A model generated the notes under the pieces. That model saw nothing but the letters and a program-made list of their open reading frames with translations. It was not told the origin of the DNA and made no database searches. Position numbers and translations under genes: made by a program. A DNA stretch of 63,782 bases, counting the filler, from Folioceros fuciformis (lineage: Eukaryota), in NCBI GenBank assembly GCA_049999805.1. It is 13 parts of 13 records of this genome, joined end to end, with 100 filler letters (N's around TTAATTAATTAA, not from the genome) between each part and the next. Parts side by side here need not be neighbours in the genome. Positions count along the whole stretch, not along the records: positions 39,878 to 44,779 come from JBNGIO010003222.1; 12 more parts are not named here. One strand, 5' to 3'. This document shows positions 1-63,782 of the stretch, piece after piece (positions within the stretch are counted from its first letter, which is position 1; each line of letters begins with the position of its first letter).

Positions 1-153
1 ATCCATGTTGCAGTAAGGGAGAGTGTGCTCTCCACTTTGTTTTTCTTGATTTGATCCATGTTGCAGTAAGGGAGAGTGTGCTCTCCACTTTGTTTTTCTT
101 GATTTGATCCATGTTGCAGTAAGGGAGAGTGTGCTCTCCACTTTGTTTTTCTT
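1..153. repeat. 53-bp tandem repeat, about 3 copies
   Basis: ATCCATGTTGCAGTAAGGGAGAGTGTGCTCTCCACTTTGTTTTTCTTGATTTG starts at 1, 54 and 107. Confidence 0.95.
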
Positions 154-884
154 CTAAAAAAAAGAACAAGAAAAAAAAGGAGAAAAGAAAAAGGAAAACA
201 ATGATTGCGAGGAGGAAGGGGGTGGATCCCCGTCCATCAGATGTGGTTGGAGACAGGAGTCGAACATTAAGCATCCTCTGGAAAGTGTGACTTCGGAGCC
301 ACCAGACCACACTTGGTTCCTGTGAGGTAATGTGATTCTAGCAAGACTAAACTATACTAACACACAATGCCCCGGCATTGCTCCGGAGAGGATCTCCACC
401 ATGCCCCGGCTCGCGTCGCCTTTACGGCCTGTCACTCATATGCCCCTTCTTCGGACGGCGGCTCCGGGCGATGGAGGCGTACAAGGCGGCCAGGCAAGCA
501 GCGCAGGAGGAGGTTTTTTCGTGCAGGCTACTGTGCTCGGCGGGATTGAGCCCCGGCCAGGAGGTGGAGGACTCTGTGGCTGCCGGGTCGCATGCATCAC
601 GGGAGGAGCAGGGATCAGTCAAATGCACTGCGACCTGCTTGGAGATCAGATGTAGGGCACCACCAGAGATGGCGGCGCCCCATCCCCCTAGCCCTTCCGC
701 TTCCGTTGCAAGGGGGGGAGGCCGTGAATCGAACTACGGCATTCGATCTGGCCAGGGCATCGGTCTCAGGCGGGCGCGCTTGGATGCTCCTGTGATGGTT
801 AGGTCTGGGCTCGCAGTTTTGGAGTTGTGGTGCCCTCAAATTGTCCTCCGGACACACCGAGCAGGTGTGTCTTGTGCATACAGT

Positions 885-1048
885 GCAGGAGGGCACACAA
901 TGGGAGGGCACTCTATTGGAGGGCACGCAGTTGATCACGCGCTCTGATCTCGCAGCAGGAGGGCACATTGCAAGAGGGCACTCTGCTAGAGGGCACGCTA
1001 TTGATCATGCCCTCTGATCCCGCAGCAGAAGGGCATACTCTGCTGGAG
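885..1048. repeat. Degenerate GAGGGCAC-containing tandem repeats at contig end
   Basis: Recurring GGAGGGCAC / GTTGATCA-CGC/TGC-CTCTGATC / CGCAGCAG units. Confidence 0.7.
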
Positions 1049-1148
1049 NNNNNNNNNNNNNNNNNNNNNNNNNNNNNNNNNNNNNNNNNNNNTTAATTAA
1101 TTAANNNNNNNNNNNNNNNNNNNNNNNNNNNNNNNNNNNNNNNNNNNN
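1049..1148. other. Artificial contig-joining spacer (first of 12)
   Basis: 44N+TTAATTAATTAA+44N. Identical spacers at 3990, 6718, 15407, 19787, 24545, 25806, 39778, 44780, 54220, 57746 and 62664. The core has stops in all six frames. Confidence 0.98.
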
Positions 1149-3989
1149 TGCTTCTACAAGAGGAGCTAGTGCATTCATAAAAGAATGAACACAAAGGTGA
1201 CTCGGTACTTTTTTCAAAGAAAGAAAAGTCACAAGGGAAGACCCCACAAGACAACTCCAATGAAGAATCAAAGGAGAAAGTCACAAAGAAGAAGACCTGG
1301 GGTACTTACCATTATTGTAAAAAGCCTAATCATTATGCAAAAGACTGTAAGACAAGATTGGCTGATTTGAAAAAGGGAAAACGACCACAAGCCAATCAAG
1401 TAAGTGAGAGGGAAGAAAATCTTTTTTCTGCTTCAACAATAGAGACAGGGGGAGATCGCTCATTAAAGAAGGATGAGAGTCTATATCTAGACTTTGGAGC
1501 ATCTCAACATTTTACCTACAACCGACCCTAGATCTCAAGCTACAAAGAAATGTCAACAGGGCATAAGGTGACACTTGGTGATAACACATCACATGAGATC
1601 AAAGGGAAAGGTATTATAAAGGTAAAACTACCTGGAAAGCAGTCCAAAGGTATAATAAAGGATGTACACCTTGTACCTAGTCTTGCTAAAAATCTTCTTT
1701 CTGTAGCTAAAATTACAGACCCTGGTAATGAGATTGTGTTTAACTCAAAAGGATGTCGCATCCAACCTGAGCAACCGAAATCACCTAATGTTAAGGTGAT
1801 AGCCAGAGGTATTCGGGAAGGCAATCTCTGCAAGTTGTGTGCTTCTGTAGGAAATGATGAAGCTTATGCAACTGTGTCAAGTTCACCTCCCAGCCAAGGA
1901 TCTTTAAGTCTATGGCATCAACGTCTAGGCCATACAAATATAGATACCCTTAAATTGATGCATTCCCAGAGTTTGGTTAAGGGTTTAAGTTTGGACGTTA
2001 AAGACACAGGTAATAATCAACCATGTCAAGGTTGTATCATGGGCAAGCTTCACCACTCTAAGTTCCCTAAAATCGGGGCTCATCAAGCTAGTAAGAATCT
2101 AGAGCTTGTACACACTGATGTGTGTGGACCCATGAAGAATCCTACTCATGGTGGATTACGCTATATTCTAGTCTTTGTGGATGACTTCACAAGAAGGAGT
2201 TGGCCTTATCTTTTGAAGGAGAAGTCCGAGGTTTTCAACACATTTAAGAAATGGAAGGTCTTGGTAGAAAAGAAGCGTGGAGAATTCTTAAAGACTTTGA
2301 GAAGTGACAATGGAGGGGAGTACATCTCTTCACAATTTAAAAGCTTCTGCAAGGAGTGTGGAATTCGAAGACAACTCACAATTCCTCATACGCCACAACA
2401 AAATGGAGTAGCGGAGCGTAAACTTAGAAGTCTGGTGGAATCAGCAAAATGTATGCTCCATCACAGTACATTGCAAGTACGTTTTTGAGGAAAGGCTATT
2501 ATTACAGCCATTTACATTTTGAACAGAGTTCCAACTAAGGCTGTGCTTGGAATGACACCGGAAGAGGCATGGTTTGGCATTAAACCTACTGTTATTCACT
2601 TTAGGATTTTTGGTTTTGTGGTTTATGCTCATGTTCCAAAGCAAAATCGAACCAAATGGGATTCTAAAGGCATGCAATGCATCATGCTTAGATACTCTGA
2701 TGAGGTAAAGGGGTATCGGTTATATAACCCTTCTACGAAGAAAATCATCTTTAGTAGAGATGTTGTCTTTGATGAAGTATTAAATCTTCCTAAAACAGTG
2801 GGATAAACTCCTGTAGTTATCACGGAGTATAAGGAGGTAAATGAGACACCTCTAGATACATCATTTGATTCTTCTCCTCATGTAGATCAGACTCCTGATC
2901 TTGAGGGTAGATCCCTTTCTGATAATGTAGGGGATATATGCAGTGTTGCAGATACTGAAACAAAATCTGATCCAACCAATCCAGAGGAGCCTACACCAGA
3001 TCTTAGGAGATCAACAAGGAGTACGAAACCTTCAAGAAAGCTTTTGGAGTCAATGAATGCATGTGACACAGAAATGGCTTTGTTAGTAAATACTTATGAG
3101 CCACAAACGTGAAGGAAGCATTGGAAGGACCGAAGGCTAAGGAGTGGAGAGCAGCTCTAGATAGTGAATATAATTCAATTATCAAGAATAAGACTTGGAA
3201 AATCACTTCTCTTCCTCCAGGAAAAAAGTGCATAGGATCAAAATGGGTATTCAAAATCAAACATAACACTGATGGAAGCATCGAGCGTTACAAGGCAAGA
3301 ATGGTAGGAAAAGGATATACACGTGTCAAGTGTTGATTACACAGACACTTTCTCTCCCGTTGCTAAGATAACATCTATCCGGGTACTCTTAGCAATAGCA
3401 GCAACCATGGATCTGGAGATTCATCACATGGATGTTCAAACAACATTTCTTTATGGAGATTTGGAAGAAGAAATCTATATGAACCAGCCAGAAGGGTATA
3501 AGGTACTAGGTCGTGAAGATGAAGTATGTAAATTGCAAAAGGCAATCTATGGCCTCAAGTAATCAGCACTTACCTAGTATGTAAGAATTGATAACTTCTT
3601 TCTAGCAATAGGTTTTAAGAAAACCAATGGAGATGGGTACATCTATGTAAAAAGAAAAGGAAAGTCCATGATGATCATTGCCGTTTATGTTGATGATCTT
3701 ATTTTAGTTTGCAACGATTTAGAACTCTTAAAGCGTACAAAAAAGAGTCTAAATGATAGTTTTGACATGAGGGATGTGCGAGAACTTCATTATTTCTTAG
3801 GAATAAAGGTAATGAGGGATAAGTCTAATAGGATAATCTCTTTGAGTCAAAGAACATACATTGAGAATGTCCTTAAGCGATTTGGAATGCAATATTGCAA
3901 ACCAGTGAAGACACCAATGATGTTAAATGAAAAGTTGTCGAAGCAATATTGCAAACCAGTGAAGACACCAATGATGTTAAATGAAAAGT
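1149..3989 (+). mobile_element. Degenerate Ty1/copia LTR retrotransposon internal region (gag end, protease, integrase, RT)
   Basis: Zn-knuckle remnant (YCKKPNHYAKDC), protease-like YLDFGASQH, GAG-pre-integrase LWHQRLGH, integrase VHTDVCGP/DNGGEY/NGVAER, RT KWVFKIK..RYKAR and YVDD. INT precedes RT, which is copia order. Stops and frameshifts present. Confidence 0.95.
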
Positions 3990-4089
3990 NNNNNNNNNNN
4001 NNNNNNNNNNNNNNNNNNNNNNNNNNNNNNNNNTTAATTAATTAANNNNNNNNNNNNNNNNNNNNNNNNNNNNNNNNNNNNNNNNNNNN

Positions 4090-4250
4090 AGGAGAAGTAT
4101 GTGTGGCTCAAGGAGAAGTATGTGTGGCTCAAGGAGAAGTATGTGTGGCTCAAGGAGGAGTCTTTGTGGCTCAGGGAGCATTATGTGTGGCTCAAGGAGG
4201 AGTCTGTGTAGCTCAAGGAGAAGTATGTGTGACTCAAGAAGGAGTATTGA
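4090..4250. repeat. 21-bp minisatellite, about 7 copies
   Basis: AGGAGAAGTATGTGTGGCTCA and variants in tandem. Confidence 0.9.
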
Positions 4251-4699
4251 GTGGAGATTGAGGGTGTGAGTGCAGGATCGTTAGAGGAGCATGGTGAAGG
4301 AGAGGAGAGAAGGAGGCAAGGAGGAGAGGAGCCGCGGTATGGTTGGCCCTCATCTGCATCTACCAATGAGATCTGGTTGTAGAATAACAGAAGAATAGCT
4401 GGGTGTGCATGAGACTTAGCCTGCTCACATACCGTACCTCCCTTACGGGCGCGGCCAGAAACCGCGTGTCCTACAGGCGCCGTATCGCGCGTGTTCGCCG
4501 AACGGGTGGGTCCCACCACTGTGGCGAAATCCACTACTGCAGTGGCTGAATCCACTATCGTGGTTGCGGAACTCCCTACAGTGGCAGAGTTAGGGACAAA
4601 GGTGGTAAACTCAAGTATGGTGATGGAGTACGTCTAGATAGGAACTGACAGTGGAAAGTGTAGAAGTCGTAAATTTAGAATAGCTTGACATGAACCATT

Positions 4700-5560
4700 C
4701 CCTTGGGATCGAATCCTAGGACTATAACGACATAGAGGGTGAATGTGGGCCTCATAGTGTCCTCGAACACAATATTTCACTCCACACAGACCTTCCACTG
4801 AAAGCTTGCACATTGGCGCCAAATGGTCAGGACTACCACAACGGTTTCACAACGCTGTTGAGGTAGCCACAGTCGGCGCCTTAGTTGACTTAGCATATGC
4901 AAGCTTGGGACCTAAAGCTCCTCCACCTCCGAATGTGCCCCCTTTGTTAGAGAACATGCTCTAGTAGTGAGTGAATGCCTTGGAATGATGAGAGGCATAT
5001 ACTAAGAATGGAATCTCCTTGCGCTTTGCCTCCTGATGCATTCCAAGGTGTAGTTGTCCTCGTACTTTTCTACCAACAAGGTGACCAGCTGAAAGTGGAA
5101 CAAAGGGTCACCTTCCAGTGCAATCAAAAACTTCTTAGCTGCCTCCTAGTCAGGGAGCATGCTTGTCCCTTCTCGTAGTTTTTTAAAGTCTACGAAAGGT
5201 CATTTGTATTGTCTCACCCTTCTTGCGAGCAAAGTTAGCTAACTCTGCTATCTTGTCGGGGGTCTTGAGCGGGAATGCCTTCTCAAGAATAACCATGAAC
5301 TCCTCCACAGGGTTATGTGGAAGCAAAACCTCGGGCACTAATTGCCGACAGGTTCCACCTTTAGTGGCCACACTTATCCCACTGTCGTTGAGACATTGGG
5401 TTCCGTTCCCACAAAGGAGCGATGGGGTTCCTTGCTGCTGTGGAAGGAGGGTTGGACTCAATCGACTTGATGATGGATTTGAGGGCTCCCCTCCAGCTCC
5501 GATCAGACGTAGGACATGCCTCACTGTCCAGCAGTCAGCTGCACCTCTCTCGGTGCCCAC
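4700..5560 (-). mobile_element. Decayed retrotransposon gag-like region
   Basis: EEFMVILEKAFP...ELANFARKKGETIQMTFRRL resembles a retrotransposon gag core. A frameshifted CCHC knuckle (C..RCGSPDHLAPMC) lies at about 4810-4855. Confidence 0.5.
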
Positions 5561-8500
5561 AAACTCACTCCAGCCACTACAATGACCCTAACCTCTCAAA
5601 TCTGCGACTTCCCTCACTCACTTCACTCACTCTCTCGCTCCAACACCAGCACCAGCAACTAACAACGACACCACTACCTTCTACATTTCCCTACTGACTC
5701 CTACCCTGCAAGAGTCACTATACCAACCCCAAAGAAAAGAAAGAAGGGAACACACTCCCCTCTCGGATATCTCCTCCCCACAACCTTAGAAGACGCCATG
5801 AAACATGGCCGGCCTACAGCACTTGTCCAAACAGGGAACAAAAGTGGACAGGTCGAGAGAAAGACACATCCTTTACAATCAAGAGCTAGGGGCAAGCCCC
5901 TTCACCCTGGTCATTACACCTTGTGATCCTACCAGACACTGTACAATTGGCAACACGCGGCTTGCGATCCTACCAGACGTTGCACAGCCAGCAACACACT
6001 GTAGGTCCTAAACCAAGCAGGGACAGACCACAAGAGCTCATGAAGAGAGTACCTCCAAGAGCTCACGAAGTGACAGACTGACTCCCAAAGTGAATGACTA
6101 CCTCCTCCTACAGGCTCACCTAATCTTATAGGAGCCTCTCTCTCTCTCTGACTTCACCTCTCTCTAACTTGACAAATATTATTTTAATAGGACCACTAGC
6201 CTAGCCGGCTGTCACCAGCCACTTATTTAGACTTTTAGCACATCCTACCACCAATGAGCTGGCCCTACCACCACAAGGATCTACCACCTCTTAGACTATC
6301 CTGAGACTTCGGAGGGTGTCTGATCTTCAAAGATCTACGGACACCGCCTCTTCCTTGCTGGATGACCGCCCGCTAAGTCTTCCCCTGCAACTGTTCACCC
6401 TTGGTGGCTGATCCAGCCTCCAAGGGAGGAGTATGAGTAGTGGGAAAGATGGAGAGGAGGTAAGAAGCAATGGGATCAGCAGCTGGAACCTGGCCTGAAA
6501 ACGGTAGCTTATTCAGCAGAATCAACTTCCAGCCGAAATGGTTCCCTGGCCATGGAAGACTGACCCTAGGGTGCTGGAATAGGCCCCGAACTAGGAGGAG
6601 AAGAAAGCAAGTGAAACAGAGTTGAATTGGAATTTCTAGAATTAAATCCAGAAAAATAGGGGTGAAAATAGAAAAGGAGAAATTAGGAAAATAAAAAGAA
6701 AAGAAATATGGGGATACNNNNNNNNNNNNNNNNNNNNNNNNNNNNNNNNNNNNNNNNNNNNTTAATTAATTAANNNNNNNNNNNNNNNNNNNNNNNNNNN
6801 NNNNNNNNNNNNNNNNNCAAAGGGGCGGGGCGTGGCGTGGGGCCGGCCCGGGGGGTACTGGACAGTAACTGTATATATCCATCCGGACCGGGAATCAGGG
6901 TTAGGGTGACTCCACGGGGTTGGGTCCAGCCAGGCTGGTGGCCCGTGACAGGCACCTCGGGGCACTCCATCCCCATCATTTGCTGCCAGACAAAGGGAGC
7001 TACCCGATTTTGGCTTCTATTTCTGGCGGCGTGCGCCAAACTTGCTGCTATTATAAGGACCAACTGAGACCTAAACTCTGGCCTAGCCCCTGGAACACAC
7101 AACTGTTCACAGAGTGCCATGTGGCGGGGTGTTGTACAGAAGAACATGTTTTCCTGTGGAATAAAAAAGTAAGGAAGGCTGTATCTCAAGTAGATCTGTG
7201 GTACTTGTACCATTCTTCTGCAGGGTTGCTGCTGGATCCCAGCCTCCCATGTGCCCTGTAAAGTGGTTTTGTAGGCCTCTATTGCACAGATACACTGCCC
7301 ATTTGCGGAGCCTGTTTGCCACATCCCGGTGGGGTCTCACAGGACCCACCTCCCCGGTACCCAGACTGCTGGAGGCCGATCGACTCGCCACCTTCTCCTC
7401 TCACACTCTTTTTTTTGCAGGCCCGGCCCGAGGATGTGTGGTTGCTGCCTGCGCAGGTTGGATGCCGTTGCTTCGCTGAGATAGGATATGGTGACGGAAT
7501 GCTGGCTTCCGTCACCGCATTGGTGGACACAAGAGTATCTCAAACTCTGGAGCCTGGTCATCTTTCATCCTCGGGTCTTAACTTTGCCTTGCCCTTTTCT
7601 GTGTCTTCCTTTCCTGGATGCTCGCATCTGTGGGGAAAAGAATTGCTGGAAATTGGAACCTGCTTGACCATGTGAAACAAGTGGTCAGACTTCTTGCAAG
7701 TGAGCCGAACTTGTCACGCTGCCCTTCCGAGTGATTCCATCAACAGCCGACCGAAAAAAGCACCCAACACATAGATGTTGTTCACAACAGTCTCCTGGGG
7801 TTGAAGGAATCGAACGGATTCCCACTCTTGCCTTTGATACCAAACCACTTTGGAAGCTGCGGGGACAGCTTTTCTGCAAACAAGCACAGCGATCATTGCC
7901 CAGATTGTGTACTTTTGATGGACAACTGTACAAGTTCACCTGAAACAGCAGGCTGCTCAAGCATGCTTACTCTCATCCCATCTGTCGTCAATCTGAGAGC
8001 ATACAAAAGTTGGTGACCTGCAATCTATATCAGCTCTGCACCCGATTGCTCAACACGCACTTCATCCAAAAGCCCTTGAGATCGGACATACGCTGTTGCT
8101 CGATCATTTTAACAGGTCTGGAACAGACGACAGCTTGTGGAGAAAGCTCCACGCGATGCTCTCATTACTCGGGCTGTTGAAGTCAGTTATGTCTTCCGTG
8201 TAACAGTTAGTTTGTAAGTAGGAACCTGGAATACTTGGCTCTTCAGCATCGATCTCGCCAAGAGCCAGTGGGATGTGCTGCCAAGACTTCTGTTGCAGAG
8301 AATGTACATACTGCACGATTTGGCTACTGCAAACCTGAGCACAGTCATTGCCGCCTTCAGTTCGACACGACATCAGCATCCCAGAGCCTAACCTCCTCCC
8401 AGGCAATTCCTTCCCTTCTCGAGTTTATCGTTATATTTGTACATTGCCTTAAAACAAGCGCCGATTCCGGTCTGCCAGGGTTTTTCTGTCTTCCATCTCT

Positions 8501-9979
8501 TGTCCTGTGTAGGTGAGAAACTCGTGGTGAACTCGCACTGTCATGATGATGGGCCTGAGCCCAAGCGGTTGACAAGCAGGCCCGCACACTCAAGCCTCGT
8601 GACTGTATCTTCAGGGCCGAATCTGGGTCTTCCTCCTGCTTCATTTCAGGAGGGCAAACAACCTTTTGGAAAGACAAGTGTGTTCTCCGTTGTGCTAGGC
8701 ACAACAAGGAAATAGCAAGGCATTATTAGTAAGAATTTGCAGACACCATCTGCATCGTCTTTCCCGTCGCCAAGGATGCTCAGCCTGGCCAATGACCATG
8801 CGTTTCAATCCGCTGAAGCTCGCAAGTCTTGTAACACGAGAGTTTCAGTAAATTCCAGTCACGCTGCTGGATATCATCCGTCACAGAAAACATCCTTTAC
8901 GCTGTTGAAGCACGAGCTTTGCCCTGTCAAAGCTTCTGCGTTGTCTTCGTGAACTTCTCCCACACTGTTGATCGTTGCGAGCGACCTTTCGTTCTCCCAT
9001 CGCCTCGCTGCGTTGGTGATCGATGTCGTGACGCCAGTACCTGGTAGTCGATTCCCTGGTGAATCCGCGTCATGCAGCAAGACTCCAAAATTACAAACTG
9101 CAAACCTCGGAGCTTTCGATTTGTCGTACAATCTCATTCATACTTACTCCGCTTCCTGCGTTGTTGCACGTTGGAGACAGGACTTTTAGTACGGAACATC
9201 TGCCACATGTTGCACATGGATGTGCACTAGGTGTGTCTTGCTGAGAACACTATGCCATCAGAGGATGAGAAACTCATCCAACCTGCTGGCTACTGAGTAG
9301 CTTGGCTCTTATCAATATCAATACAATCTGCATGCTCACAGAAAAAAAGTATCGAAGCCAGAGAAAAGCGTCAAGATGTGAAAGAAAGTCCGGCTGGGAG
9401 TTTGTCCAGAGCCAGCACCATATTGCTCCACTTCGAGTCAAAGCCGCTGGGAGATTGAGGTCAATTGGAATCACCGCAGTTTCAACTCAACCAGTCTGAT
9501 ACAAGTGTTGCTGACATCTCCAAACGCTGCTACTGGTAGAAATGACGCTGACATCTCCAACCGCATAGTCTCAAATTTCTGATGGTACGGCTCGGTAGGG
9601 TTCAGTAGGGAGCAACATTCGGCATCGATCTGTCCTCGCAACATGCAGCAAGAGTCGGAGGACGAGCCGATCCCACCTGCCAGCTTGCAAATTCTTTTCA
9701 CCATGCGAAAGTAGAATGTTCACTTCATGTGGAGAAGAACGCACTCTGGTTAGGTGTTATATATACAATTAATAAATTTATATAAAAAAACAAGATTAAT
9801 TATATACATTCTAAACATTCGTCGCACCAACTGTGATGGATTGAAACGTCTCCGAGACAGAATACTCTTTCGAGAGTTCATCTACAAATCTGACCTGTGG
9901 CACGCACTCTCTTTGAGATCGGTGACTCAAAGCTCTAGGTTGGGAAACGACGAATCCATCAACATTGCTGTTTAAGACT

Positions 9980-11430
9980 TCACTTGCAAACAAGAACAAC
10001 AGCTATCAAACCTATCTCGACCTTACACAAGCCCTCCTTTTCCCGTTCAGTGATAATCTCCGCAATTCTAGAGAATAACAAGTTGGTGAGGGGCAATCCG
10101 AGGAGCATCTTCACGAGATTGTTGATCATGGATCTCATCACATTGCACCAGAATTTGCCAAACCTAGAATGATCAGTCTTGCACGTCTTCAATAATTCTG
10201 CAGGGTAAAAGGGGACGTCATCGAAATACTCCATGCGTCTGATCTCAAAGCGGTTTGAAGTCAGACAGTGGGCGTTGGCATCCTGTATTGACTCCTTCAC
10301 CTCCTGCATCGTTGGTTCATACACAAGGACGTTGAATTCATCTGTGTCTTCTGAGTCGATCTCTCCCTGCAATGCACAGAAACGGATCCATCAGTGTATT
10401 GCCCTTAAGAAAACTGGACTGCACAAGATTTGAGCCAGAATTGGTCTCTCATAGCCCTACCTCCTTCACCAGTACGTTCCACGACTCCTCCAAGAACTTC
10501 AATGGGGCCATCTCACGTTGGCGGTTCTCAGATCTGCTTGACACAAGAAGCAAAAGCAAACCCCCAGGTGCCACTTCCTGTGCTCGGCACATCAGAAACC
10601 TGGTGAAATCCTTCTTGAACTGCTGAGCGTACTCTGTCACTGTCTCTGAAGTGGCGCCTGCAAGCCATATTCTCCCACGATTGAAAGCAGGGGCGTTGCG
10701 GTCCATCACAGGAGGAGGAACCTTATTAAGTAAAATCTGCCATAAGAGCCCAAATTGAAACCACTCCTCATCTAGAGCTCACAATCTGCGGTACAGTTAC
10801 AAGTGTACAGACCACAGAAAATGCGATTGCTGACACGAAGCTAACGAGGAGGATCAGTCGGCAGACTGTGAGTTGTACCTGAGACAGCCAGTGGAGGGCC
10901 AGAATTGATGTCCCAACATGTAGCATGTTGCTTGGGAAGAGCCTCTTGTGAAATGATCCCGGTACTCCGGCCACGAGATATCCATCGGCTGTCTTATCCA
11001 GAGCTTCGTCTCCAAGGCAGCTGGATGGCCTCAAGAGCTGGAACAGGTTATTGAAGTCGTTACCAGGCAGATCTGCGAGGAAAGCCATAACTTCAGGCAT
11101 GAGGGTCTTCACGGAGTCTTCAATTGCATACCGCCTCTTAATCGCCTCAAAGATGGTGCTCATGGTGGACATGGTGTTGGGACCGGAAGCGCCTCCGAAG
11201 TCTGCCGTATACAGGTTCGCACGAGGCTGATCTGGAGCATTAACAGGCAAGTCGTCCATTTTCTGTATTTCCTCGCAAAAGACATGCTTCACGAGATGGA
11301 AAGGGTGTGCCTGGCCCTGTGAACAACTGGCGTATCACCAAGAAGCGTTTCCGCTAATCCCCCCCCCCCCCCCCATTGCCAGTGCGTATGCCATATCCTG
11401 AGCCTCTCTTCACCCACAATCTACTTGACA
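9980..11430 (-). CDS. SABATH-family SAM-dependent carboxyl methyltransferase, 3 exons (about 11430-10879, 10721-10461, 10366-9980); 5' end uncertain or frameshifted
   Basis: Motifs ADFGGASGPNT, DLPGNDFNNLF, AGVPGSFHKRLFP, ALHWLSQVP, NRGRI, YAQQFKKDFTRFLMCRAQEVAPGG, D.FNVLVYEPT. Canonical phase-0 GT-AG introns at 10878-10722 and 10460-10367. The N-terminal YASCSQGQ matches the SYxxNSxxQ motif. Confidence 0.9.
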
Positions 11431-14400
11431 TGGAACCTTTCCATGTTAGCCAGCTTCACTCTGGCAATCGGCTCACATTCCTCGTCCTCGTGATCCAGCA
11501 GATGCATCTTGCACGTTCTGGTAACAAGTCCTCTTCAGATTCAATTCTTGAAAGCTGCGATCCCAAACTCCTTCCTGCCTAGAGGTCCTCAAAGCGCCTG
11601 GCTCAGCTCTTCACGACAAGTTCCGAATTGTCATCAATCACAAGAGATGGAGCTCCGAGGTTCTGCAAACGTTGTACCACAAATAAATGAATCCTAGATG
11701 CCCACGGAATGAGCACCCGAAGCATAGAAATAGAGCGAGAGCACCTGATTGATCCAGAATCGGTGGATAGCCGAGTCCATCTGCAACATAGATTTGTGGG
11801 CTGCACGGCAGCGTTTGATTTAAGCTGATTGCATTATGCTGCGCGCAGACTGCACTTCTCTGGACTGGACGGTGTGAGCCACTGTGAGTGGATGGATGGT
11901 CGTACGTGTCGAAAAGGGGGGCTGGATGCAAACGAAGATTACTCGGACAACAAGTGGATTTGGTAAAAGAAATTTTGCCATCCGGCTTACTACGAATCAC
12001 ATAGTGCTGGCTAGCAGCAGGTGCAGAGTTCAACATACAGGTATTGTAATTTATTTCACCCTGGAAAAGGAGGCTTATTAGCTAGGCGCACATGCATCGG
12101 TAATAAACTACCTAACACACAGTTCTATCTTTCGGTCCTCATATGACGTCTCCACCAGAAAAAGTACCGCCGCACAGAACTCTATCAAAGTTCTGTTCTG
12201 GTGCTCGTCGACCGCCTCCATCGCCTTCACCGAGGCTTGTGGAAGACGACCACCAGCTTGCGACGCGCAGAGTGAACCTGGAACTTATGCGTCACTGCAA
12301 CCACAAAGAAGTATTGGTTTGGTCATGAACTGAAATCAAGGCTTGGCTCAGCCGGGCCTGGGAGAGCCACGCTGCAAGACAGCGCAAGACTGAAGAGGAG
12401 CAAGGAGCGCTTGAAAACGATGAAAGATCGTTCAAGCTAGAAGCAGGGAAGGTACAGGAAGAAGATTACCCGGCTCCAGTTCTTCACACTCTTCTAACGA
12501 AAGGGAGGGCAATTCCCGGGAGTTGTTCCTCGGCTTCCCTCCACATGAGTGTCGTGAATATTCTGCGCATGCCCTGCACAGCATCGTCCATCTCTTTTTG
12601 ATCGTGAGCTTCCGAGTCCTCGATGTCCTCCTCTCGATCGGAAAGGTGAGGGTAGTCGTTACCGAACTGTTCAGCCTCTTCGATCTCCATCTCCGTGTGC
12701 TGGTTCTCGACGAACGACCCCGACGCCTCGACCTCGCCCCCTCTAGCGCTGTTCTCCAGCACTTTCTCGGAAGGTACGTCTCCCCTCATGGGATCCGAGC
12801 TCCCGCTGGCTGTGGCGGAGTCGGACCAGGAGGACTGGCCGGCCTCGATGTCGTGGTCGTCGTTGTCAGGGGTAGCCGGAGCCTTGCCCTTTTGCTCGGC
12901 TGAGAAGCGAGACAGAGGCAGGCGGGGGCGCGGGCTGTGGCTTTCTCCGAAACCGTCCATGGCGAGAATGAGGGATTGCTCGAAGGAGCAGCAAGCAGAG
13001 AGACCAGAGGGTAGCGAGATCGCCGGAAAGCAAGAGCAGACAAGGAGACGAGGAAAGCTTGGAAGCTTGGAAGAGCGAAAGCTGGAAGGCGTGGAGAAAT
13101 GCGAGGCGAAGGCCCGTATTTATAGTCGCCATGGCCTGGTTTCACTCCGAGGTAAGAGAGGGATTCACACGCTCAAGCTTCTCCCCTCCAGGACGCAGCA
13201 GTAGGTAATCGGAAGGACAGATTGTCTGCAGCGCAAGCATTGAAGATGCTCAGAGTACTCACCGCTGCCCTGTGGATTCTTTCTGCATGCTGTCCTGACC
13301 AGGAGAACCAGTGTCCTGTCTGGCTCAACTCCGGGATGCCAGTCTAGCGGGCGGGCTAGCTCGTCGTCCTTTGAGGTAATCCGATGCCCCGGGCTTCCCA
13401 AGCTCTTCCAATCAGCTCTCGGAAGTACAACCTACCCCCTTCCATCGCCCCACGCTTGAGGTAGGTTGATTTCAGGCGCTGCAGCTGCACAGCCCTGCCC
13501 CCTTGCAACTGGCCTGGCTGCACAATCCGGTCATCAGAGCGAGCGTTGAACATCGCTGTCCTTCCCTGCCTTAATTGCCTCTCGAATCACTTCTCCACGC
13601 GCAGCAGTAGCAGTAGTTTGAAGACGCTGTCCTCTCCCAGCTTAGCTTTCCTTAACTTAGGGTTCATTCATTCATGCACCTTGCAGAGTTTATGGACCCG
13701 GAACAAGTCCAGGCTCAGATTTCGACATGCTCACGCTGGAATTACAAGACATGTTTGGATCTCTAACTGTGTTTGCCAAACCCGATTGCATCAGGAACGA
13801 GCGTCCTATTCACTCACTCAAGAGGTCACAACGCTGAGTCAAGCCTGCAATGCATCTGGTCAGGTAGCTTGCTGGCAAGTCGAAAACAGTACATGATGCA
13901 GATAATGGGAGCTGGTCCTGGAAGCCTGTGGCAGGAAGCATTGAGGTTGCGTCGCTCAAGCAGCTTCTTCCTGATTGCTGGATTAAGCGGAGTTGCTGAA
14001 GGTACGAGGTGAAGGGCCGGGGCCCAGAGCCCGGCAGTCCGTCCCGAGAGCTGTCGGAGAAGTAGTGGGAACGGATAGGCAGAGGCGCAGCAGGGCAGGA
14101 CCGGTCGGGGCCCGCCCCCCCCCGGTCCGGCGGCTACGTCCGATTCCCATTAACGCTGTCAGGGAGAGGCCCAGTGCTGGCCGGTGTAGGTCGCCATCGC
14201 CACTAATGCTCCCTCGCCTCGGCCTGGCTTCTTACGCCTCACTCCCTCCTTTCCCTTTCACATGGCTACCAAGCGTTACGCAACTTACGCCCTCTCTCTG
14301 TGTCTTGCAGCCTCGCCTCGCTCACACCATACGGGCCGGCTCCTCCCGTCACGAATTCTGGAAGCCTCGCGAGTCACGGCGACATAGGCTTCTCCCATTG

Positions 14401-14615
14401 CAACAACAAGACCTCGTTTAACACCAACATAGCAACCGGAATGCGCAATTGGAGTGACCAACGAACAAGTAGCTACATAGTTGGTACAATCTAAGCTAAG
14501 CATACTAGATAACGAGGCGCCTTGCCTTGCCTTGCCCCTATTTCACCATGAAAGAGAGTATGTATGTACCACGAACCAGGCTTTTACGAAACAAGATATT
14601 TATAGCAAGACAGTC

Positions 14616-15316
14616 AAAGATCCAAACATGGACATGGAAAGGGATCTGTTCTTTGGTCTCCATATCATATAAGGACCTCGAGATACTACGACCTTGATAT
14701 TATGTAACTCGTTGTCCTATTCCATGCACACGTAGTTAATTTTGACACCTTTTGTACGAAATCCAACCAAACTTTCATACTCGAGACATCTTTTGCATGG
14801 AAATCCGACTACTAAATTTTCGTACATCTGACATTTCGTGACCTAACTTCTGACGTCTTTTGCATGGAAATCCAACTAACTAAACTTACGTACGTATGAC
14901 ATCACGTAACCTAAACCCTAAATCTTAAACCCTGAACCCTAAACCCTAAACCCAAAGATCCAAACATGGACATGAAAATGGACCTGTTCTTTCGTCTCCA
15001 TATCGTATAAGGACCTCGAGATATTGCAACCTGGATATTATGTAACTCGTCGTCCTATTCCATGCACACGTAGTTAACTTCTGACACCTTTTGTAGGAAA
15101 TCCAACCAAACTTTTGTACAACCGACTTCGTTTGAACGAACGTCCAACATCTTTTACCTCGAAATCCAACCAAACTGTTGTACATCCGACATCTTTTGCA
15201 TGGAAATCCAACTAACTAAACTATCATACGTCTGACATCTCGTAACCTAAACCCTAAACCCTAAACCCCTAAACCCTAAACCCTAAACCACCTAAACCAC
15301 CTAAACCCTAAACCCT
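14616..15316 (+). repeat. Two ~338-bp tandem units, each ending in plant telomeric (CCCTAAA)n repeats
   Basis: AAAGATCCAAACATGGACATG... at about 14616 and 14954. TAAACCC arrays at about 14911-14953 and 15247-15316. Internal GACATCTTTTGCATGGAAATCC subrepeats. Confidence 0.85.
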
Positions 15317-15506
15317 TTTGACATCTTTTGCATAGAAATCCAATCAAGCTTTTGGCATCTTGACATCTTTTGCATAGAAATCCAATCAAGCTTTTGGCAT
15401 CTTGACNNNNNNNNNNNNNNNNNNNNNNNNNNNNNNNNNNNNNNNNNNNNTTAATTAATTAANNNNNNNNNNNNNNNNNNNNNNNNNNNNNNNNNNNNNN
15501 NNNNNN

Positions 15507-15650
15507 ATACCTTTAGATATCTTCAGATAAAACATCACAAAACAAAGCATTCAAATACCTTTAGATATCTTCAGATAAAACATCACAAAACAAAGCATTC
15601 ATATACCTTTAGATATCTTTAGATAAAACATCACAAAATAGAGCATTCTC
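15507..15650. repeat. 48-bp tandem repeat, 3 copies
   Basis: ATACCTTTAGATATCTTCAGATAAAACATCACAAAACAAAGCATTCAA at 15507, 15555 and 15603. Confidence 0.9.
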
Positions 15651-16720
15651 ATAGCATGTGTGAGAACAGCATGGCTGCTGTTCTTTCAGTAGGTGAGAAC
15701 AGCATGCATGCGAGAAAACTGTGAATAGCATGCTTGCGAGAAAATCTGCGAGAAAATTGCAAAAACATGCATGCGAGAAAACTACGAACAAAATGCCTAC
15801 GAGAAAACTGCAAATAGCATGCCTGTGAGAAAATTGCGAATAGCAGCACGTTGGTCTACGCACTGTAGGTACTCTAGGTAGGGTTTGTAGACGGGCAATG
15901 CTTCTTCGGGCTCAAAGCTACGCGGCAAAGTGGGCGAGAACGAATAGTTCTCGTCAAGAAAGATGGCCAAACGTGCTACCAAGATCGGAGAAAGTGCACC
16001 AAGAAACTGAGTGTGTTTGCACGCATCGGATTGTATTTCACGGTAATTACAGAGTTGAAAATTATCGTAAACTGTATTTTTATTTTACATACATATGTAA
16101 TTTTACAATATAGGGTATAATTATATGATATGTAATTATATTTTTCTTTACTGTAAAATATAAGTGTAAAATAAGATTTTGCCTTATAATAGTAATTATG
16201 ATAGTAACTACCACAAAAAATGGGTCTTCCCGAATACCCACAAGCCTATTTTCAATCCATCGCCGGTTGTTGGCCAGGTTCGCACCAAACTCGTCCCCTA
16301 TATTCTTGTGGTATAAGTATGTCGAGGTCTATATACATTTGTTTGAATACTTTCATATTCTTGAAGCTGCACTTCGGCGGCAAAGTGCATTCACGGGTTA
16401 TGGAGATTCACAGGCCTTTGCTCTTCAGACTTTTGATCGACTTTTGGGTTATCTTTCCTTCCTTTAGGCTGGATTCACATAATGTTACGGTGACAGGTCG
16501 GTCCTCGCACGTTTGCTCGGGCCAAGTCTTTCCATGATCGGCCGCACCGTTTCACATATAGGGTGATGGAATGGTTTCACCATCGTGATGATGTGGTTAA
16601 TTACTCATATTATTTAATATAATGAGATGTAGGTATTATCATTATTAGGTAATATAATAAGAGACATAAAAGTGTACTTATCTCCTGGCTTCGTTCATCG
16701 CTTGGTTTCATTCGCGCATC

Positions 16721-18199
16721 ATGGCACTGCCACATTCCCTTGACTACCTATGAGCTATGATTGCAATGGAACCTAAGTACATGTCCTTCTTGCAAGCAAT
16801 CATATTGGGTGTCCTTGTGCACAAAGCCATTGAAGCAGCTGATTCATCATCATTAGCATTGGTGTTGGGTTCTTGGGGCATTGTTTTGCAGTTGCAAGTT
16901 CAAGATAGTTGGCCTTTCAAGATAGTTGGCCTTTTTTGATATATAGACATATGTGAGAAGCCAGTCATTTTTTGACCAACAGCTCATGGGCTCATATAGT
17001 GATGCAATGTTCAAGAGAAGAATCCGCATTTCAAAGGCCACATTCCACACCATCTGTGCCAAGCTCAATCCTATCCTCACAACTCGAGATACTTCATATA
17101 TAGGAAAGCTGTGCCACTTGAACATAAAGTTGCTATGTCCTTACTCAAGCTTGCAGGAGGTGATAGATTGCAGGTAATTGGGGATCTCTTCGCATACGGA
17201 ACATTTACTGTCTGTGTATGTGTTCACCAATTTTGTGCATCTTTGGTGCAAACCTTACATGATATATATATTTCATGGCCATCGGTGGCTCGTATGCAGA
17301 GGTATGCTAGCCAGTTTGAAGCCATTAGAGGCATTCCATTTGTTGTAGGGGTTGTGGAAGGGAACCACATACCAATCATAGGACCTTCTATAAACAAGGC
17401 AGACTATTATAACCGCAAGGGCTTTTACTCTCAGTTGCTACAACTTATGGTTTCTACCCCTTGCTATGTATGTGATTATGATTTCGGTTGAGTAGGTAGC
17501 CTTAATGATTGGAACTTGTTCAAGCATACCACACTTGGGCAAATGTGTGATCGTAGTAAGCTAGGACAATATAGTTTGGTGGGTGATGCAGGGTACTGGC
17601 CCCGTATTTACATGTTGACACCATACCTAGGACGGATTTTCACCAATACAGCAGAATTGGAACTTTGTCTAGAGTAGTACTCGCATGGTTGTAGAGCGTG
17701 CATTTGGCATGTTAAAAACTCGTTTCATGTGCCTTCTTTATGGCTGGACATGAAACAGAAATATGTCCCTAGAGTGGTGCAAGCATGTCTTATCCTACAT
17801 AATATGTATGTCATGTCTTATCCTACATAATATGTACATACAGGAAAGGGATAGTTTTGATAATGCATGGCTTGAAGAGACAATTCATGATTGTGAAAGT
17901 TGTGTACTTGTGATATGGAGACAGAGGCGAGTAACATAGCAAGGGAATCTTTATTTGAAATCAATGGAGTAAGAGCTCGCAATGCCATGCCCTTAGTTCA
18001 TAGTGGTGGTACTTATGACCACGGGGATAGAAACGAGCTCGAGCTTCCCGGGTATGCAGAACGCGTTCGAAGAATTTCTGCCATCGCACATGCCCTGTAC
18101 AGTGCAAAGACACACGTAGTAATCCGGAACACATTTCCGAATGATAATGAAATGACCGAAAGCATGAGTGAGAGTGAATGGAGTGTAAGTGAGAGTTAA
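16721..18199 (+). pseudogene. PIF/Harbinger DDE transposase (HARBI1/ALP1-like), disrupted
   Basis: FKRRIRISKATFHTIC, LEHKVAMSLLKLAGG, VVGVVEGNHIPI (cf. GAIDGTHIPI), YYNRKGFYS, GSLND, LVGDAGY, RMVVERAFGMLKTRF. Several stops and frameshifts. Confidence 0.9.
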
Positions 18200-18235
18200 T
18201 ACAATTTAAGGCTAGGAAGATGCTATCATTTCATA

Positions 18236-19285
18236 TCACTTGTTTCCTAGAGCACTTGCCAAGACAGTGATGGCTTGAGTCAAGCTCTGTAATAAAGTAA
18301 TTTTTTGGCCTTCACTATTTTCTACGTTCCTTATAAGGCTTTCTAAGAGCTGCACAGATAACATATGATTATCTACGTCTCCATCACTACGAGACCTTGA
18401 CCGCTTCTTCACTTCCGTGTTTTGCCTACCTTGAGAAGTAGGTGTACTTGAATGCCTATCAACACCACTTGGCTCTTGTGGTTGTGAACAACATGAGGGA
18501 TCAGGTGATGGGCCTCCATGGTCTTCCTCCTGTGAACCAGCACTTGTCTGTGAGTCGGAATGTGAATCCACATGGCTTCCTAGGAGACAAACCACATGAG
18601 CTCTTTCTCCTATGTACCTGTCTATAAGATCAAACCAAAGACACTTATCAGACTTGGCATTCCCTGAAATATCATTTAGGGCCTTATCGTGCTTATAGTC
18701 ATTGTAGATTGTTTTCCATTTTTGTCGGCATGCTTCTCCATTCTTGTCAAAGTCGGGACAAATGAAAGACAGCTTGATTACCATCTTATTCTATACGTCA
18801 ATGCCTGTACAGTGCGAGGAGAACGGGTGAGAAGGAAGTACGATCAGAAATGAGAAGCACAATCACTGTAGGGTGATGAGGAACCATACCTTGTTTGGGA
18901 GTGTTGTCAAACTCCACTTGTAATCTTCCTCAAACATGAATGAGGTTGACGACATAATGGTCCTTCCACAATTCCCCTCGCAAGCGCCCAGTTGTTGTTT
19001 GTGTGGTGGTGGCATTATCCAACTCCTTTGGCACAAGCTTCCCACGTGGCTTCTTGGTAGTAGGTGGTGGTGGTGTAGCGGATGGCAAGCTTGCAATAGT
19101 GGAAGGAGGGGAGGTAGAGGAGAAGAGGAAAAGAGTGGTGGAGAAGAGAAAAATGATTGTTTTTTGTACGAGGGGAAAAAGGCATAGCTTGACCCAACTT
19201 GCGACGCAAAAGTGGGAGGAGAAACATCTATAAGTTGTGGTGCAAAAGGTGAAAAGGTAGCATCTCCTTGAGTGAGGTACGCCAT
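18236..19285 (-). pseudogene. Harbinger Myb/SANT (trihelix) DNA-binding ORF, convergent with the transposase; one intron at 18889-18805
   Basis: LWQDYHVVNLI..., then GT-AG splice to GIDV*NKMVIKL..DKNGEACRQKWKTIYNDYK...CLWFDLID. This is the typical second ORF of PIF/Harbinger elements. Confidence 0.85.
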
Positions 19286-19886
19286 GAAAGTCTCGTCAAA
19301 GTACGCGGTGCAGGAGAGCTCATAGCAACGAATGATTGACCCCTACTCAACAAAGAATGAAATTTTGTGTCTTTTCCATCCTTATGTAAGGATATTTGAG
19401 CGGGCAAGATTCAAGTTGTGAGGCAACCATGGCAGGCAAACTTGAGCGAGCGCCAAGGTTTGAGTTTCGAACACGCTCGCACACATGCCATGGCGAGCGG
19501 GGGCACTTGCTATGAGTTTACAGCATCGTAATTTGAACAAGTAAATATGCCATGAGGCAACACATCATTGTACGTAAAAACTCAATCGGTGTGTGTCAGT
19601 TTCGACCGGCCTCATGAGGCCGGTCGAAACTGGCATAATTTCATGCGGTATTCTCGAGTGACCGAGCTCTTTGTGTGAAAGGTAGGAAATGATCTCGACC
19701 AATAAAAACGTCTGGATTTGTCCACCATCACCATATGTGATTTTTGATTAAATGAATATGCAGATTAAATCAACATGTTGATCAATNNNNNNNNNNNNNN
19801 NNNNNNNNNNNNNNNNNNNNNNNNNNNNNNTTAATTAATTAANNNNNNNNNNNNNNNNNNNNNNNNNNNNNNNNNNNNNNNNNNNN

Positions 19887-19958
19887 TATATGACAGACAT
19901 CTATACTAAATTATATGACAGACATCTATACTAAATTATATGACAGACATCTATACTA
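19887..19958. repeat. 25-bp tandem repeat, about 3 copies
   Basis: TATATGACAGACATCTATACTAAAT repeated. Confidence 0.9.
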
Positions 19959-20048
19959 GATTTTAAAGTGTATTTCCATATAAAGTACATATTTGAAAAA
20001 AAAAAAAGTGTGTCCAACCACTGTCCCTATTGATATTCATGCTCAGAG

Positions 20049-23000
20049 GTCATTGATGCCAGAGCGAGCCATACCTGTCCAGCAGGGAAAAACAACTTGC
20101 TCAAACCCACTTATACATTTCAGGATGTATTCCAAATTGATGCAGAATAGCAAAGAAAACACTCAAAATATCCTGCTGGATAGGAACATCCTTTGATAGT
20201 CGAAAGCCATACCTGCAAACCGTAAGTGTACGGGAAATTGAATTACAAGACTAGCAAATACCAGTCATTCCTAGTGCAGCATAGTGCTCAAATCTTTTGA
20301 GTGCATGAAGTTCACGCTTTCACCAGGAAACGGCAATCTCTCTGCAAACTTGTGATGCAGATGTCGAGTACGATATCCTGATCGACAAATTCGCACCACT
20401 TCCAGCACACCACAACATTGTAGTTGCTGCAACACTAGCTCCTGCTCATACACCCCTGGATGCTGTGAAGTGCTTGGTTTAATGAAGCGAATGAAGTGAG
20501 GGGCTGTGCTCTCCAGTCTTTGCATCCATTTCGACAACTGGCCCTGCACTCATAGACAAGCCACATATTCACGTCTTGCTTCACACATCAGATCCAAATA
20601 CCCCGTGTACCTTGTTCATGAAAACTTAGTAACTTGAACTTGGTTGCCACAGTCTGCTTCTGTGATTCATTGACTGCAAGTCCTCTCCTTATTGAACTGA
20701 TCAATTTCTTTACACTTTGAGAAATCTCGGCTGCAAAGAGCTGGGGCTCCGGGCACTCCCAGAATAAAAGAAGATTTAGAGGCTCGGCATGCAACAGATC
20801 CCTGTTCTCCTCCAAAAATCCTGTTCAATCATACACAACCTGCAAGCGGTGACAGGGTTGTAGCCTTCACACATTAACTGAACGCAGTTCTGGCATTGTA
20901 CAATAAAGGGGACAAAAGGCAGGATCTTACTTACATCTCCTGCATGATGGCAAGTCCGGAACAGGGATGTGTTGCATGCCGACCAGGAATCCGGGTCTGG
21001 AAACAAACGTTTCCCTGTTCCGGATGTTTCCAGCAATGAGATCAACCCAAGAGGTCTCTGCAAACCCGAGCATTGGCATTGGTGATTCATGACTGCCTCA
21101 ACTGCTGTATTCTCTCCATTGCAGGGATAGAACTTTATACCTCAAGGGAGGTCAACCGACCTTCTCTATCAGATCTAGACATTCTTCATTATCTTCAAAA
21201 TCAACTTCGGTCCAATCAATCTCCTCTGACGTGTACTCCTGAAATGGATATGAATGAGCTATCTTTAGTAGTGAAACTTAAACAGAATGACGAACAGTCC
21301 AACTGAACTATGTTCAATAAAAGGTTGACAAGTAGACATTGCATACAAAAAATGCACAAGGGCTAGCGACATGGCACCTCTTGCTCGAGTTTAAACAAGT
21401 GTCTGTTGAAATGCTGCTGCAACCTTTCATTCGAAGAAATCATAAATCATCGCTCAAAGATGTTTCTCTGCCCATGACACACGAGGAATTATACTTCAAG
21501 ACACTTCCTGTCTCAAAGACATGATAAAGCATAGAGAAACAATTTCTCCCAAGCGCTTCAAGCAAGATTATACCTTGAAAGACTCAAACCCATAAATGTC
21601 CACAATACTCATAGATCTGCCAGTCCTGCGCTTGCCCACTTCCAGGGATTTGTTGACACGTTCCACCAGCAACTCCAACAGTCCTGCATAGACAGATTTA
21701 GCCAGTGCATCTCTAGGGTCGATAGCCTGACAACACAGAAGGCTTTACAAAGGTGAGCACACAGTGAACGGAATTCACCACAGTAACATTATCTGGACAA
21801 AAGCTTAACGGAACACACCACACCTGGGCGACGTGAAGACTTCGTACTGCGTCATCAGACCCAGCTCGCATCTTTGTTAAGCACAGAGCTGAAGTCAGGT
21901 CTTCCGCTTTGCATGGCAACAAATGTGCAGCTGCTTCAAGGGCTGAGAAATGACAGAGTACCCTTCAGCAAAAACGAAGACTGAAATTTGTGACGTACGA
22001 CTTACACCAACCAATTTGAGAATCCACTGGCCCTACTCACCTTCAACCTCAACCACATTTACATGACCATCATTCTCCACCACATGGAAGGAAATGCTTC
22101 CAATACAGAGCACTGCTGAAATCATGGCAAATGCAACTTCTTGATCCTCTTCGCTGATTTGCACAACATTCATTGCGCTCTGGAAACAGAGAACAAGGCA
22201 TATGGTCATTAGAGACCAAGACGTCAGACAAACAGAAAACCACCGGAGCAAGTACCAAAGAGATATAAACAGGTCGCATCGAGCATTTAAACACTCATTG
22301 CTTACCATAACAGCATGAAACTGGTGTCCATCATTCACATTCTCGATCCGCATACAATCACTTTGGTTCAAGAACCGATTATGCTCGGCTGGCCTGACCC
22401 ACAATCTCTGTACGTAGAGTTCAAGAAAAGGTATGAAGACCCGATGCAAAGCAGAAGAAACCTCTGCTAATCAATAATTTCTACAGGTGGCCGAATTCGG
22501 CAATACCTCCAAAGAGACCTATCAACCCCAGAACAGAGCTGATAAAATATGTGATAATTCCGCTCGCCTTTTGCCTTTTCTCCAGGATGAGAATCAGCAT
22601 GTGCTAGAGAGACAAATAGGTGGACAGACACACAGAGTTCCTGAGAGTTACCTTCTCCGGCAAGTCTGTAAAGGTCCAGGAAACAGACAGGAACATGCAA
22701 CCAAAACCGATTGGGTAACCGTGAGACGATCCAGCTGCTGCACAATTGCACAGGTATACAAAGAAGATATAGGGTAGCACAAGCCGGAAGACACGCTTAC
22801 ATGTTTGAATCTTGGCACCACATATCTTGCCCGATCTAGCAAAACGTATGCCAATGAACTTTCCCTGCAGAAAAACCCCGCAGCAGCCCCCACACCCATG
22901 TGATGAGCTATGAATCTTGATGGCACGCCAGCTGAGTGAAGGATGTGATGAACAAATACTCACACAACGACTAGAGTTGTCAATTTTAAGCGTTTTGGCG

Positions 23001-23440
23001 TTTCCAGAAGCCTCCAAATTGGATTGGTTTGCAGTATGTCATTCTCAACACCACTACCCCCTCCAAGAACAGCAATCAGATTCGGAAAAAAAAGATGGAT
23101 TACCTTCATGTCCGACATGTGGTATGCCAGTATCTGATGATTATGGACTAATTAATCTCGTCTGCAAAACAATTCAGGACCGGCGAGCACCGTGAAAGAT
23201 CGTTCTCACTTCACCTAGGCAAAAGCACATAGTCTTTGCCTTTGGAAGCGCACGACATGCAAGAGTCTTCTGCACTAACCTGAAATCTTTGCATTGTAAG
23301 CACTACCTGCCACAAGGTACACGTGAGGACTCAAATTTTCCCCATTCTTCCGATAAGCTTGGACATGATCAGCCTAATAATACAAGGGTACTTTCTTGAA
23401 GGGATTGACAGCAATCAACACAGGTCCAGCTCTAGTCTGC
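20049..23440 (-). pseudogene. Class VIII myosin motor-domain pseudogene (intron-containing)
   Basis: Exonic remnants: AGPVLIAVNPFK, NAKTLKIDNSSR, ERNYHIFYQLCSG, KQTVATKFK, MQRLESTAPHFIRFIKP, LQQLQCCGVLEVVRICRSGY. Stops, frameshifts and missing exons. Confidence 0.9.
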
Positions 23441-25637
23441 AAAGGATACCAACATTCAGCGTCGTCGAAGTCCACCACATGCACAAGTGACAGAGTTGAA
23501 GGTTCCAATCAATTCCCTTACGTGTATACGACGTGCTGGTCATATTTGCATTGCAGGTTGTGGAGCACTGCAGGCTCATTCAGCCGGGGATGTCGGGTTT
23601 CGGGCAGTCGGGCCGACAGACAGACTGCCCGACGCAGATCAGATGCTGTCCTTACAAGAGACAAAGTTTGTACAGTTACATACTTACAAAGGACCGGATG
23701 GAATCCCATTTAGGGAGGACTGAGTGTCACGTGTTGACCCCACTCGCCAGGTATAAGTACCGTAATGTAGTTTTACGTGTACAACGCAGGCAGCTGCTGG
23801 TGGATGCGGCCTATAAGGAGGCTATATACAGTACATGTATTGCCCTGTGGGCCGTATTCAGGGCATGTATTGCCATGTAGGATTTCCGGCATAACTCACC
23901 ACGTACGTAGTATTTCGTACGAGTAAAACGGGTGGTTAAATTCCAGTGGAAAGCGGGAGTTCCTGGTGAATCGTGATACCCTCGGGGACCACCACCGAGC
24001 TTCCAGCGCCACAGGTTGGTTGCCGGCGCCCAGAAAAAGGCAGTGTCGTTTCTTTTCCTGTTTGGCGTCGTTTCTTTTCCTTTTTGGCGTCGTTTCTTTT
24101 CTTTTTTGGCTTGCACCTCCAAAGGGACGTGTAAACCCTGTGTTTGTAATATTACCTAGACAGAGGGCACGCGTACCCGCCCCTGGGACTGGTCAAACTG
24201 ACACCTGGATTACCTAGCCCGAACCGGCTAGCCGTCGCCCGAACCGGGGACACCCTTAAACCCTTAAATGTACAAGGTGGGCCACGGATGTGTATTGAAG
24301 TTCACATCACGTGTGCTTGTTAGGTGTGAAGTGCGGCTTTGGATCGCTGGGTTTGCTCGGGCCACGAATGGCACGGCCGGACGCGTGGCGGATCTCAGCC
24401 TGTAAGAGTGCCTATATAAGAGTGCCTATAGAGTGCAATATGCCCAAGGTCCTCCTCTGCTTGCTTGTAGACGCAGCCGTTGCGCGTCCCCGAATTGTGT
24501 TGAAGGTGGCCGCTTCCCCTTCGATAGCACTGCGTGAAACAGCCNNNNNNNNNNNNNNNNNNNNNNNNNNNNNNNNNNNNNNNNNNNNTTAATTAATTAA
24601 NNNNNNNNNNNNNNNNNNNNNNNNNNNNNNNNNNNNNNNNNNNNATGTACCCTAACCGTAAGGGTGCATGACCGTTGGTGCAGGTGTCACGAGACAGGCT
24701 TCCCTTTCCTGCTGAAACGTCGCAAGTCACGGCGATTCAGATCTGAGCTTGCTGTTGACCTCTGTTGCTGCGAAGTTGGTCACTTTTTCAGCATCTAATC
24801 TATCTCGAGCGGGAACCAAAGTCGGAAGATACAATGCTACGTGAGGTTGAACAACAGAGATTGTGTGTCACGGCGATTCTGGCTGCATACAACTTCCAGC
24901 AAATAATTCAGGTCTCAAGACAGCAACTCCAAACGTCCGTTGGTATCTGTGAAGGATTCAAGCCTGTCTGTGAGGTCCACGTGCATACGTACTGAGTTCA
25001 AACCCTGTCTGGCGATCAGCCTAAGCAGGGTTTCCTCCGTTCTGGTCAGACGGTCACTCAATACTCTGTATACATCAAGGATTTCAGGGAACAAGGTTGC
25101 AATCTCTTGATCTTCCTCTCGTCTTAGATCAGCAGGTGTGTGAATAGGGCTGGCGTCTTCGTCGTTTGCTATAGGAATAGACGGACGCCTGTTTCTGTCG
25201 TTTGCAGATCTATTCAATCTGGCAGATCGCTTGTGAGAAGGCATTTTCCAGAATTTAGGATAACAGAAAATGCTGTCATAATTTCTTTTAATTTATTATA
25301 ATTATTGCTGACAATTGTGTGCAGGAGGAGCATCCTGGGCTTCAGCAGAAACTCCCAGTTATATGTAAATAATTGTGGGATTTTGCTGAAATCCCGGTTG
25401 CTTTTCCAAAACACTAAATGTTCGTCGATTCAACCGTTGCGATATCACAATAGCAACCTGGTCATGATTGCCATTTGTCATGAGATAATACCAGTAAGAT
25501 AACCAAAATAAGGCATTAATTGCCTCAATCCACAAACGCCGGAGAATTTCATATTCACTCCATTGTGTGCCAAGATATGCATATCGTGTGGTTAGTTTGG
25601 ATCTGGTCATAATCTCAAGGTGAGCATCGAAAGCAGG

Positions 25638-25649
25638 GCTCTGATACCA
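25638..25649 (-). promoter_or_regulatory. tRNA-iMet primer binding site
   Basis: Minus strand reads ...AACA|TGGTATCAGAGC. Confidence 0.85.
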
Positions 25650-25805
25650 TGTTCGGTTTGAACCATGGTCAGAATGCACGAGAGAAAACAAAGCACAATC
25701 TAATTCAGAATAAAAACAGATAATACAAAAAACGAATAAGTGTTGGTCTTTTATACTAAAACAACCCTTCACTATACAACCTTTGGATATATCACTCTAA
25801 CCTAT
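25650..25805 (-). mobile_element. 3' part of a 5' LTR
   Basis: Ends in CA immediately before the PBS; TATAAAA and T-rich U5-like tract on the minus strand. Confidence 0.7.
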
Positions 25806-25905
25806 NNNNNNNNNNNNNNNNNNNNNNNNNNNNNNNNNNNNNNNNNNNNTTAATTAATTAANNNNNNNNNNNNNNNNNNNNNNNNNNNNNNNNNNNNNNN
25901 NNNNN

Positions 25906-26177
25906 CTTGTCGAGACCAGGTCACATGGGCAGGGGTGTTTGCTGCTGGCTCTGGGTCTGTTCCATTGACAATCGCCCACAAGTCGTGTTCTTCGAAAATT
26001 GCCTGCATCCTCATTGCCCAGATGTCGAATTCGACACCTGCAAACCTGTCTCGATCTCTTATTTCGACTTTCACGTTGGTGATGTTGTTCGTGACCGTGT
26101 TGGTCACGTTTCCTCCTGGAGGGGGAGGTGGTGGTGAAGCACCTGTGCCACTGGTGACGCTAGCACCAGTGGACATC
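25906..26177 (-). mobile_element. Ty1/copia gag N-terminus (truncated by spacer)
   Basis: RDRFAGVEFDIWAMRMQAIFEEHDLWAIVNG, typical copia gag N-terminal motif. Confidence 0.85.
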
Positions 26178-27294
26178 TTTTGAGGCCGCTTCTTCTTTGG
26201 GGGTTTTGGCAGGTGTGTGCCAAGACCTCTAGGCCTCCAGTGGTGTGGATACTCCTCCAGGATCAAGAGGAGAAGAAGGAGAGGTCCTGCTCCACATTTA
26301 CCAATTTCTTTGCTTCAGTGATGCTGGATGCTACGCGCACTTCGCTGATGAAGACGTAGTGTAGCTTTTCTACCAATCTGTGCAATTTGCAGACCTGATG
26401 TTCTAACTTAGCAAGGTCTGGTTTTGGCAAATGATTTTTAAGATCAGGACTTAAGTAACTTAATTTAGAGATCTACTTGTGTTGATGAGAGTGACAGCAA
26501 CAAGTGCGCCTGTTCTAGGCAGCCGCGCGTGGGCGCGTGAACGGAGATTCTGACCACCTGCACTGATCTTGTATCAGATCAGGGTGCCAGCCACAAGAGT
26601 TGTGGCTGTAGTGTCTTTCGGATGTCGACCGAGATTGCGCCCTGACGTGAAGATGCCTTCGGTTAGGCATTTTCAATTTGCAAGGCACTGATTAAGCGGA
26701 GTGGCCAGCGCATGATGATAACCAGCCCAAGTCTGTGAGGCAGCCATGGAGTTGGCAATAGCGCTGGGACTGAGCGGCCATTATACAAATTTGTGGTCGG
26801 CTTACATATCGCTCCTATACCAATTCAGTAAACCAAACCGTGCAGCGGTAGTGTGATCGGAAGAGATGAACAAGGAATGAATTAGACTGAACAACTATGG
26901 GGAGGGACGCCCGTGGCGAACCTAGAGTGTACCCAACCGTCATGTCCAACGGTCGTGTCATAACAATGTGACTATTCAGATGGTGCTTAGTGAGATGGCC
27001 CTAACCCTAATTAACTAACCAGGATAAGGCTGTTCTAGAGTTAACTAGACCTACTATCATACAGACCAATCGTGGAACTAGATAGTATCAAGGAATTTTA
27101 CTGTTGGCAACCCACAATTTTGCCTAGTTTCTTAGTAAACATGATGAATACGAAGTGCTTCGTGACCATTGTTCAATATATTTGGAGGTCTTCCACACCA
27201 AATAGCATGAATCATGGATATGTGCCACAAAAAATAATGGAGAAAATCACCCGAAGCCTGATTTGGGGGAATACGACCGTTAGGCGCACATTTT

Positions 27295-30200
27295 GTTATG
27301 TAGAAAAGCAGTTGTAACATCCATTTGTTGTAAGTCTAAATCTAACTCAACTGCTAAGGCTAACAAGTATCTTATAGTTTGCAACTTAACTAGAGGCGAA
27401 AATGTCTCATGATAATCAACACCCGGAACTTGGCTATACCCCTTAGCACACAAACGTGCCTTGTAACGTTCTACACTACCATCTGCTTTCAATTTAATAC
27501 GAAACACCCACTTACATTGTATAGGCTTTCTATCATAAGGAAGCTTAACTAATTCCCAAGTATTATTTTCTATTAAACTATTGTACTCGGACTGAATAGC
27601 TGCCTCTTACTTCTCCTTGTCAGGTCTAGACAAAGCATCTTCACGTGTAGCAGGTTCAATAAGATCTATGGCTGCTATGTAAGCTTGGACTAAAGAGGCA
27701 TGTCCAGAAGTTAAAGTGTTAGAGTCTAAATTAGGTTCATTTTCTAAATTTGGTAAAGGCCCAACTAATGAATTATTATTTGAAATGGGTGTAGGTGAAA
27801 CATATGGTGCACAAACAAGAGCCGAAACAGGCTCCAAGGATGTGGCTTGGGGCACGCGTGGTTCTGTGTACCAGGAGGAGAGTGCATGATTAGATGTACG
27901 CCCGGGTTGAGCATGCGAGGAGGTGCATCCCTCCCTAGGTGTTGTATGCGCATCTTCAAGGTGGTAGGATTCATACCAAGCTGGGGGTTTGCGCACCCTT
28001 GTGGAGTGACGCGCGACAGGGGCTGCAGGCGCTAAGGAGCCATCATTCCCAGATGTGCTGGCCAGATTGTGTGGATCAGGTTGCTGCGAATGTGAGGGAG
28101 TGAGCGCTGCGGGTGTAGGGGCAGATTGTAGGCGCTGAGGTGCTGGTTGAACAGGGGTTGCTAGTTGGGAGGTCTAGGGGTCTGAGGAGGGTGCAGGCTG
28201 TGCATGTGGAGTGGGTACCTGAATGGGCATTGGCCCTTGTGCAGTGTGTGCAGGCTATGCGCTCCCATGATCCTCCCATGATCCAGATGGCTGCTGGTCA
28301 TCATCACTCCCACTCACATCTGCAAGGTCAGAATCCAAAGGAATTGCAACCTTGCCAGGATCGGTTGGTTCAGACACTACAGGATGGTCCATTCCCCTCC
28401 CTCTGCGGCTATCTAGCAGAAATTGCTCGTCAATAATCACACTCCTTGAATAAGTGACCCGCTGAGTCTCGGGGTTCACCAGCTTATATCCCTTGACTTC
28501 TTCAGTATATCCCACAAACAGCATCTTGCTGGCCTTGTCGTCAAGCTTTTGACGAAGTTGTGTGGGAATGTGTGCATATGTAGGTGTCCCGAAGATATGA
28601 AGATGCAGCAGCTTGGGTTTACGACCCGTCCAACCATCATAAGGAGTGACACCAGTAACAGCAGAAGTTGGAAGTCGGTTCTTGATGGAGGTCACCGTTG
28701 AAATAGCTTCTGCCCAATATTTGTGAGAGTCCAGAATTGTTCAGCATGGCTCGAACAGCTTCAACAAGCCATTGATCACATTGCTCGGCCACACCGTTTT
28801 GGGCTTGAGAATAAGGTACACTTCTCTGCATGATTATGCCTCAGGAGTTGCACAGATGTGCAAAGGCACCAGCTACAAACTCCCCTCCACCATTTGTACG
28901 CACAGCTTTCAGCTTGACATTAAGTTGTTGTTCAGCCATGTTGATGTACTCAAGAAATCTGTCTACAGCATTTGACTTATGCTGTAGAAAATATGTGAGT
29001 CATTCTGGTGGCGTCGTCCACAATAGGCATGAAATAAAGGGACTGATTAAAAGAAGCAACTAGCATAGGACCACATAGGTCTGTGTGGACCAGTTCTAAT
29101 GGACAGGGTGCTCGTGCTGCAGGACCAACAGGATAGGGGGACACACGACTCTTGGTATACACACATGATTCACAGAATGGCAAAGGAGACAACTGAGGTA
29201 GGGATTTTGAGTACAGGTTGCTTTGGCTGAGAGTTACTAACTTACGTGAGTTAACATGTGCTAGCCTATGGTGCCATAGCACAGATTGCTTAGGCTGAGT
29301 TAAATTGGCAATGTTGGTAACAGGTGTTGGGGACAGATCTATCTTGTATAGGTCATTGAAGGGTCGACCAATGCAGAGACATGACACACTAGGAGAACTG
29401 ATTGTGTCCTGGATCATGCAGGTGTCTCCAGCAAAATGAAAGCTGTACTCATTTGATATTGTAAGTCTACGAACTGAAACTAAGTTCTTTGACATTTGTG
29501 GGACATGGTAAACATCCTCTAACTTCAAAATTCTCCCTCCCTCACTAGACAACAACACAATGCCTCTTCGTTGTACCTGAAGGCCACTATCATCACCCAG
29601 CAATATGAAACTACCTGGTTCACAAGGATGGTAAGCAGAAAAGAAGGACCTTGTGTGACAAGTATGAGTTGAAGTGCCACTATCAATGTACCAGCTGTGG
29701 GTATCATTCTTGGAGGTAACCAAATATACTGCTAAGAGTACTTGTGATTTTTGCTGTACAATGTTTGTTGAAGGTGGTAATCTTCTCCTAGGCTCTCCAG
29801 CTTTTTCCTACGACACTCTTTTTCGTAATGGCTTGTTAAATATATAAGCTGGCACGGCTTAGGGTTTAGAAATATATTGTTATAGTCATACATCCAAAAG
29901 ACACCTTAAGTAGGGTTGCCTAGATAGAAGTACTTAGAACACACAAACCTACTTTACTTGTATGGTATTATGTTTATGTTCTCAATTAGACCTTTGCTTT
30001 GTTTTCCTTTTTGCACTCTGACCATGGTTCTACCCGAACATGGCCTTCTACTTGGCACCAATGACAGGCTCCTTTTCTCCTTGGTGCTGAAGATGGCCTA
30101 TTGTTGTAAGGAGAACGGCCTCGTCCGCGTCCTCATCCTCATCCTCTCCCTCTGCCTCGTACTACAAAGAGAGCTCGACCTTGGGCTGTAGCATTTGATG

Positions 30201-30899
30201 TGACAGCCTGACCACGTGTGGCTTCTTCCTCTATGAGAGCCCCCATTACTTCTGATGTGGTGAAATCCAAACCTTGCCCCCTTTTGGCTGCAAGTTGTGC
30301 TTGTTTTATGGCTCCATTTTGTGTTGTCTTGAAGGTGCGATAATTTTTGGGAAGAGAACTCAACAAGGCTAGGGCTGCTTGAGCCTCAGTCAACGTCGTC
30401 CCACAAGATGCCAATCGAGCCTGTGCTGCCCTAAACTTCATTATGTGTTCAGAAACAGCTTCACTTTCACCCATCTGCATTTGGCAAATGCCTTTGTTGC
30501 ATTTATTACACTCATTGCATCTACTACGTCGTAGAGTTGGTTCAGGTTGGTCCATGTTGTGGTTGCATCTACAGCCCCTGTCACGTGATGAGCAGTGGTC
30601 CTATCAAGTCCAGATAAGATCACATTTCTTGCTTTTCTATCGGTCTTCTCCCATGTCGCTTAATCCATTGCTGATGCTGGATTAGTTCCTGTTGTGACAA
30701 GTTTGGGAGAAATGCCATCCGTGATTGTCCAGAGGTCATTGTCCTCAAGAATGGAACGCATACTTATGGACCAAATGTCGTAATCAGTTTCTGAGAATCT
30801 ATCTCTTTCCTTAAAATCAATTTTAATTGTGTTATTGATTGTTGTTGTTGTCGTGGAGGTATTTGCTGAGGTAGTTGAGGAGGTATTTGTTGAGGCCAT
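27295..30899 (-). mobile_element. Degenerate Ty1/copia gag-pol, truncated within RT
   Basis: gag (DYDIWSISMRSILEDNDLW), protease WYIDSGTSTH, LWHHRLAH, VHTDLCGP, NGVAE, RT RYKARLCAKGYSQVPGVDY...MDVTTAFL. Many disruptions. Confidence 0.92.
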
Positions 30900-31479
30900 G
30901 TTTGCTTGAGGATATTTGATGTGTGTTGTACGTTCTGTGTGGGGGTGACCACATCTAGGATTTCTAACCAAATCCTAATCGTACTCTAGACCCGACAACT
31001 CATTTACAGCAAGATTAGACAACGTATTTTCCATACATTGGATATTTGGTAAATTCCCATCTGTAGCTATTTTGACCTTTCTATTCTGCACTGCCTTATG
31101 ATTCAATCTAAAAAGTTGTGAGACCTTTTGATCTAAATAGTGTAATGCCCTGTGCTGGTTGGTTATTTCTGATTACCTTTGAGTGATCAACTTAATCAAG
31201 TTGCATGCTGCTAGACAGTGACACTTCTCAAAGTTTTGAAGAAATGCCCAAATCTGGAGTTGACGAGATTCTATGGTCTCTATCTGTAATTCAAACGCTT
31301 GTGTGGGTTTTTTTCGCGAAGAAAATAATTCTGATTAATATGATAATCCTCTTACAATACTAAGGGGACCCTACTCATGTATTTACAAAGCATGAGTACC
31401 ATGACCAGGAGGAAAAACCGACCTCGTGCCTAGACCATAGGACAGGATGTAGAAAACACTCCTCATCACCTTGACTCTA

Positions 31480-34400
31480 GCAGACTGCTAAGACCATTCA
31501 CCTTCTAAATCCATTTAGTTTTAAACCTCAACTTTCCCAAAGACCGTGGGCGTTCACCTACCCCAAGGGTAGGTGTGATTCCAATGTTCTTCATTCCCAG
31601 GAACTAGGAAACCCGCCGACTTCCACTCCTTCTGCTTGAATCGTTTCCAATAGGACTGCCTCATACCTTTTGCTGCAATCAATAGGTGCTCCTAGATGCG
31701 CCATAGCAGAGCTTTAGATGAGGCTGACACCGAACCTCCATATACCACAGAAGACCAGTTGACCCAAAGGTGGAAAAGATAAGAAGACCACAATAACCCC
31801 CAGCATTGTGACGGAAGTAGAGCTTTGCCCGATGTTGCATCCAACCCAAAGAGGGCAGTTTGTTTCGTGATCCTGAGGTTGGTGCTGGGAAGAATTCTAT
31901 GCAACCACCTGCCCACCTTACTCCATATCTCCTGGGCAAAGCTGCAGTGGAAGAACATGTGCTGACTGTTTGGAGCACCCGAGGAGCACAATCGACACTG
32001 GTCTTCTCCCGTAGCCACCAACAACCCATCCCATCGATCCGCATTAGGCAAATAAGCTTGAAAAAAACACCAAACTGTCGTCCTAACCTTGGCGGGAATT
32101 CCGTCCGTCTGACTTCCAAAGTAGCTTGATAGCTTCCTTTTGTCGCCGCACAGAAAGCTGTAGCTGGGGAGCCATTGGATGCCTTTGTCTGATTTTTGGC
32201 ACTCGCACCAGCCAGAGGAATATGTCGGCTATTAGGAAGTTGAAGAATGACCGAAGGCTGTCCGCCTTGCACCCTGGACGTCTGGGCCATTTGTAGAGAT
32301 CTGGTCTTAATGCCAAATCCCAATTCTCCGCAAGGCGGAACCAACATCGGACACCTGGTTTGTCCAAGGTTGATTGTCCACTAGGGCCTTCGAGTTGAGT
32401 GAACCACCGCCCTGCATGACCAGACTTAGAGAGGACCGTGATGGCCCGTAGTTCCCCTCTTCGGACATCACCATCGTTCTTGCCCTGACGTTCCAAAAGC
32501 CCTTCGGGCGACATGACCTTGAACGTTTGCAAGTTTTCTTTGTCAGCCGTACCTGAAAGCCAAATACCCCTATCCAATTCAAAGTCATCCTCCTATTCAT
32601 CCTCCTCAGAATCTGCGTCCTTACTACCCATGGAGTACGTATACAACCCCTCAGCGTCCAGGGAAGGTTGTTGCCTTAAAACCTATTGAACCTTATCCTC
32701 TAGTCCCTCTTGCAGCCATGAAAAAATGAGCCTAACATGTCTAGCTACTAACTCAAATTCTTCCTTGACCTCCGCCACCTCTTTCCAACGGGCCTCTGAT
32801 CAGTTCCATAAGTGACCAAGTTGGTTAACTCCTTTCCGACACACCAAACCGAAGATTTGTGACCGATATACCCTAGCCCTAAATTCTTGAGCCCACAGTC
32901 TTGAGAATCCTTGCAAAGGCACTCCCAGAACGTCATCAACCTACATGGGGTTACCTGGGACAATGTACCACTTGACTTCTAAGTAGCCGCTCTAGATTGA
33001 CTTGAAGAGTGAGAAGCACTCTACAGTACTTGTCTGCAAGGATGTTGTCAATAGATCTCCTTCCCTGAGGAACAGCTTGCGTGCACTCCAGATGCTGTGT
33101 TAGCAGACTCTTCCAAGGGTAGTAGGCAAGATCCACCGCCCTGACAACCCATTGAGCATGCAAGACTTTCATCTTGGCAACCGGGTCAATCACCCCTAGG
33201 CCCCCCAATCATCGTGCCTGAATAATGTGATGCCAAGCCACCTTAGAGCACCTCGCTGAGTTGTCCCCCGCACGGTTCCACAGGAATGAGGTCAACATCT
33301 GTTGCAGCCGTTTCACCTCTGCATTGGAAGGGGCCCACAAGAACAAATAACACCAAAGAGAGGCTATTAGGATATGGTTAATCACCACCAACCTTCCTGC
33401 CAAGTTAAGTTCCAACATCTGCAAGCTCACCGCTTTACGAATGAATATGAGGAACGCATACTTCCCTATCTCGCCGTTCTCATCCCCTTCATGGAAGGGA
33501 AGTCCCAAATACTTGTGAGTGGACCCTTGCGACACCCTCAGGATATGGCAGATGCATCAAGGCAGCTCCCCTTCTGTGTGTAGACACATCATGCGGGTCT
33601 TCCCCCAATTAACCTTGCAACCCAACAACTCCCCAAAAGCCTCAACCTTCCGGAGCAAAGCATTCAAAGAGGTCTCCTCTGCCGAAGAAAAATTAAGGGT
33701 ATCATCTGCAAACGCCGAGACCCTTAACTGCGATCCATCTGGATTGTGAACACCCTTGACTGCCTGATCTTGCTTAACTGCCCGGAGGAAGAAGTCATTC
33801 ACGATAATAAATAAAAATGGAGCCAGGGGGCACCCCTGACGTACCGACCGATGAATGCCAAAACGCTCCGTAAACGCTCCATTAATGGCTACCTTGGCTC
33901 CTGCATCTTCACACAAAATGGCAAACCCCCCACAGAAGTTATTCCCAAACCCAAAGCTACGCAAGCATCTCCACAAAAAGTGCCACTCAATGGAATCATA
34001 CGCCTTGCAAAAGTCTAGGGAGATGAAGACAACAGCTTTCTTCTGAACCTGGACATTGTCCTTAGCTTCCCGCAAGAGTAGAAGGTTGTCCAGAATGCAT
34101 CGATTTTGGATGAACCCCCTCTGCTCTTTCTCAATCCAATTGTCCATAAAAGGCTTGATGCAGTTGGCCAGTACCTTGGCTATCACCTTGTACGTAGTTG
34201 TAAGTAGGGTGATTGGGCGCCAATTGGAGATTGATAGACTGGCGTCTTGCTTAGGTGATGACCCCCATGTTGAACCAACTCCCCATGCTGCCCTCTTCCC
34301 AGATCATGGCCATGGCCTCCATGAATAAAGGCTCTATAAACTCCTAGCCCCAAAGCAGGAACTCGGGCGGGATACCATTGTGCCCTAGGGATTTATTCCT

Positions 34401-36108
34401 CGGCATCCCCTTAAGAGCCTGGAGTACTTCCTCAACTGTAGTCGGCTTATTCAATGCCTTGCGTTGGGCCTCGGACACCTTAGCCGAGAGTGATCCGTAG
34501 GAAGCTGACCACAGCTGTTCCCACCCCGCCACCTTCCCCACACTCGAGAAAATACCCACAAAGAAGAGGGTAATGAGCTTTTTTAAACCTTCCAGCGACT
34601 ATTGCATCACTCCTTGAGCATCTGGAAGAGCAGGAATTCTTGACCTGTGCCGGTTAGTAGCACCTTGTGGAAGAAGAACTTAGACGGGCCGTCCCCTTCC
34701 CTCACCCACTTGACCTTAGCCCTTTTAAACCAGCCTCTGGCTCTGTCTTCTTCCAACTTGGCCAACGCGCATTGTACCTCCGTTTTCTGGGCTGCTTCCT
34801 CAATTGTGAAGTCTCGCTCCTCCCCTTTCCTTTGCAACCAGCTTAGTTCCTCTCTCCAAAGCATTCTTGTTGACGCAACTCCTTCGCCCGTTGGACCCCC
34901 TGCCTCCTCAAGTATCTAGTTGCTTCTCTTTTAGCGTAGATCAATCTAGAAATAGCAGGCTCTTCCCCCGTTCTAATCCTTGCCAGATGTTTTTGACATC
35001 CTCAAACACCCTTTTCTCCTTGAGAAAGGACTTGTTCATTCGAAAGCTTTCCATATGCCTCCTTCGTCACCCCGAGTCCGGCGCAAGCCTCAAGTGCAGG
35101 CTAATTAGATGATGATCAGACAAGATCGTACCAGCGAGGATACTGTACGCGTGCACACAGGCCAACCACCCAGCAGGAACATAGAACCTGTCTAGCCTGC
35201 GCGCTCCCAAATTCTGCTGTTGTTGGTTAGTTCAGCTGATCTTCAAGGATTGCGGTTGACGATGCGCTGGGAGGGCTAACCACAAGTCCTGAACAGCCAA
35301 GACGGTATCTCTTAGTTCCTGCCAAGACATAGGCACCGACTGAATATCAACAGGGCTCTCCCCTCGGATATCCTCCCGCCTTTCAACAAAGTTGAAATCC
35401 CCAGCCAGCATCCACGGGATGTGCTCATCCAGATGTTCCCCCAACCTGCACCAGAGATTGCTTCAAGGATTGTGGTTGACGTTGCGCTGGGAGGGCTAAC
35501 CACGGGTCCTGAACAACCAAGATGATATCTCTTAGTTCCTGCCAAGACATGGGCACCGACCGAATATCAGCAGGGCTGTCCCCTCGAATATCCTCTCGCA
35601 TTTCAACAAAGTTGAAATCCCCAGCCAGCATCCACGGGATTTGCTCATCCAGATGTTCCCCCAACCTGCACCAGAGATTGCTCCTATTGGTGGCAGCATT
35701 GGGAGCATAGATGTTACATATGCCAAGTGGGCCTTGGGTTGTTTGCATCACCAGCCACACAAATCTTCCACCTTCATCGTGGCCCATCTCCAAGATATTG
35801 TGAGTGTGTTCTTGGTTTATAGTAATGGACACACCTCCCCGGGTTGCTGATACTCGCTGAGTCGAATGTCCCCCATTGTTTACATCTTCTGCTCTAGCTG
35901 CCACCCATTCTGTTCTACTTGGAAGGAAAACCTTCTTCACTCTCTGGATATGCTCCGTAGAAAGTTTATGCTCCTGTAGGCAAACAATATCCCAAGTGAC
36001 CTCCTTTTCTAACAAGTGTTTTAGTCTCCTACACTTCGAGGCCGTCTTTGACCAACCCCCTAAGCCTCTAACATTCCATGAAATGATTCGCAGGTGAGGC
36101 CCCCTCAT
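31480..36108 (-). mobile_element. L1-clade LINE ORF2 (APE endonuclease, RT, zf-RVT), disrupted
   Basis: SWNVRGLG, CLQEHK, NIYAPN, GDFN; RT LDFCKAYD, RQGCPLAP, FADD; GGLGV; C-terminal CRLC....SQHMFFHC. Short A-tract at about 31308 is a candidate 3' end. Confidence 0.93.
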
Positions 36109-36114
36109 AGTTTT

Positions 36115-39100
36115 TTAGGGTGTCAATACCCATTTATATGGTCTTGCTTGAGAATCTCTTGACCGCAGCAGGTTTGGGCACCCTAACCCCAGACATGAGC
36201 CTAGACCAAGGCAGCTGGTTATTAGCTTTAAGGTCAAGGGACATTCTTTGAAGTCGTTCAGATTTTCGTACGACAGGTGTACTCTTTTTGCCCCCATCTC
36301 TTGTGAACCTATCAGGGTCTCCCACTGCTATTATTGGGATCTAAGTCCAATTTTTCTCCCACTGCTATTATTGGGATCTAAGTCCAATTTTTCTCCCACA
36401 ACACGTCCAAGGACCACCTCCAATCGAGAGTATGCGGCATAGCTGGACCACATGCCTGTTTTAGATGGATATCAGCAAAATAATGCTCACCCATCTGAAA
36501 GACCCCACTGAAGAACCCCACCTCCTTGCCTTCCTCGCTCGCAAGAACACCTCCGGATGACAATGTTGCAAAAATCCTTTCCCGCTCTGAATGAAGTTGT
36601 TGCACTGGAATGAGGATTGGAAGCAGCTCTCCCTTGTCTCCTAACTTAACCAAGTACGAGTAAGTGTCTTGTATCTTACTCGTCACCGTAAGGTGAACTA
36701 AGAAAGGTTTGCCTTTCCACTTAGTTACTTTTTCCGTCGTCCTACTTCCCTGCCCACTCATCACTCTAGGATTCTCCTGCCCAGACACGTAGCACCCTTG
36801 TTTCACCATCATAGCCTGATCCCAGCTCTTCTCCCATGAATGACTTGGAGAAAAACATCCTTCATCCCAAAAAAAAACAGCCTGAACCTCATGCCAGACA
36901 GGTTCACCCTCTTCATCATCGTCTGCACACAGAGTTGTGAACAGGTCGTCCTCAGAAGCATAAATTGCATTCTCACGCATGATGGGGCTTCCGCCATCAG
37001 ACAACTCCTTTGTCAGACTGACTGAACCGTTTTCTACCTCCCTAGCGCTCTTTCTCTCCTCAGTACTGCGGTTCCCACCCCCTACCAAGGGAGCCATCAT
37101 CTCACCATTAGAGCATGGCCATCCGCTGAACCACCCTATTCACGGCTTTCCTTGCTTTGGCCACAGTAATCTGGTCCTGCCGCTTACACCTTGCTAACGG
37201 ATCTTCCGAGGTCTTGGTCCTCTTCCCCGCAGCACCCTCCGCGTTTTTTTGTTTGGTTGGTATCCAACCAGACACTAGCTCCATTAGCTCGGTTGGGGAA
37301 GCTAGAACCGATCTTACGGCCGGATCCAGCTCTCCAGCGGAGCCAGTTCCCCGCTGTTGTTCCACTAATTGGGAGGCCAATGCCAAATCACTGACTAGTG
37401 TTGAGTCCAACACCGAAGAACCGAGACACCTTTGCCCTTGGAACTTCAAAGCCTTCCCCACGCCCTCATCAATTGCCTCTGCAAGAAACCTTGGCCCTGG
37501 CCCCCGGCTCAAGCCCGGCGGCGACACCGACTCTGAGTCATGCACCCATACTCCCTGAGAAGGTGCAGCCGTTGTTGCTCCAGTCTCGGTATCAGAATTT
37601 GCTAATTTCCTTGTGGGCACCCTTTCTTCCTCCACAATCCTGGAGACAGGGGACCCTTTTAACCCACTCCTGTGGGCGATCCCAAGGCTAGCCTGAATCT
37701 CCCAGCCCCTGAGGATTTGCTGGTGTCCATCCTCGGAAGGTTTATCAGCTACTTCACCCACCACCCTTACCAGCGTTCCAGACCCCGGCTCCATGCTGCA
37801 GACCGAAGGCGGCTGCGTCTCCCAGCCTTGAGACCTGGACTCCTGAGCAAAGGGACCCGACAGTGTTCCTATGCCGGTGACCTCCTCTTCTAAACCCCTT
37901 GGAATGCCCAATGCCCCACCTCGTTCTCGGTGTCTGGGGGGCGTTTGGCCTCTTCAATCTGTTGTCCACCTTTGCACAGCTCATCCTGCACATCAGAGAC
38001 TAGTCCCTGTCCACAAACCTCTTCGTCCACCTGGTCTCCCACCATGACAGCTCCTAGAATTGCCCCAGAAGCAGCCCTGGACAAGAGGGAAGCGCCATGC
38101 AGGCTCACCCTTGGGGATGCTCCGACATCGGTGTCAGCGACCGAGGCACTGCCTAGAAGCGCACAATTCTCCCCCTCAGACCTGGATGCATGGTTTGTCA
38201 GCATCCCTTCCGCTTCCTGCCCACCTGAGACCACCGCTACCTTAGAATCAGCATCCATCTCCTCGTTTGCTAGGTGCTTGGCGGTGGAGCTTCCTTTCGA
38301 ATCCATCACATCACCCTGAACAACCCCGACTTGGACCTCACTTGCGCTGGGAACTAGCTGCTCATCCTAGAGCCCCCATCCAGATAGGAAATTCTTTGCA
38401 CCAGACTCAATAAGCGAGGCCTCGTCACCCCCAGCTGAATTCGGCGGCAACAGCGACTCTGAGCCGTGCACCCATACCCCCTAAGAAGGCGTGCCTGCTG
38501 TTGTTCCAATTTCAGTGTCGGAATTTGCGCACCTCCTAGTGAACGCCCTTCCTTCCTTCACAAACCTGGAAACAGGGGATGCTTTTAATCCATTCCTATG
38601 AGCGACCCTAGGGCTAGCCTGAATCTCCCGGCCCCTGAGGATTTGCTGGCGTCCACCCTCTGAAATCTTTTCATCTGCTTCACTCACCACCCTTACCAGC
38701 GTTCCAGACCCTGGCTCCATGCTGGAAATTGGAGGAAGCTGCATCTCCTAGCCTTGAAGCCTAGGCTCCTGAGCAGAGGGACCCGACAATGCTCCTATGC
38801 CGGCGACCACCTCTGTCACAACGCCTTTGTAAGTCCAATTCCCCACCTCGTTCCTGGCACCTCGGGGACGTTTTGCCTCTCCAATTTCCCATCCACCTAT
38901 GCACAACTCATCCTACCCTTCAGAGATCGCTCCCTGTCCATAAACCTCTTCCTCCACCTGGTCTCCCGCCTTGGCAGCTCCTAGAATTGTCCCAGAAGCC
39001 GCCTTAGACAGGAAGGAATCGCCATGCAAGTTCACCCTTGGGGGTACTCTAGTGACGGCGCCAGTGACCGAGGCACCGCCTAAGAGCGCACCATTCTCCT

Positions 39101-39777
39101 CCTCAAAATTGGATGTGAGATCTTTGAGCATCCCGGCCGCTTCCTGCGCACTTGTGGCCAACACTTCCGTCGCATCAACATCCATCTCCTCATTCGTCAG
39201 GAGCTTTACGGTGGAGCTTCTTGTCGAATCTTCACCTTGAAAGGCCCCGACTTGGATCTCGTTGGCGCTGGGGACTAGCTGCTCATCCTGGAGCCCCCGT
39301 CCAAATCGGTGAATCCCTGCCCCAGGCTTTATAAGCAAGATCTCTTCTCCCCCAGCTGAAGCATCCAAACCAACGGCACCTTGGCCACTCTCGCAAAACT
39401 TGCCACAGGCTTCATGACAAACTCCAACCCGCTCCAACCCCGCCTCCAGGAATGGGGAGGAAGCGCCTTGCAAGAAAGCCCTTGAGGGATCCTTAGCAAC
39501 TTCGAGCTTTGATTGTGCACCAACTTCCCAGCCCGCACCCGTGATGTTCAACAGATAAGAATCGCGTGATTCTTCATCCATCTGAGCCATGAACACTACC
39601 AGGAATTGCTTTGTCTGGTCCTCCATGACCTGCCCAACTGTGTACAGCGCCTCCATCTCCTCATCTTTCTTCCCCTCATACGCCTTGAGGTTAAAGATTA
39701 GGATCGAGGAGGCAAGGAGATCGAGATCGGGCAAGGCGAGAGTGAAAGTAGAAGAGATATTTTTATTTCAGACCATG
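36115..39777 (-). mobile_element. Decayed LINE ORF1 / 5' region with a large internal tandem duplication
   Basis: Long low-complexity minus-strand ORF fragments ending just before the ORF2 ATG (36108). A ~926-bp unit is duplicated at about 37520-38440 and 38446-39360. Confidence 0.6.
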
Positions 39778-39877
39778 NNNNNNNNNNNNNNNNNNNNNNN
39801 NNNNNNNNNNNNNNNNNNNNNTTAATTAATTAANNNNNNNNNNNNNNNNNNNNNNNNNNNNNNNNNNNNNNNNNNNN

Positions 39878-39932
39878 CTATAATAACTAGCCGCAATTAT
39901 TAATTAGCACATATTATCCAACACTCCCACTT
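39878..39932 (-). mobile_element. PPT (AAGTGGGAG, 39932-39924) and start of copia 3' LTR (TGTTGG from 39923)
   Basis: Purine tract directly followed by TG, about 1 kb downstream of the RNase H stop. Confidence 0.75.
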
Positions 39933-40032
39933 GGTGATGATAATTTGGTGAAGTACACAACGGCTTGTACCCCTCGCTGCTGACTCCCAGTGAGGAACTC
40001 GAATAGAACACATACTCCATTACGTTCCAGCT

Positions 40033-40903
40033 GTGAGCATCGCCAGTGAAGATGCCACCGCCTGGTACAGACACCTGTATGAAAGCTCCCGAGCTGAGGT
40101 GCGCTGCTGCAATTTGTTTCTTGTTCTTGATCACCAGGTTCCTTTGCGAACTCATACAACGGGGGATTGGAAACCTGGACGGCCGCTGGGAACTACCAAG
40201 GAGTTTCTGGAGCGCAACAAACGCGGTGTGGTGCAGACTGTTTCCAACATGGCTGGTCCCTCTGCGCCTTAGCGACAGCCATCACCACCCCCTGCGCCTG
40301 TAGAAGACGAAGAGTTCGTGGTTTCGCCCTTTACCAGAGTGCTCAACTTGGATGTGGCATACTACAGTGACGGCTCCAAGAGCCGCATCCCGGTACGCCT
40401 GCCAAAGCCCAAGTGTCGTGGTGAAGAGACGAAGGTTGTGACCTATGGCACCCTGGAGTTCCCTTGCTCTCCGATCTGGTACAAAGCTTGGGTTGACTCA
40501 GAGGAACTGACGATGAAGAGGGTGAAAGTCCTCCGCTGCAGATGCTTTCCTGGGCATGTTGTTAGTCTGTACATTAAGATTACAAACCCCGTTCACTGCT
40601 TTTCACTACTACTGAAGTTGATGTCTTCAAGTTGCTTGTGGTTTTACTGACTGATCCCACTTGTTGTGGACAGAGTCCACTAGGCGTATCAGGGAGGAGT
40701 GGAAGATGTTGGAAGAAGCGAGAGCGACTGGTGATGAAGCCAAGTATAAAGAATTGTGCCGCCTGAAGCCTTGCAAAGACTGGGCGCCCGATGCCTCCTT
40801 CAAGACTAGAGATGAGTCTACCTTTGACACTGTTGAGGCTGGAACTGAGATAGTGTTAGATGTGATATCTGATTCTGATAACTCAGTCTCCTCGGGCTTT
40901 TAG
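40033..40903 (+). pseudogene. Antisense accessory ORF of unknown function inside the copia 3' internal region (disrupted)
   Basis: Lies between the pol stop (40915) and the PPT. Peptide blocks align with 62764-63706(-): GRPLGTTK, LNLDVAYY, PVxLPKP, ETKxVTxGTLxxPCSP, KRVKV..RCF.GHVVS, R..EEW. Confidence 0.7.
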
Positions 40904-40914
40904 AAGTAGATGGT

Positions 40915-43900
40915 TTACTCTGAATTGGATAGGAGTGCTTCTGCATCTCCTATGCCCAAACGTTGCATGTGCTTAAAGTGTAATTCTCTGCTTAAGGCTT
41001 TCGTCAATATGTCTGCTGGATTATCCTGCGTCGGGACATATTGTAAATCTATTTTGCCTTCATTCACGAGCCCCCGTATGTAGTGGTATTCTACCCCTAC
41101 ATGCTTTGTTCTCGAATGAAGAACTGGATTTCTTGCCAAGGCCATTGAGCCCTGATTGTCAGTATGTATAGTGATGCACGTTGGTATTTGAATACCTAGC
41201 TCCTTAAATAGCAACTGACACCAAACGATTTCCTTTGCAGCCACGGTCAGGACCCGATATTTTGCTTCCGTTGAAGACAGAGCAACTGTTGGTTGCTTTT
41301 TGCTTGACCAACACACTGGACCTGCTGCTATGGAAATCACATATCCTGAAACCGACTTTCTGCTGTCGATATCACCGGCATAGTCCAAGTCTGTAAAGAC
41401 TTCAAGGTCCAAGGGCTGTCCTTTTTGATGCTTATACGTAATCCCTAACTTAGATGTACCTTTCAGGTATTTGAATGCACGCTTAAGACTTGTCCAGTGC
41501 TCCACACCTGGATTTTCCAGAAACTGTGACAATACACTCGTAGTGTAAGCAATCTCTGGTCTTGTTGTATTACTGGCGTATATCAACTTGCCAACACCCT
41601 GTCTATAGGGTATGTTTTTCACTTGTGCCTTTTCGTCTCTAGTTACAGGTGACATGGTCTTGCTTAGTTTCTGACCAGTTGCCATGGGCGTTGATGCAGG
41701 CTTAGCATCCTTGAGGCCAAGCTGCTCAACACAATCCAAGAGGTAACGTGGTTAAGTCAGAGTCATGACCCGAGTCTTCCTGTTCCATTGGATGTGTATC
41801 CCTAGGCAACTCTGTAGGGGGCCTAAACAGGACATCTTGAATTTGGTGGCCAATACATCAGTTATACTTGTTATGAATGCCTGGCTGTTACTGGATAGTA
41901 TCAAATCGTCCACATAGACTGCTAGGTAGCATATAACCTCTCCTTTCAAGTATATGCACAAGCTGCTGTCAGCCTGGCTCTTTGTGAACCCAAGCTGTAG
42001 AAGTTCTGTGTCTAAAGCAGCATTCCATTTCATTGCTGATTGTTTTAACCCGTATATACACTTGATCAGTTTACATGCATAGTTTTCCTTTCCTTTCACT
42101 TCGTACCCTCGTGGTTGTTGCATGTATATCTCTGTATCAATCTTGCCATATAGGAATGCAGTTTTAACATCATACATCTGTATCTCATAATCATAGTATG
42201 TTGATATTGCAAGGAGGATACAAAGTGTGGAGAGCTTAACAACTGGTGAGAACGTTTCAAGATAATCCAAGCCAGGGATTTGAGAAAATCCCCTCGCCAC
42301 CAAACGAGCCTTGTACCGGTCAAAGGTACCATCCGCTTTGACTTTAAGTTTAAAGACCCACTTGCATGAAACCAGCTTTCTGTCAGGAGGTAACTCCACC
42401 AGTTCCCATGTTCCGTTTTCAATTAATGAGTCATATTCTGACTGAATAGCTTTCCGCCATCTTTGTGATCAGGTTGACGCAGTGCCTCTTCATATGACTG
42501 AGGCTCAATAGGATCAAGTGAACTTGCAGCGTTGACAAGCACATGAGAGGAAGATGGACGAAAGTCCAAAGCACGGTAGTAATCTGGAGGTTGACGCTGA
42601 CGGGATGGATACTGTGTACCGGGTTCTTCTGCAACTTGTGGTAGATCAGGTAAGTCAGCGTCTAGGGTAGGCTCAATGATATCAGCAACTTGTTCTTGAG
42701 GATGGTAGTCATGTGGATCCGAAGGATGATCTGGAACATCTGGCGGTACAGTTACTTCAATGGCATCATCAAGGCCAACAAGCTCAAAACCTGCAGGATC
42801 ACCTAAATCATCAACTGGATCTTCCCCCCCCACAGGGGCAACATCCTCAACGGGAAGAACTGGGGTGCTGTGATCAGTCTGGTCAAATTGCGAATCAGGG
42901 AAGGCGGATATGTCTGAATCATCAATGGAGGAATCCTTGGATGCTCCCACTGAAGACCAAGTGCGCCATTCAGCAAAGGTAATGCTTCGAGCATATACAA
43001 TCTTGTTTTTAGAGGCATCATAAAGCTTATATGCTTTAATGCCCTCTGTATACCCTAACATCAATAGTTTTTGAGATTTATTAAATAACTTTTTCCGTTT
43101 TTCCTTCGGGATAAAGGCATATGCGATACATCCAAAGATACGCAAGTGGAGTATAGAAGGCTTGCGCCCTGTGAACGCTTCATAAGGGGTAATAAGACCA
43201 ACTAACGAATTTGTAGGAAGTCTGTTTTTAAGGTAGGTAGAAGTCATAATAGCCTCTGCCCAGTATGGAAGAGGAAGCTGAGCATGATGAAGGAAAGATG
43301 ATGTCATCTCTTGCAGTGATAGGTTGTTTCGCTCAGCCACGCCATTTTGTTGAGGCGTGTAGATAACTGTAAGCTGGCGACCAATACCCTCAGCAGTACA
43401 GTAATCCCGAAACTCATCAGAGGTAAACTCTCCCCCATTATCTAATCTTAGGGTTTTTAATTGTTTGCCGGTCCATCGTTCCACATACTTGAGATACTCT
43501 TTAAAGTAGCTAAAGCATTCATCTTTGTGCTTTAGAATATAAGTTGTAACAAAATGTGTCTTATCATCTATAAATGTTAGGAAATACTTGCCACCACCAA
43601 TGGATGCTTGGGAGAGTGGGCCACACAAGTCAGTATGGACAAGTTCCAAGACATCTGAAGCTCTGTGTGGCTCTTTGTTCTTGAAGGCTGCTTGATGGCG
43701 CTTCGTAAGAGCACAAGACTCACATAGTGGAAGTGGCACAAGAGGACCTATCTGCCCATGCTGGTATAAATCACTTACAACTAGTTTTTGTAGCTTAACA
43801 GAGTGTGGATGACCTAGTCGTAAATGCCAAAGTTTTGACTTCTCTATCTGCTGTGCAGACACTTGAGAAGATCCTTCAGTCAAATGGGCATGTGGCTTAC

Positions 43901-44779
43901 GACTGTCTGTATGAAGACGAAACAAGTCTTTCTCTGAAGACCCAAAGGCAAGTATTTTCTAATGATTAAAGGCATTTAACACTTGACATTCTGTTTGAGT
44001 AAAAAGAATGTGACAGTGATTATCAGAATTCAACTTCCTTACGGAAATTAAGTTACGTGTCATGTTTGGTACGTAGTACACATCATGTAACACTAACACA
44101 TTTCCTGATGGTACTGACAGGTCTATGGTACCAATACCAGGAGATACAAAGGATCTATTATCCCCCAGGTATACATACTGATCCTTGACTGATCTGTACG
44201 TTTGAAATGCCTTTCTATCCAAGCATATGTGGGCAGTAGCCCCTGTGTCTAAATACCAGTCTATGGTATGTTGAACCTTTGTATGTGTTAACAAACAGGC
44301 AGGTGACAAGAACGAGCTTGTAGCAAAGACTGTTGTACCAACTGTGAGGGCAGAGGGGGTTGGTTGCTTCTTAATAACCACGTGAGTCTCAGCGCTGGTT
44401 GAACCCTCCTTGCGAGGAACACCAGCCTACTTTTTCCTGCACTCACGCTCCCAGTGACTAGGTAACTTCTTGCATTAGTTGCAATTTCCTGTCCTTTTGG
44501 GTTTTCTTTGACTGGCTCCACGTCCTTGTGAGCCACCTCCTCTTGAGGTACTGCCCCCACCCCTATTGTAGGGTCTTCCTCCTCCACGTCCTCAGTTAGA
44601 AGTGAAGAGGGCTTGCTGTTTACCAGTGCGTCTGCTTTGTGTTTTGTTGGCTTCCTCTTGCAATAAAGCTTCCACTAACTCTGCAAAGCTTGTTTCAGGT
44701 AGGGTTACACCTGAAGCCTTTGCAAGCTTTTCAGTCTGGAGCTTGGAGGCATTGAAGGATGTCACAAAGTGTGACCAAG
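40915..44779 (-). mobile_element. Ty1/copia gag-pol (gag C-terminus, PR, INT, RT, RNase H), lightly disrupted
   Basis: CKKLPSHWEREC knuckle, WYLDTGATAH, LWHLRLGHP, VHTDLCGP/DNGGEF/NGVAER, YVDD, RNase H SSTEAKY..DNQG..HSRTKH..ADILTK. Confidence 0.97.
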
Positions 44780-44879
44780 NNNNNNNNNNNNNNNNNNNNN
44801 NNNNNNNNNNNNNNNNNNNNNNNTTAATTAATTAANNNNNNNNNNNNNNNNNNNNNNNNNNNNNNNNNNNNNNNNNNNN

Positions 44880-46878
44880 GCTGCACAGAAGCAGGTCGGA
44901 GGCGCGTCCGGTGAGAGCCAGTCTGCTGGCCTGCTTCTCCGACGATTTCCGCCTGGCAGCGACCAAGTCCGACTCCGACCTCTCTTCCCCCTCTCCACCC
45001 AGGCATTCTCAGTATTCACTGGCGGAGGCTCAGGGGCCCAAGGATGTTGCTTCCAGGAAATCCGTGACCGGGACTGGCTCCGGCTCCGGTTCCGGCAACA
45101 GTCCACCCAGGCCTTCTGCGCACCGCAGGTCGCTCTCCTTCAGCTGCATGTCCAATGCGGGAGCCGCGGGGGACAGCCCCGACACCCACCACGGCCGGAT
45201 CCCGCATCTCCCGCTTCTTCACCATGTGGTGTCCCCTCCCCCTTCCCACGAACTCAAGTCTAATGCGTGGGAGCAGGGTAGCGCGTTGCAGGAGCTTCAC
45301 AACCAGGTAGTGAGGAAGGAAGTGTCCATGAGGAAGAGGAGCCCTGTGGACGCTTGCTTCAGACCTTCCAATGCCGATGATGACCATTTGGATGAGGATG
45401 CGATGCTAGTGCAGGATCATGTCAAAGAGAGCACCGATGTAGACAATTGTTGCGGCTTTAGGTTGAGCACGTCGTCGGGAGGCGGGGATGGGATAGCGGA
45501 GCCCAGTGCTGTGCTTTGGGAGAAGGGCTTCTCGTCGGCTACTACCAGTGAGGATCCGGAAACCAGTTTCTTCACATCTATCGAGGCCGACTCCGCATGT
45601 GTCACTCCTAGGAGCTCGAGGCCCGTGCCTGCGCCTGTGCCTGTACCTTTACCTGCTACCTTTACCGCCTTTCCGTCTGAGCGAGGGCAGGCCAAGTGTG
45701 CCAGGACGGAGGAGCCCTGGGAGGCATCCTTCATTCCCGAGGAGCGCGAGCTTTCTTGTCCCTCGTCGGACTCGGAGACGGACTCGGACATCGACATGCC
45801 AGCCGTGGAGTTCTCGGAGGCCATTAGTGCCTGGGATACTGACGACTCCACAGCTGATCGGAGCTCGGGGGAGGAGAGCCCCAGCCCCATCTCCAGCCCC
45901 GCTTCTTCTTGTCGCATGGAGCTGGCCGTGATGGTGGAACAGATGGACAAGGCTGACAGTCAGGATGCCGAGGATTACTCCACCCACGATTCTCTGGAGC
46001 TGGAGGAGCGAGGGCTCAGGATTAGGACACGCCAACCTCTGCAACGCGATGGCCGTGGGTTCCCAGAGGGCCAAGCCAGTCCTTGCGACTCCTCGGTCTC
46101 GTCCACAGGAGCAGTGTGCGAGGAGGTCCGTGCTCGGGAGCTGGAGCAGCAGATTATGTCAGTCAGCCCGCGCATCCGCATGTGGGAGCCGCTTTCTGTG
46201 GCAACCACCGATGGCTGCACCACAGAGGATGAAGAGGACATGGAAGTGAGTCCGGCGTACGGCTGGGAGGAAAGCTTGCTGGCCATGAGGAAGTGCAGTT
46301 TCTCGTCTGATGACGACTACTTCGTTCTCAACGACCTGGAGGCCCGCCAGGGACGTCATGTGGTGTCCCCGGACCAGAGTCCGGACAGGCTGGAAGTCCA
46401 TCACCTCAAAGCAAACAAGGCGAGAACCGGGAAAAGGGAAGGGAGCCTTGACAGGAGGAGGTCAAGTGCCAACAGACACACCAAGGCTGGTGTTCAAGCT
46501 AGACCACGGTTGGGATATTCAGCTATGAAGGAAAAGCAGACGCGCAGGGGAGTGAAGGAGTCTCACATGACGACCACGACAAGACACCAAGGCCCAAGGC
46601 CTTCCCCTTTATCGACTGCCGCCCAAATGCCACCTGACATTCTAGGGAAAGTGCGGGAAAGTGTGCCTGTAGTAACCCGCTCCTATGATCCCTACGGGGA
46701 CTTCCGGGACTCCATGCTGGAAATGATCGTGGAGAAGGAGATCCTGGATACACCGGACTTGGAGGAATTGCTACAGGCTTACCTTGCCCTCAACTCTGAA
46801 GAGTATCATGGACTGATCGTGGAGGTGTTCACAGATTTGTGGTACGAGATCTTCGAGTCTGAGGAATCAGGGTACTAG
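44880..46878 (+). CDS. OFP: OVATE family protein (transcriptional repressor); 5' end cut by spacer
   Basis: Open frame of more than 650 codons. C-terminal OVATE domain ESVPVVTRSYDPYGDFRDSMLEMIVEKEI...LEELLQAYLALNSEEYHGLIVEVFTDLW, preceded by a long Ser/acidic region. Confidence 0.9.
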
Positions 46879-47303
46879 GCTAACAACTATCGCTCACGCT
46901 AGGTTCTTCTGGGACTAACACTGATCGGATGAACTCTTTGTAGCTGTATCAGTATTGTAGCAAACAACTGAAGAGCTGTAGAAACATAACTCATCACCTG
47001 CCCTCTCGCCCGCCGCTGTGATGAGCTCTGTTTCTACACCTCACCAATTTTGTCTACAGTTTGAATGAATTGCGAACACTTCGGAAACAAATTGGTCTCC
47101 AGGGTTTGCTGCGTGAGACAGTTCCACACTTCTCCCCACCGCCAGGACAATCAAACCCAGTGAGGGAGGGTAGTCAAAGGGAAGGACGGCATTCATGGTA
47201 GTCTGGAGACCTGACGCGATTGCAACCAATTGATTCCTTTCTTACAAACCATGCCACTCGGCAGCCGAGGAGGCCCAGCAAGCAAGTCGTGCTCCTGTGA
47301 GCC

Positions 47304-50082
47304 ATGGCTGGTTGGCTCACCAGCGTACTGGGAAGAGCGTCAACCCATCTGGCATCAAGGAATCCAGCTTTGGGGCACAACCAAGTCCGGAGATACAGCC
47401 CCTTAGCAACTCAGCCGGGCCGTCCACGAGGATATCGATTCCGACATGGGTTGACCACTGAGGGGCGTCGCCAGGAGACTCTGTGGAGACAGTTTTTCCG
47501 GGACCCCAGACGTTGGAGGCATAACAGAAACAAGAAAACAATCCATTCGCCTGATTTCCGGCACAGAAAGTCCCAGGACGGACTCTGGTTGAGCGATGTC
47601 CACAAGCCCCCTTAGGTGGATGCACAGCTTGCTGCTCTGGATATGGAAAGGGTTCGCGTGGTCTCCGACATTCGGCGGTCACCGGACGACACTGTCTTCT
47701 CACAGGCTTGCAGACGGCTACAGGGGCGTGACAGCAGAAACCGTACGGAAGCTATGCCTTGAGGGGCACCTGACCGAGGCTGTCGAGGCTCTGGAGGTTC
47801 TTGTGCAGACAACCTGTGCCATGTCCAAGTCTCTATTTTACACAGTCCTGATGAAATGTGTTGCGAAGAAGGAGCTTGTTCTGGGTAGCCGCGTTCATGA
47901 TTGCACGGTGGTAAAGGGTTTTACCAGTCAGACACTTTCCTGGGTTTTCACATCCTGCGAATGTATGCTGCTCATGGCAGGTTGCGAAAGGCCAGGATTG
48001 TTTTTGAGGCTGTCGCCAAACCTGATTGTTTCACATGGTCTGCCATTATCTCTGCCCATGTTAAGCAAGGGCAAGATAAGCAGGCCATAGAACTGTACCA
48101 CAGGATGCGTAGGTCCGGTGTGAAGCCCGACGGGTATGTGTTTGTGGCAGCCCTTCAGGCTTCAGCAAGGGGTTCAGACCTGAAAACTGGGCAGCAGGTG
48201 CACGAGGATGTGTTGGCCAGTGGTGTTGAGGCGGATCTGTTCGTTTATAGTTGCCTGGTGGACATGTATGCGAAGTGTGGTAGCTTGGAAGATGCTCGGA
48301 GAGTGTTTGACAGCCTGGGGTACAAACATGTGGTGACTTGGACTGCAATGATCGCAGGGTATTCTCAACAGGGCATGGGGCAGGAAGCCCTTCGTCTCTA
48401 CAGTGCGATGCTAGAGGAAGTCATCGTCGTACCAGACTGCGTGACGTTCGTGTGTCTACTTCAGGCGTGTGCGAGTGTGGGTGCCCCAGCGTTGGAAAAG
48501 GGGGAGCAGCTCCATGCTCGGATAAGAGAACAAGGACGTGAAAATGATGTGTATGTAGCCAACAGTCTGGTGACCATGTATGCAAAGTGTGGCACCGTGA
48601 AGGACTCGCAAAGAGTGTTTGACGGACTTGGTCAAAAAAATCTGGTGACCTGGAGTGCCATGAGCAAGGTATTCCCAGCAAGGGATGGGGCAGGAGGCCC
48701 TTCGTCTGTACAGTGCTACGCAAAACGAGGGCATCGCTGAACCTGATTGCGTGACATTTGTTTGCCTCCTGCAGGTATGTGCAACTGTGGGTAGCCCAGC
48801 TCTGGAGAAGGGGAAGCAGCTCCATATGCAGATTAGAGATTAAGGACAGCAAGCTGACGTGTTTATAGCCAACACCTTGGTGAACATGTATGCAAAGTGT
48901 GGCAGCTTAGAAGACGCCCAAAGTGTCTTTGATGAACTTGTTCAGAAAGATGTGGTGACATGGACGGCCATGATAGCCGCATATTCCCAGCAGGGCATGG
49001 GACAAGAAGCCCTCCGCCTCTACAGTGCCATGATCGAAGAAGGCTTGACCGTACCCAATGCCATGACGTTTGTCTCCCTCAGACAAGCATGTGCAAATGT
49101 TGCAGCCTTGTATCTGGGAAGGCTGTTACATGTACAAGTTGTGGAAAAAGGGCTTCAAGCTGACGTGTTTGTAGCTGGCAGCTTGATTAACATGTATGGA
49201 AAGTCCGGGAGCATGGTTGAGGCACAGCAGGTTTTTGATGCGCTGCCCGAAAGAAATCTTGTGATCTGGAATGCACTGATTGCAGGATACGCCGGTCAAG
49301 GAGAGTCTGATCTCGTTTTTAAATTGGTCCAGAGCATGAGACAGGGTGGGATACAGCCCGAAGGCATCACATTCCTTAGTGTACTGACCGTCTGCAGTCA
49401 TGCGGGTAGAGTGAAGACGGAAGACCACTACACATGCACGGTAGATCTCCTGGGCCGAGCAGGACAACTGAAAGAGGCACTAACTTTGGCAAGGTCAATG
49501 TCTTTAGTGCCCGATACTGTAGTTTGGCAAACATTACTGGGTGCGTGTCGAAAATGGAACGACGTCGAGGTGGGACGTCATGCCTTCAACGAAGCTGTGA
49601 AGCTAGAAAAACAAGATGCTGCCGCGTACGTGTTGATGGCAAACATTTACACCTGTTCCCAGTTGTGTCAGCAGGCAGAGGAGATGCAGGCGAGGAGAAA
49701 GAGAGTGAGGTCATGGAAACAGCCAGTTCAGAGTTGGTGGGGAGATGAGGATGAAGGGGTGCATAGCTTTTTGGTTGGGCATAAGAAGCACCCCCGAAGT
49801 CAAGCAAGGCTGAAGCAGGTTTTGGCTAAAACGAAGAAAGAGGGACCAGTGCTGCAGCTACACTCCTTACCGGCTCACACACATTTTGACAGAAATCTAT
49901 GCAGCCAAAGCAAGAAGCTGTCTACAATACATGCCCTAAACTTCATGTTCCATAGTCGGTGTGAGAAATGTGCGGATCTGAGTCGTTTGTCACGCTCCCA
50001 CGACATGAATGTGGGAAGGATTAAATCGAACTTTCAACTTAAGTTAGGCACGTCGTTTACATCTGTGCGTGCTGAGCCGTAG
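47304..50082 (+). pseudogene. PLS-E(+)/degenerate-DYW pentatricopeptide repeat gene with an N-terminal OSB-type PDF motif; disrupted
   Basis: PLS repeats (LVDMYAKCGSLEDARRVFD, VVTWTAMIAGY, PDCVTFVCLLQACA), HYTCTVDLLGRAG, W.TLLGAC, AYVLMANIY and a PG-box variant. Stops at 47613 and 48841, and frameshifts near 47700, 47920 and 48670. Confidence 0.9.
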
Positions 50083-51207
50083 ATGCTGGCTGTCTTTCGA
50101 GATTTGCTGAAGGCACGTTTAACGCTCCGACATAAACCCGCCCGTTCGCGTATCCTTCTGGGACAACAAACCTCTTCATCGGAGAGGAAATTGAGACATT
50201 CAACAGGATGAAGACGACCTGCATATGTGAAGGCAGAATATCCCACCTTCGAATGCTTCCGTTGGGCTCTGCGGCTGCCATCGTGCTATCAGTTCCCAAC
50301 CTTGTCCTCCCTTGTGTTGAAGTTTTTCACGGGATAGAAAAGGATTGGATCGACCCACGGCCAACAGGCCATGCGTGCACAAAACAAACTAGACTGTATC
50401 ACACAAAACAAACTACATCAGAGGAGAAAAACAATAGACTGTAACACAGCCTTCCCCTCTGAAATTATCTACTGTGTCACCACCCTCTTCTATGTTCAAA
50501 GACGAGACAGAACTAGGGCTCTAGCAGTGCTCTCCGCATCCTCTGCACCCAAATTACAACTAGAGCCATGCCTGTGTTGTCCGAATCGACTGTATCTAAT
50601 TGTCAAGGCCGCCATACACGATACCCGCAAACGAATCCACACGCCCTCAATCTAGTTGTCATTTAGGCGATATCCACAACAGCACACAAGCCGGCCTCCA
50701 AGCTGCATTGATGCCCAATGCTGGTCACTGAATACAAGGTCACACTCGGAGTGACGACGGATCACAAGATAACACACGAAGTCAACACGGATCACATGGC
50801 GACACAGAAGGAATCCTTGTCATGTAGTGACCCCCTTCAGACCCCTCAGAAAGATCCCACAAGGGTACCATGTTGTCCCCAAATGGCAGATTCAAAGCTG
50901 CTCCAGACGCACGGGCGGTAGCTAGCCATCAGGCTATAAGCCATGACAGTCTACAGGCTGCTCGATAACAAGACGTTCTGAAATGGTCTGTAGACTGCGC
51001 CTCTCACACATTGCCCAAAGGCAGTCGCCTCGCCAAGGCTGCGGAACCTGCAGGACTGACGCGAGCGCCAACCGCTCCCCGTCTCACACTTGTTCTCTAG
51101 TTTATAATATGTCGCCAGGTCTTTTTGTGTAACATTGAAGCTACAAGTAGCTGGCGAAGCAAAGAACTAAAAATTGCTGGCATTTCGTGACCTTCTGGAG
51201 AGAAACC

Positions 51208-51849
51208 ATGGTGCAGCAGGAGGGTACAGTGGCGCAGGCCTACGTCCGTGAGGTCACACGGCAAGACGTGAGTATCCTTGCCAGCCTCGTTCGGCAGCTA
51301 GCTGTTTTCGAAAACCTCACCGACATATGCACCTTCACGGATGACGGGTTGGAGGAGGCACTGTTCAAGCTGCCGCCCTACCAAGGACCAACTGCGCTGC
51401 TGCTGGAGGTGAGCAGGGGCACTCCTGCCTTGGCTGCTACCGATGCATCCGTCTCGGAGGGCTTCCAGGCGGCGTCTCACGAGCTTGAGTTGGATGCGCC
51501 AGTAGCGGATGCGGAAGAGGAGGAGTTCCGGTCCGCAATCTACCCGGACCGCGTTGTAGTTGGCTACGTGCTCTTCATTCGCAACTTTTCCACTTTTCTA
51601 GCTAAGAGTGGATTCTACATCGAGGACATCTATGTGCGGGAGCCCTACCGGAAGAAGGGCTTAGGTACCATTCTCCTGCGCACGGTGGCAACCGAAGCCT
51701 TGAAGCACGGGGCTGGGAGGGTGGAGTGGTGTGTGCTGGATTGGAACGTGAATGCTATCAAGTTCTACGAAAGCATGGGAGCCGATGTTTTGCCCGAGTG
51801 GCGCATTTGCCGTCTTACTGGAGATAAACTGAACGCATACTCCGGATGA
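51208..51849 (+). CDS. GNAT N-acetyltransferase, NATA1/diamine-acetyltransferase-like; intronless, 213 aa
   Basis: LVRQLAVFE, NFSTFLAKSGFYIEDIYVREPYRKKGLG, GRVEWCVLDWNVNAIKFYESMGA. Confidence 0.92.
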   Translation: MVQQEGTVAQAYVREVTRQDVSILASLVRQLAVFENLTDICTFTDDGLEEALFKLPPYQGPTALLLEVSRGTPALAATDASVSEGFQAASHELELDAPVADAEEEEFRSAIYPDRVVVGYVLFIRNFSTFLAKSGFYIEDIYVREPYRKKGLGTILLRTVATEALKHGAGRVEWCVLDWNVNAIKFYESMGADVLPEWRICRLTGDKLNAYSG

Positions 51850-52800
51850 GAGTTGTTGCAGTTCTCCGAAGCCTTGCAAGGTGTGGTGACTTGAGGGGTC
51901 GGTATTCCCTTTCATCCACCCTCCTGTTTGCAGCTGGAACCTTGTGTTCATGAGGTCTATGTGAGACCTTTGTGTGATCTGTAGATCACTGAGTTCTAAA
52001 TAGTATGAGCTGCGGTTATTGGCTGTATTTTGGGCCAATGCCCAGTTATTCAAATCTGAAGAACTGCGGTATTGTTTTCATTACAAGAGTACACTGCTTC
52101 GCCCATTTGCAAAATACAGGTGACAAGTCCTAATACCGGGAGTACAGCGCGACAATATCGAGACAGACGGTTCCGTGACACCGAATCCAACTTTCGACAC
52201 CCAAAAGACGTGCAACAATCATCTATTCAAGGCCGCATGCAACTCCACAGGAGTGCCGTCGAACTGCTTGTCACCTGACACGTCCTCCAGAACGCGATAC
52301 AACATTCTATGGCATAACAAGGAATGCCAAAAAATGAAACAGGACTCATGTAGTCCTGGATTAAGGATTCAGCTGAGGAACAGGAAGAACTGCTGGTATC
52401 AAGCAGGCCACCGGTCATCCCTGTAAGAACCAGCGCACGTACCATCCTCATAAGTGCTCACAGCACTGGCCCAGGCCCTGATGAATTAGGCCACATGCAC
52501 AACAGGTGCAAAGCACTTACAGCTACATCGCATGCACACCCTCTTAGCAAGCAATACGACAAGGAATGAACGGCCTTACCTGCTCAATTCCTTCAGACTC
52601 CTCGCTACCTCCAGAAATTGTCCACTATATGTGAATTCAGTACGTAGTCGTACATTTACAGATGCACACCACAGCTCAGTCTTCACGCCAGAGCTAATAG
52701 AGGTGGGCTTTGGGTCTTGGCTGCAGGTGTCAATGCTGACAACATTCCCAAAAACTCGAATGTCGTCAGAGCTAGCTTGTAATAAAGAGTTACTATGGGT

Positions 52801-54158
52801 TCACCGCCGGTACTGGTTTTGCTGCCTTGACCCAGGGTTCCTATCTCGATCGTTGCTTTCCCTATTTGCTTGTCTTGGGTCAAGCATGTTAAAACTGTTG
52901 GACCTCCCTGCCTGCTGCTGGACCTGAGCGACGCCCCTTCCTCTGACCCAAACATTTGGGGCCAAAGGTTGAGATACTTGTGAATGCTGTACAGGAGGAA
53001 GCTGTGAGAGCTGACCTCCACGACCCATAAACCCTGTTCCGCCATGCGGTGGTCTAGGTACCACATGGTGGGGTTGGTGTACCTGCTGGACTTGCTGTGG
53101 TTGATGGGGCTGCCCTGAAGCACTGTAGTAGCCATTGTTGGCAGGGTAAGCTGACCGGGAGTACTGCTGAGGGGTTGCTACATTTTGGCCACCAGAATAG
53201 CCTGCTCCTGCAGCTCCAGTCGACCCACTACCGTAATTGTTACCATACACCCCACCATATGGTGAAGAGAAGCCCTCAAATCCCGGAGGACCAGCAGGGC
53301 CAGGACGAGCCCTACCCAATGGCGCAGCATGACCAGACTGCTGATACAGTCCAGGCATGCCCAGAATACCAACTCCAGTCCCCATCATAGATTGCTGACT
53401 CTGCCGCCGCAGCATATGCAAAGCACCACCCGTGGAGTTCTGCCTGGATTGTAAGCTATTAATCAATAGACGACGGGCGGCATCTCCTAGCACTGGCTCA
53501 GAAAGCGCACCGGATACAGGTTGCCTGCAACGAGTTGAATAACAAGACTCAGAAACCCTTGACGGTCGGATAAGAAAGGATTCACAAGTTCACAGAAACC
53601 TGACGACAGAGTACAATACCTGTCATGGACATTATTTCTACGATAGCCATTCTCCTCATGCCATAGAGGTTGCAACCTCACATCTTGTTCAGAAATGCTC
53701 TGGACATTAAAAAAAAAAAAAGTGACTGGTGACGTGAGCCCATGATCAGACAGATGCAGTTCTTTTGTGATGTCAGAGCTGTTCGTAGAGCAGAGAAATC
53801 TACAATTATCCAAACAATCCATGTAAATCCCATGTACGATCCATACGATCTACCTTCTTTGGCAGGATAACCCCCTCAGGAGGCCTTGTAATGTGTCTGT
53901 GATGTGGAGGCAACTTATATATAACAGACCTACACAAGTCACACGCTCCACGATTTCAGCGACAGCTATCTCCAAGGTCCGGAGATGGTGAACTCTAGGG
54001 GTCCACTATAATATTACATATTATAACAAATCCAACACAATATGGTCACTTACAGGACTGCATTGCATGATATACTCGCCATCCCTTCCACCGGTGATGG
54101 AAACGTTGCGGGACAAGCCTCGCCAGCACACAAGAACATAAATCCGTTCATCCCACCA
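52801..54158 (-). CDS. XRN3: 5'-3' exoribonuclease XRN2/XRN3, last 4 exons (5' part not in contig)
   Basis: Spliced peptides GGMNGFMFLCAGEACPATFPSPVEGM, VIYKLPPHHRHITRPPEGVILPKK, PLWHEENG, LGDAARRLLINSLQ, then a Gly/Gln/Tyr-rich tail. These match the plant XRN3 C-terminus; GT-AG introns present. Confidence 0.85.
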
Positions 54159-57116
54159 CTGCACAGATTTCTCAAGGAGTTGGAATTGCACAACCATCCA
54201 TCAACCATCAATGCAAAACNNNNNNNNNNNNNNNNNNNNNNNNNNNNNNNNNNNNNNNNNNNNTTAATTAATTAANNNNNNNNNNNNNNNNNNNNNNNNN
54301 NNNNNNNNNNNNNNNNNNNGCATGTGGAGTCCACATCAATTAACCTAATTAGCACAAGGAAAAATGACCATAAAATAAAGAAAATTAGGGAAAATAATTA
54401 GAAAAAGAAAACCAAATCATACCACGATTAACTATTTTTTAACCAAAACAACTCACTACCCCAAACTTTGGAGGTTCACACCTACCCACAATACCTGGGC
54501 TGTTTTACGTGGTTGCTATCGCATTTAACTGCTCCAGTCTTTGGGTTCTTTCATCCATTCCCAAATGCCTTCTTAGAACCTAGAAGAACCAAAGATGACA
54601 GCAACACATGCAAAGAACAGGGCACTCTTAGCAATTTGATGGAATTGTCCTGCGGTTGACGAATGTAAGTACCTCCTCTTCCGTTGGAGTGTGCAACGCT
54701 TGAAGCATTGTATTGACCTTCTAGAGTGTGAACAACGTGCCTATCCTTAGTGCGACACTATCTCTTTTCCGCACAAAGGCACTCCCTTCTTCAACAAGTA
54801 ATCATGTCGACTCCTATTGGTTAGAAGAATCAGTGCTAAAGATAAATGGCTTTTGGAAATGGCTGCCTCATGGGCCTAATGTCTTTGCACTCAATGCCTC
54901 TGAGAGTCTGTATGAATGTGTCACCTTAGTGCCATCATTGACTTAACTAGTGGTTCTCGATGACTTACTCATTAATGGCCGCGATATAGCTAAGCTATGG
55001 GGAGGTTGCTTTGAATAGTAACTTTCTTTCTTATTAAGAGATGACAAGACGGGTTAGGGTTTCTACATAGTGGACGATTAGCCTATTTTGCATCCCAAGA
55101 ACCGAGGTGTCACCCCTTTTTGTGAACAGGTTTGCGAACAATGGGAAGCATAAGTGGACCTAGCACGATAGGAGCGACACATGGCCTTTACCACTGACAC
55201 CTACCTACTAGCTCCCATCACCAGCTTTCAACTTGCAACTATGGAAGACCTCAACCTCCTCCTTTGTTTGTCTGCTTGTTGCCCAAGTTCAGTGCTGCCC
55301 ACATTTGCAGAAGGCGCCTTTTGTGGGCTAAGCACGGCAACGTGGTGCTAGCAGAAGAAGAACATTGAAGGAGGAATGGCTAATCCCAACCAAATGCTCT
55401 GCCCTTGAGGAAAGCCCAAGCCGGTGGCAAGAAGCAATCATCACAGGGCCCTGAAGCACAAGAGACAAGCGAGGATGCTTCGAGACAAGGAAGAAGCAAG
55501 GCACATATCACACCACTGGAAACACCCCTCCTACACCTACTGAAGGGGTGAATTCTTCTCGATCACAGAGTCACCAGTCATGACGTGCAAACAACAATCG
55601 AGGGAAGGAATCAAGTGGAGATGGGGAGCAACCAAGCCAATGGCAAAGAGCTCCACCTCTTGTCCAATCTCCTTACAATTACAAAGACACAATGATGTTG
55701 AAACGTTTGTTGGCGCAAATGCAGGTGACAGACTTGGTGGAGAAAAATTGGTTGCTTGTGTACGAGGAATCAGAGGATGATGGGGAATTATGGACTCCCC
55801 TGTACAAGCTTTTTGTCATGGGGATTGAAGGTGCTTATCCAACCCAACGAGCTAGAGTTGGCTGGTTGATTTGAGCCAATTTGGAGATGAACACAGGAAG
55901 AGATCCGGAGGGTTGCCTTCTATGCTCTACGAAGCCTTTCCAATTCACCGAATTGGATACAAAGGTCAAGAGGTACAAGTGATTTCATGTTGCCTTTAAT
56001 GGCATGATCCAACGCAGGTGCCAGCTTGAATGTATTGTGGACATGTTCATCCAGTGTAGAAATCATCTTGTAGGGATTAGCCAAGGCAATGCCTAGATCT
56101 AGTGCTTGTGCGCCAAAATCACACAAACAGTGCAGGGCCATATAAGAGCTATGGTAGTCCGCATATCAGCCCTATGGGCGTAAGGTGTGGCTGAGGAGGT
56201 GGTAAGCGAGCTAGAGAGTGAGATGGGACCTTTAGATGGGGTTGACGACCCAACTCCAATTATGCTCGAGCACTCAAACACAGAGGATGATAGGCAAGCT
56301 TCTAGGGAAGATATTCCAGATCGAGAAGTGTTTGCTGATTACCCCGAGATGGGGCATGTGTTGAAGTCCCCATGGTGCGCTACAAGCTAGAGACACAGCA
56401 TGGGTGGTGGCAGGCCGGCGTCCACGAGCAGGAGGCAAGGTTCCAACATTTGGAGACCCCAGACCCAAACCGGTTTGTCTAGATCCAGAGACAGGGTGAG
56501 GGGGCTGGGTGTCGTCCAGCCAGCGCCCAACCTCAGAGGTCAGGGGGGGACACACTCTACTGGGAGGGGGCTAATTGGGCTAGCTGGTGCTAACTCGAGG
56601 CAATCCAAGGGATCCAACGCACATACATATGCGAGCTGGGAACAAATAGGAGGGAAACGAAGGGGTAGAGTGAAATGGGATGCCGAAAACAAAACAGATG
56701 GAATCAGCCAAAAGAAACCAAAGGGACGAAGTGGAAGTGGGGGCCCTCGATCCTTAGAGGCCATAACGACAATACACGTGACCACAGATGAGGAGCGGTT
56801 AGAGGAAGCTAAACGAGAAGAGGATCAGCTTACTCGCCTACGAGAATGCGCATATGAGAAGAAGGTAGTCCCAGAAACTATGTGGGTGAAGTTGGAGAAC
56901 CTCAAGCCCACATCGTACCTCACACTGGATGCGCAAATAAGAAAAGTGGATGAGGCTTGGACAAACTTGTGGGCAAGCGGGTATGGTATCCCTACCAGAC
57001 ACCCGCTCACATGTATTGTGGCCACATCAATCCCACGGTCGTTATAGGCTTCCCCGGAATCGCTCCCCTCTAAGCCTCGTCAGCTACGTATATCGTTCCC
57101 CTACAATAGTCACCCC

Positions 57117-57660
57117 TCCCAATCATGTACCTACCAATCCTGCAACACGTCCAATTAGTAGGTAGGCACCATTCCTTCACTTGGAAGGGCCCAAGTACCT
57201 CCCCCTACCGATTTCTACCTCCCAATCACGTACCTACCAATCCTGCAACACGTCCAGTCAATAGGTAGGCACCATTCCTTCACTTGGAAGGGCCCCAGTA
57301 CCTCCCTACCGATTTCTACCTCCCTACACTCAATACCTTTTCCTCACAAGACTCCCTACAACACCTGCCTCACCCCACAATCTAGCTGCTTGTCTCCCTA
57401 CTCCCAATGACCAAATTTTCCTCCGAGCCTGCTACGCTCCCCCAAATTGTGTTTATCGCTCACCTTCAACATTCAACCTTTCCTAACACATACCGTCAAC
57501 ACGTCCAGTCGTTAGGAAGGCACCATTCCTTCACTTGGAAGGGCCCCACTACCTTCTCCTACCAATTTCTAACTACCTACACCCAACACCCCTTCCTCAC
57601 AAATCTCCTCGCAATACCTTCCACAGCGATCCAACTGCTCATCTCCCTACGTTCAACACT
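57117..57660 (+). repeat. Three diverged copies of a ~100-200 bp pyrimidine-rich unit
   Basis: CAACACGTCCA...GGCACCATTCCTTCACTTGGAAGGGCCC at about 57143, 57246 and 57497. Confidence 0.85.
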
Positions 57661-59249
57661 CCCAACCAGACACCACAAGAACCTTTGCAATTGGCAATAG
57701 AAAGGGCACTCGCAGCTCCCCCTTCCGCCAGGATGTCCACGCAGGNNNNNNNNNNNNNNNNNNNNNNNNNNNNNNNNNNNNNNNNNNNNTTAATTAATTA
57801 ANNNNNNNNNNNNNNNNNNNNNNNNNNNNNNNNNNNNNNNNNNNNGCTATTATTCTCCAAGTTGGAGAACTTGGGCAGCTGTAACTATTCAATTTGCTTG
57901 GCTAAAATATTTACATAAGCATGGGAGAAGTAGAAAGAAAATTAGAAATATAGAATCATGTCCAAGTACTATCATATCTCCTATTCCTCCTCGGAAGAAA
58001 AGTTTACTTGGTAAAACTCCTTCTGAGCAACTCCACAAGTTTAAAGAGATAGCTCATTTTTTCCACCTGAAACCAAATTTCTTTTAAAACGTTTTAATTC
58101 ATGCATGGTCATAAAGGGTTTTGTGTTTGAAAGGAATATGTTGATCATAATAGTAACTCAACGTGACAAAAATGAGATGTTATGTTCTAGGGTCCTATAG
58201 GTATGTATTCCCAAGTCCCAATAGAAATGTAGATTAATGCATGGAACAATGGCAAGAGAGTTGATTATTATCGTAGCTTTGGAAGGTGGAGCGTTCGGCG
58301 TCGAGCAAGGCGACAAGGAAGCAAGCTATTTTGGAGTAAGAGAACTCAACTTCACCGGAGTGGGGAGCGGGCCAACGAGTCCAACTGGGCAACTCACCGG
58401 GTCGGTGAGCGTGTTGCACTAGTAGGCGACTCCGTCGAGGGGAACGGGTGTCGCGAGAGAGGGATGAGAAGGGGGAAATAGAGCGGGCAGTGGGGCCAAG
58501 TGGGTACGAGAGTGCGGGACAACAGCGGTTCACTCACTGAGTTGGAGTTCTAGAAGAACACATCGGGTTAAAAGCTTACCTTGGGGCTTGGTTCCCATTC
58601 TGTCGTTGCAGTGAGGTCTATCGGGTTCGACCCTCAGACGTCGTGGTCATTCTACAATTCCTACTCATGGCCTCCAAGCTCTGCCGGCAAGAGGGGAATA
58701 GCTCGATAGTTTGTCACGGGGTTGCTCTTATTGTCTAGAAGTGGGCAAGTTCCTCGGTGTAGCGAACAATCGGGGCAGCGACCAAGGGTGGGTGAGACGG
58801 TAGGCAAAGTGGGAAGGTGGGAGCATTATGAGACGAACATGGAAAGATCCAAGGCGCCTATGGTGATAGCTGGTCCAGTTTTTATAATAGAAATGGGGAT
58901 GTAGCCCGAATGACAAGCATAAATGCAAAAAGTAATACTAACTATTCTAAGACTTGGGCAGGCTAATCATGCTAGAGGCCAGCTGGCTCACTATCATCAA
59001 ACCTTAATGAGCCAACGGAGGGGTAGGCAGGGTGGGACCAGGGGAGGAGATCACAGGAAATGCCCTTTGTTTTGTGGGAAAAAGGTCGGATTAAGACAAC
59101 TTGCGCTGTGAATAAGAGTACAAGGTGCTACAATAGGGGCGGATGGCCTCTATAGATGTAGAGCTGAATAGGTAATGCTTAAAAGAGCACCTGAAGTAGT
59201 AACTATGGAGTAGGGGTGCCTCAGAGAGGGTTAACAACACAGTTAGGAT

Positions 59250-59905
59250 TCCAAAAAGGCCTTACCCCCTCCAGGGGCACACATAGTTCCATCTCGTCTC
59301 GCTCCCTGGTGCCAGAAAACCAGCTCATCTCCATTCCTTGCACTTAAATTTCCTCGGGGACACTAGCCTTAGACCTTCTGCAGCAATTAATATCTGCCCC
59401 CATATCATCCAGAGCAAGGACTTGATTAACAATGGTTCCTTCCTGCCATAGACCATAGCTGTCCAGTTTATTCATAGACCGGAGAGACAAGAGCTCCACA
59501 ATAGACCCCACCATTGAAACCGGAGTAGTGGCATGCCTAATGATTCCCTAAGGCCAAAAAGAGCAGTCTATTTTGAAACACCAATGTTTGCTATTGGAAA
59601 GAGATGCTACAACCATTTGTAGATCTCCCCCCATACTTCTTAAAGGATGCAAAAAGGAAGAATAAATGCTAACTTTTGTTAGGAACACTAGTGGTGCACA
59701 TCCTGCAAACTCCCTCCCCCGTTGCAACAAGCAAGCCATCCCACCGGTCCGCCATAGGTGGGCAAGCTTGAAAAAAGCACCAAATCAGCAACCTGACCTT
59801 AGGAGGGATGCCAGCTGCCGCCCAAAGAAGTTTGACAATGTATCCATGATTCCCCCATCAATTAAGTCCTCTAGGACTATAGCACAAGGTAGGGCTCTCC
59901 ATTAG
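59250..59905 (-). mobile_element. 5'-truncated LINE 3' fragment (zf-RVT region) related to the element at 31480-36108
   Basis: Minus-strand MADRWDGLLVATGEGVCRMC matches NADRWDGLLVATGEDQCRLC of ORF 31692..32051. Confidence 0.75.
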
Positions 59906-62763
59906 TCCTCCTCTTCTTGGGCCGGAGTAGGAGTCGGTTGGGGAGCCAGGGGTGGAATCACTCCGGCGGGAGGTGGACTAGGTTAACGGGGTCCTCTCCC
60001 CTTCTTTTGTCCCTGGGGTGGAGGAGGTCGCTTGACATCAGAGGGCCTGATGTCGTGATGCTTGTTGTAGTCCAGTTGCACAGCCAAGCGGACCAGTTCC
60101 ATGCGGTTCGCCTCTTCCCGAGTCTTTGGCACTAGTCTTGTGGTTGGTGCAAGAGTCAAGAAATCTTCTGTCTCCGGGCTGGTGGGTGGCGGAGCACTCC
60201 GGATTGAAATCCGCCTGCCTGCTCTTAATATGGCCCAGATGTTCCTCCACTTGGGCTGGGGCACTTGAGTAGAGAAGCCTTTGTTTTTTGCTTTGGAGGC
60301 CACTTGGTGGGGTTTAGGGTGAGGCCATTGAGGGTGAGTCTAACGTGGCTCCGCAATTGTCCTCAGAGGGCTTCGAGATTGGTAAGGGTACTGGCGCGGC
60401 GATGAAGGCCTTAGGCTGGGTGTACGGGGTGGAGCCTTTTTCCGAGGGGCAGGAGGAGGAGCAATGGCTGGAGGGGTAGGCGTAGGAGGTAGACGGGCCA
60501 AAGATGTGTTTTCAGCAGTAGTTAGGACCCCGTGGTGGTCCCAAATATAGAAATGAGTAATGAGAAATAAAATAGTTAGGCCCCTTTGTATAGTGAGGTT
60601 TAAACCTAACAAATAACTACCAAACTTAAGTTTAAAGCTAATTCCTACTACCCCTTATTCTAGGGCTGCATATTTCATGCATAATCCTCATGCAAGCTTT
60701 GTTGCTTTCTCCCTCTTGGGAGAAACAAAGATATTATTCCCATTAATAACTAAATGTACTAGGCAATCATCCAAGAACCTTTTTGGATATCCTTTAATGT
60801 TACTATATACTATGGTACAACTCCACGTCCCGTAGCCATACTATGTCAAACATATCATATGCTGTCGTACAGGTACATGCGAATAGTAATGAGTTAATTA
60901 TTAGTTTATACTATTAAGTAAAATTGATTAGTAAAAGTAAAATAGTTACCTTAGATAATTAAATTATACACATAATTTTAGGTTAATAGGATAGACACAA
61001 AACTAGATCTGTGGGCTTGGTTGTAAGAGGTGTAGAAGCCTATCATAGTGGTGTCTATTGTAGTAGACTCTTGTTCTTCCTTTGTTGGAAATTTGATTGA
61101 TGTATGCAAGTGCACATGTGTAAAACCACGTGACCCAGTTGTAGATTTGAAAAGTCAAGCTACAACTTTGAGAATTGTGGATGCATGTGTTGGAGGTTCT
61201 TGTGGTGACAAAAGAAAGCAAATGCTTCAATATTTTTGTAATGTTATACACCATCATGCACTGATTAAGGTATGTATATTATGGTGTGGTATAAATATTT
61301 ATTAACTAATGAACCATATATGAGTATGATATCCAATGGTATAGAATGACAAGTTACCCTTGCAAAGAAATCCTCAATTTCGCATAATTCTTGATTATGC
61401 TGCACAAGGATATTTTATTTCTTCTTGTTTGTGTGTCTTTCTCTTTGCCTGATATGAATGGTTTGATAGATGAAATATATTGTGTGCAAAAATCTATTTT
61501 AACAATTTTAGCTTATAAATCACTTTCGCAATGTGCTTCAAGATTACAAAGGATCTCAATCACCTTGTGGTGAAGGGTTTCGCCGGTTTGAAAGGAGAAC
61601 GTTGCTCATGAAAATAAACAACGTTGTAATACTGCGTTATGGAGTCCTCTAGGTATGTACCTCCTAGTCCCAGCAGAAATGTTTGATTAATGCGTAGCGC
61701 TGTGTGACCGAGCCGTGGGGCAGGTAGTTAACTACTTTGACGCCTGAAAGGAACGACGAATTCCACAGTGGAGTTGCAAGCGGTGTGTCGATCGGTCGCC
61801 CGAGACGAATTGCGTTCCTAGTACGTTTCAGCGTGGATCGCCGGTCTCAGCTCACTGATCCTACCATCTGATCGCCGACAAGACGAGGCGCCGGGAGAAA
61901 ATTGAGCATGGTTCAATTGCAGCGTGCAGCAGCGCGTCTTCTTACGTGAGTGAATAAGGGGCCAGGCCGGCCACAATGGGGTACTACCTACCACCGTGTG
62001 AGCTGTGAGTCGGGGAGATGGAACACAACCGTCTGGGCGGGAGAACGGCACGGACTCCGGGTTGCAGCAAGAAGAGAAGTCGGTAGTGTAGATGACATGT
62101 CGCTGCATGTTTGCAGCAAGCCGAGTCCGCTGGACCAGTGTTGTAGCTGCGAGGAGCAGGAGCAGCCGGATGTCAACGACCTGCCGATCGAGGCACGGTT
62201 TTCCGAGAGGAAGAAGTTTTCGGACAAAGGTTTCCTTCCCAGTCCTGGCGGCAGTGATCGAGGCCTCGGCGTGCACAGGGGACGGCAATGGCACGCGGGC
62301 CAGTGCAATCCGGAGGGACCTAGTTTTGAAGTGAATGCCGACGAGGCGAGCGGCTGGCATGTCCCCCACCACATGCGAACCAGGAGCGGGGATCTTTACA
62401 CAAAGATTGGGTGGGACGAGGAGGCCCACGGAATGCAACACAGCGGTGACGAGGACAGCGATGAAGAAAGTGTGGGAAACGTGGGAGGTGATAGGTTGGA
62501 AGGGGAGGAGTGGATTACCAGTGGTGGCGGCCGATATGTCGTCAAGGGGCAGGGCTCCTGGGGCGATGGCTCTGGCACTGCATCTTCCACGGACTCGGAA
62601 GGACATTTTTCGACCAGTTTGAAACTACTTTCCGGCCGCTCACGTGAGGCGGAGAGAGAGCCANNNNNNNNNNNNNNNNNNNNNNNNNNNNNNNNNNNNN
62701 NNNNNNNTTAATTAATTAANNNNNNNNNNNNNNNNNNNNNNNNNNNNNNNNNNNNNNNNNNNN

Positions 62764-63706
62764 TATCAGCCTCCACTCCTCACTGAGCCTCTGGGCAGAC
62801 CCTGTATTTACAGCCAAGAAGATATGTCAGCAGGTTCCAAAGATCACGGAAACCTGCAGACAGTGGTCAAGAAATATCAAAGCACAAGGAAACCTGTAGG
62901 AACAGCAACAACAAAAAGAAATCAAAGGCAGGGGCTTACTGTAGAAGCTCACAACATGGCCTTCGAAGCACCTGCTTTGCTGCACCTTCACCCTTTTCAC
63001 CCTCTAAGCCAACCCAGACTTTATATCAGACAGGAGAGCAAGGATACGCAAGTGTGCCACAGGTCACGAGCTTGGTCTCAGTCTGACAGTTCACAGGCTT
63101 GGGCAACTTCACAGGAAGGTGACTGCTTTCAGCATGATGGTAGTAGGCGACATCTAGGTTCAGAGTCCTGATGATGGGCATGACTTCGTCACTCTCGCTG
63201 GACTCTGGCAGTGTCTTAGGGCGCGGCTGCAAGTCGGACGGACCAGGCGCCTCAGCTTCAGTCTTCAGCGCAGCAAGTTTGCGCTTCTCCAGAACTGCCT
63301 TGGTGGTTCCCAACGGCCGCCCAACCTTCGGCTTGGTGATTGCAGTCACAGCTCCCATCTTCCCGCTACGCTCACTCTCAATGGTAGCTGTCCTTGGCGC
63401 GAATCGACCTAAAGCATCTCGGCGGTGGCGGTGCTTAGTGATCCGATCAGAATTCGAAGAATCAGACATGGTGGTGATGATGAGCAGCTTGGCGATCTCC
63501 AAGTCGAGAAGCTCACAGATGATTCTGACAATGAAGAACACCAAGAATATAAGGGTGGCACATCGTGGTACCATCTTTATTACGCCCAGCGGTGTGCGCT
63601 CCGCAAGATCCATGTGGCGGCCGTAAGTGGTTGGGGAGTAATCGAGAACTAGGTCTGAGAGTTGAAGTGCCGTTTGATGCAGGGGTACGAAGGGTAGCTG
63701 AAGCAC
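62764..63706 (-). pseudogene. Second, diverged copy of the retroelement antisense accessory ORF
   Basis: 226-codon open stretch with hydrophobic segment, RRDALGRF, GRPLGTTK, LNLDVAYY and PCSPV*YKVWV, continuing as VKRVKVQQSRCFEGHVVSFY; candidate intron 62939-62802. Confidence 0.7.
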
Positions 63707-63726
63707 ATGTTTGAATCATCACCAGC

Positions 63727-63782
63727 AAGTGGGAGTATTGAATGAAGGATGTTTAATTAGTATATGCTGGTTATGATTAGTT
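63727..63782 (+). mobile_element. PPT (AAGTGGGAG) and start of 3' LTR of a plus-strand LTR element
   Basis: CATCACCAGCAAGTGGGAG|TATTG matches CATCACCAAGTGGGAG|TGTTG at 39939-39919(-). Confidence 0.65.

Follow-up and report, generated by a model that had tools for sequence, protein, structure and literature searches.

The window analysed here is a stretch of 63,782 nucleotides from Folioceros fuciformis in which contigs are chained by N44-TTAATTAATTAA-N44 linkers. The minus strand of one 4.9-kb contig (39878-44779) corresponds to a decayed Ty1/copia pol, which we delimited at 40915..44381 from Pfam matches and ORF pieces and which is broken into at least four ORF pieces in two frames. Its domains follow the order protease barrel, integrase, RT and a C-terminal piece; on the minus strand, Pfam places Pol_BBD at 43959-44381, the families rve, gag_pre-integrs and SH3_retrovirus at 42423-43925, and RVT_2 at 41752-42399 (E 1e-58). 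The location of the integrase ahead of the RT is the Ty1/copia order, and both the domain order and the RVT_2-type RT of this element conform to it. The 3' terminus of pol is the minus-strand ORF 40915..41739, with its stop at 40915-40917; for this last piece (40918-41739) Pfam gives nothing significant, and its assignment to RNase H is by position only.

Further along the same strand, the polypurine tract (PPT) AAGTGGGAG can be read directly at 39932-39924, and it is followed by the start of the 3' LTR, of which the contig includes 46 nt (39878..39923, minus strand, TGTTGG from 39923); we read these directly, and they align with the LTR start of a second copy described below. This LTR is not comparable with a 5' LTR because the contig stops 46 nt into it and does not include the 5' end of the element. 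The word depth in DNA contigs of the same organism is 106, 67 and 112 over 39878-39932 versus 29, 18 and 60 in the next bin, which supports the LTR call indirectly. The window also holds other copia fragments at 1910-3847 (plus) and 27289-29297 (minus), with 36-59% identity to this pol, and the antisense protein discussed in the following paragraphs has no match at either of them.

The stretch of about 1 kb that separates the PPT from the stop of pol carries plus-strand coding pieces, with open frames at 40273-40650 and 40661-40903. The last of them ends with a TAG at 40901-40903, and 11 nt (40904-40914) lie between it and the pol stop, in a tail-to-tail arrangement. The coordinates that the original prediction had given for the pol stop, the PPT, the 3' LTR start, the final antisense stop and this 11-nt spacing were all borne out. 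The length of the open frames does not exceed chance expectation, since the longest stop-free run, of 125 codons, was reached in 147 of 2000 shuffles; it is by comparison with a second copy of the region, not by ORF length, that the observation rises above chance.

This second copy was located by blastn and tblastn at 62764-63782, in the last contig of the window, with approximately 63% identical DNA, and it is the only other match to the antisense gene within the window. Rather than a host locus or an unrelated element, it adjoins a copia-type PPT and LTR start (63727..63782, plus strand): the PPT AAGTGGGAG at 63727-63735, a 9-mer identical to that of copy 1, is followed by the first 47 nt of the LTR, which starts with TATTGA and runs to the contig end. 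By blastn, 30 nt of this segment align at 83% identity with the corresponding position of copy 1, and the copia identity of copy 2 is read from the PPT and LTR start only, because its contig ends before pol. The distance from the PPT to the first ATG is 114 nt in copy 2 and 120 nt in copy 1, with the same orientation. The antisense ORF is carried by two of the two copies of this copia family in the window, and DNA contigs of the same organism contain pieces of about one further diverged copy. The latter covers exon 1 (40318-40578) with approximately 82-85% identity and shows there two indel pairs, each of net zero length; a single 591-nt contig resumes the similarity at 40869, and another contig of 130 nt crosses the tail-to-tail junction at 40847-40974.

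The comparison of the two copies resolves what had been described as coding fragments into two exons around a conserved intron, plus disabling mutations. In copy 1, an upstream coding segment (40052..40165, plus, frame 2) begins at a candidate ATG and takes in a hydrophobic helix; 13 of its 34 aligned residues are identical in copy 2, with a pN/pS of 0.40. Its local score of 57 is above the null maximum of 42 (200 shuffles) and only slightly favours the gene strand over the opposite strand, which scores 47. This segment is out of frame with the remainder of the gene because about 163 nt of copy 2 (alignment columns 297-459) are missing in copy 1. The exon 1 core follows (40165..40573, plus, frame 1; in-frame TAG at 40270-40272), with 70 of 127 aligned residues identical to copy 2 and the invariant blocks GRPLGTTK, LNLDVAYY, LPKP and PCSP. 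Exon 1 of copy 2 lies on the minus strand (62940..63613), has its candidate ATG at 63613 and is disabled by an in-frame TGA (63028-63026) and by a frame change between 63011 and 63003.

The intron is found at the same codon and in the same phase (phase 1) in both copies, where it measures 100 nt in copy 1 (40574..40673, plus, placed by its splice contexts) and 138 nt in copy 2 (62802..62939, minus). A branch-like CTGAC and a CAG acceptor are common to both: TACTGAC stands 27 nt ahead of the acceptor in copy 1, and CTGAC 28 nt ahead of it in copy 2, whose donor is GTAAGC. The donor position reads GT in copy 2 and TT in copy 1, which has an in-phase GT 9 nt upstream (40565). In the intron interior the copies show no similarity beyond the null (score 26; null 95% = 32), gap columns amount to 46/142 versus 14/404 in exon 1, and the read-through translations of the two introns are unrelated and both run into stops. 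The similarity restarts precisely where the acceptor ends the intron: of 12 residues compared, 5 are identical, EEW among them. These are the first 12 codons of exon 2, at which the contig of copy 2 ends (62764..62801, minus). In copy 1, exon 2 (40674..40903, plus, frame 2) remains open to its stop at 40903 and encodes a product with a predicted helical start, an acidic Ser/Asp tail and a pI of 4.67. The disabling changes of copy 1 are one TAG, the missing 163 nt or so, which include part of the N-terminal region, and the non-GT donor position. Both copies of the gene are dead, as is pol.

We then consider the substitutions between the two copies. In a Nei-Gojobori analysis of the DNA alignment, the proposed frame has a dN of 0.366, a dS of 1.565 and an omega of 0.234, a rough value because dS is saturated, with one stop per copy. 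The other five frames, taken as a six-frame control, have omegas of 0.459-1.507 and 2-10 stops; the best opposite-strand frame is also below 1 (0.459), which is to be expected when wobble positions are shared. The contrast between synonymous and non-synonymous changes is significant by a Fisher test (p=5e-10), differences occur at 67 of 131 third codon positions versus 79 of 259 first and second positions (p=1.1e-4), and a protein-guided codon alignment gives a pN/pS of 0.445 (bootstrap 0.33-0.59). Although the test involves two copies, both of them broken, the alignment shows a signature of purifying selection in the proposed frame only, of the six, and the substitutions fit the codon pattern of that frame only. 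Instead of a dN/dS of about 1, the frame has the lowest of the six values.

After splicing, the antisense protein would have about 300 residues and would comprise an N-terminal hydrophobic helix of membrane type, a basic stretch with the invariant GRPLGTTK, a Cys/His-bearing core and an acidic tail. The Kyte-Doolittle means of the helix are 2.53 and 2.17, the latter being the 19-residue mean of the copy 1 segment. This helix is the only part that AlphaFold models with confidence (10-residue block means of 92 and 81, residues 21-40), the mean pLDDT being low for both the core (43.9) and the N-terminal 195 residues of copy 2 (50.3). AT-hooks are defined by an R-G-R-P core flanked by basic residues; the conserved block (V/P)GRPLGTTK does not have the first Arg and has no Pfam AT_hook match, and is at most AT-hook-like.

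The peptide had been described as unlike gag or pol, in agreement with which none of the three plus-strand pieces matches any Pfam family at E<=1; the same holds for all five antisense pieces (three searched at E<=1, two at E<=0.1), with no known env-like or other described accessory domain among them. A word-index search of 5.8 billion clusters gave no significant match (one candidate for copy 1 exon 1 and 219 for the two-copy profile, none of which scored, and no candidates for exon 2). The three HMMER matches at E<=1e-3 among 1.84 billion representatives are tandem-repeat translations, in 4-6 stretches, and were judged spurious, and a sequence profile search of the PDB returned nothing at E<=1. 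In the ESM Atlas, look-alikes of DDE-transposase fragments were weak (128-139/256 features, recognition 1828) and were judged unusable, and a second query gave no usable match (recognition 1431). A metagenome scan yielded 113 pattern matches, from which three loci passed tblastn. One of these (L002) is a chance match, a bacterial ORF that resembles outer-membrane receptors and happens to include NRLNLDVAYY; the match statistics of the other two (L001 and L003) are the same. Scans of IMG/VR found no relatives of the antisense profile or of the pol C-terminal piece, and Rfam (E<=0.1) and Tandem Repeats Finder reported nothing over 39878-41000. Altogether, the libraries searched contained no relatives of the antisense protein in other organisms.

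Our best explanation, to which we give a probability of about 0.72 to 0.75, is that a Ty1/copia family carries, in antisense and placed after the end of pol and ahead of the PPT, a real, selected, two-exon spliced protein-coding gene. The original prediction of a copia family with its own antisense accessory gene gains support from the layout of copy 2, the omega of the proposed frame and the lack of a domain match. The gene has the location of an aORF-3R, antisense between pol and the 3' LTR, and, judging by the two copies, it is conserved as a coding sequence.

According to this explanation, transcription would start at an antisense promoter within the 3' LTR or at its margin, as suggested by the mere 114-120 nt from the PPT to the first ATG, and the mRNA would be spliced. 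Its 3' end would enter the RNase H coding region and would therefore be complementary to the sense RNA of the element. An antisense intron is kept in genomic RNA, which is the principle of antisense-intron retrotransposition reporters; likewise, the intron described here would survive retrotransposition because, being antisense in the genomic RNA, it could not be removed from it. Selection would act on the lineage while it replicates, and the individual copies would decay once inserted, which would account for a low omega together with stops and frame changes. As for function, our best guess is a trans-acting regulator of the expression or silencing of the element, possibly membrane-tethered, with the antisense RNA adding a dsRNA-based control; to any specific function we give a low probability at most.

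A more far-reaching version would make this a third gene in the manner of retroviruses, evolved in a Ty1/copia lineage of a land plant, spliced and driven by the 3' LTR in an HBZ-like arrangement, whose membrane-anchored orphan protein would be needed for propagation and could govern, for example, the silencing of the element or particle traffic. We regard this version as unlikely. If true, no earlier accessory gene of this type would be on record for the copia superfamily, and the antisense intron would parallel in nature what retrotransposition reporters do by design in the laboratory.

We also consider it improbable that a host gene was captured once together with its intron, in antisense, by a transduction such as that of maize Bs1, and has travelled since as a passenger without a role for the element. 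The GC3 of the antisense ORF (0.58-0.61) is closer to that of the host Ovate gene (0.68) than to that of pol (0.34-0.46), the intron is of the spliceosomal type, and transduction is discussed as one possible origin of such ORFs in excerpts of PMC7264820. However, a passenger should show an omega near 1 between copies so diverged, instead of the observed 0.23, and the searches of the 5.8 billion clusters and 1.84 billion representatives produced no host or other homologue, but only the three tandem-repeat artefacts. Capture as an origin is also compatible with our best explanation, and only the absence of a role is disfavoured.

Another reading, which we consider very improbable, is that of a domesticated host gene with two paralogous loci, each next to remnants of old LTRs, under selection at the level of the host and not as a part of a mobile element. 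An omega below 1 would fit such a constraint equally well, and the contig of copy 2 is without pol; nevertheless, both copies have stops or frame changes, copy 1 ends tail to tail 11 nt from a full-length though decayed pol, the third diverged copy also crosses the junction between the two gene ends, and the PPT-to-ATG spacing is kept. The equally improbable notion that there is no gene, and that chance frames in a non-coding 3' region of the element are conserved through cis-acting RNA or DNA signals or a sense-strand reading, would suit the chance-level frame length, the lack of protein homologues and the low ESM Atlas and AlphaFold scores, but is contradicted by a three-base substitution periodicity specific to one frame, by the 2-6 stops per copy and omegas of at least 0.46 in the sense-strand frames, by a similarity that is lost in the intron and comes back at the acceptor, in the very frame that splicing would give, and by the lack of Rfam matches and tandem repeats.

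The interest of a spliced antisense gene in a copia family is that accessory genes are what divides simple retrotransposons from retrovirus-like elements. The nearest retroviral parallel is the HBZ gene of HTLV-1, which lies in antisense at the 3' end of its provirus; the 3' LTR drives its transcription, and the transcript is spliced. HBZ is the gene of a retrovirus of animals and encodes a bZIP protein, whereas in our case Pfam detects neither a bZIP nor any other family and the LTR promoter is only inferred. Env-like proteins have a predicted hydrophobic helix, as does the protein predicted here. Excerpts of PMC7264820 and PMC11963269 draw the analogy with retroviral antisense genes. A further likeness is found in Drosophila TART, whose antisense transcripts have introns (PMC1636488, in the part available), although TART is a non-LTR element of an animal host.

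Within Ty1/copia, the env-like eORF-3'F of the SIRE clade (Sirevirus), present in 74% of SIRE elements, is likewise an additional ORF, located past pol and before the 3' LTR, with heterogeneous, orphan-like sequences (PMC6317226, in excerpt). The SIRE ORF follows pol in the sense orientation and is far longer, being detected there by a rule of at least 250 codons, whereas the conserved frame of our gene is opposite to pol and attains about 300 codons only once spliced; no similarity between the antisense protein and the SIRE env-like ORF was detected. Surveys that require uninterrupted ORFs of at least 250 codons, the rule given in that excerpt, are unable to detect intron-split accessory genes. 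In the full-text literature searched, no paper described a copia element with a spliced antisense gene; antisense ORFs may be included among the extra ORFs of 582 copia elements that PMC6317226 lists, by orientation, in its additional files.

The antisense accessory ORFs of plants have so far been documented for Ty3/gypsy elements of the Tat/Retand type, where those known as aORF-3R or eORF-3'R lie between pol and the 3' LTR: gene23 of maize Grande, rice RIRE2, Silene Retand (TRP28 proteins) and bean pvRetro13. According to the excerpted text of PMC7264820, they are opposite to gag-pol, kept across copies and without clear database relatives, as is the gene described here in the copies compared, and PMC11963269 cites Gomez-Orte 2013 under a title that attributes to the Grande gene transcription from its own promoter and a nuclear protein. 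There are also differences. All those carriers are Ty3/gypsy, including pvRetro13 and 14 more bean families whose ORF2 is on the opposite strand (PMC4093653, in excerpt), whereas the carrier here is Ty1/copia; their pol-to-LTR regions measure 2.9-6.6 kb in the available text of PMC11963269, compared with about 1 kb; and Transposase_28 (PF04195), the mark of the Retand/Tat TRP28 proteins encoded by 97% of Retand clusters, is absent from our antisense pieces in Pfam searches. The word "intron" does not occur in the text available for PMC7264820 and PMC11963269, whereas our gene is split by one. We class the gene with the antisense accessory ORFs of Tat/Retand elements, as a new variation on them; if selection has indeed kept it, the antisense accessory strategy would have arisen independently in the copia superfamily, and a far smaller system, of about 1 kb and 300 codons, would be at hand for studying the role of such genes.

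The antisense gene lies on the plus strand of a 4902-nt contig (39878-44779), whose minus strand carries a Ty1/copia polyprotein gene. According to Pfam, this gene runs from Pol_BBD, the upstream-most domain (43959-44381), through gag_pre-integrs, rve and SH3_retrovirus (42423-43925), to RVT_2 (41752-42399, E 1e-58). The last piece (40918-41739) gave no significant Pfam family and is assigned to RNase H from its position. Pol is broken into four or more ORF pieces that lie in two frames, so this copy of the element, hereafter copy 1, is decayed. Its pol stop occupies 40917-40915. The polypurine tract (PPT), AAGTGGGAG in the minus-strand reading, is found at 39932-39924, directly followed by the LTR start TGTTGG from 39923, of which 46 nt are present up to the contig end. 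The depth of DNA contigs from the same organism is 106/67/112 over 39878-39932 vs 29/18/60 in the next bin, which fits a repeat boundary there. Between PPT and pol, the plus strand contains open frames whose final TAG (40901-40903) is 11 nt from the pol stop. On rereading the sequence, the pol stop, the PPT/LTR, the coding pieces and the 11-nt gap were all found where the original prediction had placed them. In one DNA run from the same sample, X3, C>T (128) and G>A (189) differences are in strong excess over 39878-41500; bisulfite-converted reads leave this signature, and methylation data for the copia element may therefore exist.

The ORFs by themselves are not beyond chance, since the longest stop-free run in the region, 125 codons, was reached in 147 of 2000 shuffles; it is a second copy that decides the matter. 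Searching the window with the region by blastn and tblastn returned one other match, in opposite orientation, on the last contig (62764-63782, minus strand). In this copy 2, the same AAGTGGGAG (63727-63735) precedes an LTR-like start (TATTGA) and the end of the contig, and the distance from the PPT to the first candidate ATG is 114 nt, compared to 120 nt in copy 1; both copies therefore have the same layout relative to the element end. In the exon 1 core (40165-40573 in copy 1), they are identical in 62.6% of 390 ungapped columns. Pieces of a third copy, about 82-85% identical, occur in contigs from two DNA runs of one sample. They span 40318-40465 and 40436-40578, one 591-nt contig resumes at 40869, and a 130-nt contig (40847-40974) crosses the junction between the end of the antisense gene and that of pol; in exon 1, both reported indel pairs are net zero. 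These contig pieces, which are not a census, support the layout as a probable family trait. Two copia fragments of other families, at 1910-3847 (+) and 27289-29297 (-), share 36-59% protein identity with the integrase/RT of copy 1, and neither matched the antisense protein.

To compare copies 1 and 2, Nei-Gojobori values were calculated in all six frames from a plain DNA alignment built with no protein guidance. The proposed frame has a dN of 0.366, a dS of 1.565 and an omega of 0.234, with one stop per copy, while the remaining five frames have omegas of 0.459, 0.838, 1.003, 1.407 and 1.507, with 2-10 stops. The copies differ at 67 of 131 third positions vs 79 of 259 at the first two codon positions (p=1.1e-4), and synonymous changes exceed non-synonymous ones per site (Fisher p=5e-10). 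A protein-guided alignment of 139 codons gave a pN/pS of 0.445 (bootstrap 0.33-0.59). The omega value is rough because dS is saturated, yet its direction, as judged from the alignments, is not in doubt and indicates purifying selection. Three blocks are invariant between the copies: GRPLGTTK (8 residues), LNLDVAYY (8) and PCSP (4).

The similarity between the two copies ends directly after GHVVS(L/F)Y and restarts at S..R..EEW, delimiting an intron that starts after the first codon base (phase 1) in both. It measures 100 nt in copy 1 (40574-40673, plus strand) and 138 nt in copy 2 (62939-62802, minus strand), and exon 2 follows at 40674-40903 in copy 1. The donor is GTAAGC in copy 2; in copy 1 its position is occupied by TT, with an in-phase GT 9 nt upstream. 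Both copies have CTGAC 27-28 nt before a CAG acceptor. Gap columns represent 46 of 142 in the intron vs 14 of 404 in exon 1, translated similarity of the copies within the intron was not above the shuffled null (26 vs a null 95% of 32), and reading through it yields unrelated peptides that run into stops. An antisense intron is not spliceable from the sense RNA of the element, a property on which antisense-intron reporter cassettes are based, so this one is copied through reverse transcription. Its presence in two long-diverged copies implies that the gene has travelled with the element.

The gene probably extends beyond the ORF previously seen. The frame of copy 2 is open from just past the PPT, with a candidate start ATG at 63613, and a hydrophobic segment ahead of that ORF is encoded in both copies (40052-40165 of copy 1, in another frame), with 13 of 34 residues identical. 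Its local score is 57 vs a null maximum of 42, and with a score of 47 for the best frame on the opposite strand, the strand call is weak. About 163 nt present in copy 2 between this segment and the GRP block are missing from copy 1, which thereby loses part of its N-terminal region and changes frame; a TAG at 40270-40272 further interrupts it. The damage in copy 2 consists of a TGA at 63028-63026 and a shift of frame between 63011 and 63003, so that both are now pseudogenes. Such a pattern, which pol shares, is expected if a gene is under selection in the lineage that replicates and decays after each insertion.

None of the five antisense pieces matches a Pfam family. No relative of the protein appeared in word-index searches of 5.8 billion clusters or in IMG/VR, nor any match in the PDB sequences, and recognition by the ESM Atlas was low, with no usable match. 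A HMMER pass over 1.84 billion representatives gave three matches, all tandem-repeat artefacts. Three JGI metagenome candidates passed tblastn; the one examined (L002) is a bacterial receptor with a chance match to LNLDVAYY, and the match statistics of the other two are identical to its own. AlphaFold is confident only for an N-terminal helix of copy 2 (residues 21-40; 10-residue block mean pLDDT 92 and 81; overall mean 50.3), the core model being unusable (mean 43.9). The Kyte-Doolittle 19-residue means of the helix, 2.53 and 2.17, are above 1.6, the usual threshold for membrane helices. The pI is 9.3-9.5 (basic) for the middle part of the protein and 4.67 (acidic) for exon 2. The product may be membrane-tethered or nuclear. 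The GC3 of the antisense ORF is 0.58-0.61, compared to 0.34-0.46 in pol and 0.68 in an Ovate gene of the neighbouring contig, which hints at host origin or adaptation to host expression. This Ovate gene, a 655-codon ORF at 44911-46878 (+) on the contig following that of the copia element, has its Ovate domain (PF04844, E 1e-24) at the end and is identified by its sequence as a putative plant OFP-type transcriptional repressor gene. From this domain, which is not known outside plants, the host is judged to be a land plant.

Neighbourhood cannot be assumed across the joins of the window, which has at least 13 contigs separated by N44-TTAATTAATTAA-N44 linkers (e.g. 39778-39877 and 44780-44879). 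Elsewhere in it, a LINE-type element on the minus strand (33557-36108) comprises RVT_1 at 33557-34186 together with a piece of the endonuclease/exonuclease/phosphatase type at 35425-36108; the presence of another such endonuclease fragment at 35232-35545 points to a duplication or to a copy nested in the element. Long minus-strand ORFs at 37108-39734 repeat each other: a stretch starting SMEPGSGTLVRVV is present in 37108-37911 and 38481-38744, and the ORF at 37890-38309 is similar to 38913-39734. These ORFs seem to reflect a unit of about 1.2 kb that is repeated.

The original prediction of a copia family with its own antisense accessory gene is supported by a second copy in the same layout, the omega of 0.234 and the lack of a Pfam match. 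The comparison of copies shows, at the sequence level, what we read as a two-exon antisense gene carried by the element and maintained by purifying selection, and the evidence for a selected gene is good, its base being two or three decayed copies. The transcription start would lie within the 3' LTR or at its edge, as 114-120 nt leave too little room for a promoter. The mRNA would be spliced, with its 3' end overlapping the RNase H coding region in antisense, and the product would act in trans on the cycle of the element itself. The overlap may, in addition, contribute to a dsRNA-based control like that proposed for gypsy antisense ORFs in the relevant portion of PMC7264820.

The same portion describes conserved antisense ORFs between pol and the 3' LTR in Grande, RIRE2, Retand and pvRetro13. 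In Table 2 of PMC4093653, pvRetro13 is Ty3-gypsy, as are all 15 bean families with an opposite-strand ORF2, and the two copia families that carry an extra ORF appear separately there. The Retand antisense ORFs, in the part of PMC11963269 concerned with them, mostly encode Transposase_28, and the pol-to-LTR regions measure 2.9-6.6 kb. PMC6317226, in its account of extra ORFs of at least 250 codons, reports them in 582 copia elements of 45 groups, the sense ORF of SIRE being the only one named there as characteristic. The breakdown of these ORFs by orientation is given in additional files of that paper and may include antisense ones. Full-text literature searches returned no paper on a copia element with a spliced antisense gene. 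The defining features of the TRP28 and SIRE env-like groups were tested and are absent from the copia gene, which therefore belongs to neither. By layout, and by function as far as this would hold on the copia side, it is of the same kind as the gypsy aORF-3R. Antisense accessory ORFs are thus known; what appears new here is one in a copia element that is compact, intron-split and orphan.

Follow-up and report, generated by a model that had tools for sequence, protein, structure and literature searches.

In a Ty1/copia retrotransposon, does the interval separating pol from the polypurine tract (PPT) hold a gene of the element's own on the opposite strand? This question is raised by the last contig of the window, i.e., the whole stretch of 63,782 bases that was analyzed, which is made up of 13 contigs separated by N44-TTAATTAATTAA-N44 spacers. 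The original prediction held that this contig, which in its entirety (62764-63782) is referred to here as copy 2, carries a diverged second copy of an antisense protein also encoded in another contig (39878-44779, containing copy 1), that both copies have the same PPT on the strand opposite the ORF and keep the same position relative to it, and that the protein has been under purifying selection. Using blastn and tblastx against the whole window, we observe that the copy 2 contig has, besides itself, only one real partner, located at 40170-40580 in the opposite orientation, where the top pair of frames shows 45.7% identity over 92 aa with a summed E of 6.5e-32. The best-matching frame between the copies is the one antisense to pol, and the two share 62% base identity and 54% residue identity. 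All six of the peptide pairs quoted in the original prediction were found in the translations of both copies, which bears out the presence of a second, diverged copy. To read copy 2 as a single protein, the TGA at 63026-63028 has to be read through, the frame has to change at an 8-base shortage, and an intron of 138 bases has to be skipped. Two short matches elsewhere in the window, near 16165 and 60289, were read as noise (24-26 bits, 14-46 aa).

The identity of the element is given by copy 1, where the partner region adjoins the downstream end of a Ty1/copia pol encoded on the minus strand and lies between the pol stop and the PPT. This pol (40915..44426, minus strand) comprises a protease-region barrel, integrase, RT and RNase H, and its Pfam hits are in copia order, with Pol_BBD at 44426-43959, gag_pre-integrs/rve/SH3_retrovirus at 43958-42423 and RVT_2 at 42468-41752, all on the minus strand. 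The remaining part (41751-40918, minus strand) was assigned to RNase H from its copia relatives, of which 472 were found at E <= 1e-20 among 1081 candidates, the closest named ones being from a fern at 45-52% identity; a Pfam scan of the ORF holding this part returned no family. The Ty1/copia domain order protease - integrase - RT - RNase H is thus seen in copy 1, the pol of which is interrupted by stops and a frameshift; the copy 2 contig begins within exon 2 of the antisense gene and shows no pol.

The polypurine tract that the original prediction placed opposite the ORF is indeed present in both copies as an identical 9-mer, AAGTGGGAG, located at 63727-63735 on the plus strand in copy 2 and at 39924-39932 on the minus strand in copy 1, with ATCATCACCA common to both copies just upstream of it. 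The tract adjoins the 3' LTR in both, i.e., AAGTGGGAG is followed by TGTTGG in copy 1 (first 46 bases of the LTR, 39878..39923, minus strand) and by TATTG in copy 2 (first 47 bases, 63736..63782, plus strand), and these two LTR starts are 60% identical. The LTR boundary of copy 2 was examined using public sequencing runs. Eight runs are listed for this contig, three of which (X1, X2 and X3) contain at least half of the sampled words, with X4-X8 containing next to none of them; X1 and X2 are DNA runs of the same organism and share a sample, X3 belongs to a different study and carries only the label 'RNA?', and run contigs of X1-X4 were placed on copy 2. DNA-run contigs of about twofold depth (X1 record 3 and X2 record 7) start exactly at 63736, and other DNA contigs branch at 63732 with unlike upstream sequence, so the repeat, i.e., the LTR, begins right after the PPT in copy 2. 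The depth of X1 on copy 2 is 18.4 in the internal part vs 40-57 on the LTR. In all likelihood, the copy 2 contig represents the 3' end of the internal region of another, diverged element from the same Ty1/copia lineage.

In copy 1 the antisense stop (40901-40903) and the pol stop (40915-40917) are 11 bases apart, so that the antisense gene and pol converge at their 3' ends and the interval between pol and the PPT is taken up by the antisense gene, the PPT lying about 120 bases ahead of the first Met of the antisense gene. The placement is thus of the aORF-3R type, with the antisense gene at 40052-40903 on the plus strand, between the pol stop and the PPT (39924-39932), both on the minus strand. 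Copy 2 shows the same order relative to the PPT and the LTR. The predicted conservation of position therefore holds for order and orientation, which are the same in both copies, but not for distance, which is 159 bases shorter in copy 1 from the PPT to the KxGRPLGTTK motif.

Alignment of the two copies indicated that the antisense gene consists of two exons separated by a short intron. Conservation ends after ..GHVVS(F/L)Y and restarts after an ACAG common to both copies, and the stretch between them is pyrimidine-rich and indel-rich. In copy 2, where all features of the gene are on the minus strand, this stretch is a phase-1 GT-AG intron of 138 bases (62802..62939) that begins with GTAAG, ends with AG and keeps the frame when its flanks are joined. 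The intron was predicted from the alignment before the run contigs were examined, and an X3 contig also supports it. Exon 1 of copy 2 extends over 62940..63678, as far as the contig from the RNA run reaches (X3 record 8, 1450 nt, depth 83.4, with 1 differing letter), and contains an ORF of 195 codons plus stop (63026..63613), which opens at the first AUG in the transcript contig and is closed by a premature TGA, there being no ATG on this strand between 63678 and 63613 other than the one at 63613 itself. Within this ORF are an N-terminal hydrophobic helix (residues 17-36; 63506..63565), which is conserved with copy 1, and a basic block, KPKVGRPLGTTK, with a GRP core (63299..63334), which lies in a region of net charge +10. 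Exon 2 of copy 2 (..SAQRLSEEWRLI; 62764..62801), recognized by translation and alignment, runs off the contig after its start.

In copy 1, on the plus strand, the corresponding gene begins with an N-terminal segment containing two Met codons and the hydrophobic helix (40052..40174), followed by the remainder of exon 1 (40171..40573, KPGRPLGTTK ... GHVVSLY). The intron homologue (40574..40673, 100 bases) retains the ACAG acceptor and has TT, not GT, at the donor position, and exon 2 (40674..40903) encodes ..STRRIREEWKM.. and then an acidic tail of net charge -5 that ends at the antisense stop. Both the position and the phase of the intron are therefore common to the two copies.

Both copies are pseudogenes now, a point that, like the intron and the N-terminal helix, adds to the original prediction. 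In copy 2 the premature TGA occupies the place of a Trp codon in copy 1, lies 86 bases ahead of the exon junction and is present in the window, X1, X2 and X3. The frame-shifting 8-base shortage relative to copy 1 (62999..63001; alignment gap, columns 794-801) falls beyond this TGA, in sequence that is already untranslated; the 8 extra letters are present in the X1 and X2 contigs and absent from X3 and the window, i.e., this frameshift varies between individuals. The defects of copy 1 are an in-frame TAG (40270-40272), a shortage of 159 bases before it compared to copy 2, the TT donor, and a frame offset, its N-terminal segment being one base out of frame with the rest of exon 1, to which the same segment is joined in frame in copy 2. 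Upstream of the TGA in the copy 2 frame, 4 of the 6 differences between individuals change a residue, which, small as these numbers are, fits relaxed constraint today and does not suggest strong constraint.

Whether the antisense frame was nevertheless under constraint in the past can be read from the substitutions that separate the copies. With the copies aligned in the antisense orientation, differences were counted over 388 aligned bases, i.e., the shared part of exon 1, and are distributed 40/39/67 over codon positions 1/2/3 (chi-square p = 3.1e-4), an enrichment at third positions of the antisense frame, as the original prediction requires. The same skew is found in the N-terminal helix segment, which was aligned separately (10/6/20), and the intron stretch shows no phase bias (16/13/15). 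When the codon alignment was evaluated in six frames, the antisense frame gave the lowest dN/dS, 0.23, with the other five at 0.46-1.50 and containing more stops; summed over both copies, there are 2 stops in the antisense frame (1 per copy) vs 4-14 in the other frames. Nei-Gojobori counts for the antisense frame are pS 0.657 and pN 0.290, and after JC correction the dN/dS amounts to 0.23 for all 126 codons, with a value of 0.10 in a 77-codon core; these ratios are rough, since they compare two copies only and dS is near saturation (pS 0.66-0.73). Residues are identical at 68 of 126 aligned codons (0.54), where shuffling of the alignment columns (n=2000) gave a mean of 0.377 and a maximum of 0.504, and the observed pN/pS of 0.44 lies below every value obtained by column shuffling (n=2000; mean 0.87, minimum 0.504). 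The antisense ORF is thus conserved in more than one copy (n=2) with a coding-type substitution pattern.

These counts bear directly on the reading that there is no gene at all, and that what we see is chance likeness, non-coding conservation of the 3' end of the element, or the shadow of a sense (env-like) ORF. A lowered ratio (0.46) is also seen in the sense frame whose wobble position coincides with that of the antisense frame, and the antisense ORFs are interrupted in both copies, both of which such a reading would expect. However, the observed identity and pN/pS were not attained in any of 2000 column shuffles, the sense frames (dN/dS 0.46-1.41) carry 4-9 stops over both copies vs 2 in the antisense frame, and the GT..AG splice sites occur only on the antisense strand, where they are used by the contig of the RNA run. 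We therefore regard the absence of a gene as very improbable. The claim of purifying selection on the antisense protein is upheld by the codon-position bias, the dN/dS of 0.23 and the shuffles, together with the spliced transcript. Because both copies are now broken, this signal of selection must date from when the ancestors of both subfamilies were active and does not apply to the present loci.

From the run contigs we conclude that copy 2 gives rise to a spliced transcript of its antisense gene. The X3 contig matches 63678-62939 and then 62800-62764, skipping 138 bases whose ends are CT..AC on the plus strand (with one ambiguous base), i.e., GT..AG on the minus strand, and which are exactly the predicted intron, 62939-62802. 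The DNA contigs of X1 and X2 run unbroken through this intron. No cover by X3 was found on the intron or on the LTR, though the LTR is the most abundant part in the DNA. It is the splice joint itself that leads us to read X3 as RNA-derived, and since the contigs carry no strand, the strand of the transcript was taken from the splice sites. The start of the transcript is bounded only, at or beyond 63678; the start of the X3 contig and the LTR are 58 bases apart, and both copies have an AT-rich TAATTA box some 20-25 bases inside the LTR. At the other end, the X3 and X2 contigs extend 673 and 74 nt, respectively, beyond 62764. If the layout of copy 1 applies, the 673-nt extension would take in what remains of exon 2 and then roughly 450-480 nt antisense to pol.

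A transcript of this kind could act as RNA, i.e., an antisense transcript of the 3' end could pair with the genomic RNA and feed silencing or copy-number control, with the ORF being incidental or weakly used. Such a transcript does exist and is abundant in its run (contig depth 83.4), it carries a premature stop 86 bases before the junction and hence need not yield a full protein, and on the copy 1 layout the 673 nt beyond the contig would enter pol in antisense. Roles of this type are discussed for antisense transcripts in PMC7264820, and the antisense RNAs of yeast Ty1 are cited in PMC11624286 as a form of copy-number control. However, a role as RNA alone predicts neither an excess of differences at third positions, nor 54% residue identity at 62% base identity, nor a conserved intron phase, and as the explanation of this locus we consider it quite unlikely. 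A role as RNA and a role as protein are not mutually exclusive.

The protein itself, with the two copies combined, would have about 250-300 residues. Its order is a short N-terminus with two Met codons, the hydrophobic helix, the +10 region, a linker rich in Pro and acidic residues, a core and an acidic tail. The helix of copy 2 is identical to that of copy 1 at 11 of 26 residues (BLASTP E 1e-6), with a Kyte-Doolittle maximum of 2.77 over 15 residues. In the basic region, the GRP core of KPKVGRPLGTTK presumably resembles an AT-hook. The core contains conserved Cys, Trp and Tyr residues in the motifs LNLDVAYY, PVxLPKP, GTLxxPCSPxWYKxWV and KRVKVxxxRCFxGHVVSxY, and the part encoded after the intron contains xRIxEEW, followed by the acidic tail of net charge -5. 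AlphaFold gave a pLDDT of 53.2 for the 195-residue ORF alone, in which the sole confident part is a helix at residues 15-50 (pLDDT 89-94 at residues 21-40), and a pLDDT of 38.3 for the core with 3 rows, so that both models are poor.

Searches for relatives of this protein were carried out in several collections. Pfam returned no families at E <= 0.1 for five antisense pieces, PF04195 being among the families covered; PDB sequence searches with the antisense protein gave 0 matches, Rfam found no family in the window, and a word-seeded search with the copy 1 core returned 1 candidate, none scoring. A HMMER profile search of 1.84 billion representative proteins found no true relative, its two matches at E <= 0.001 being translations of tandem repeats in which repeated weak matches add up, and both were rejected. 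In the ESM Atlas, recognition was 1828, i.e., below the mark of 2300, and the nearest entries were fragments of bacterial transposases (128-139/256 features), which gave no lead. Locus scans with a 2-row alignment of 47 residues found no locus in viral contigs and one each in a metagenome scan and in prokaryote genomes, both of which we attribute to chance: the former (L001) is a bacterial contig with the match in an off-frame of a large ORF, and the latter (L002) is a Bacteroidales protein containing LNLDVAYY. With no relative found in any of these searches, there is no outside support for a function.

The absence of relatives also bears on a further reading, in which a host gene, or part of one, was captured in reverse by the common ancestor of the two copies, so that the coding signal and the intron were inherited from the host and the sequence is of no use to the element. 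Gene capture is among the possible origins of antisense ORFs discussed in PMC7264820, an intron is typical of host genes, copy 2 appears to be low-copy (an internal depth of 18.4 vs 40-57 on the LTR), and its expression is like that of an ordinary gene. Against this, no host homologue was found in Pfam or among the 1.84 billion representative proteins (the two tandem-repeat matches only), and the gene fits the interval between pol and the PPT to within 11 bases. In addition, the third-position bias separates the two element subfamilies, i.e., it arose after any capture, which places the divergence at a time when the gene was already inside the element. On this evidence, a captured passenger is unlikely.

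We consider it likely, instead, that this Ty1/copia lineage carries a two-exon gene of its own on the opposite strand, located between the end of pol and the PPT, formerly under purifying selection and serving the element. The gene would be transcribed towards pol, starting no more than some 60 bases away from the LTR edge, and so probably from a promoter located at or just inside that edge. The transcript may end inside pol, giving a 3' overlap with pol in copy 2. Since the gene is antisense to the genomic RNA, its intron would never be spliced from that RNA and would thus survive retrotransposition. Purifying selection while the two subfamilies diverged suggests that the protein served the element; both of the copies in the window have decayed since then, with copy 2 still being transcribed and spliced.

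What the product did can be suggested only with low confidence, and the suggestion comes from analogy with the antisense ORFs of Grande, RIRE2 and Retand and with retroviral antisense genes. The protein may act as a regulator or helper in the element's own cycle, with its basic stretch binding nucleic acid, or may be located in a membrane. With similarly low confidence, the 3' end of pol is probably overlapped in antisense by the transcript, which could pair with the RNA of the element itself. We see about an even chance for the fuller version of this account, i.e., that this is a true accessory gene with its own promoter at the LTR edge, that its orphan product combines a membrane-type helix with a basic stretch for binding nucleic acid and is needed by the element or controls its copying, and that the decayed copies are relics of elements active elsewhere in the genome.

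The host of these elements can be placed from other sequences in the window. One contig contains a gene with an Ovate domain and PPR genes of the PLS type with an E motif, and such genes indicate a land plant. For one of the PPR proteins, the best named relatives belong to a lycophyte, mosses, Ginkgo, ferns and a conifer (about 35-50% identity). Taken together, the PPR and RNase H searches show 40-52% identity to proteins of lycophytes, mosses, ferns and gymnosperms, and on this basis we place the host among the non-flowering land plants.

In plant LTR retrotransposons, antisense extra ORFs remain puzzling, being common in some Ty3/gypsy lineages and obscure in function, and the gene described here is a copia-borne analogue of these ORFs, which have been described mainly for Ty3/gypsy elements. 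The same arrangement is now seen in the Ty1/copia superfamily and outside flowering plants. Three lines of evidence speak for a real gene, i.e., coding-type divergence between subfamilies, a conserved intron position and a spliced RNA. At about 1 kb, this gene is a compact case for asking what antisense genes do.

The closest parallel is found in the Tat clade of Ty3/gypsy elements, where antisense ORFs are located between pol and the 3' LTR. For example, maize Grande carries gene23, and antisense ORFs are described in rice RIRE2 and in Silene Retand, the latter with a Transposase_28 domain (PF04195), as well as in fifteen common-bean families including PvRetro13 (PMC7264820, PMC11963269, PMC4093653). 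As these sources describe them, the Tat-clade ORFs (aORF-3R, or eORF-3'R) share with the present gene the site between pol and the 3' LTR, the opposite orientation, conservation across families, their own transcription and the lack of a known function. However, Tat-clade elements are Ty3/gypsy, whereas the present element is Ty1/copia, and the PF04195 domain of the Retand type has no match in the present antisense protein, so that the structural class is shared and the protein family is not. The interval is also shorter here, about 1 kb vs 3-6.5 kb in Tat-clade elements, and a scan of the copy 1 interval (39878-41000) revealed no tandem repeats. Furthermore, the present gene is split by an intron and has a spliced RNA, whereas the word 'intron' does not occur in PMC11963269; PMC7264820 only calls for antisense and spliced transcripts to be looked for. 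If the present gene is a true accessory gene, it would be the first such antisense gene with a conserved intron and a spliced RNA within the literature searched. The overall pattern suggests that LTR elements have acquired antisense genes at this one site repeatedly and independently.

Within Ty1/copia, the nearest likeness is to the SIRE clade, which also has an extra ORF between pol and the 3' LTR, the products of which are described as fast-evolving and without a conserved domain (PMC6317226). The env-like ORF of SIRE (eORF-3'F), however, is on the sense strand, whereas the ORF described here is antisense and spliced from its own transcript; no SIRE-type sense ORF was found downstream of pol, where the conserved frame is the antisense one. 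The only Ty1/copia extra ORF that the REXdb survey names as a lineage feature in its main text is that of SIRE, on the sense strand (PMC6317226). For 582 copia elements from 45 groups, the same survey lists extra ORFs with a length of 250 codons or more, with their orientation absent from the text (PMC6317226), and a survey of unbroken ORFs at this threshold would miss an intron-split gene of the present size. Our search of the full-text literature, in which most subscription journals are outside coverage, found no paper on an antisense protein-coding ORF in Ty1/copia.

Element-borne antisense transcription that acts on the element itself is found in the same superfamily in yeast Ty1 (cited in PMC11624286). 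The transcript described here, unlike the antisense RNAs of yeast Ty1, is located at the 3' end and shows constraint at the protein level. Those of Ty1 are non-coding and lie over gag. An antisense promoter is present in the 3' LTR of HTLV (PMC7264820). HTLV-1 HBZ resembles our gene in being a protein-coding antisense transcript from the 3' end of a provirus, although its host belongs to a different kingdom from plants and no sequence relation is expected. HBZ also has a spliced form. If the present gene is a true accessory gene, it would be the plant copia counterpart of these retroviral antisense genes.

Comparison of the second, diverged probable Ty1/copia element (copy 2; 62764-63782) with DNA runs of the same organism demonstrated that this copy varies in length among individuals, with an 8-base difference located at 62999-63001. 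Contigs from two DNA runs of one sample (X1 and X2) both carry 8 extra letters at this position compared with the window and with the spliced transcript contig of the copy 2 antisense gene from X3, a run from another study read as RNA. In our alignment of the two elements, copy 1 exceeds copy 2 by 8 bases at precisely this site.

Run X4, which shares its sample with X1 and X2, differs from the 1 kb of 62764-63782 by C>T at 94 sites and by G>A at 64, split by contig. This pattern resembles that of a library converted by bisulfite or enzymes, and the X4 data could reveal whether the expressed copy 2 is unmethylated. The contigs carrying copy 1 and copy 2 both end 46-47 bases into the LTR (at 39878 and 63782, respectively), and for copy 2 the contig from X1 is nearly coextensive with that of the window (1017 vs 1019 nt), with the assembly break at the LTR repeat seen in every data set. 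At the end of the contig preceding that of copy 2, two long overlapping ORFs are present on opposite strands (61818-62711; 268 aa on the minus strand and 253 aa on the plus strand).

The window also contains other retroelements. Ty1/copia pol fragments are located at 1532-3847 (plus strand) and 27289-29717 (minus strand), each on a contig separate from that of copy 1, and since they share only 34-63% protein identity with the copy 1 pol, we class them as different families; both of these contigs stop short of the interval between pol and the PPT. Another retroelement is marked by an RVT_1-type reverse transcriptase (33557-34303, minus strand), with several long ORFs on the same strand (35425-39767), three of which (36378-37139, 37108-37953 and 38913-39767) were scanned against Pfam and matched no family. 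Host genes are present on the plus strand of a single contig (44881-46878 and 47901-50082): one encodes a protein with an Ovate domain, and there are two ORFs of the PLS-type PPR class, of which one carries an E motif. These genes identify the host as a land plant.

Two further protein sequences resemble parts of the element. P0006, from the protein library, is a translated tandem repeat of 398 aa with a unit of ~130 residues, which repeats GTLKVPCAPIW(F/Y), close to the antisense protein core motif GTLEFPCSPIWY; this likeness may be due to chance, or P0006 may represent a satellite that arose from an element of this kind. P0009, a single protein from a 2.5-kb Logan contig, is 68% identical to the copy 1 RNase H, far above the 52% identity that named proteins reach at most; it may come from a sister subfamily, possibly that of copy 2.

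Follow-up and report, generated by a model that had tools for sequence, protein, structure and literature searches.

Antisense open-reading frames behind pol (aORF-3R or eORF-3'R) have been described mainly in the Ty3/gypsy retrotransposons Retand, Grande (gene23), RIRE2 and Ogre, and own antisense transcription has been reported for Grande and Retand (PMC7264820, PMC11963269). For Ty1/copia, REXdb records such 3'R ORFs in 1% of SIRE elements and dashes for most other lineages, with Bianca and Ikeros ambiguous; it counted ORFs of at least 250 unspliced codons (PMC6317226), and would therefore miss most genes of the kind described here, as can any survey requiring 250 unbroken codons. SIRE, itself Ty1/copia, has an additional ORF downstream of pol, and its polypurine tract (PPT) recurs in exact copies in the linker between pol and LTR (PMC2829016), env-like ORFs often have transmembrane segments (PMC7264820), and PPT copies in pol, near the middle of the element, are known in Ty1 (PPT2), HIV-1 and Arabidopsis EVADE (PMC7197481, PMC2829016). 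Among deltaretroviruses, HBZ of HTLV-1 and APH of HTLV-2/3/4 are accessory proteins made from a spliced antisense transcript from the 3' LTR (PMC10186651). How the antisense extra ORFs of LTR retrotransposons arose and what they do is an open question, and a 2020 review asks that antisense and spliced transcripts be looked for (PMC7264820). Our literature search, mainly of openly accessible papers, found no intron-containing antisense gene in a copia element (PMC12477816 concerns DNA transposons and has no bearing); antisense ORFs as such are known in gypsy.

Here we present such a case from Folioceros fuciformis, a clear one in that it combines a conserved intron, a copia host and a spliced product. 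The account that we favour, and hold to be highly probable as a whole, is that of a true intron in a conserved extra gene of copia elements. On this account the gene occupies the antisense strand between pol and the 3' LTR, is transcribed separately and spliced, and probably specifies an accessory protein that is anchored in a membrane, binds nucleic acid and would act in trans. Like the aORF-3R of Retand and Grande, the gene is conserved, runs antisense in the space between pol and the 3' LTR and has a transcript of its own, but its host is Ty1/copia whereas theirs is Ty3/gypsy (Tat), the exon-1 part of its product has no Pfam match to TRP28 (PF04195), and it has a spliceosomal intron, whereas PMC11963269 never uses the word 'intron'; the gene works like the Retand/Grande aORF-3R but is not a member. 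HBZ and APH are likewise spliced antisense accessory genes, theirs being nuclear regulators of vertebrate retroviruses, whereas the intron here is short, of plant type and placed in a dedicated region behind pol, and no sequence relation was found or is expected. The likeness to SIRE lies in the copia host, the extra ORF behind pol and the extra exact PPT copies; in SIRE, however, the ORF is sense, the PPT is AGGGGGAG and about four copies lie for the most part no more than 0.5 kb from a long LTR, whereas the present elements have an antisense ORF, AGTGGGAG as their PPT, LTRs of 200–270 nt and a single extra linker copy 750–1000 nt upstream, inside the intron. A further copy in integrase recalls the central PPT of Ty1, HIV-1 and EVADE, unlike which there is an additional copy in an intron of the opposite strand, where priming is putative.

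Two copies of the gene in the window

The window, by which we mean the whole stretch of 63,782 nt that was analysed, is a string of 13 contigs with N44-TTAATTAATTAA-N44 linkers at all 12 gaps; features across gaps are not neighbours, and its two copies of the antisense gene are therefore not neighbours either. They belong to different subfamilies, with 57–61% amino-acid identity in exon 1, and we refer to them as the 63-kb copy and, at ~40–44 kb, copy 1.

In the 63-kb copy a sequence-only reading had proposed an intron on the minus strand at 62802–62939, and its donor, T-rich interior, CTGAC and acceptor all lie where they had been placed. The donor reads TAC A/GTAAGC at 62939 (the slash marks the cut), immediately preceded by the end of exon 1, ...HVVSFY plus A; the interior is 42% T with CTGAC at 62830–62826; and behind the TACAG/ acceptor at 62802 the sequence goes on with GG and SAQRLSEEWRLI as far as the contig end, which cuts exon 2 after its start (62764–62801, minus strand, S-x-x-R-L-x-E-E). 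The segment is a true spliceosomal intron, of GT-AG type, phase 1 and 138 nt long. Three YAG candidates stand at intron positions 46, 86 and 138, and the RNA-like contig described below uses 138, the last one, which that reading had also chosen. The three YAG/G sites within 62802–62939 seem to be due to an internal duplication.

Counted from its probable start ATG (63574), the coding sequence of exon 1 spans 62940–63574 on the minus strand; it is broken. It contains in order a predicted single transmembrane or signal-anchor helix (63506–63562, 19-residue hydropathy 2.5), a second Met (63469), the motif RDALGRF (63401–63421, matching the pattern RD-x-x-GRF), GRPLGTT (63302–63322, from a loose pattern), which we take to be AT-hook-like, and a conserved, predicted five-strand beta domain of ~75 aa (62941–63173), here interrupted. 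The 63-kb copy has a TGA at 63028–63026, common to all three copies of its subfamily, and, relative to its sister copy L002, an 8-nt deletion at 63002/63001. The terminal PPT of this element, AAGTGGGAG, is at 63727–63735 and the 3' LTR starts at 63736, both on the plus strand.

Copy 1 has its terminal PPT at 39924–39932 (minus strand), exon 1 at 40052–40573, the homologous intron of 100 nt at 40574–40673 and exon 2 at 40674–40903 (all plus strand), the last ending 11 nt from the stop of a Ty1/copia pol with PR-INT-RT-RH order and scattered stops at 40915–44426 (minus strand). What the sequence-only reading had said of this counterpart was borne out: TAC A/TTAAG stands at 40574, homology resumes after GACAG/ at 40673, and exon 2 opens with STRRIREEW, running for 75 codons to SSGF and a stop. 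The altered donor is indeed TT, and is common to all six close copies of this subfamily. Exon 1 is without the segment of the second Met and RD..GRF, which is also absent from the close copies that were read, and its helix is out of frame with the remainder; the subfamily nonetheless comprises at least six copies at 96–99% amino-acid identity, despite the TT donor and exon 1 deletion. Both copies of the gene in the window are coding-dead.

Conservation of the intron across the family

Searching the assembly (87 Mb, 7240 contigs) with an 85-aa piece of exon 1 gave 95 matches at 93 loci, 30–99% identical. Of these loci 88 were examined and three dropped (L079, L089 and L093, where the match fell short of the exon end or ran into N), which resulted in 85 copies in 31 subfamilies (80% DNA linkage), some perhaps being assembly duplicates. 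One base past the final Y codon the donor dinucleotide was GT in 73 copies, GC in 2, TT in 6, AT in 3 and GG in 1; 29 of the 31 subfamilies include a GT or GC donor, and GTRAG stood at this anchor in 70/85 copies against 0.3% of flanking positions. Exon 2 starts were placed by a peptide score blind to AG, which located them in 75 copies, the other ten being interrupted or truncated; AG was found at the acceptor so placed in 66/75, against a background of 9.5%, and the non-AG acceptors included AA in seven copies and a deletion across the site in L019. Both hallmarks of U2-type introns, a GT(R)AG donor and a YAG acceptor, are thus present, in a pattern far beyond chance.

Intron lengths varied from 76 to 215 nt, and 61 of 75 were not multiples of three; 13 of the 14 that were contain a stop, and in just one of the 75 copies is the frame open through the unspliced intron. 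A GT and AG conserved over a variable length, and a frame closed between them, are what the sequence-only reading had led us to expect. Column conservation falls at intron position +6 and is back at -3, and alignments between introns of different subfamilies, with the PPT motif removed, gave a median of 18 against 16 in shuffles. CTRAY or CTRAG lies 18–50 nt before the acceptor in 21 of 28 representatives, a count without chance control. An independent sample anchored on RNase H (RH), with 47 further loci, added 13 copies of this first clade that contain the domain, with GT in 10 of the 11 reaching the exon end; its other loci were cut short, interrupted, or belonged to the second clade or the different-ORF subgroup described below. 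The broken splice sites (mostly) and many of the stops in L001–L094 are G-to-A changes (GT to AT, AG to AA, TGG to TGA), a type of change expected from deamination of methylated C.

A probable spliced antisense RNA

X1 is the one run listed with the same species label, consisting of 48.6 M letters of unstranded contigs whose RNA status is an automatic guess. A 1450-nt contig of X1 at depth 83, with one mismatch to the 63-kb copy, matches the window over 62764–63678 (gene on the minus strand), skips exactly the 138 nt of the intron, bounded by CT and AC when read on the plus strand, and continues in exon 2; no X1 contig lies over the intron. As the skipped piece reads GT..AG on the antisense strand only, the spliced molecule is antisense to gag-pol. 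The separately transcribed, spliced antisense mRNA that the sequence-only reading had postulated, and the removal of the segment between 62939 and 62802, are thereby seen in one contig of one run of guessed, likely RNA status. The contig includes the upstream ATG unspliced, and carries the TGA (63028–63026) and the 8-nt deletion; being transcribed from a coding-dead copy, it shows transcription and splicing, not protein. On the sister locus L003 the X1 contig extends 491 nt past the gene stop into antisense RNase H, and an unrelated copia RT/RH fragment there is mostly uncovered. X1 cover is absent for window positions 63679–63782 and parts of L003. A search of sequencing runs with the L041 subfamily had no RNA run among the matches listed, which is silent on expression.

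Coding evidence and descent with pol

The gene takes up the ~1.1–1.3 kb that separate pol from the PPT, on the strand opposite to pol, an orientation kept wherever both are present, except at one rearranged locus. Exon 2, read in phase 1, stops after 46–99 codons and in most intact copies 9–26 nt from the pol stop, tail to tail with it. In 60 copies, dN/dS by identity bin (saturated bins aside, pairs being non-independent) was 0.13–0.45 over the final 70 codons of exon 1 and 0.12–0.19 over the first 12 of exon 2, and third codon positions varied most. Judged from these alignments, both exons are shown to be under purifying selection; the mirror frame on the sense strand gave similarly low ratios (0.34–0.62), and dN/dS alone therefore does not fix the coding strand.

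Across 21 subfamilies mean identity was 72% for RH and 40% for the antisense domain, the two sets of identities were correlated (Spearman 0.53, a value reached in 0/2000 permutations) and the trees are largely congruent; the gene has therefore descended with pol. Its protein is apparently not needed in cis, given the spread of the TT-donor subfamily and the TGA in 3/3 copies of the subfamily of the 63-kb intron. In L037–L041 and L044, which form the largest young subfamily, and in L056, L061 and L068 the hydrophobic helix has lost its frame, which likewise speaks against a need in cis.

The host element

The order PR-INT-RT-RH with RVT_2 identifies the host as Ty1/copia. Element structure was examined in 20 long stretches, seven of which have LTR pairs (92.6–99.6% identical, LTRs about 200–270 nt); six of these elements are 7.0–7.9 kb long and one, without integrase, 5.3 kb. 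A 5-bp target-site duplication was readable in five of the seven, one with a mismatch, the primer-binding site (PBS) TGGTATCAGAGC or a variant is present in six and the PPT CAAGTGGGAG in all seven. We take this PBS to match tRNA-Met (3'-end type). The closest public RT matches are at most 53% identical; the REXdb lineage Bryco (half-tRNA-Met PBS, ~5.3 kb) is unmatched, these elements being 7.0–7.9 kb with a PBS of the other type, and their size also differs from that of Lyco (4.7 kb). The LTRs of L097, L100, L104, L105 and L108 mostly start with TA, not TG, after the PPT, and two end with AA, not CA. At L004:1–1350 an integrase-like region is inserted in the 5' part of an antisense gene copy, and the Cys/His-rich segment in which it ends resembles, by eye, a PHD finger.

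Polypurine-tract copies in the intron and integrase

The commonest 8-mer shared between introns is CTCCCACT, found in 22/28 subfamilies, with CTCCCAC in 57/77 intron copies; taking one representative each, CTCCCACT was observed 20 times against a mean of 0.27 and a maximum of 3 in 1000 shuffles. On the sense strand of the element it reads AGTGGGAG, identical to the terminal PPT. The copy usually starts 17–25 nt before the acceptor, and 39–52 nt upstream of it in seven subfamilies. It is absent from 6/28 first-clade subfamilies and from 19/19 second-clade copies; the subfamily of the 63-kb copy is without it, and in copy 1 it is degenerate (40654–40662), being exact in 5/5 sister copies. AGTGGGAG also occurs within integrase at aa ~335, roughly halfway along the element (42944–42951, minus strand, in copy 1), where the codons GTG and GGA were kept in 13/13 and 12/13 elements against backgrounds of 24% and 30%. 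As these are synonymous sites and neighbouring codons vary, the integrase copy is likely a central PPT. The intronic copy would prime a further plus-strand start, so that one sequence would be used on two strands, which is testable via natural cDNA intermediates. We rejected the idea that an internal PPT makes an extended LTR, as 0/7 interrupted copies, inspected by eye, break there.

The predicted protein

Exon lengths of intact copies predict a product of about 240–320 aa. Among 29 subfamilies, a hydrophobic 19-mer (hydropathy of at least 1.6) is in frame in 20, the second Met is present in 22, the RD..GRF motif in 26 and the GRP motif (loose pattern), presumably AT-hook-like, in 20; the tail in exon 2 is charged. 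In the helix segment T is enriched at codon position 2 (0.31/0.58/0.28). A reading of this T-rich segment as a 5' intron was rejected, since the RNA contig spans it without gap and the T is codon-periodic. Two AlphaFold models (pLDDT 81 and 75) concur in five beta strands in the ~75-aa domain.

A Pfam scan of the exon-1 proteins gave no match, TRP28 (PF04195) included, and homolog searches, one with an exon-1 ORF and one that set an alignment of 25 sequences against longer proteins, found nothing credible. A profile run against 1.84 billion representatives gave five matches, all multi-stretch, and the three inspected were unrelated repeat proteins; the Atlas returned no match for the antisense protein, twice, which indicates neither absence nor novelty. 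Foldseek found nothing at E ≤ 0.001 in the PDB and viral libraries and VIA-align nothing at Z ≥ 5, the top rows holding a coronavirus M/ORF3a-like beta domain (Z 3.0–3.5, rmsd 3.7–3.9, 58–67 aligned) tied with unrelated folds. The product is probably an accessory protein that is anchored in a membrane, binds nucleic acid and would act in trans. Our weakest guess, and a doubtful one, is that it might serve as a tether between an inner membrane (nuclear envelope, ER) and the RNA, particles or cDNA of the element, and so aid nuclear entry.

Proposed mechanism and alternatives

The antisense promoter would lie at the 3' LTR/PPT, given that the RNA contig has its start 49 nt inside the PPT. In the genomic RNA, which is the other strand, the intron would read CT..AC, be invisible to the spliceosome and for this reason survive reverse transcription; it would be copied unspliced into every new insertion, where the antisense transcript from near the PPT/3' LTR would be spliced. 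The earlier proposal that an intron can persist in a retroelement if it is antisense to the genomic RNA holds in that this orientation is sufficient; it is not the only route, because packaging of unspliced genomic RNA lets sense introns persist as well, as in EVADE (PMC7197481). The presence of an intron also argues against ordinary mRNA transduction, which is sense and intron-less, as the origin of the gene. The intron may in addition give non-coding room for a sense-strand PPT, the same letters forming part of the antisense pyrimidine tract, while the two Met codons may yield a membrane-anchored and a soluble form of a protein that would act in trans during retrotransposition. The overlap of the RNA with pol may add silencing.

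Several other explanations bear on parts of this account. With the RNA status of X1 guessed and its joint standing without a DNA comparison, the joined form might be a genomic, intron-less retrocopy, and GT/AG what is left of a host gene that was captured and has ceased to be spliced. This is extremely improbable: X1 has 48.6 M letters against the 87 Mb of the assembly and leaves both the intron and most of the unrelated copia RT/RH of L003 uncovered, no continuous, intron-less exon 1–exon 2 peptide was found in 202 genomic loci (many overlapping), and the splice sites are conserved while the intron interior has diverged. A second question is whether the spliced antisense RNA itself matters, by forming dsRNA with the genomic RNA (including ~490 nt of RNase H) and so limiting copy number, with the protein secondary. 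The 491 nt of antisense pol in the X1 contig, its derivation at depth 83 from a coding-dead copy and the amplification of subfamilies with dead ORFs all fit this reading, and a copy-number-limiting mechanism has been discussed for such antisense RNAs (PMC7264820); we nevertheless judge it improbable, as the codon-patterned purifying selection in both exons, the phase-1 junction fixed across two clades and the codon-periodic hydrophobic segment call for a protein, although RNA and protein roles can coexist.

As to the protein, it is possible, and about as likely as the membrane tether, that it is a nuclear transcription regulator or anti-silencing factor, like gene23 of Grande or HBZ/APH, made mainly from the second Met and without the anchor. 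The second Met occurs in 22/29 subfamilies together with basic and AT-hook-like motifs in the family, the frame stays open from the second Met to the donor in subfamilies that lose the helix frame, and a nuclear location has been reported for gene23 (PMC7264820). Yet the helix is in frame and codon-periodic in 20/29 subfamilies and the X1 contig retains the upstream ATG, unspliced; this alternative moreover concerns function alone, the intron and the gene being common to it and to the account that we favour. For the intronic AGTGGGAG, the usual start 17–25 nt before the acceptor is where a pyrimidine tract would be located, and the octamer could be an antisense splicing signal (branch site or pyrimidine tract) merely resembling a PPT. 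We regard this as rather unlikely, since it matches the terminal PPT octamer exactly and recurs at synonymous integrase sites, lies 39–52 nt upstream in seven subfamilies, often has a separate CTRAY just upstream, and in the different-ORF subgroup stands 46–53 nt from where pol ends and not near the probable acceptor; introns without it, moreover, are spliced, as in the X1 contig. A true intron in a conserved antisense copia gene, with PPT copies in the intron and in integrase, is the reading that we carry forward.

Wider spread in copia elements

A second copia clade (RH support 100/97) has a version of the domain of its own, a search with which gave 35 matches. The RH tree (98 columns) has an open fork that neither joins nor separates the two clades, and their domain profiles align with each other (hhalign 94%, E 1.3e-7, 58 columns). 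At 19 second-clade loci the intron has the same codon and phase, with GT in 18/19, AG in 19/19 and lengths of 69–85 nt. This clade (L184–L202; G000:C4891 and others) also has at least two further upstream candidate introns, with candidate donors about 350 and 600–700 nt before the exon end in three to four of five copies, by eye.

A subgroup nested in the first clade (L149–L153, L155 and L156; e.g. L151:617–1177, minus strand) carries instead an apparently unrelated antisense ORF, with a hydrophobic helix followed by a helical region ending FP..R[TNS] and a phase-1 donor of GTAAG type (GT in 6/7). A Pfam scan of this different ORF gave no match. The subgroup suggests an exchangeable cargo slot. 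From the sequences at hand we would tentatively go further, while rating the following composite below an even chance: an ancient intron-containing accessory gene, encoding a new protein family, may sit antisense in copia elements of two distant clades, one probably with at least three introns, and in a third group an ORF unrelated to it but laid out alike may have taken its place; its intron would be both spliced and host to a working plus-strand primer, its protein would be the membrane-anchored antisense counterpart of env-like genes, and the whole class would have been missed by ORF-length surveys.

Other contents of the window

Window positions 44836–51849 and 10768–11334 hold genes for an Ovate-domain protein, an E-motif PPR protein, a GNAT acetyltransferase and a SAM-dependent carboxyl methyltransferase. 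These host genes are those of a land plant, and the small assembly with its ~48% GC would fit a hornwort or spikemoss. A LINE-like element with endonuclease and RVT_1 lies on the minus strand at 31679–39767, in the region of which there is a ~930-nt tandem duplication at 37501–39360.
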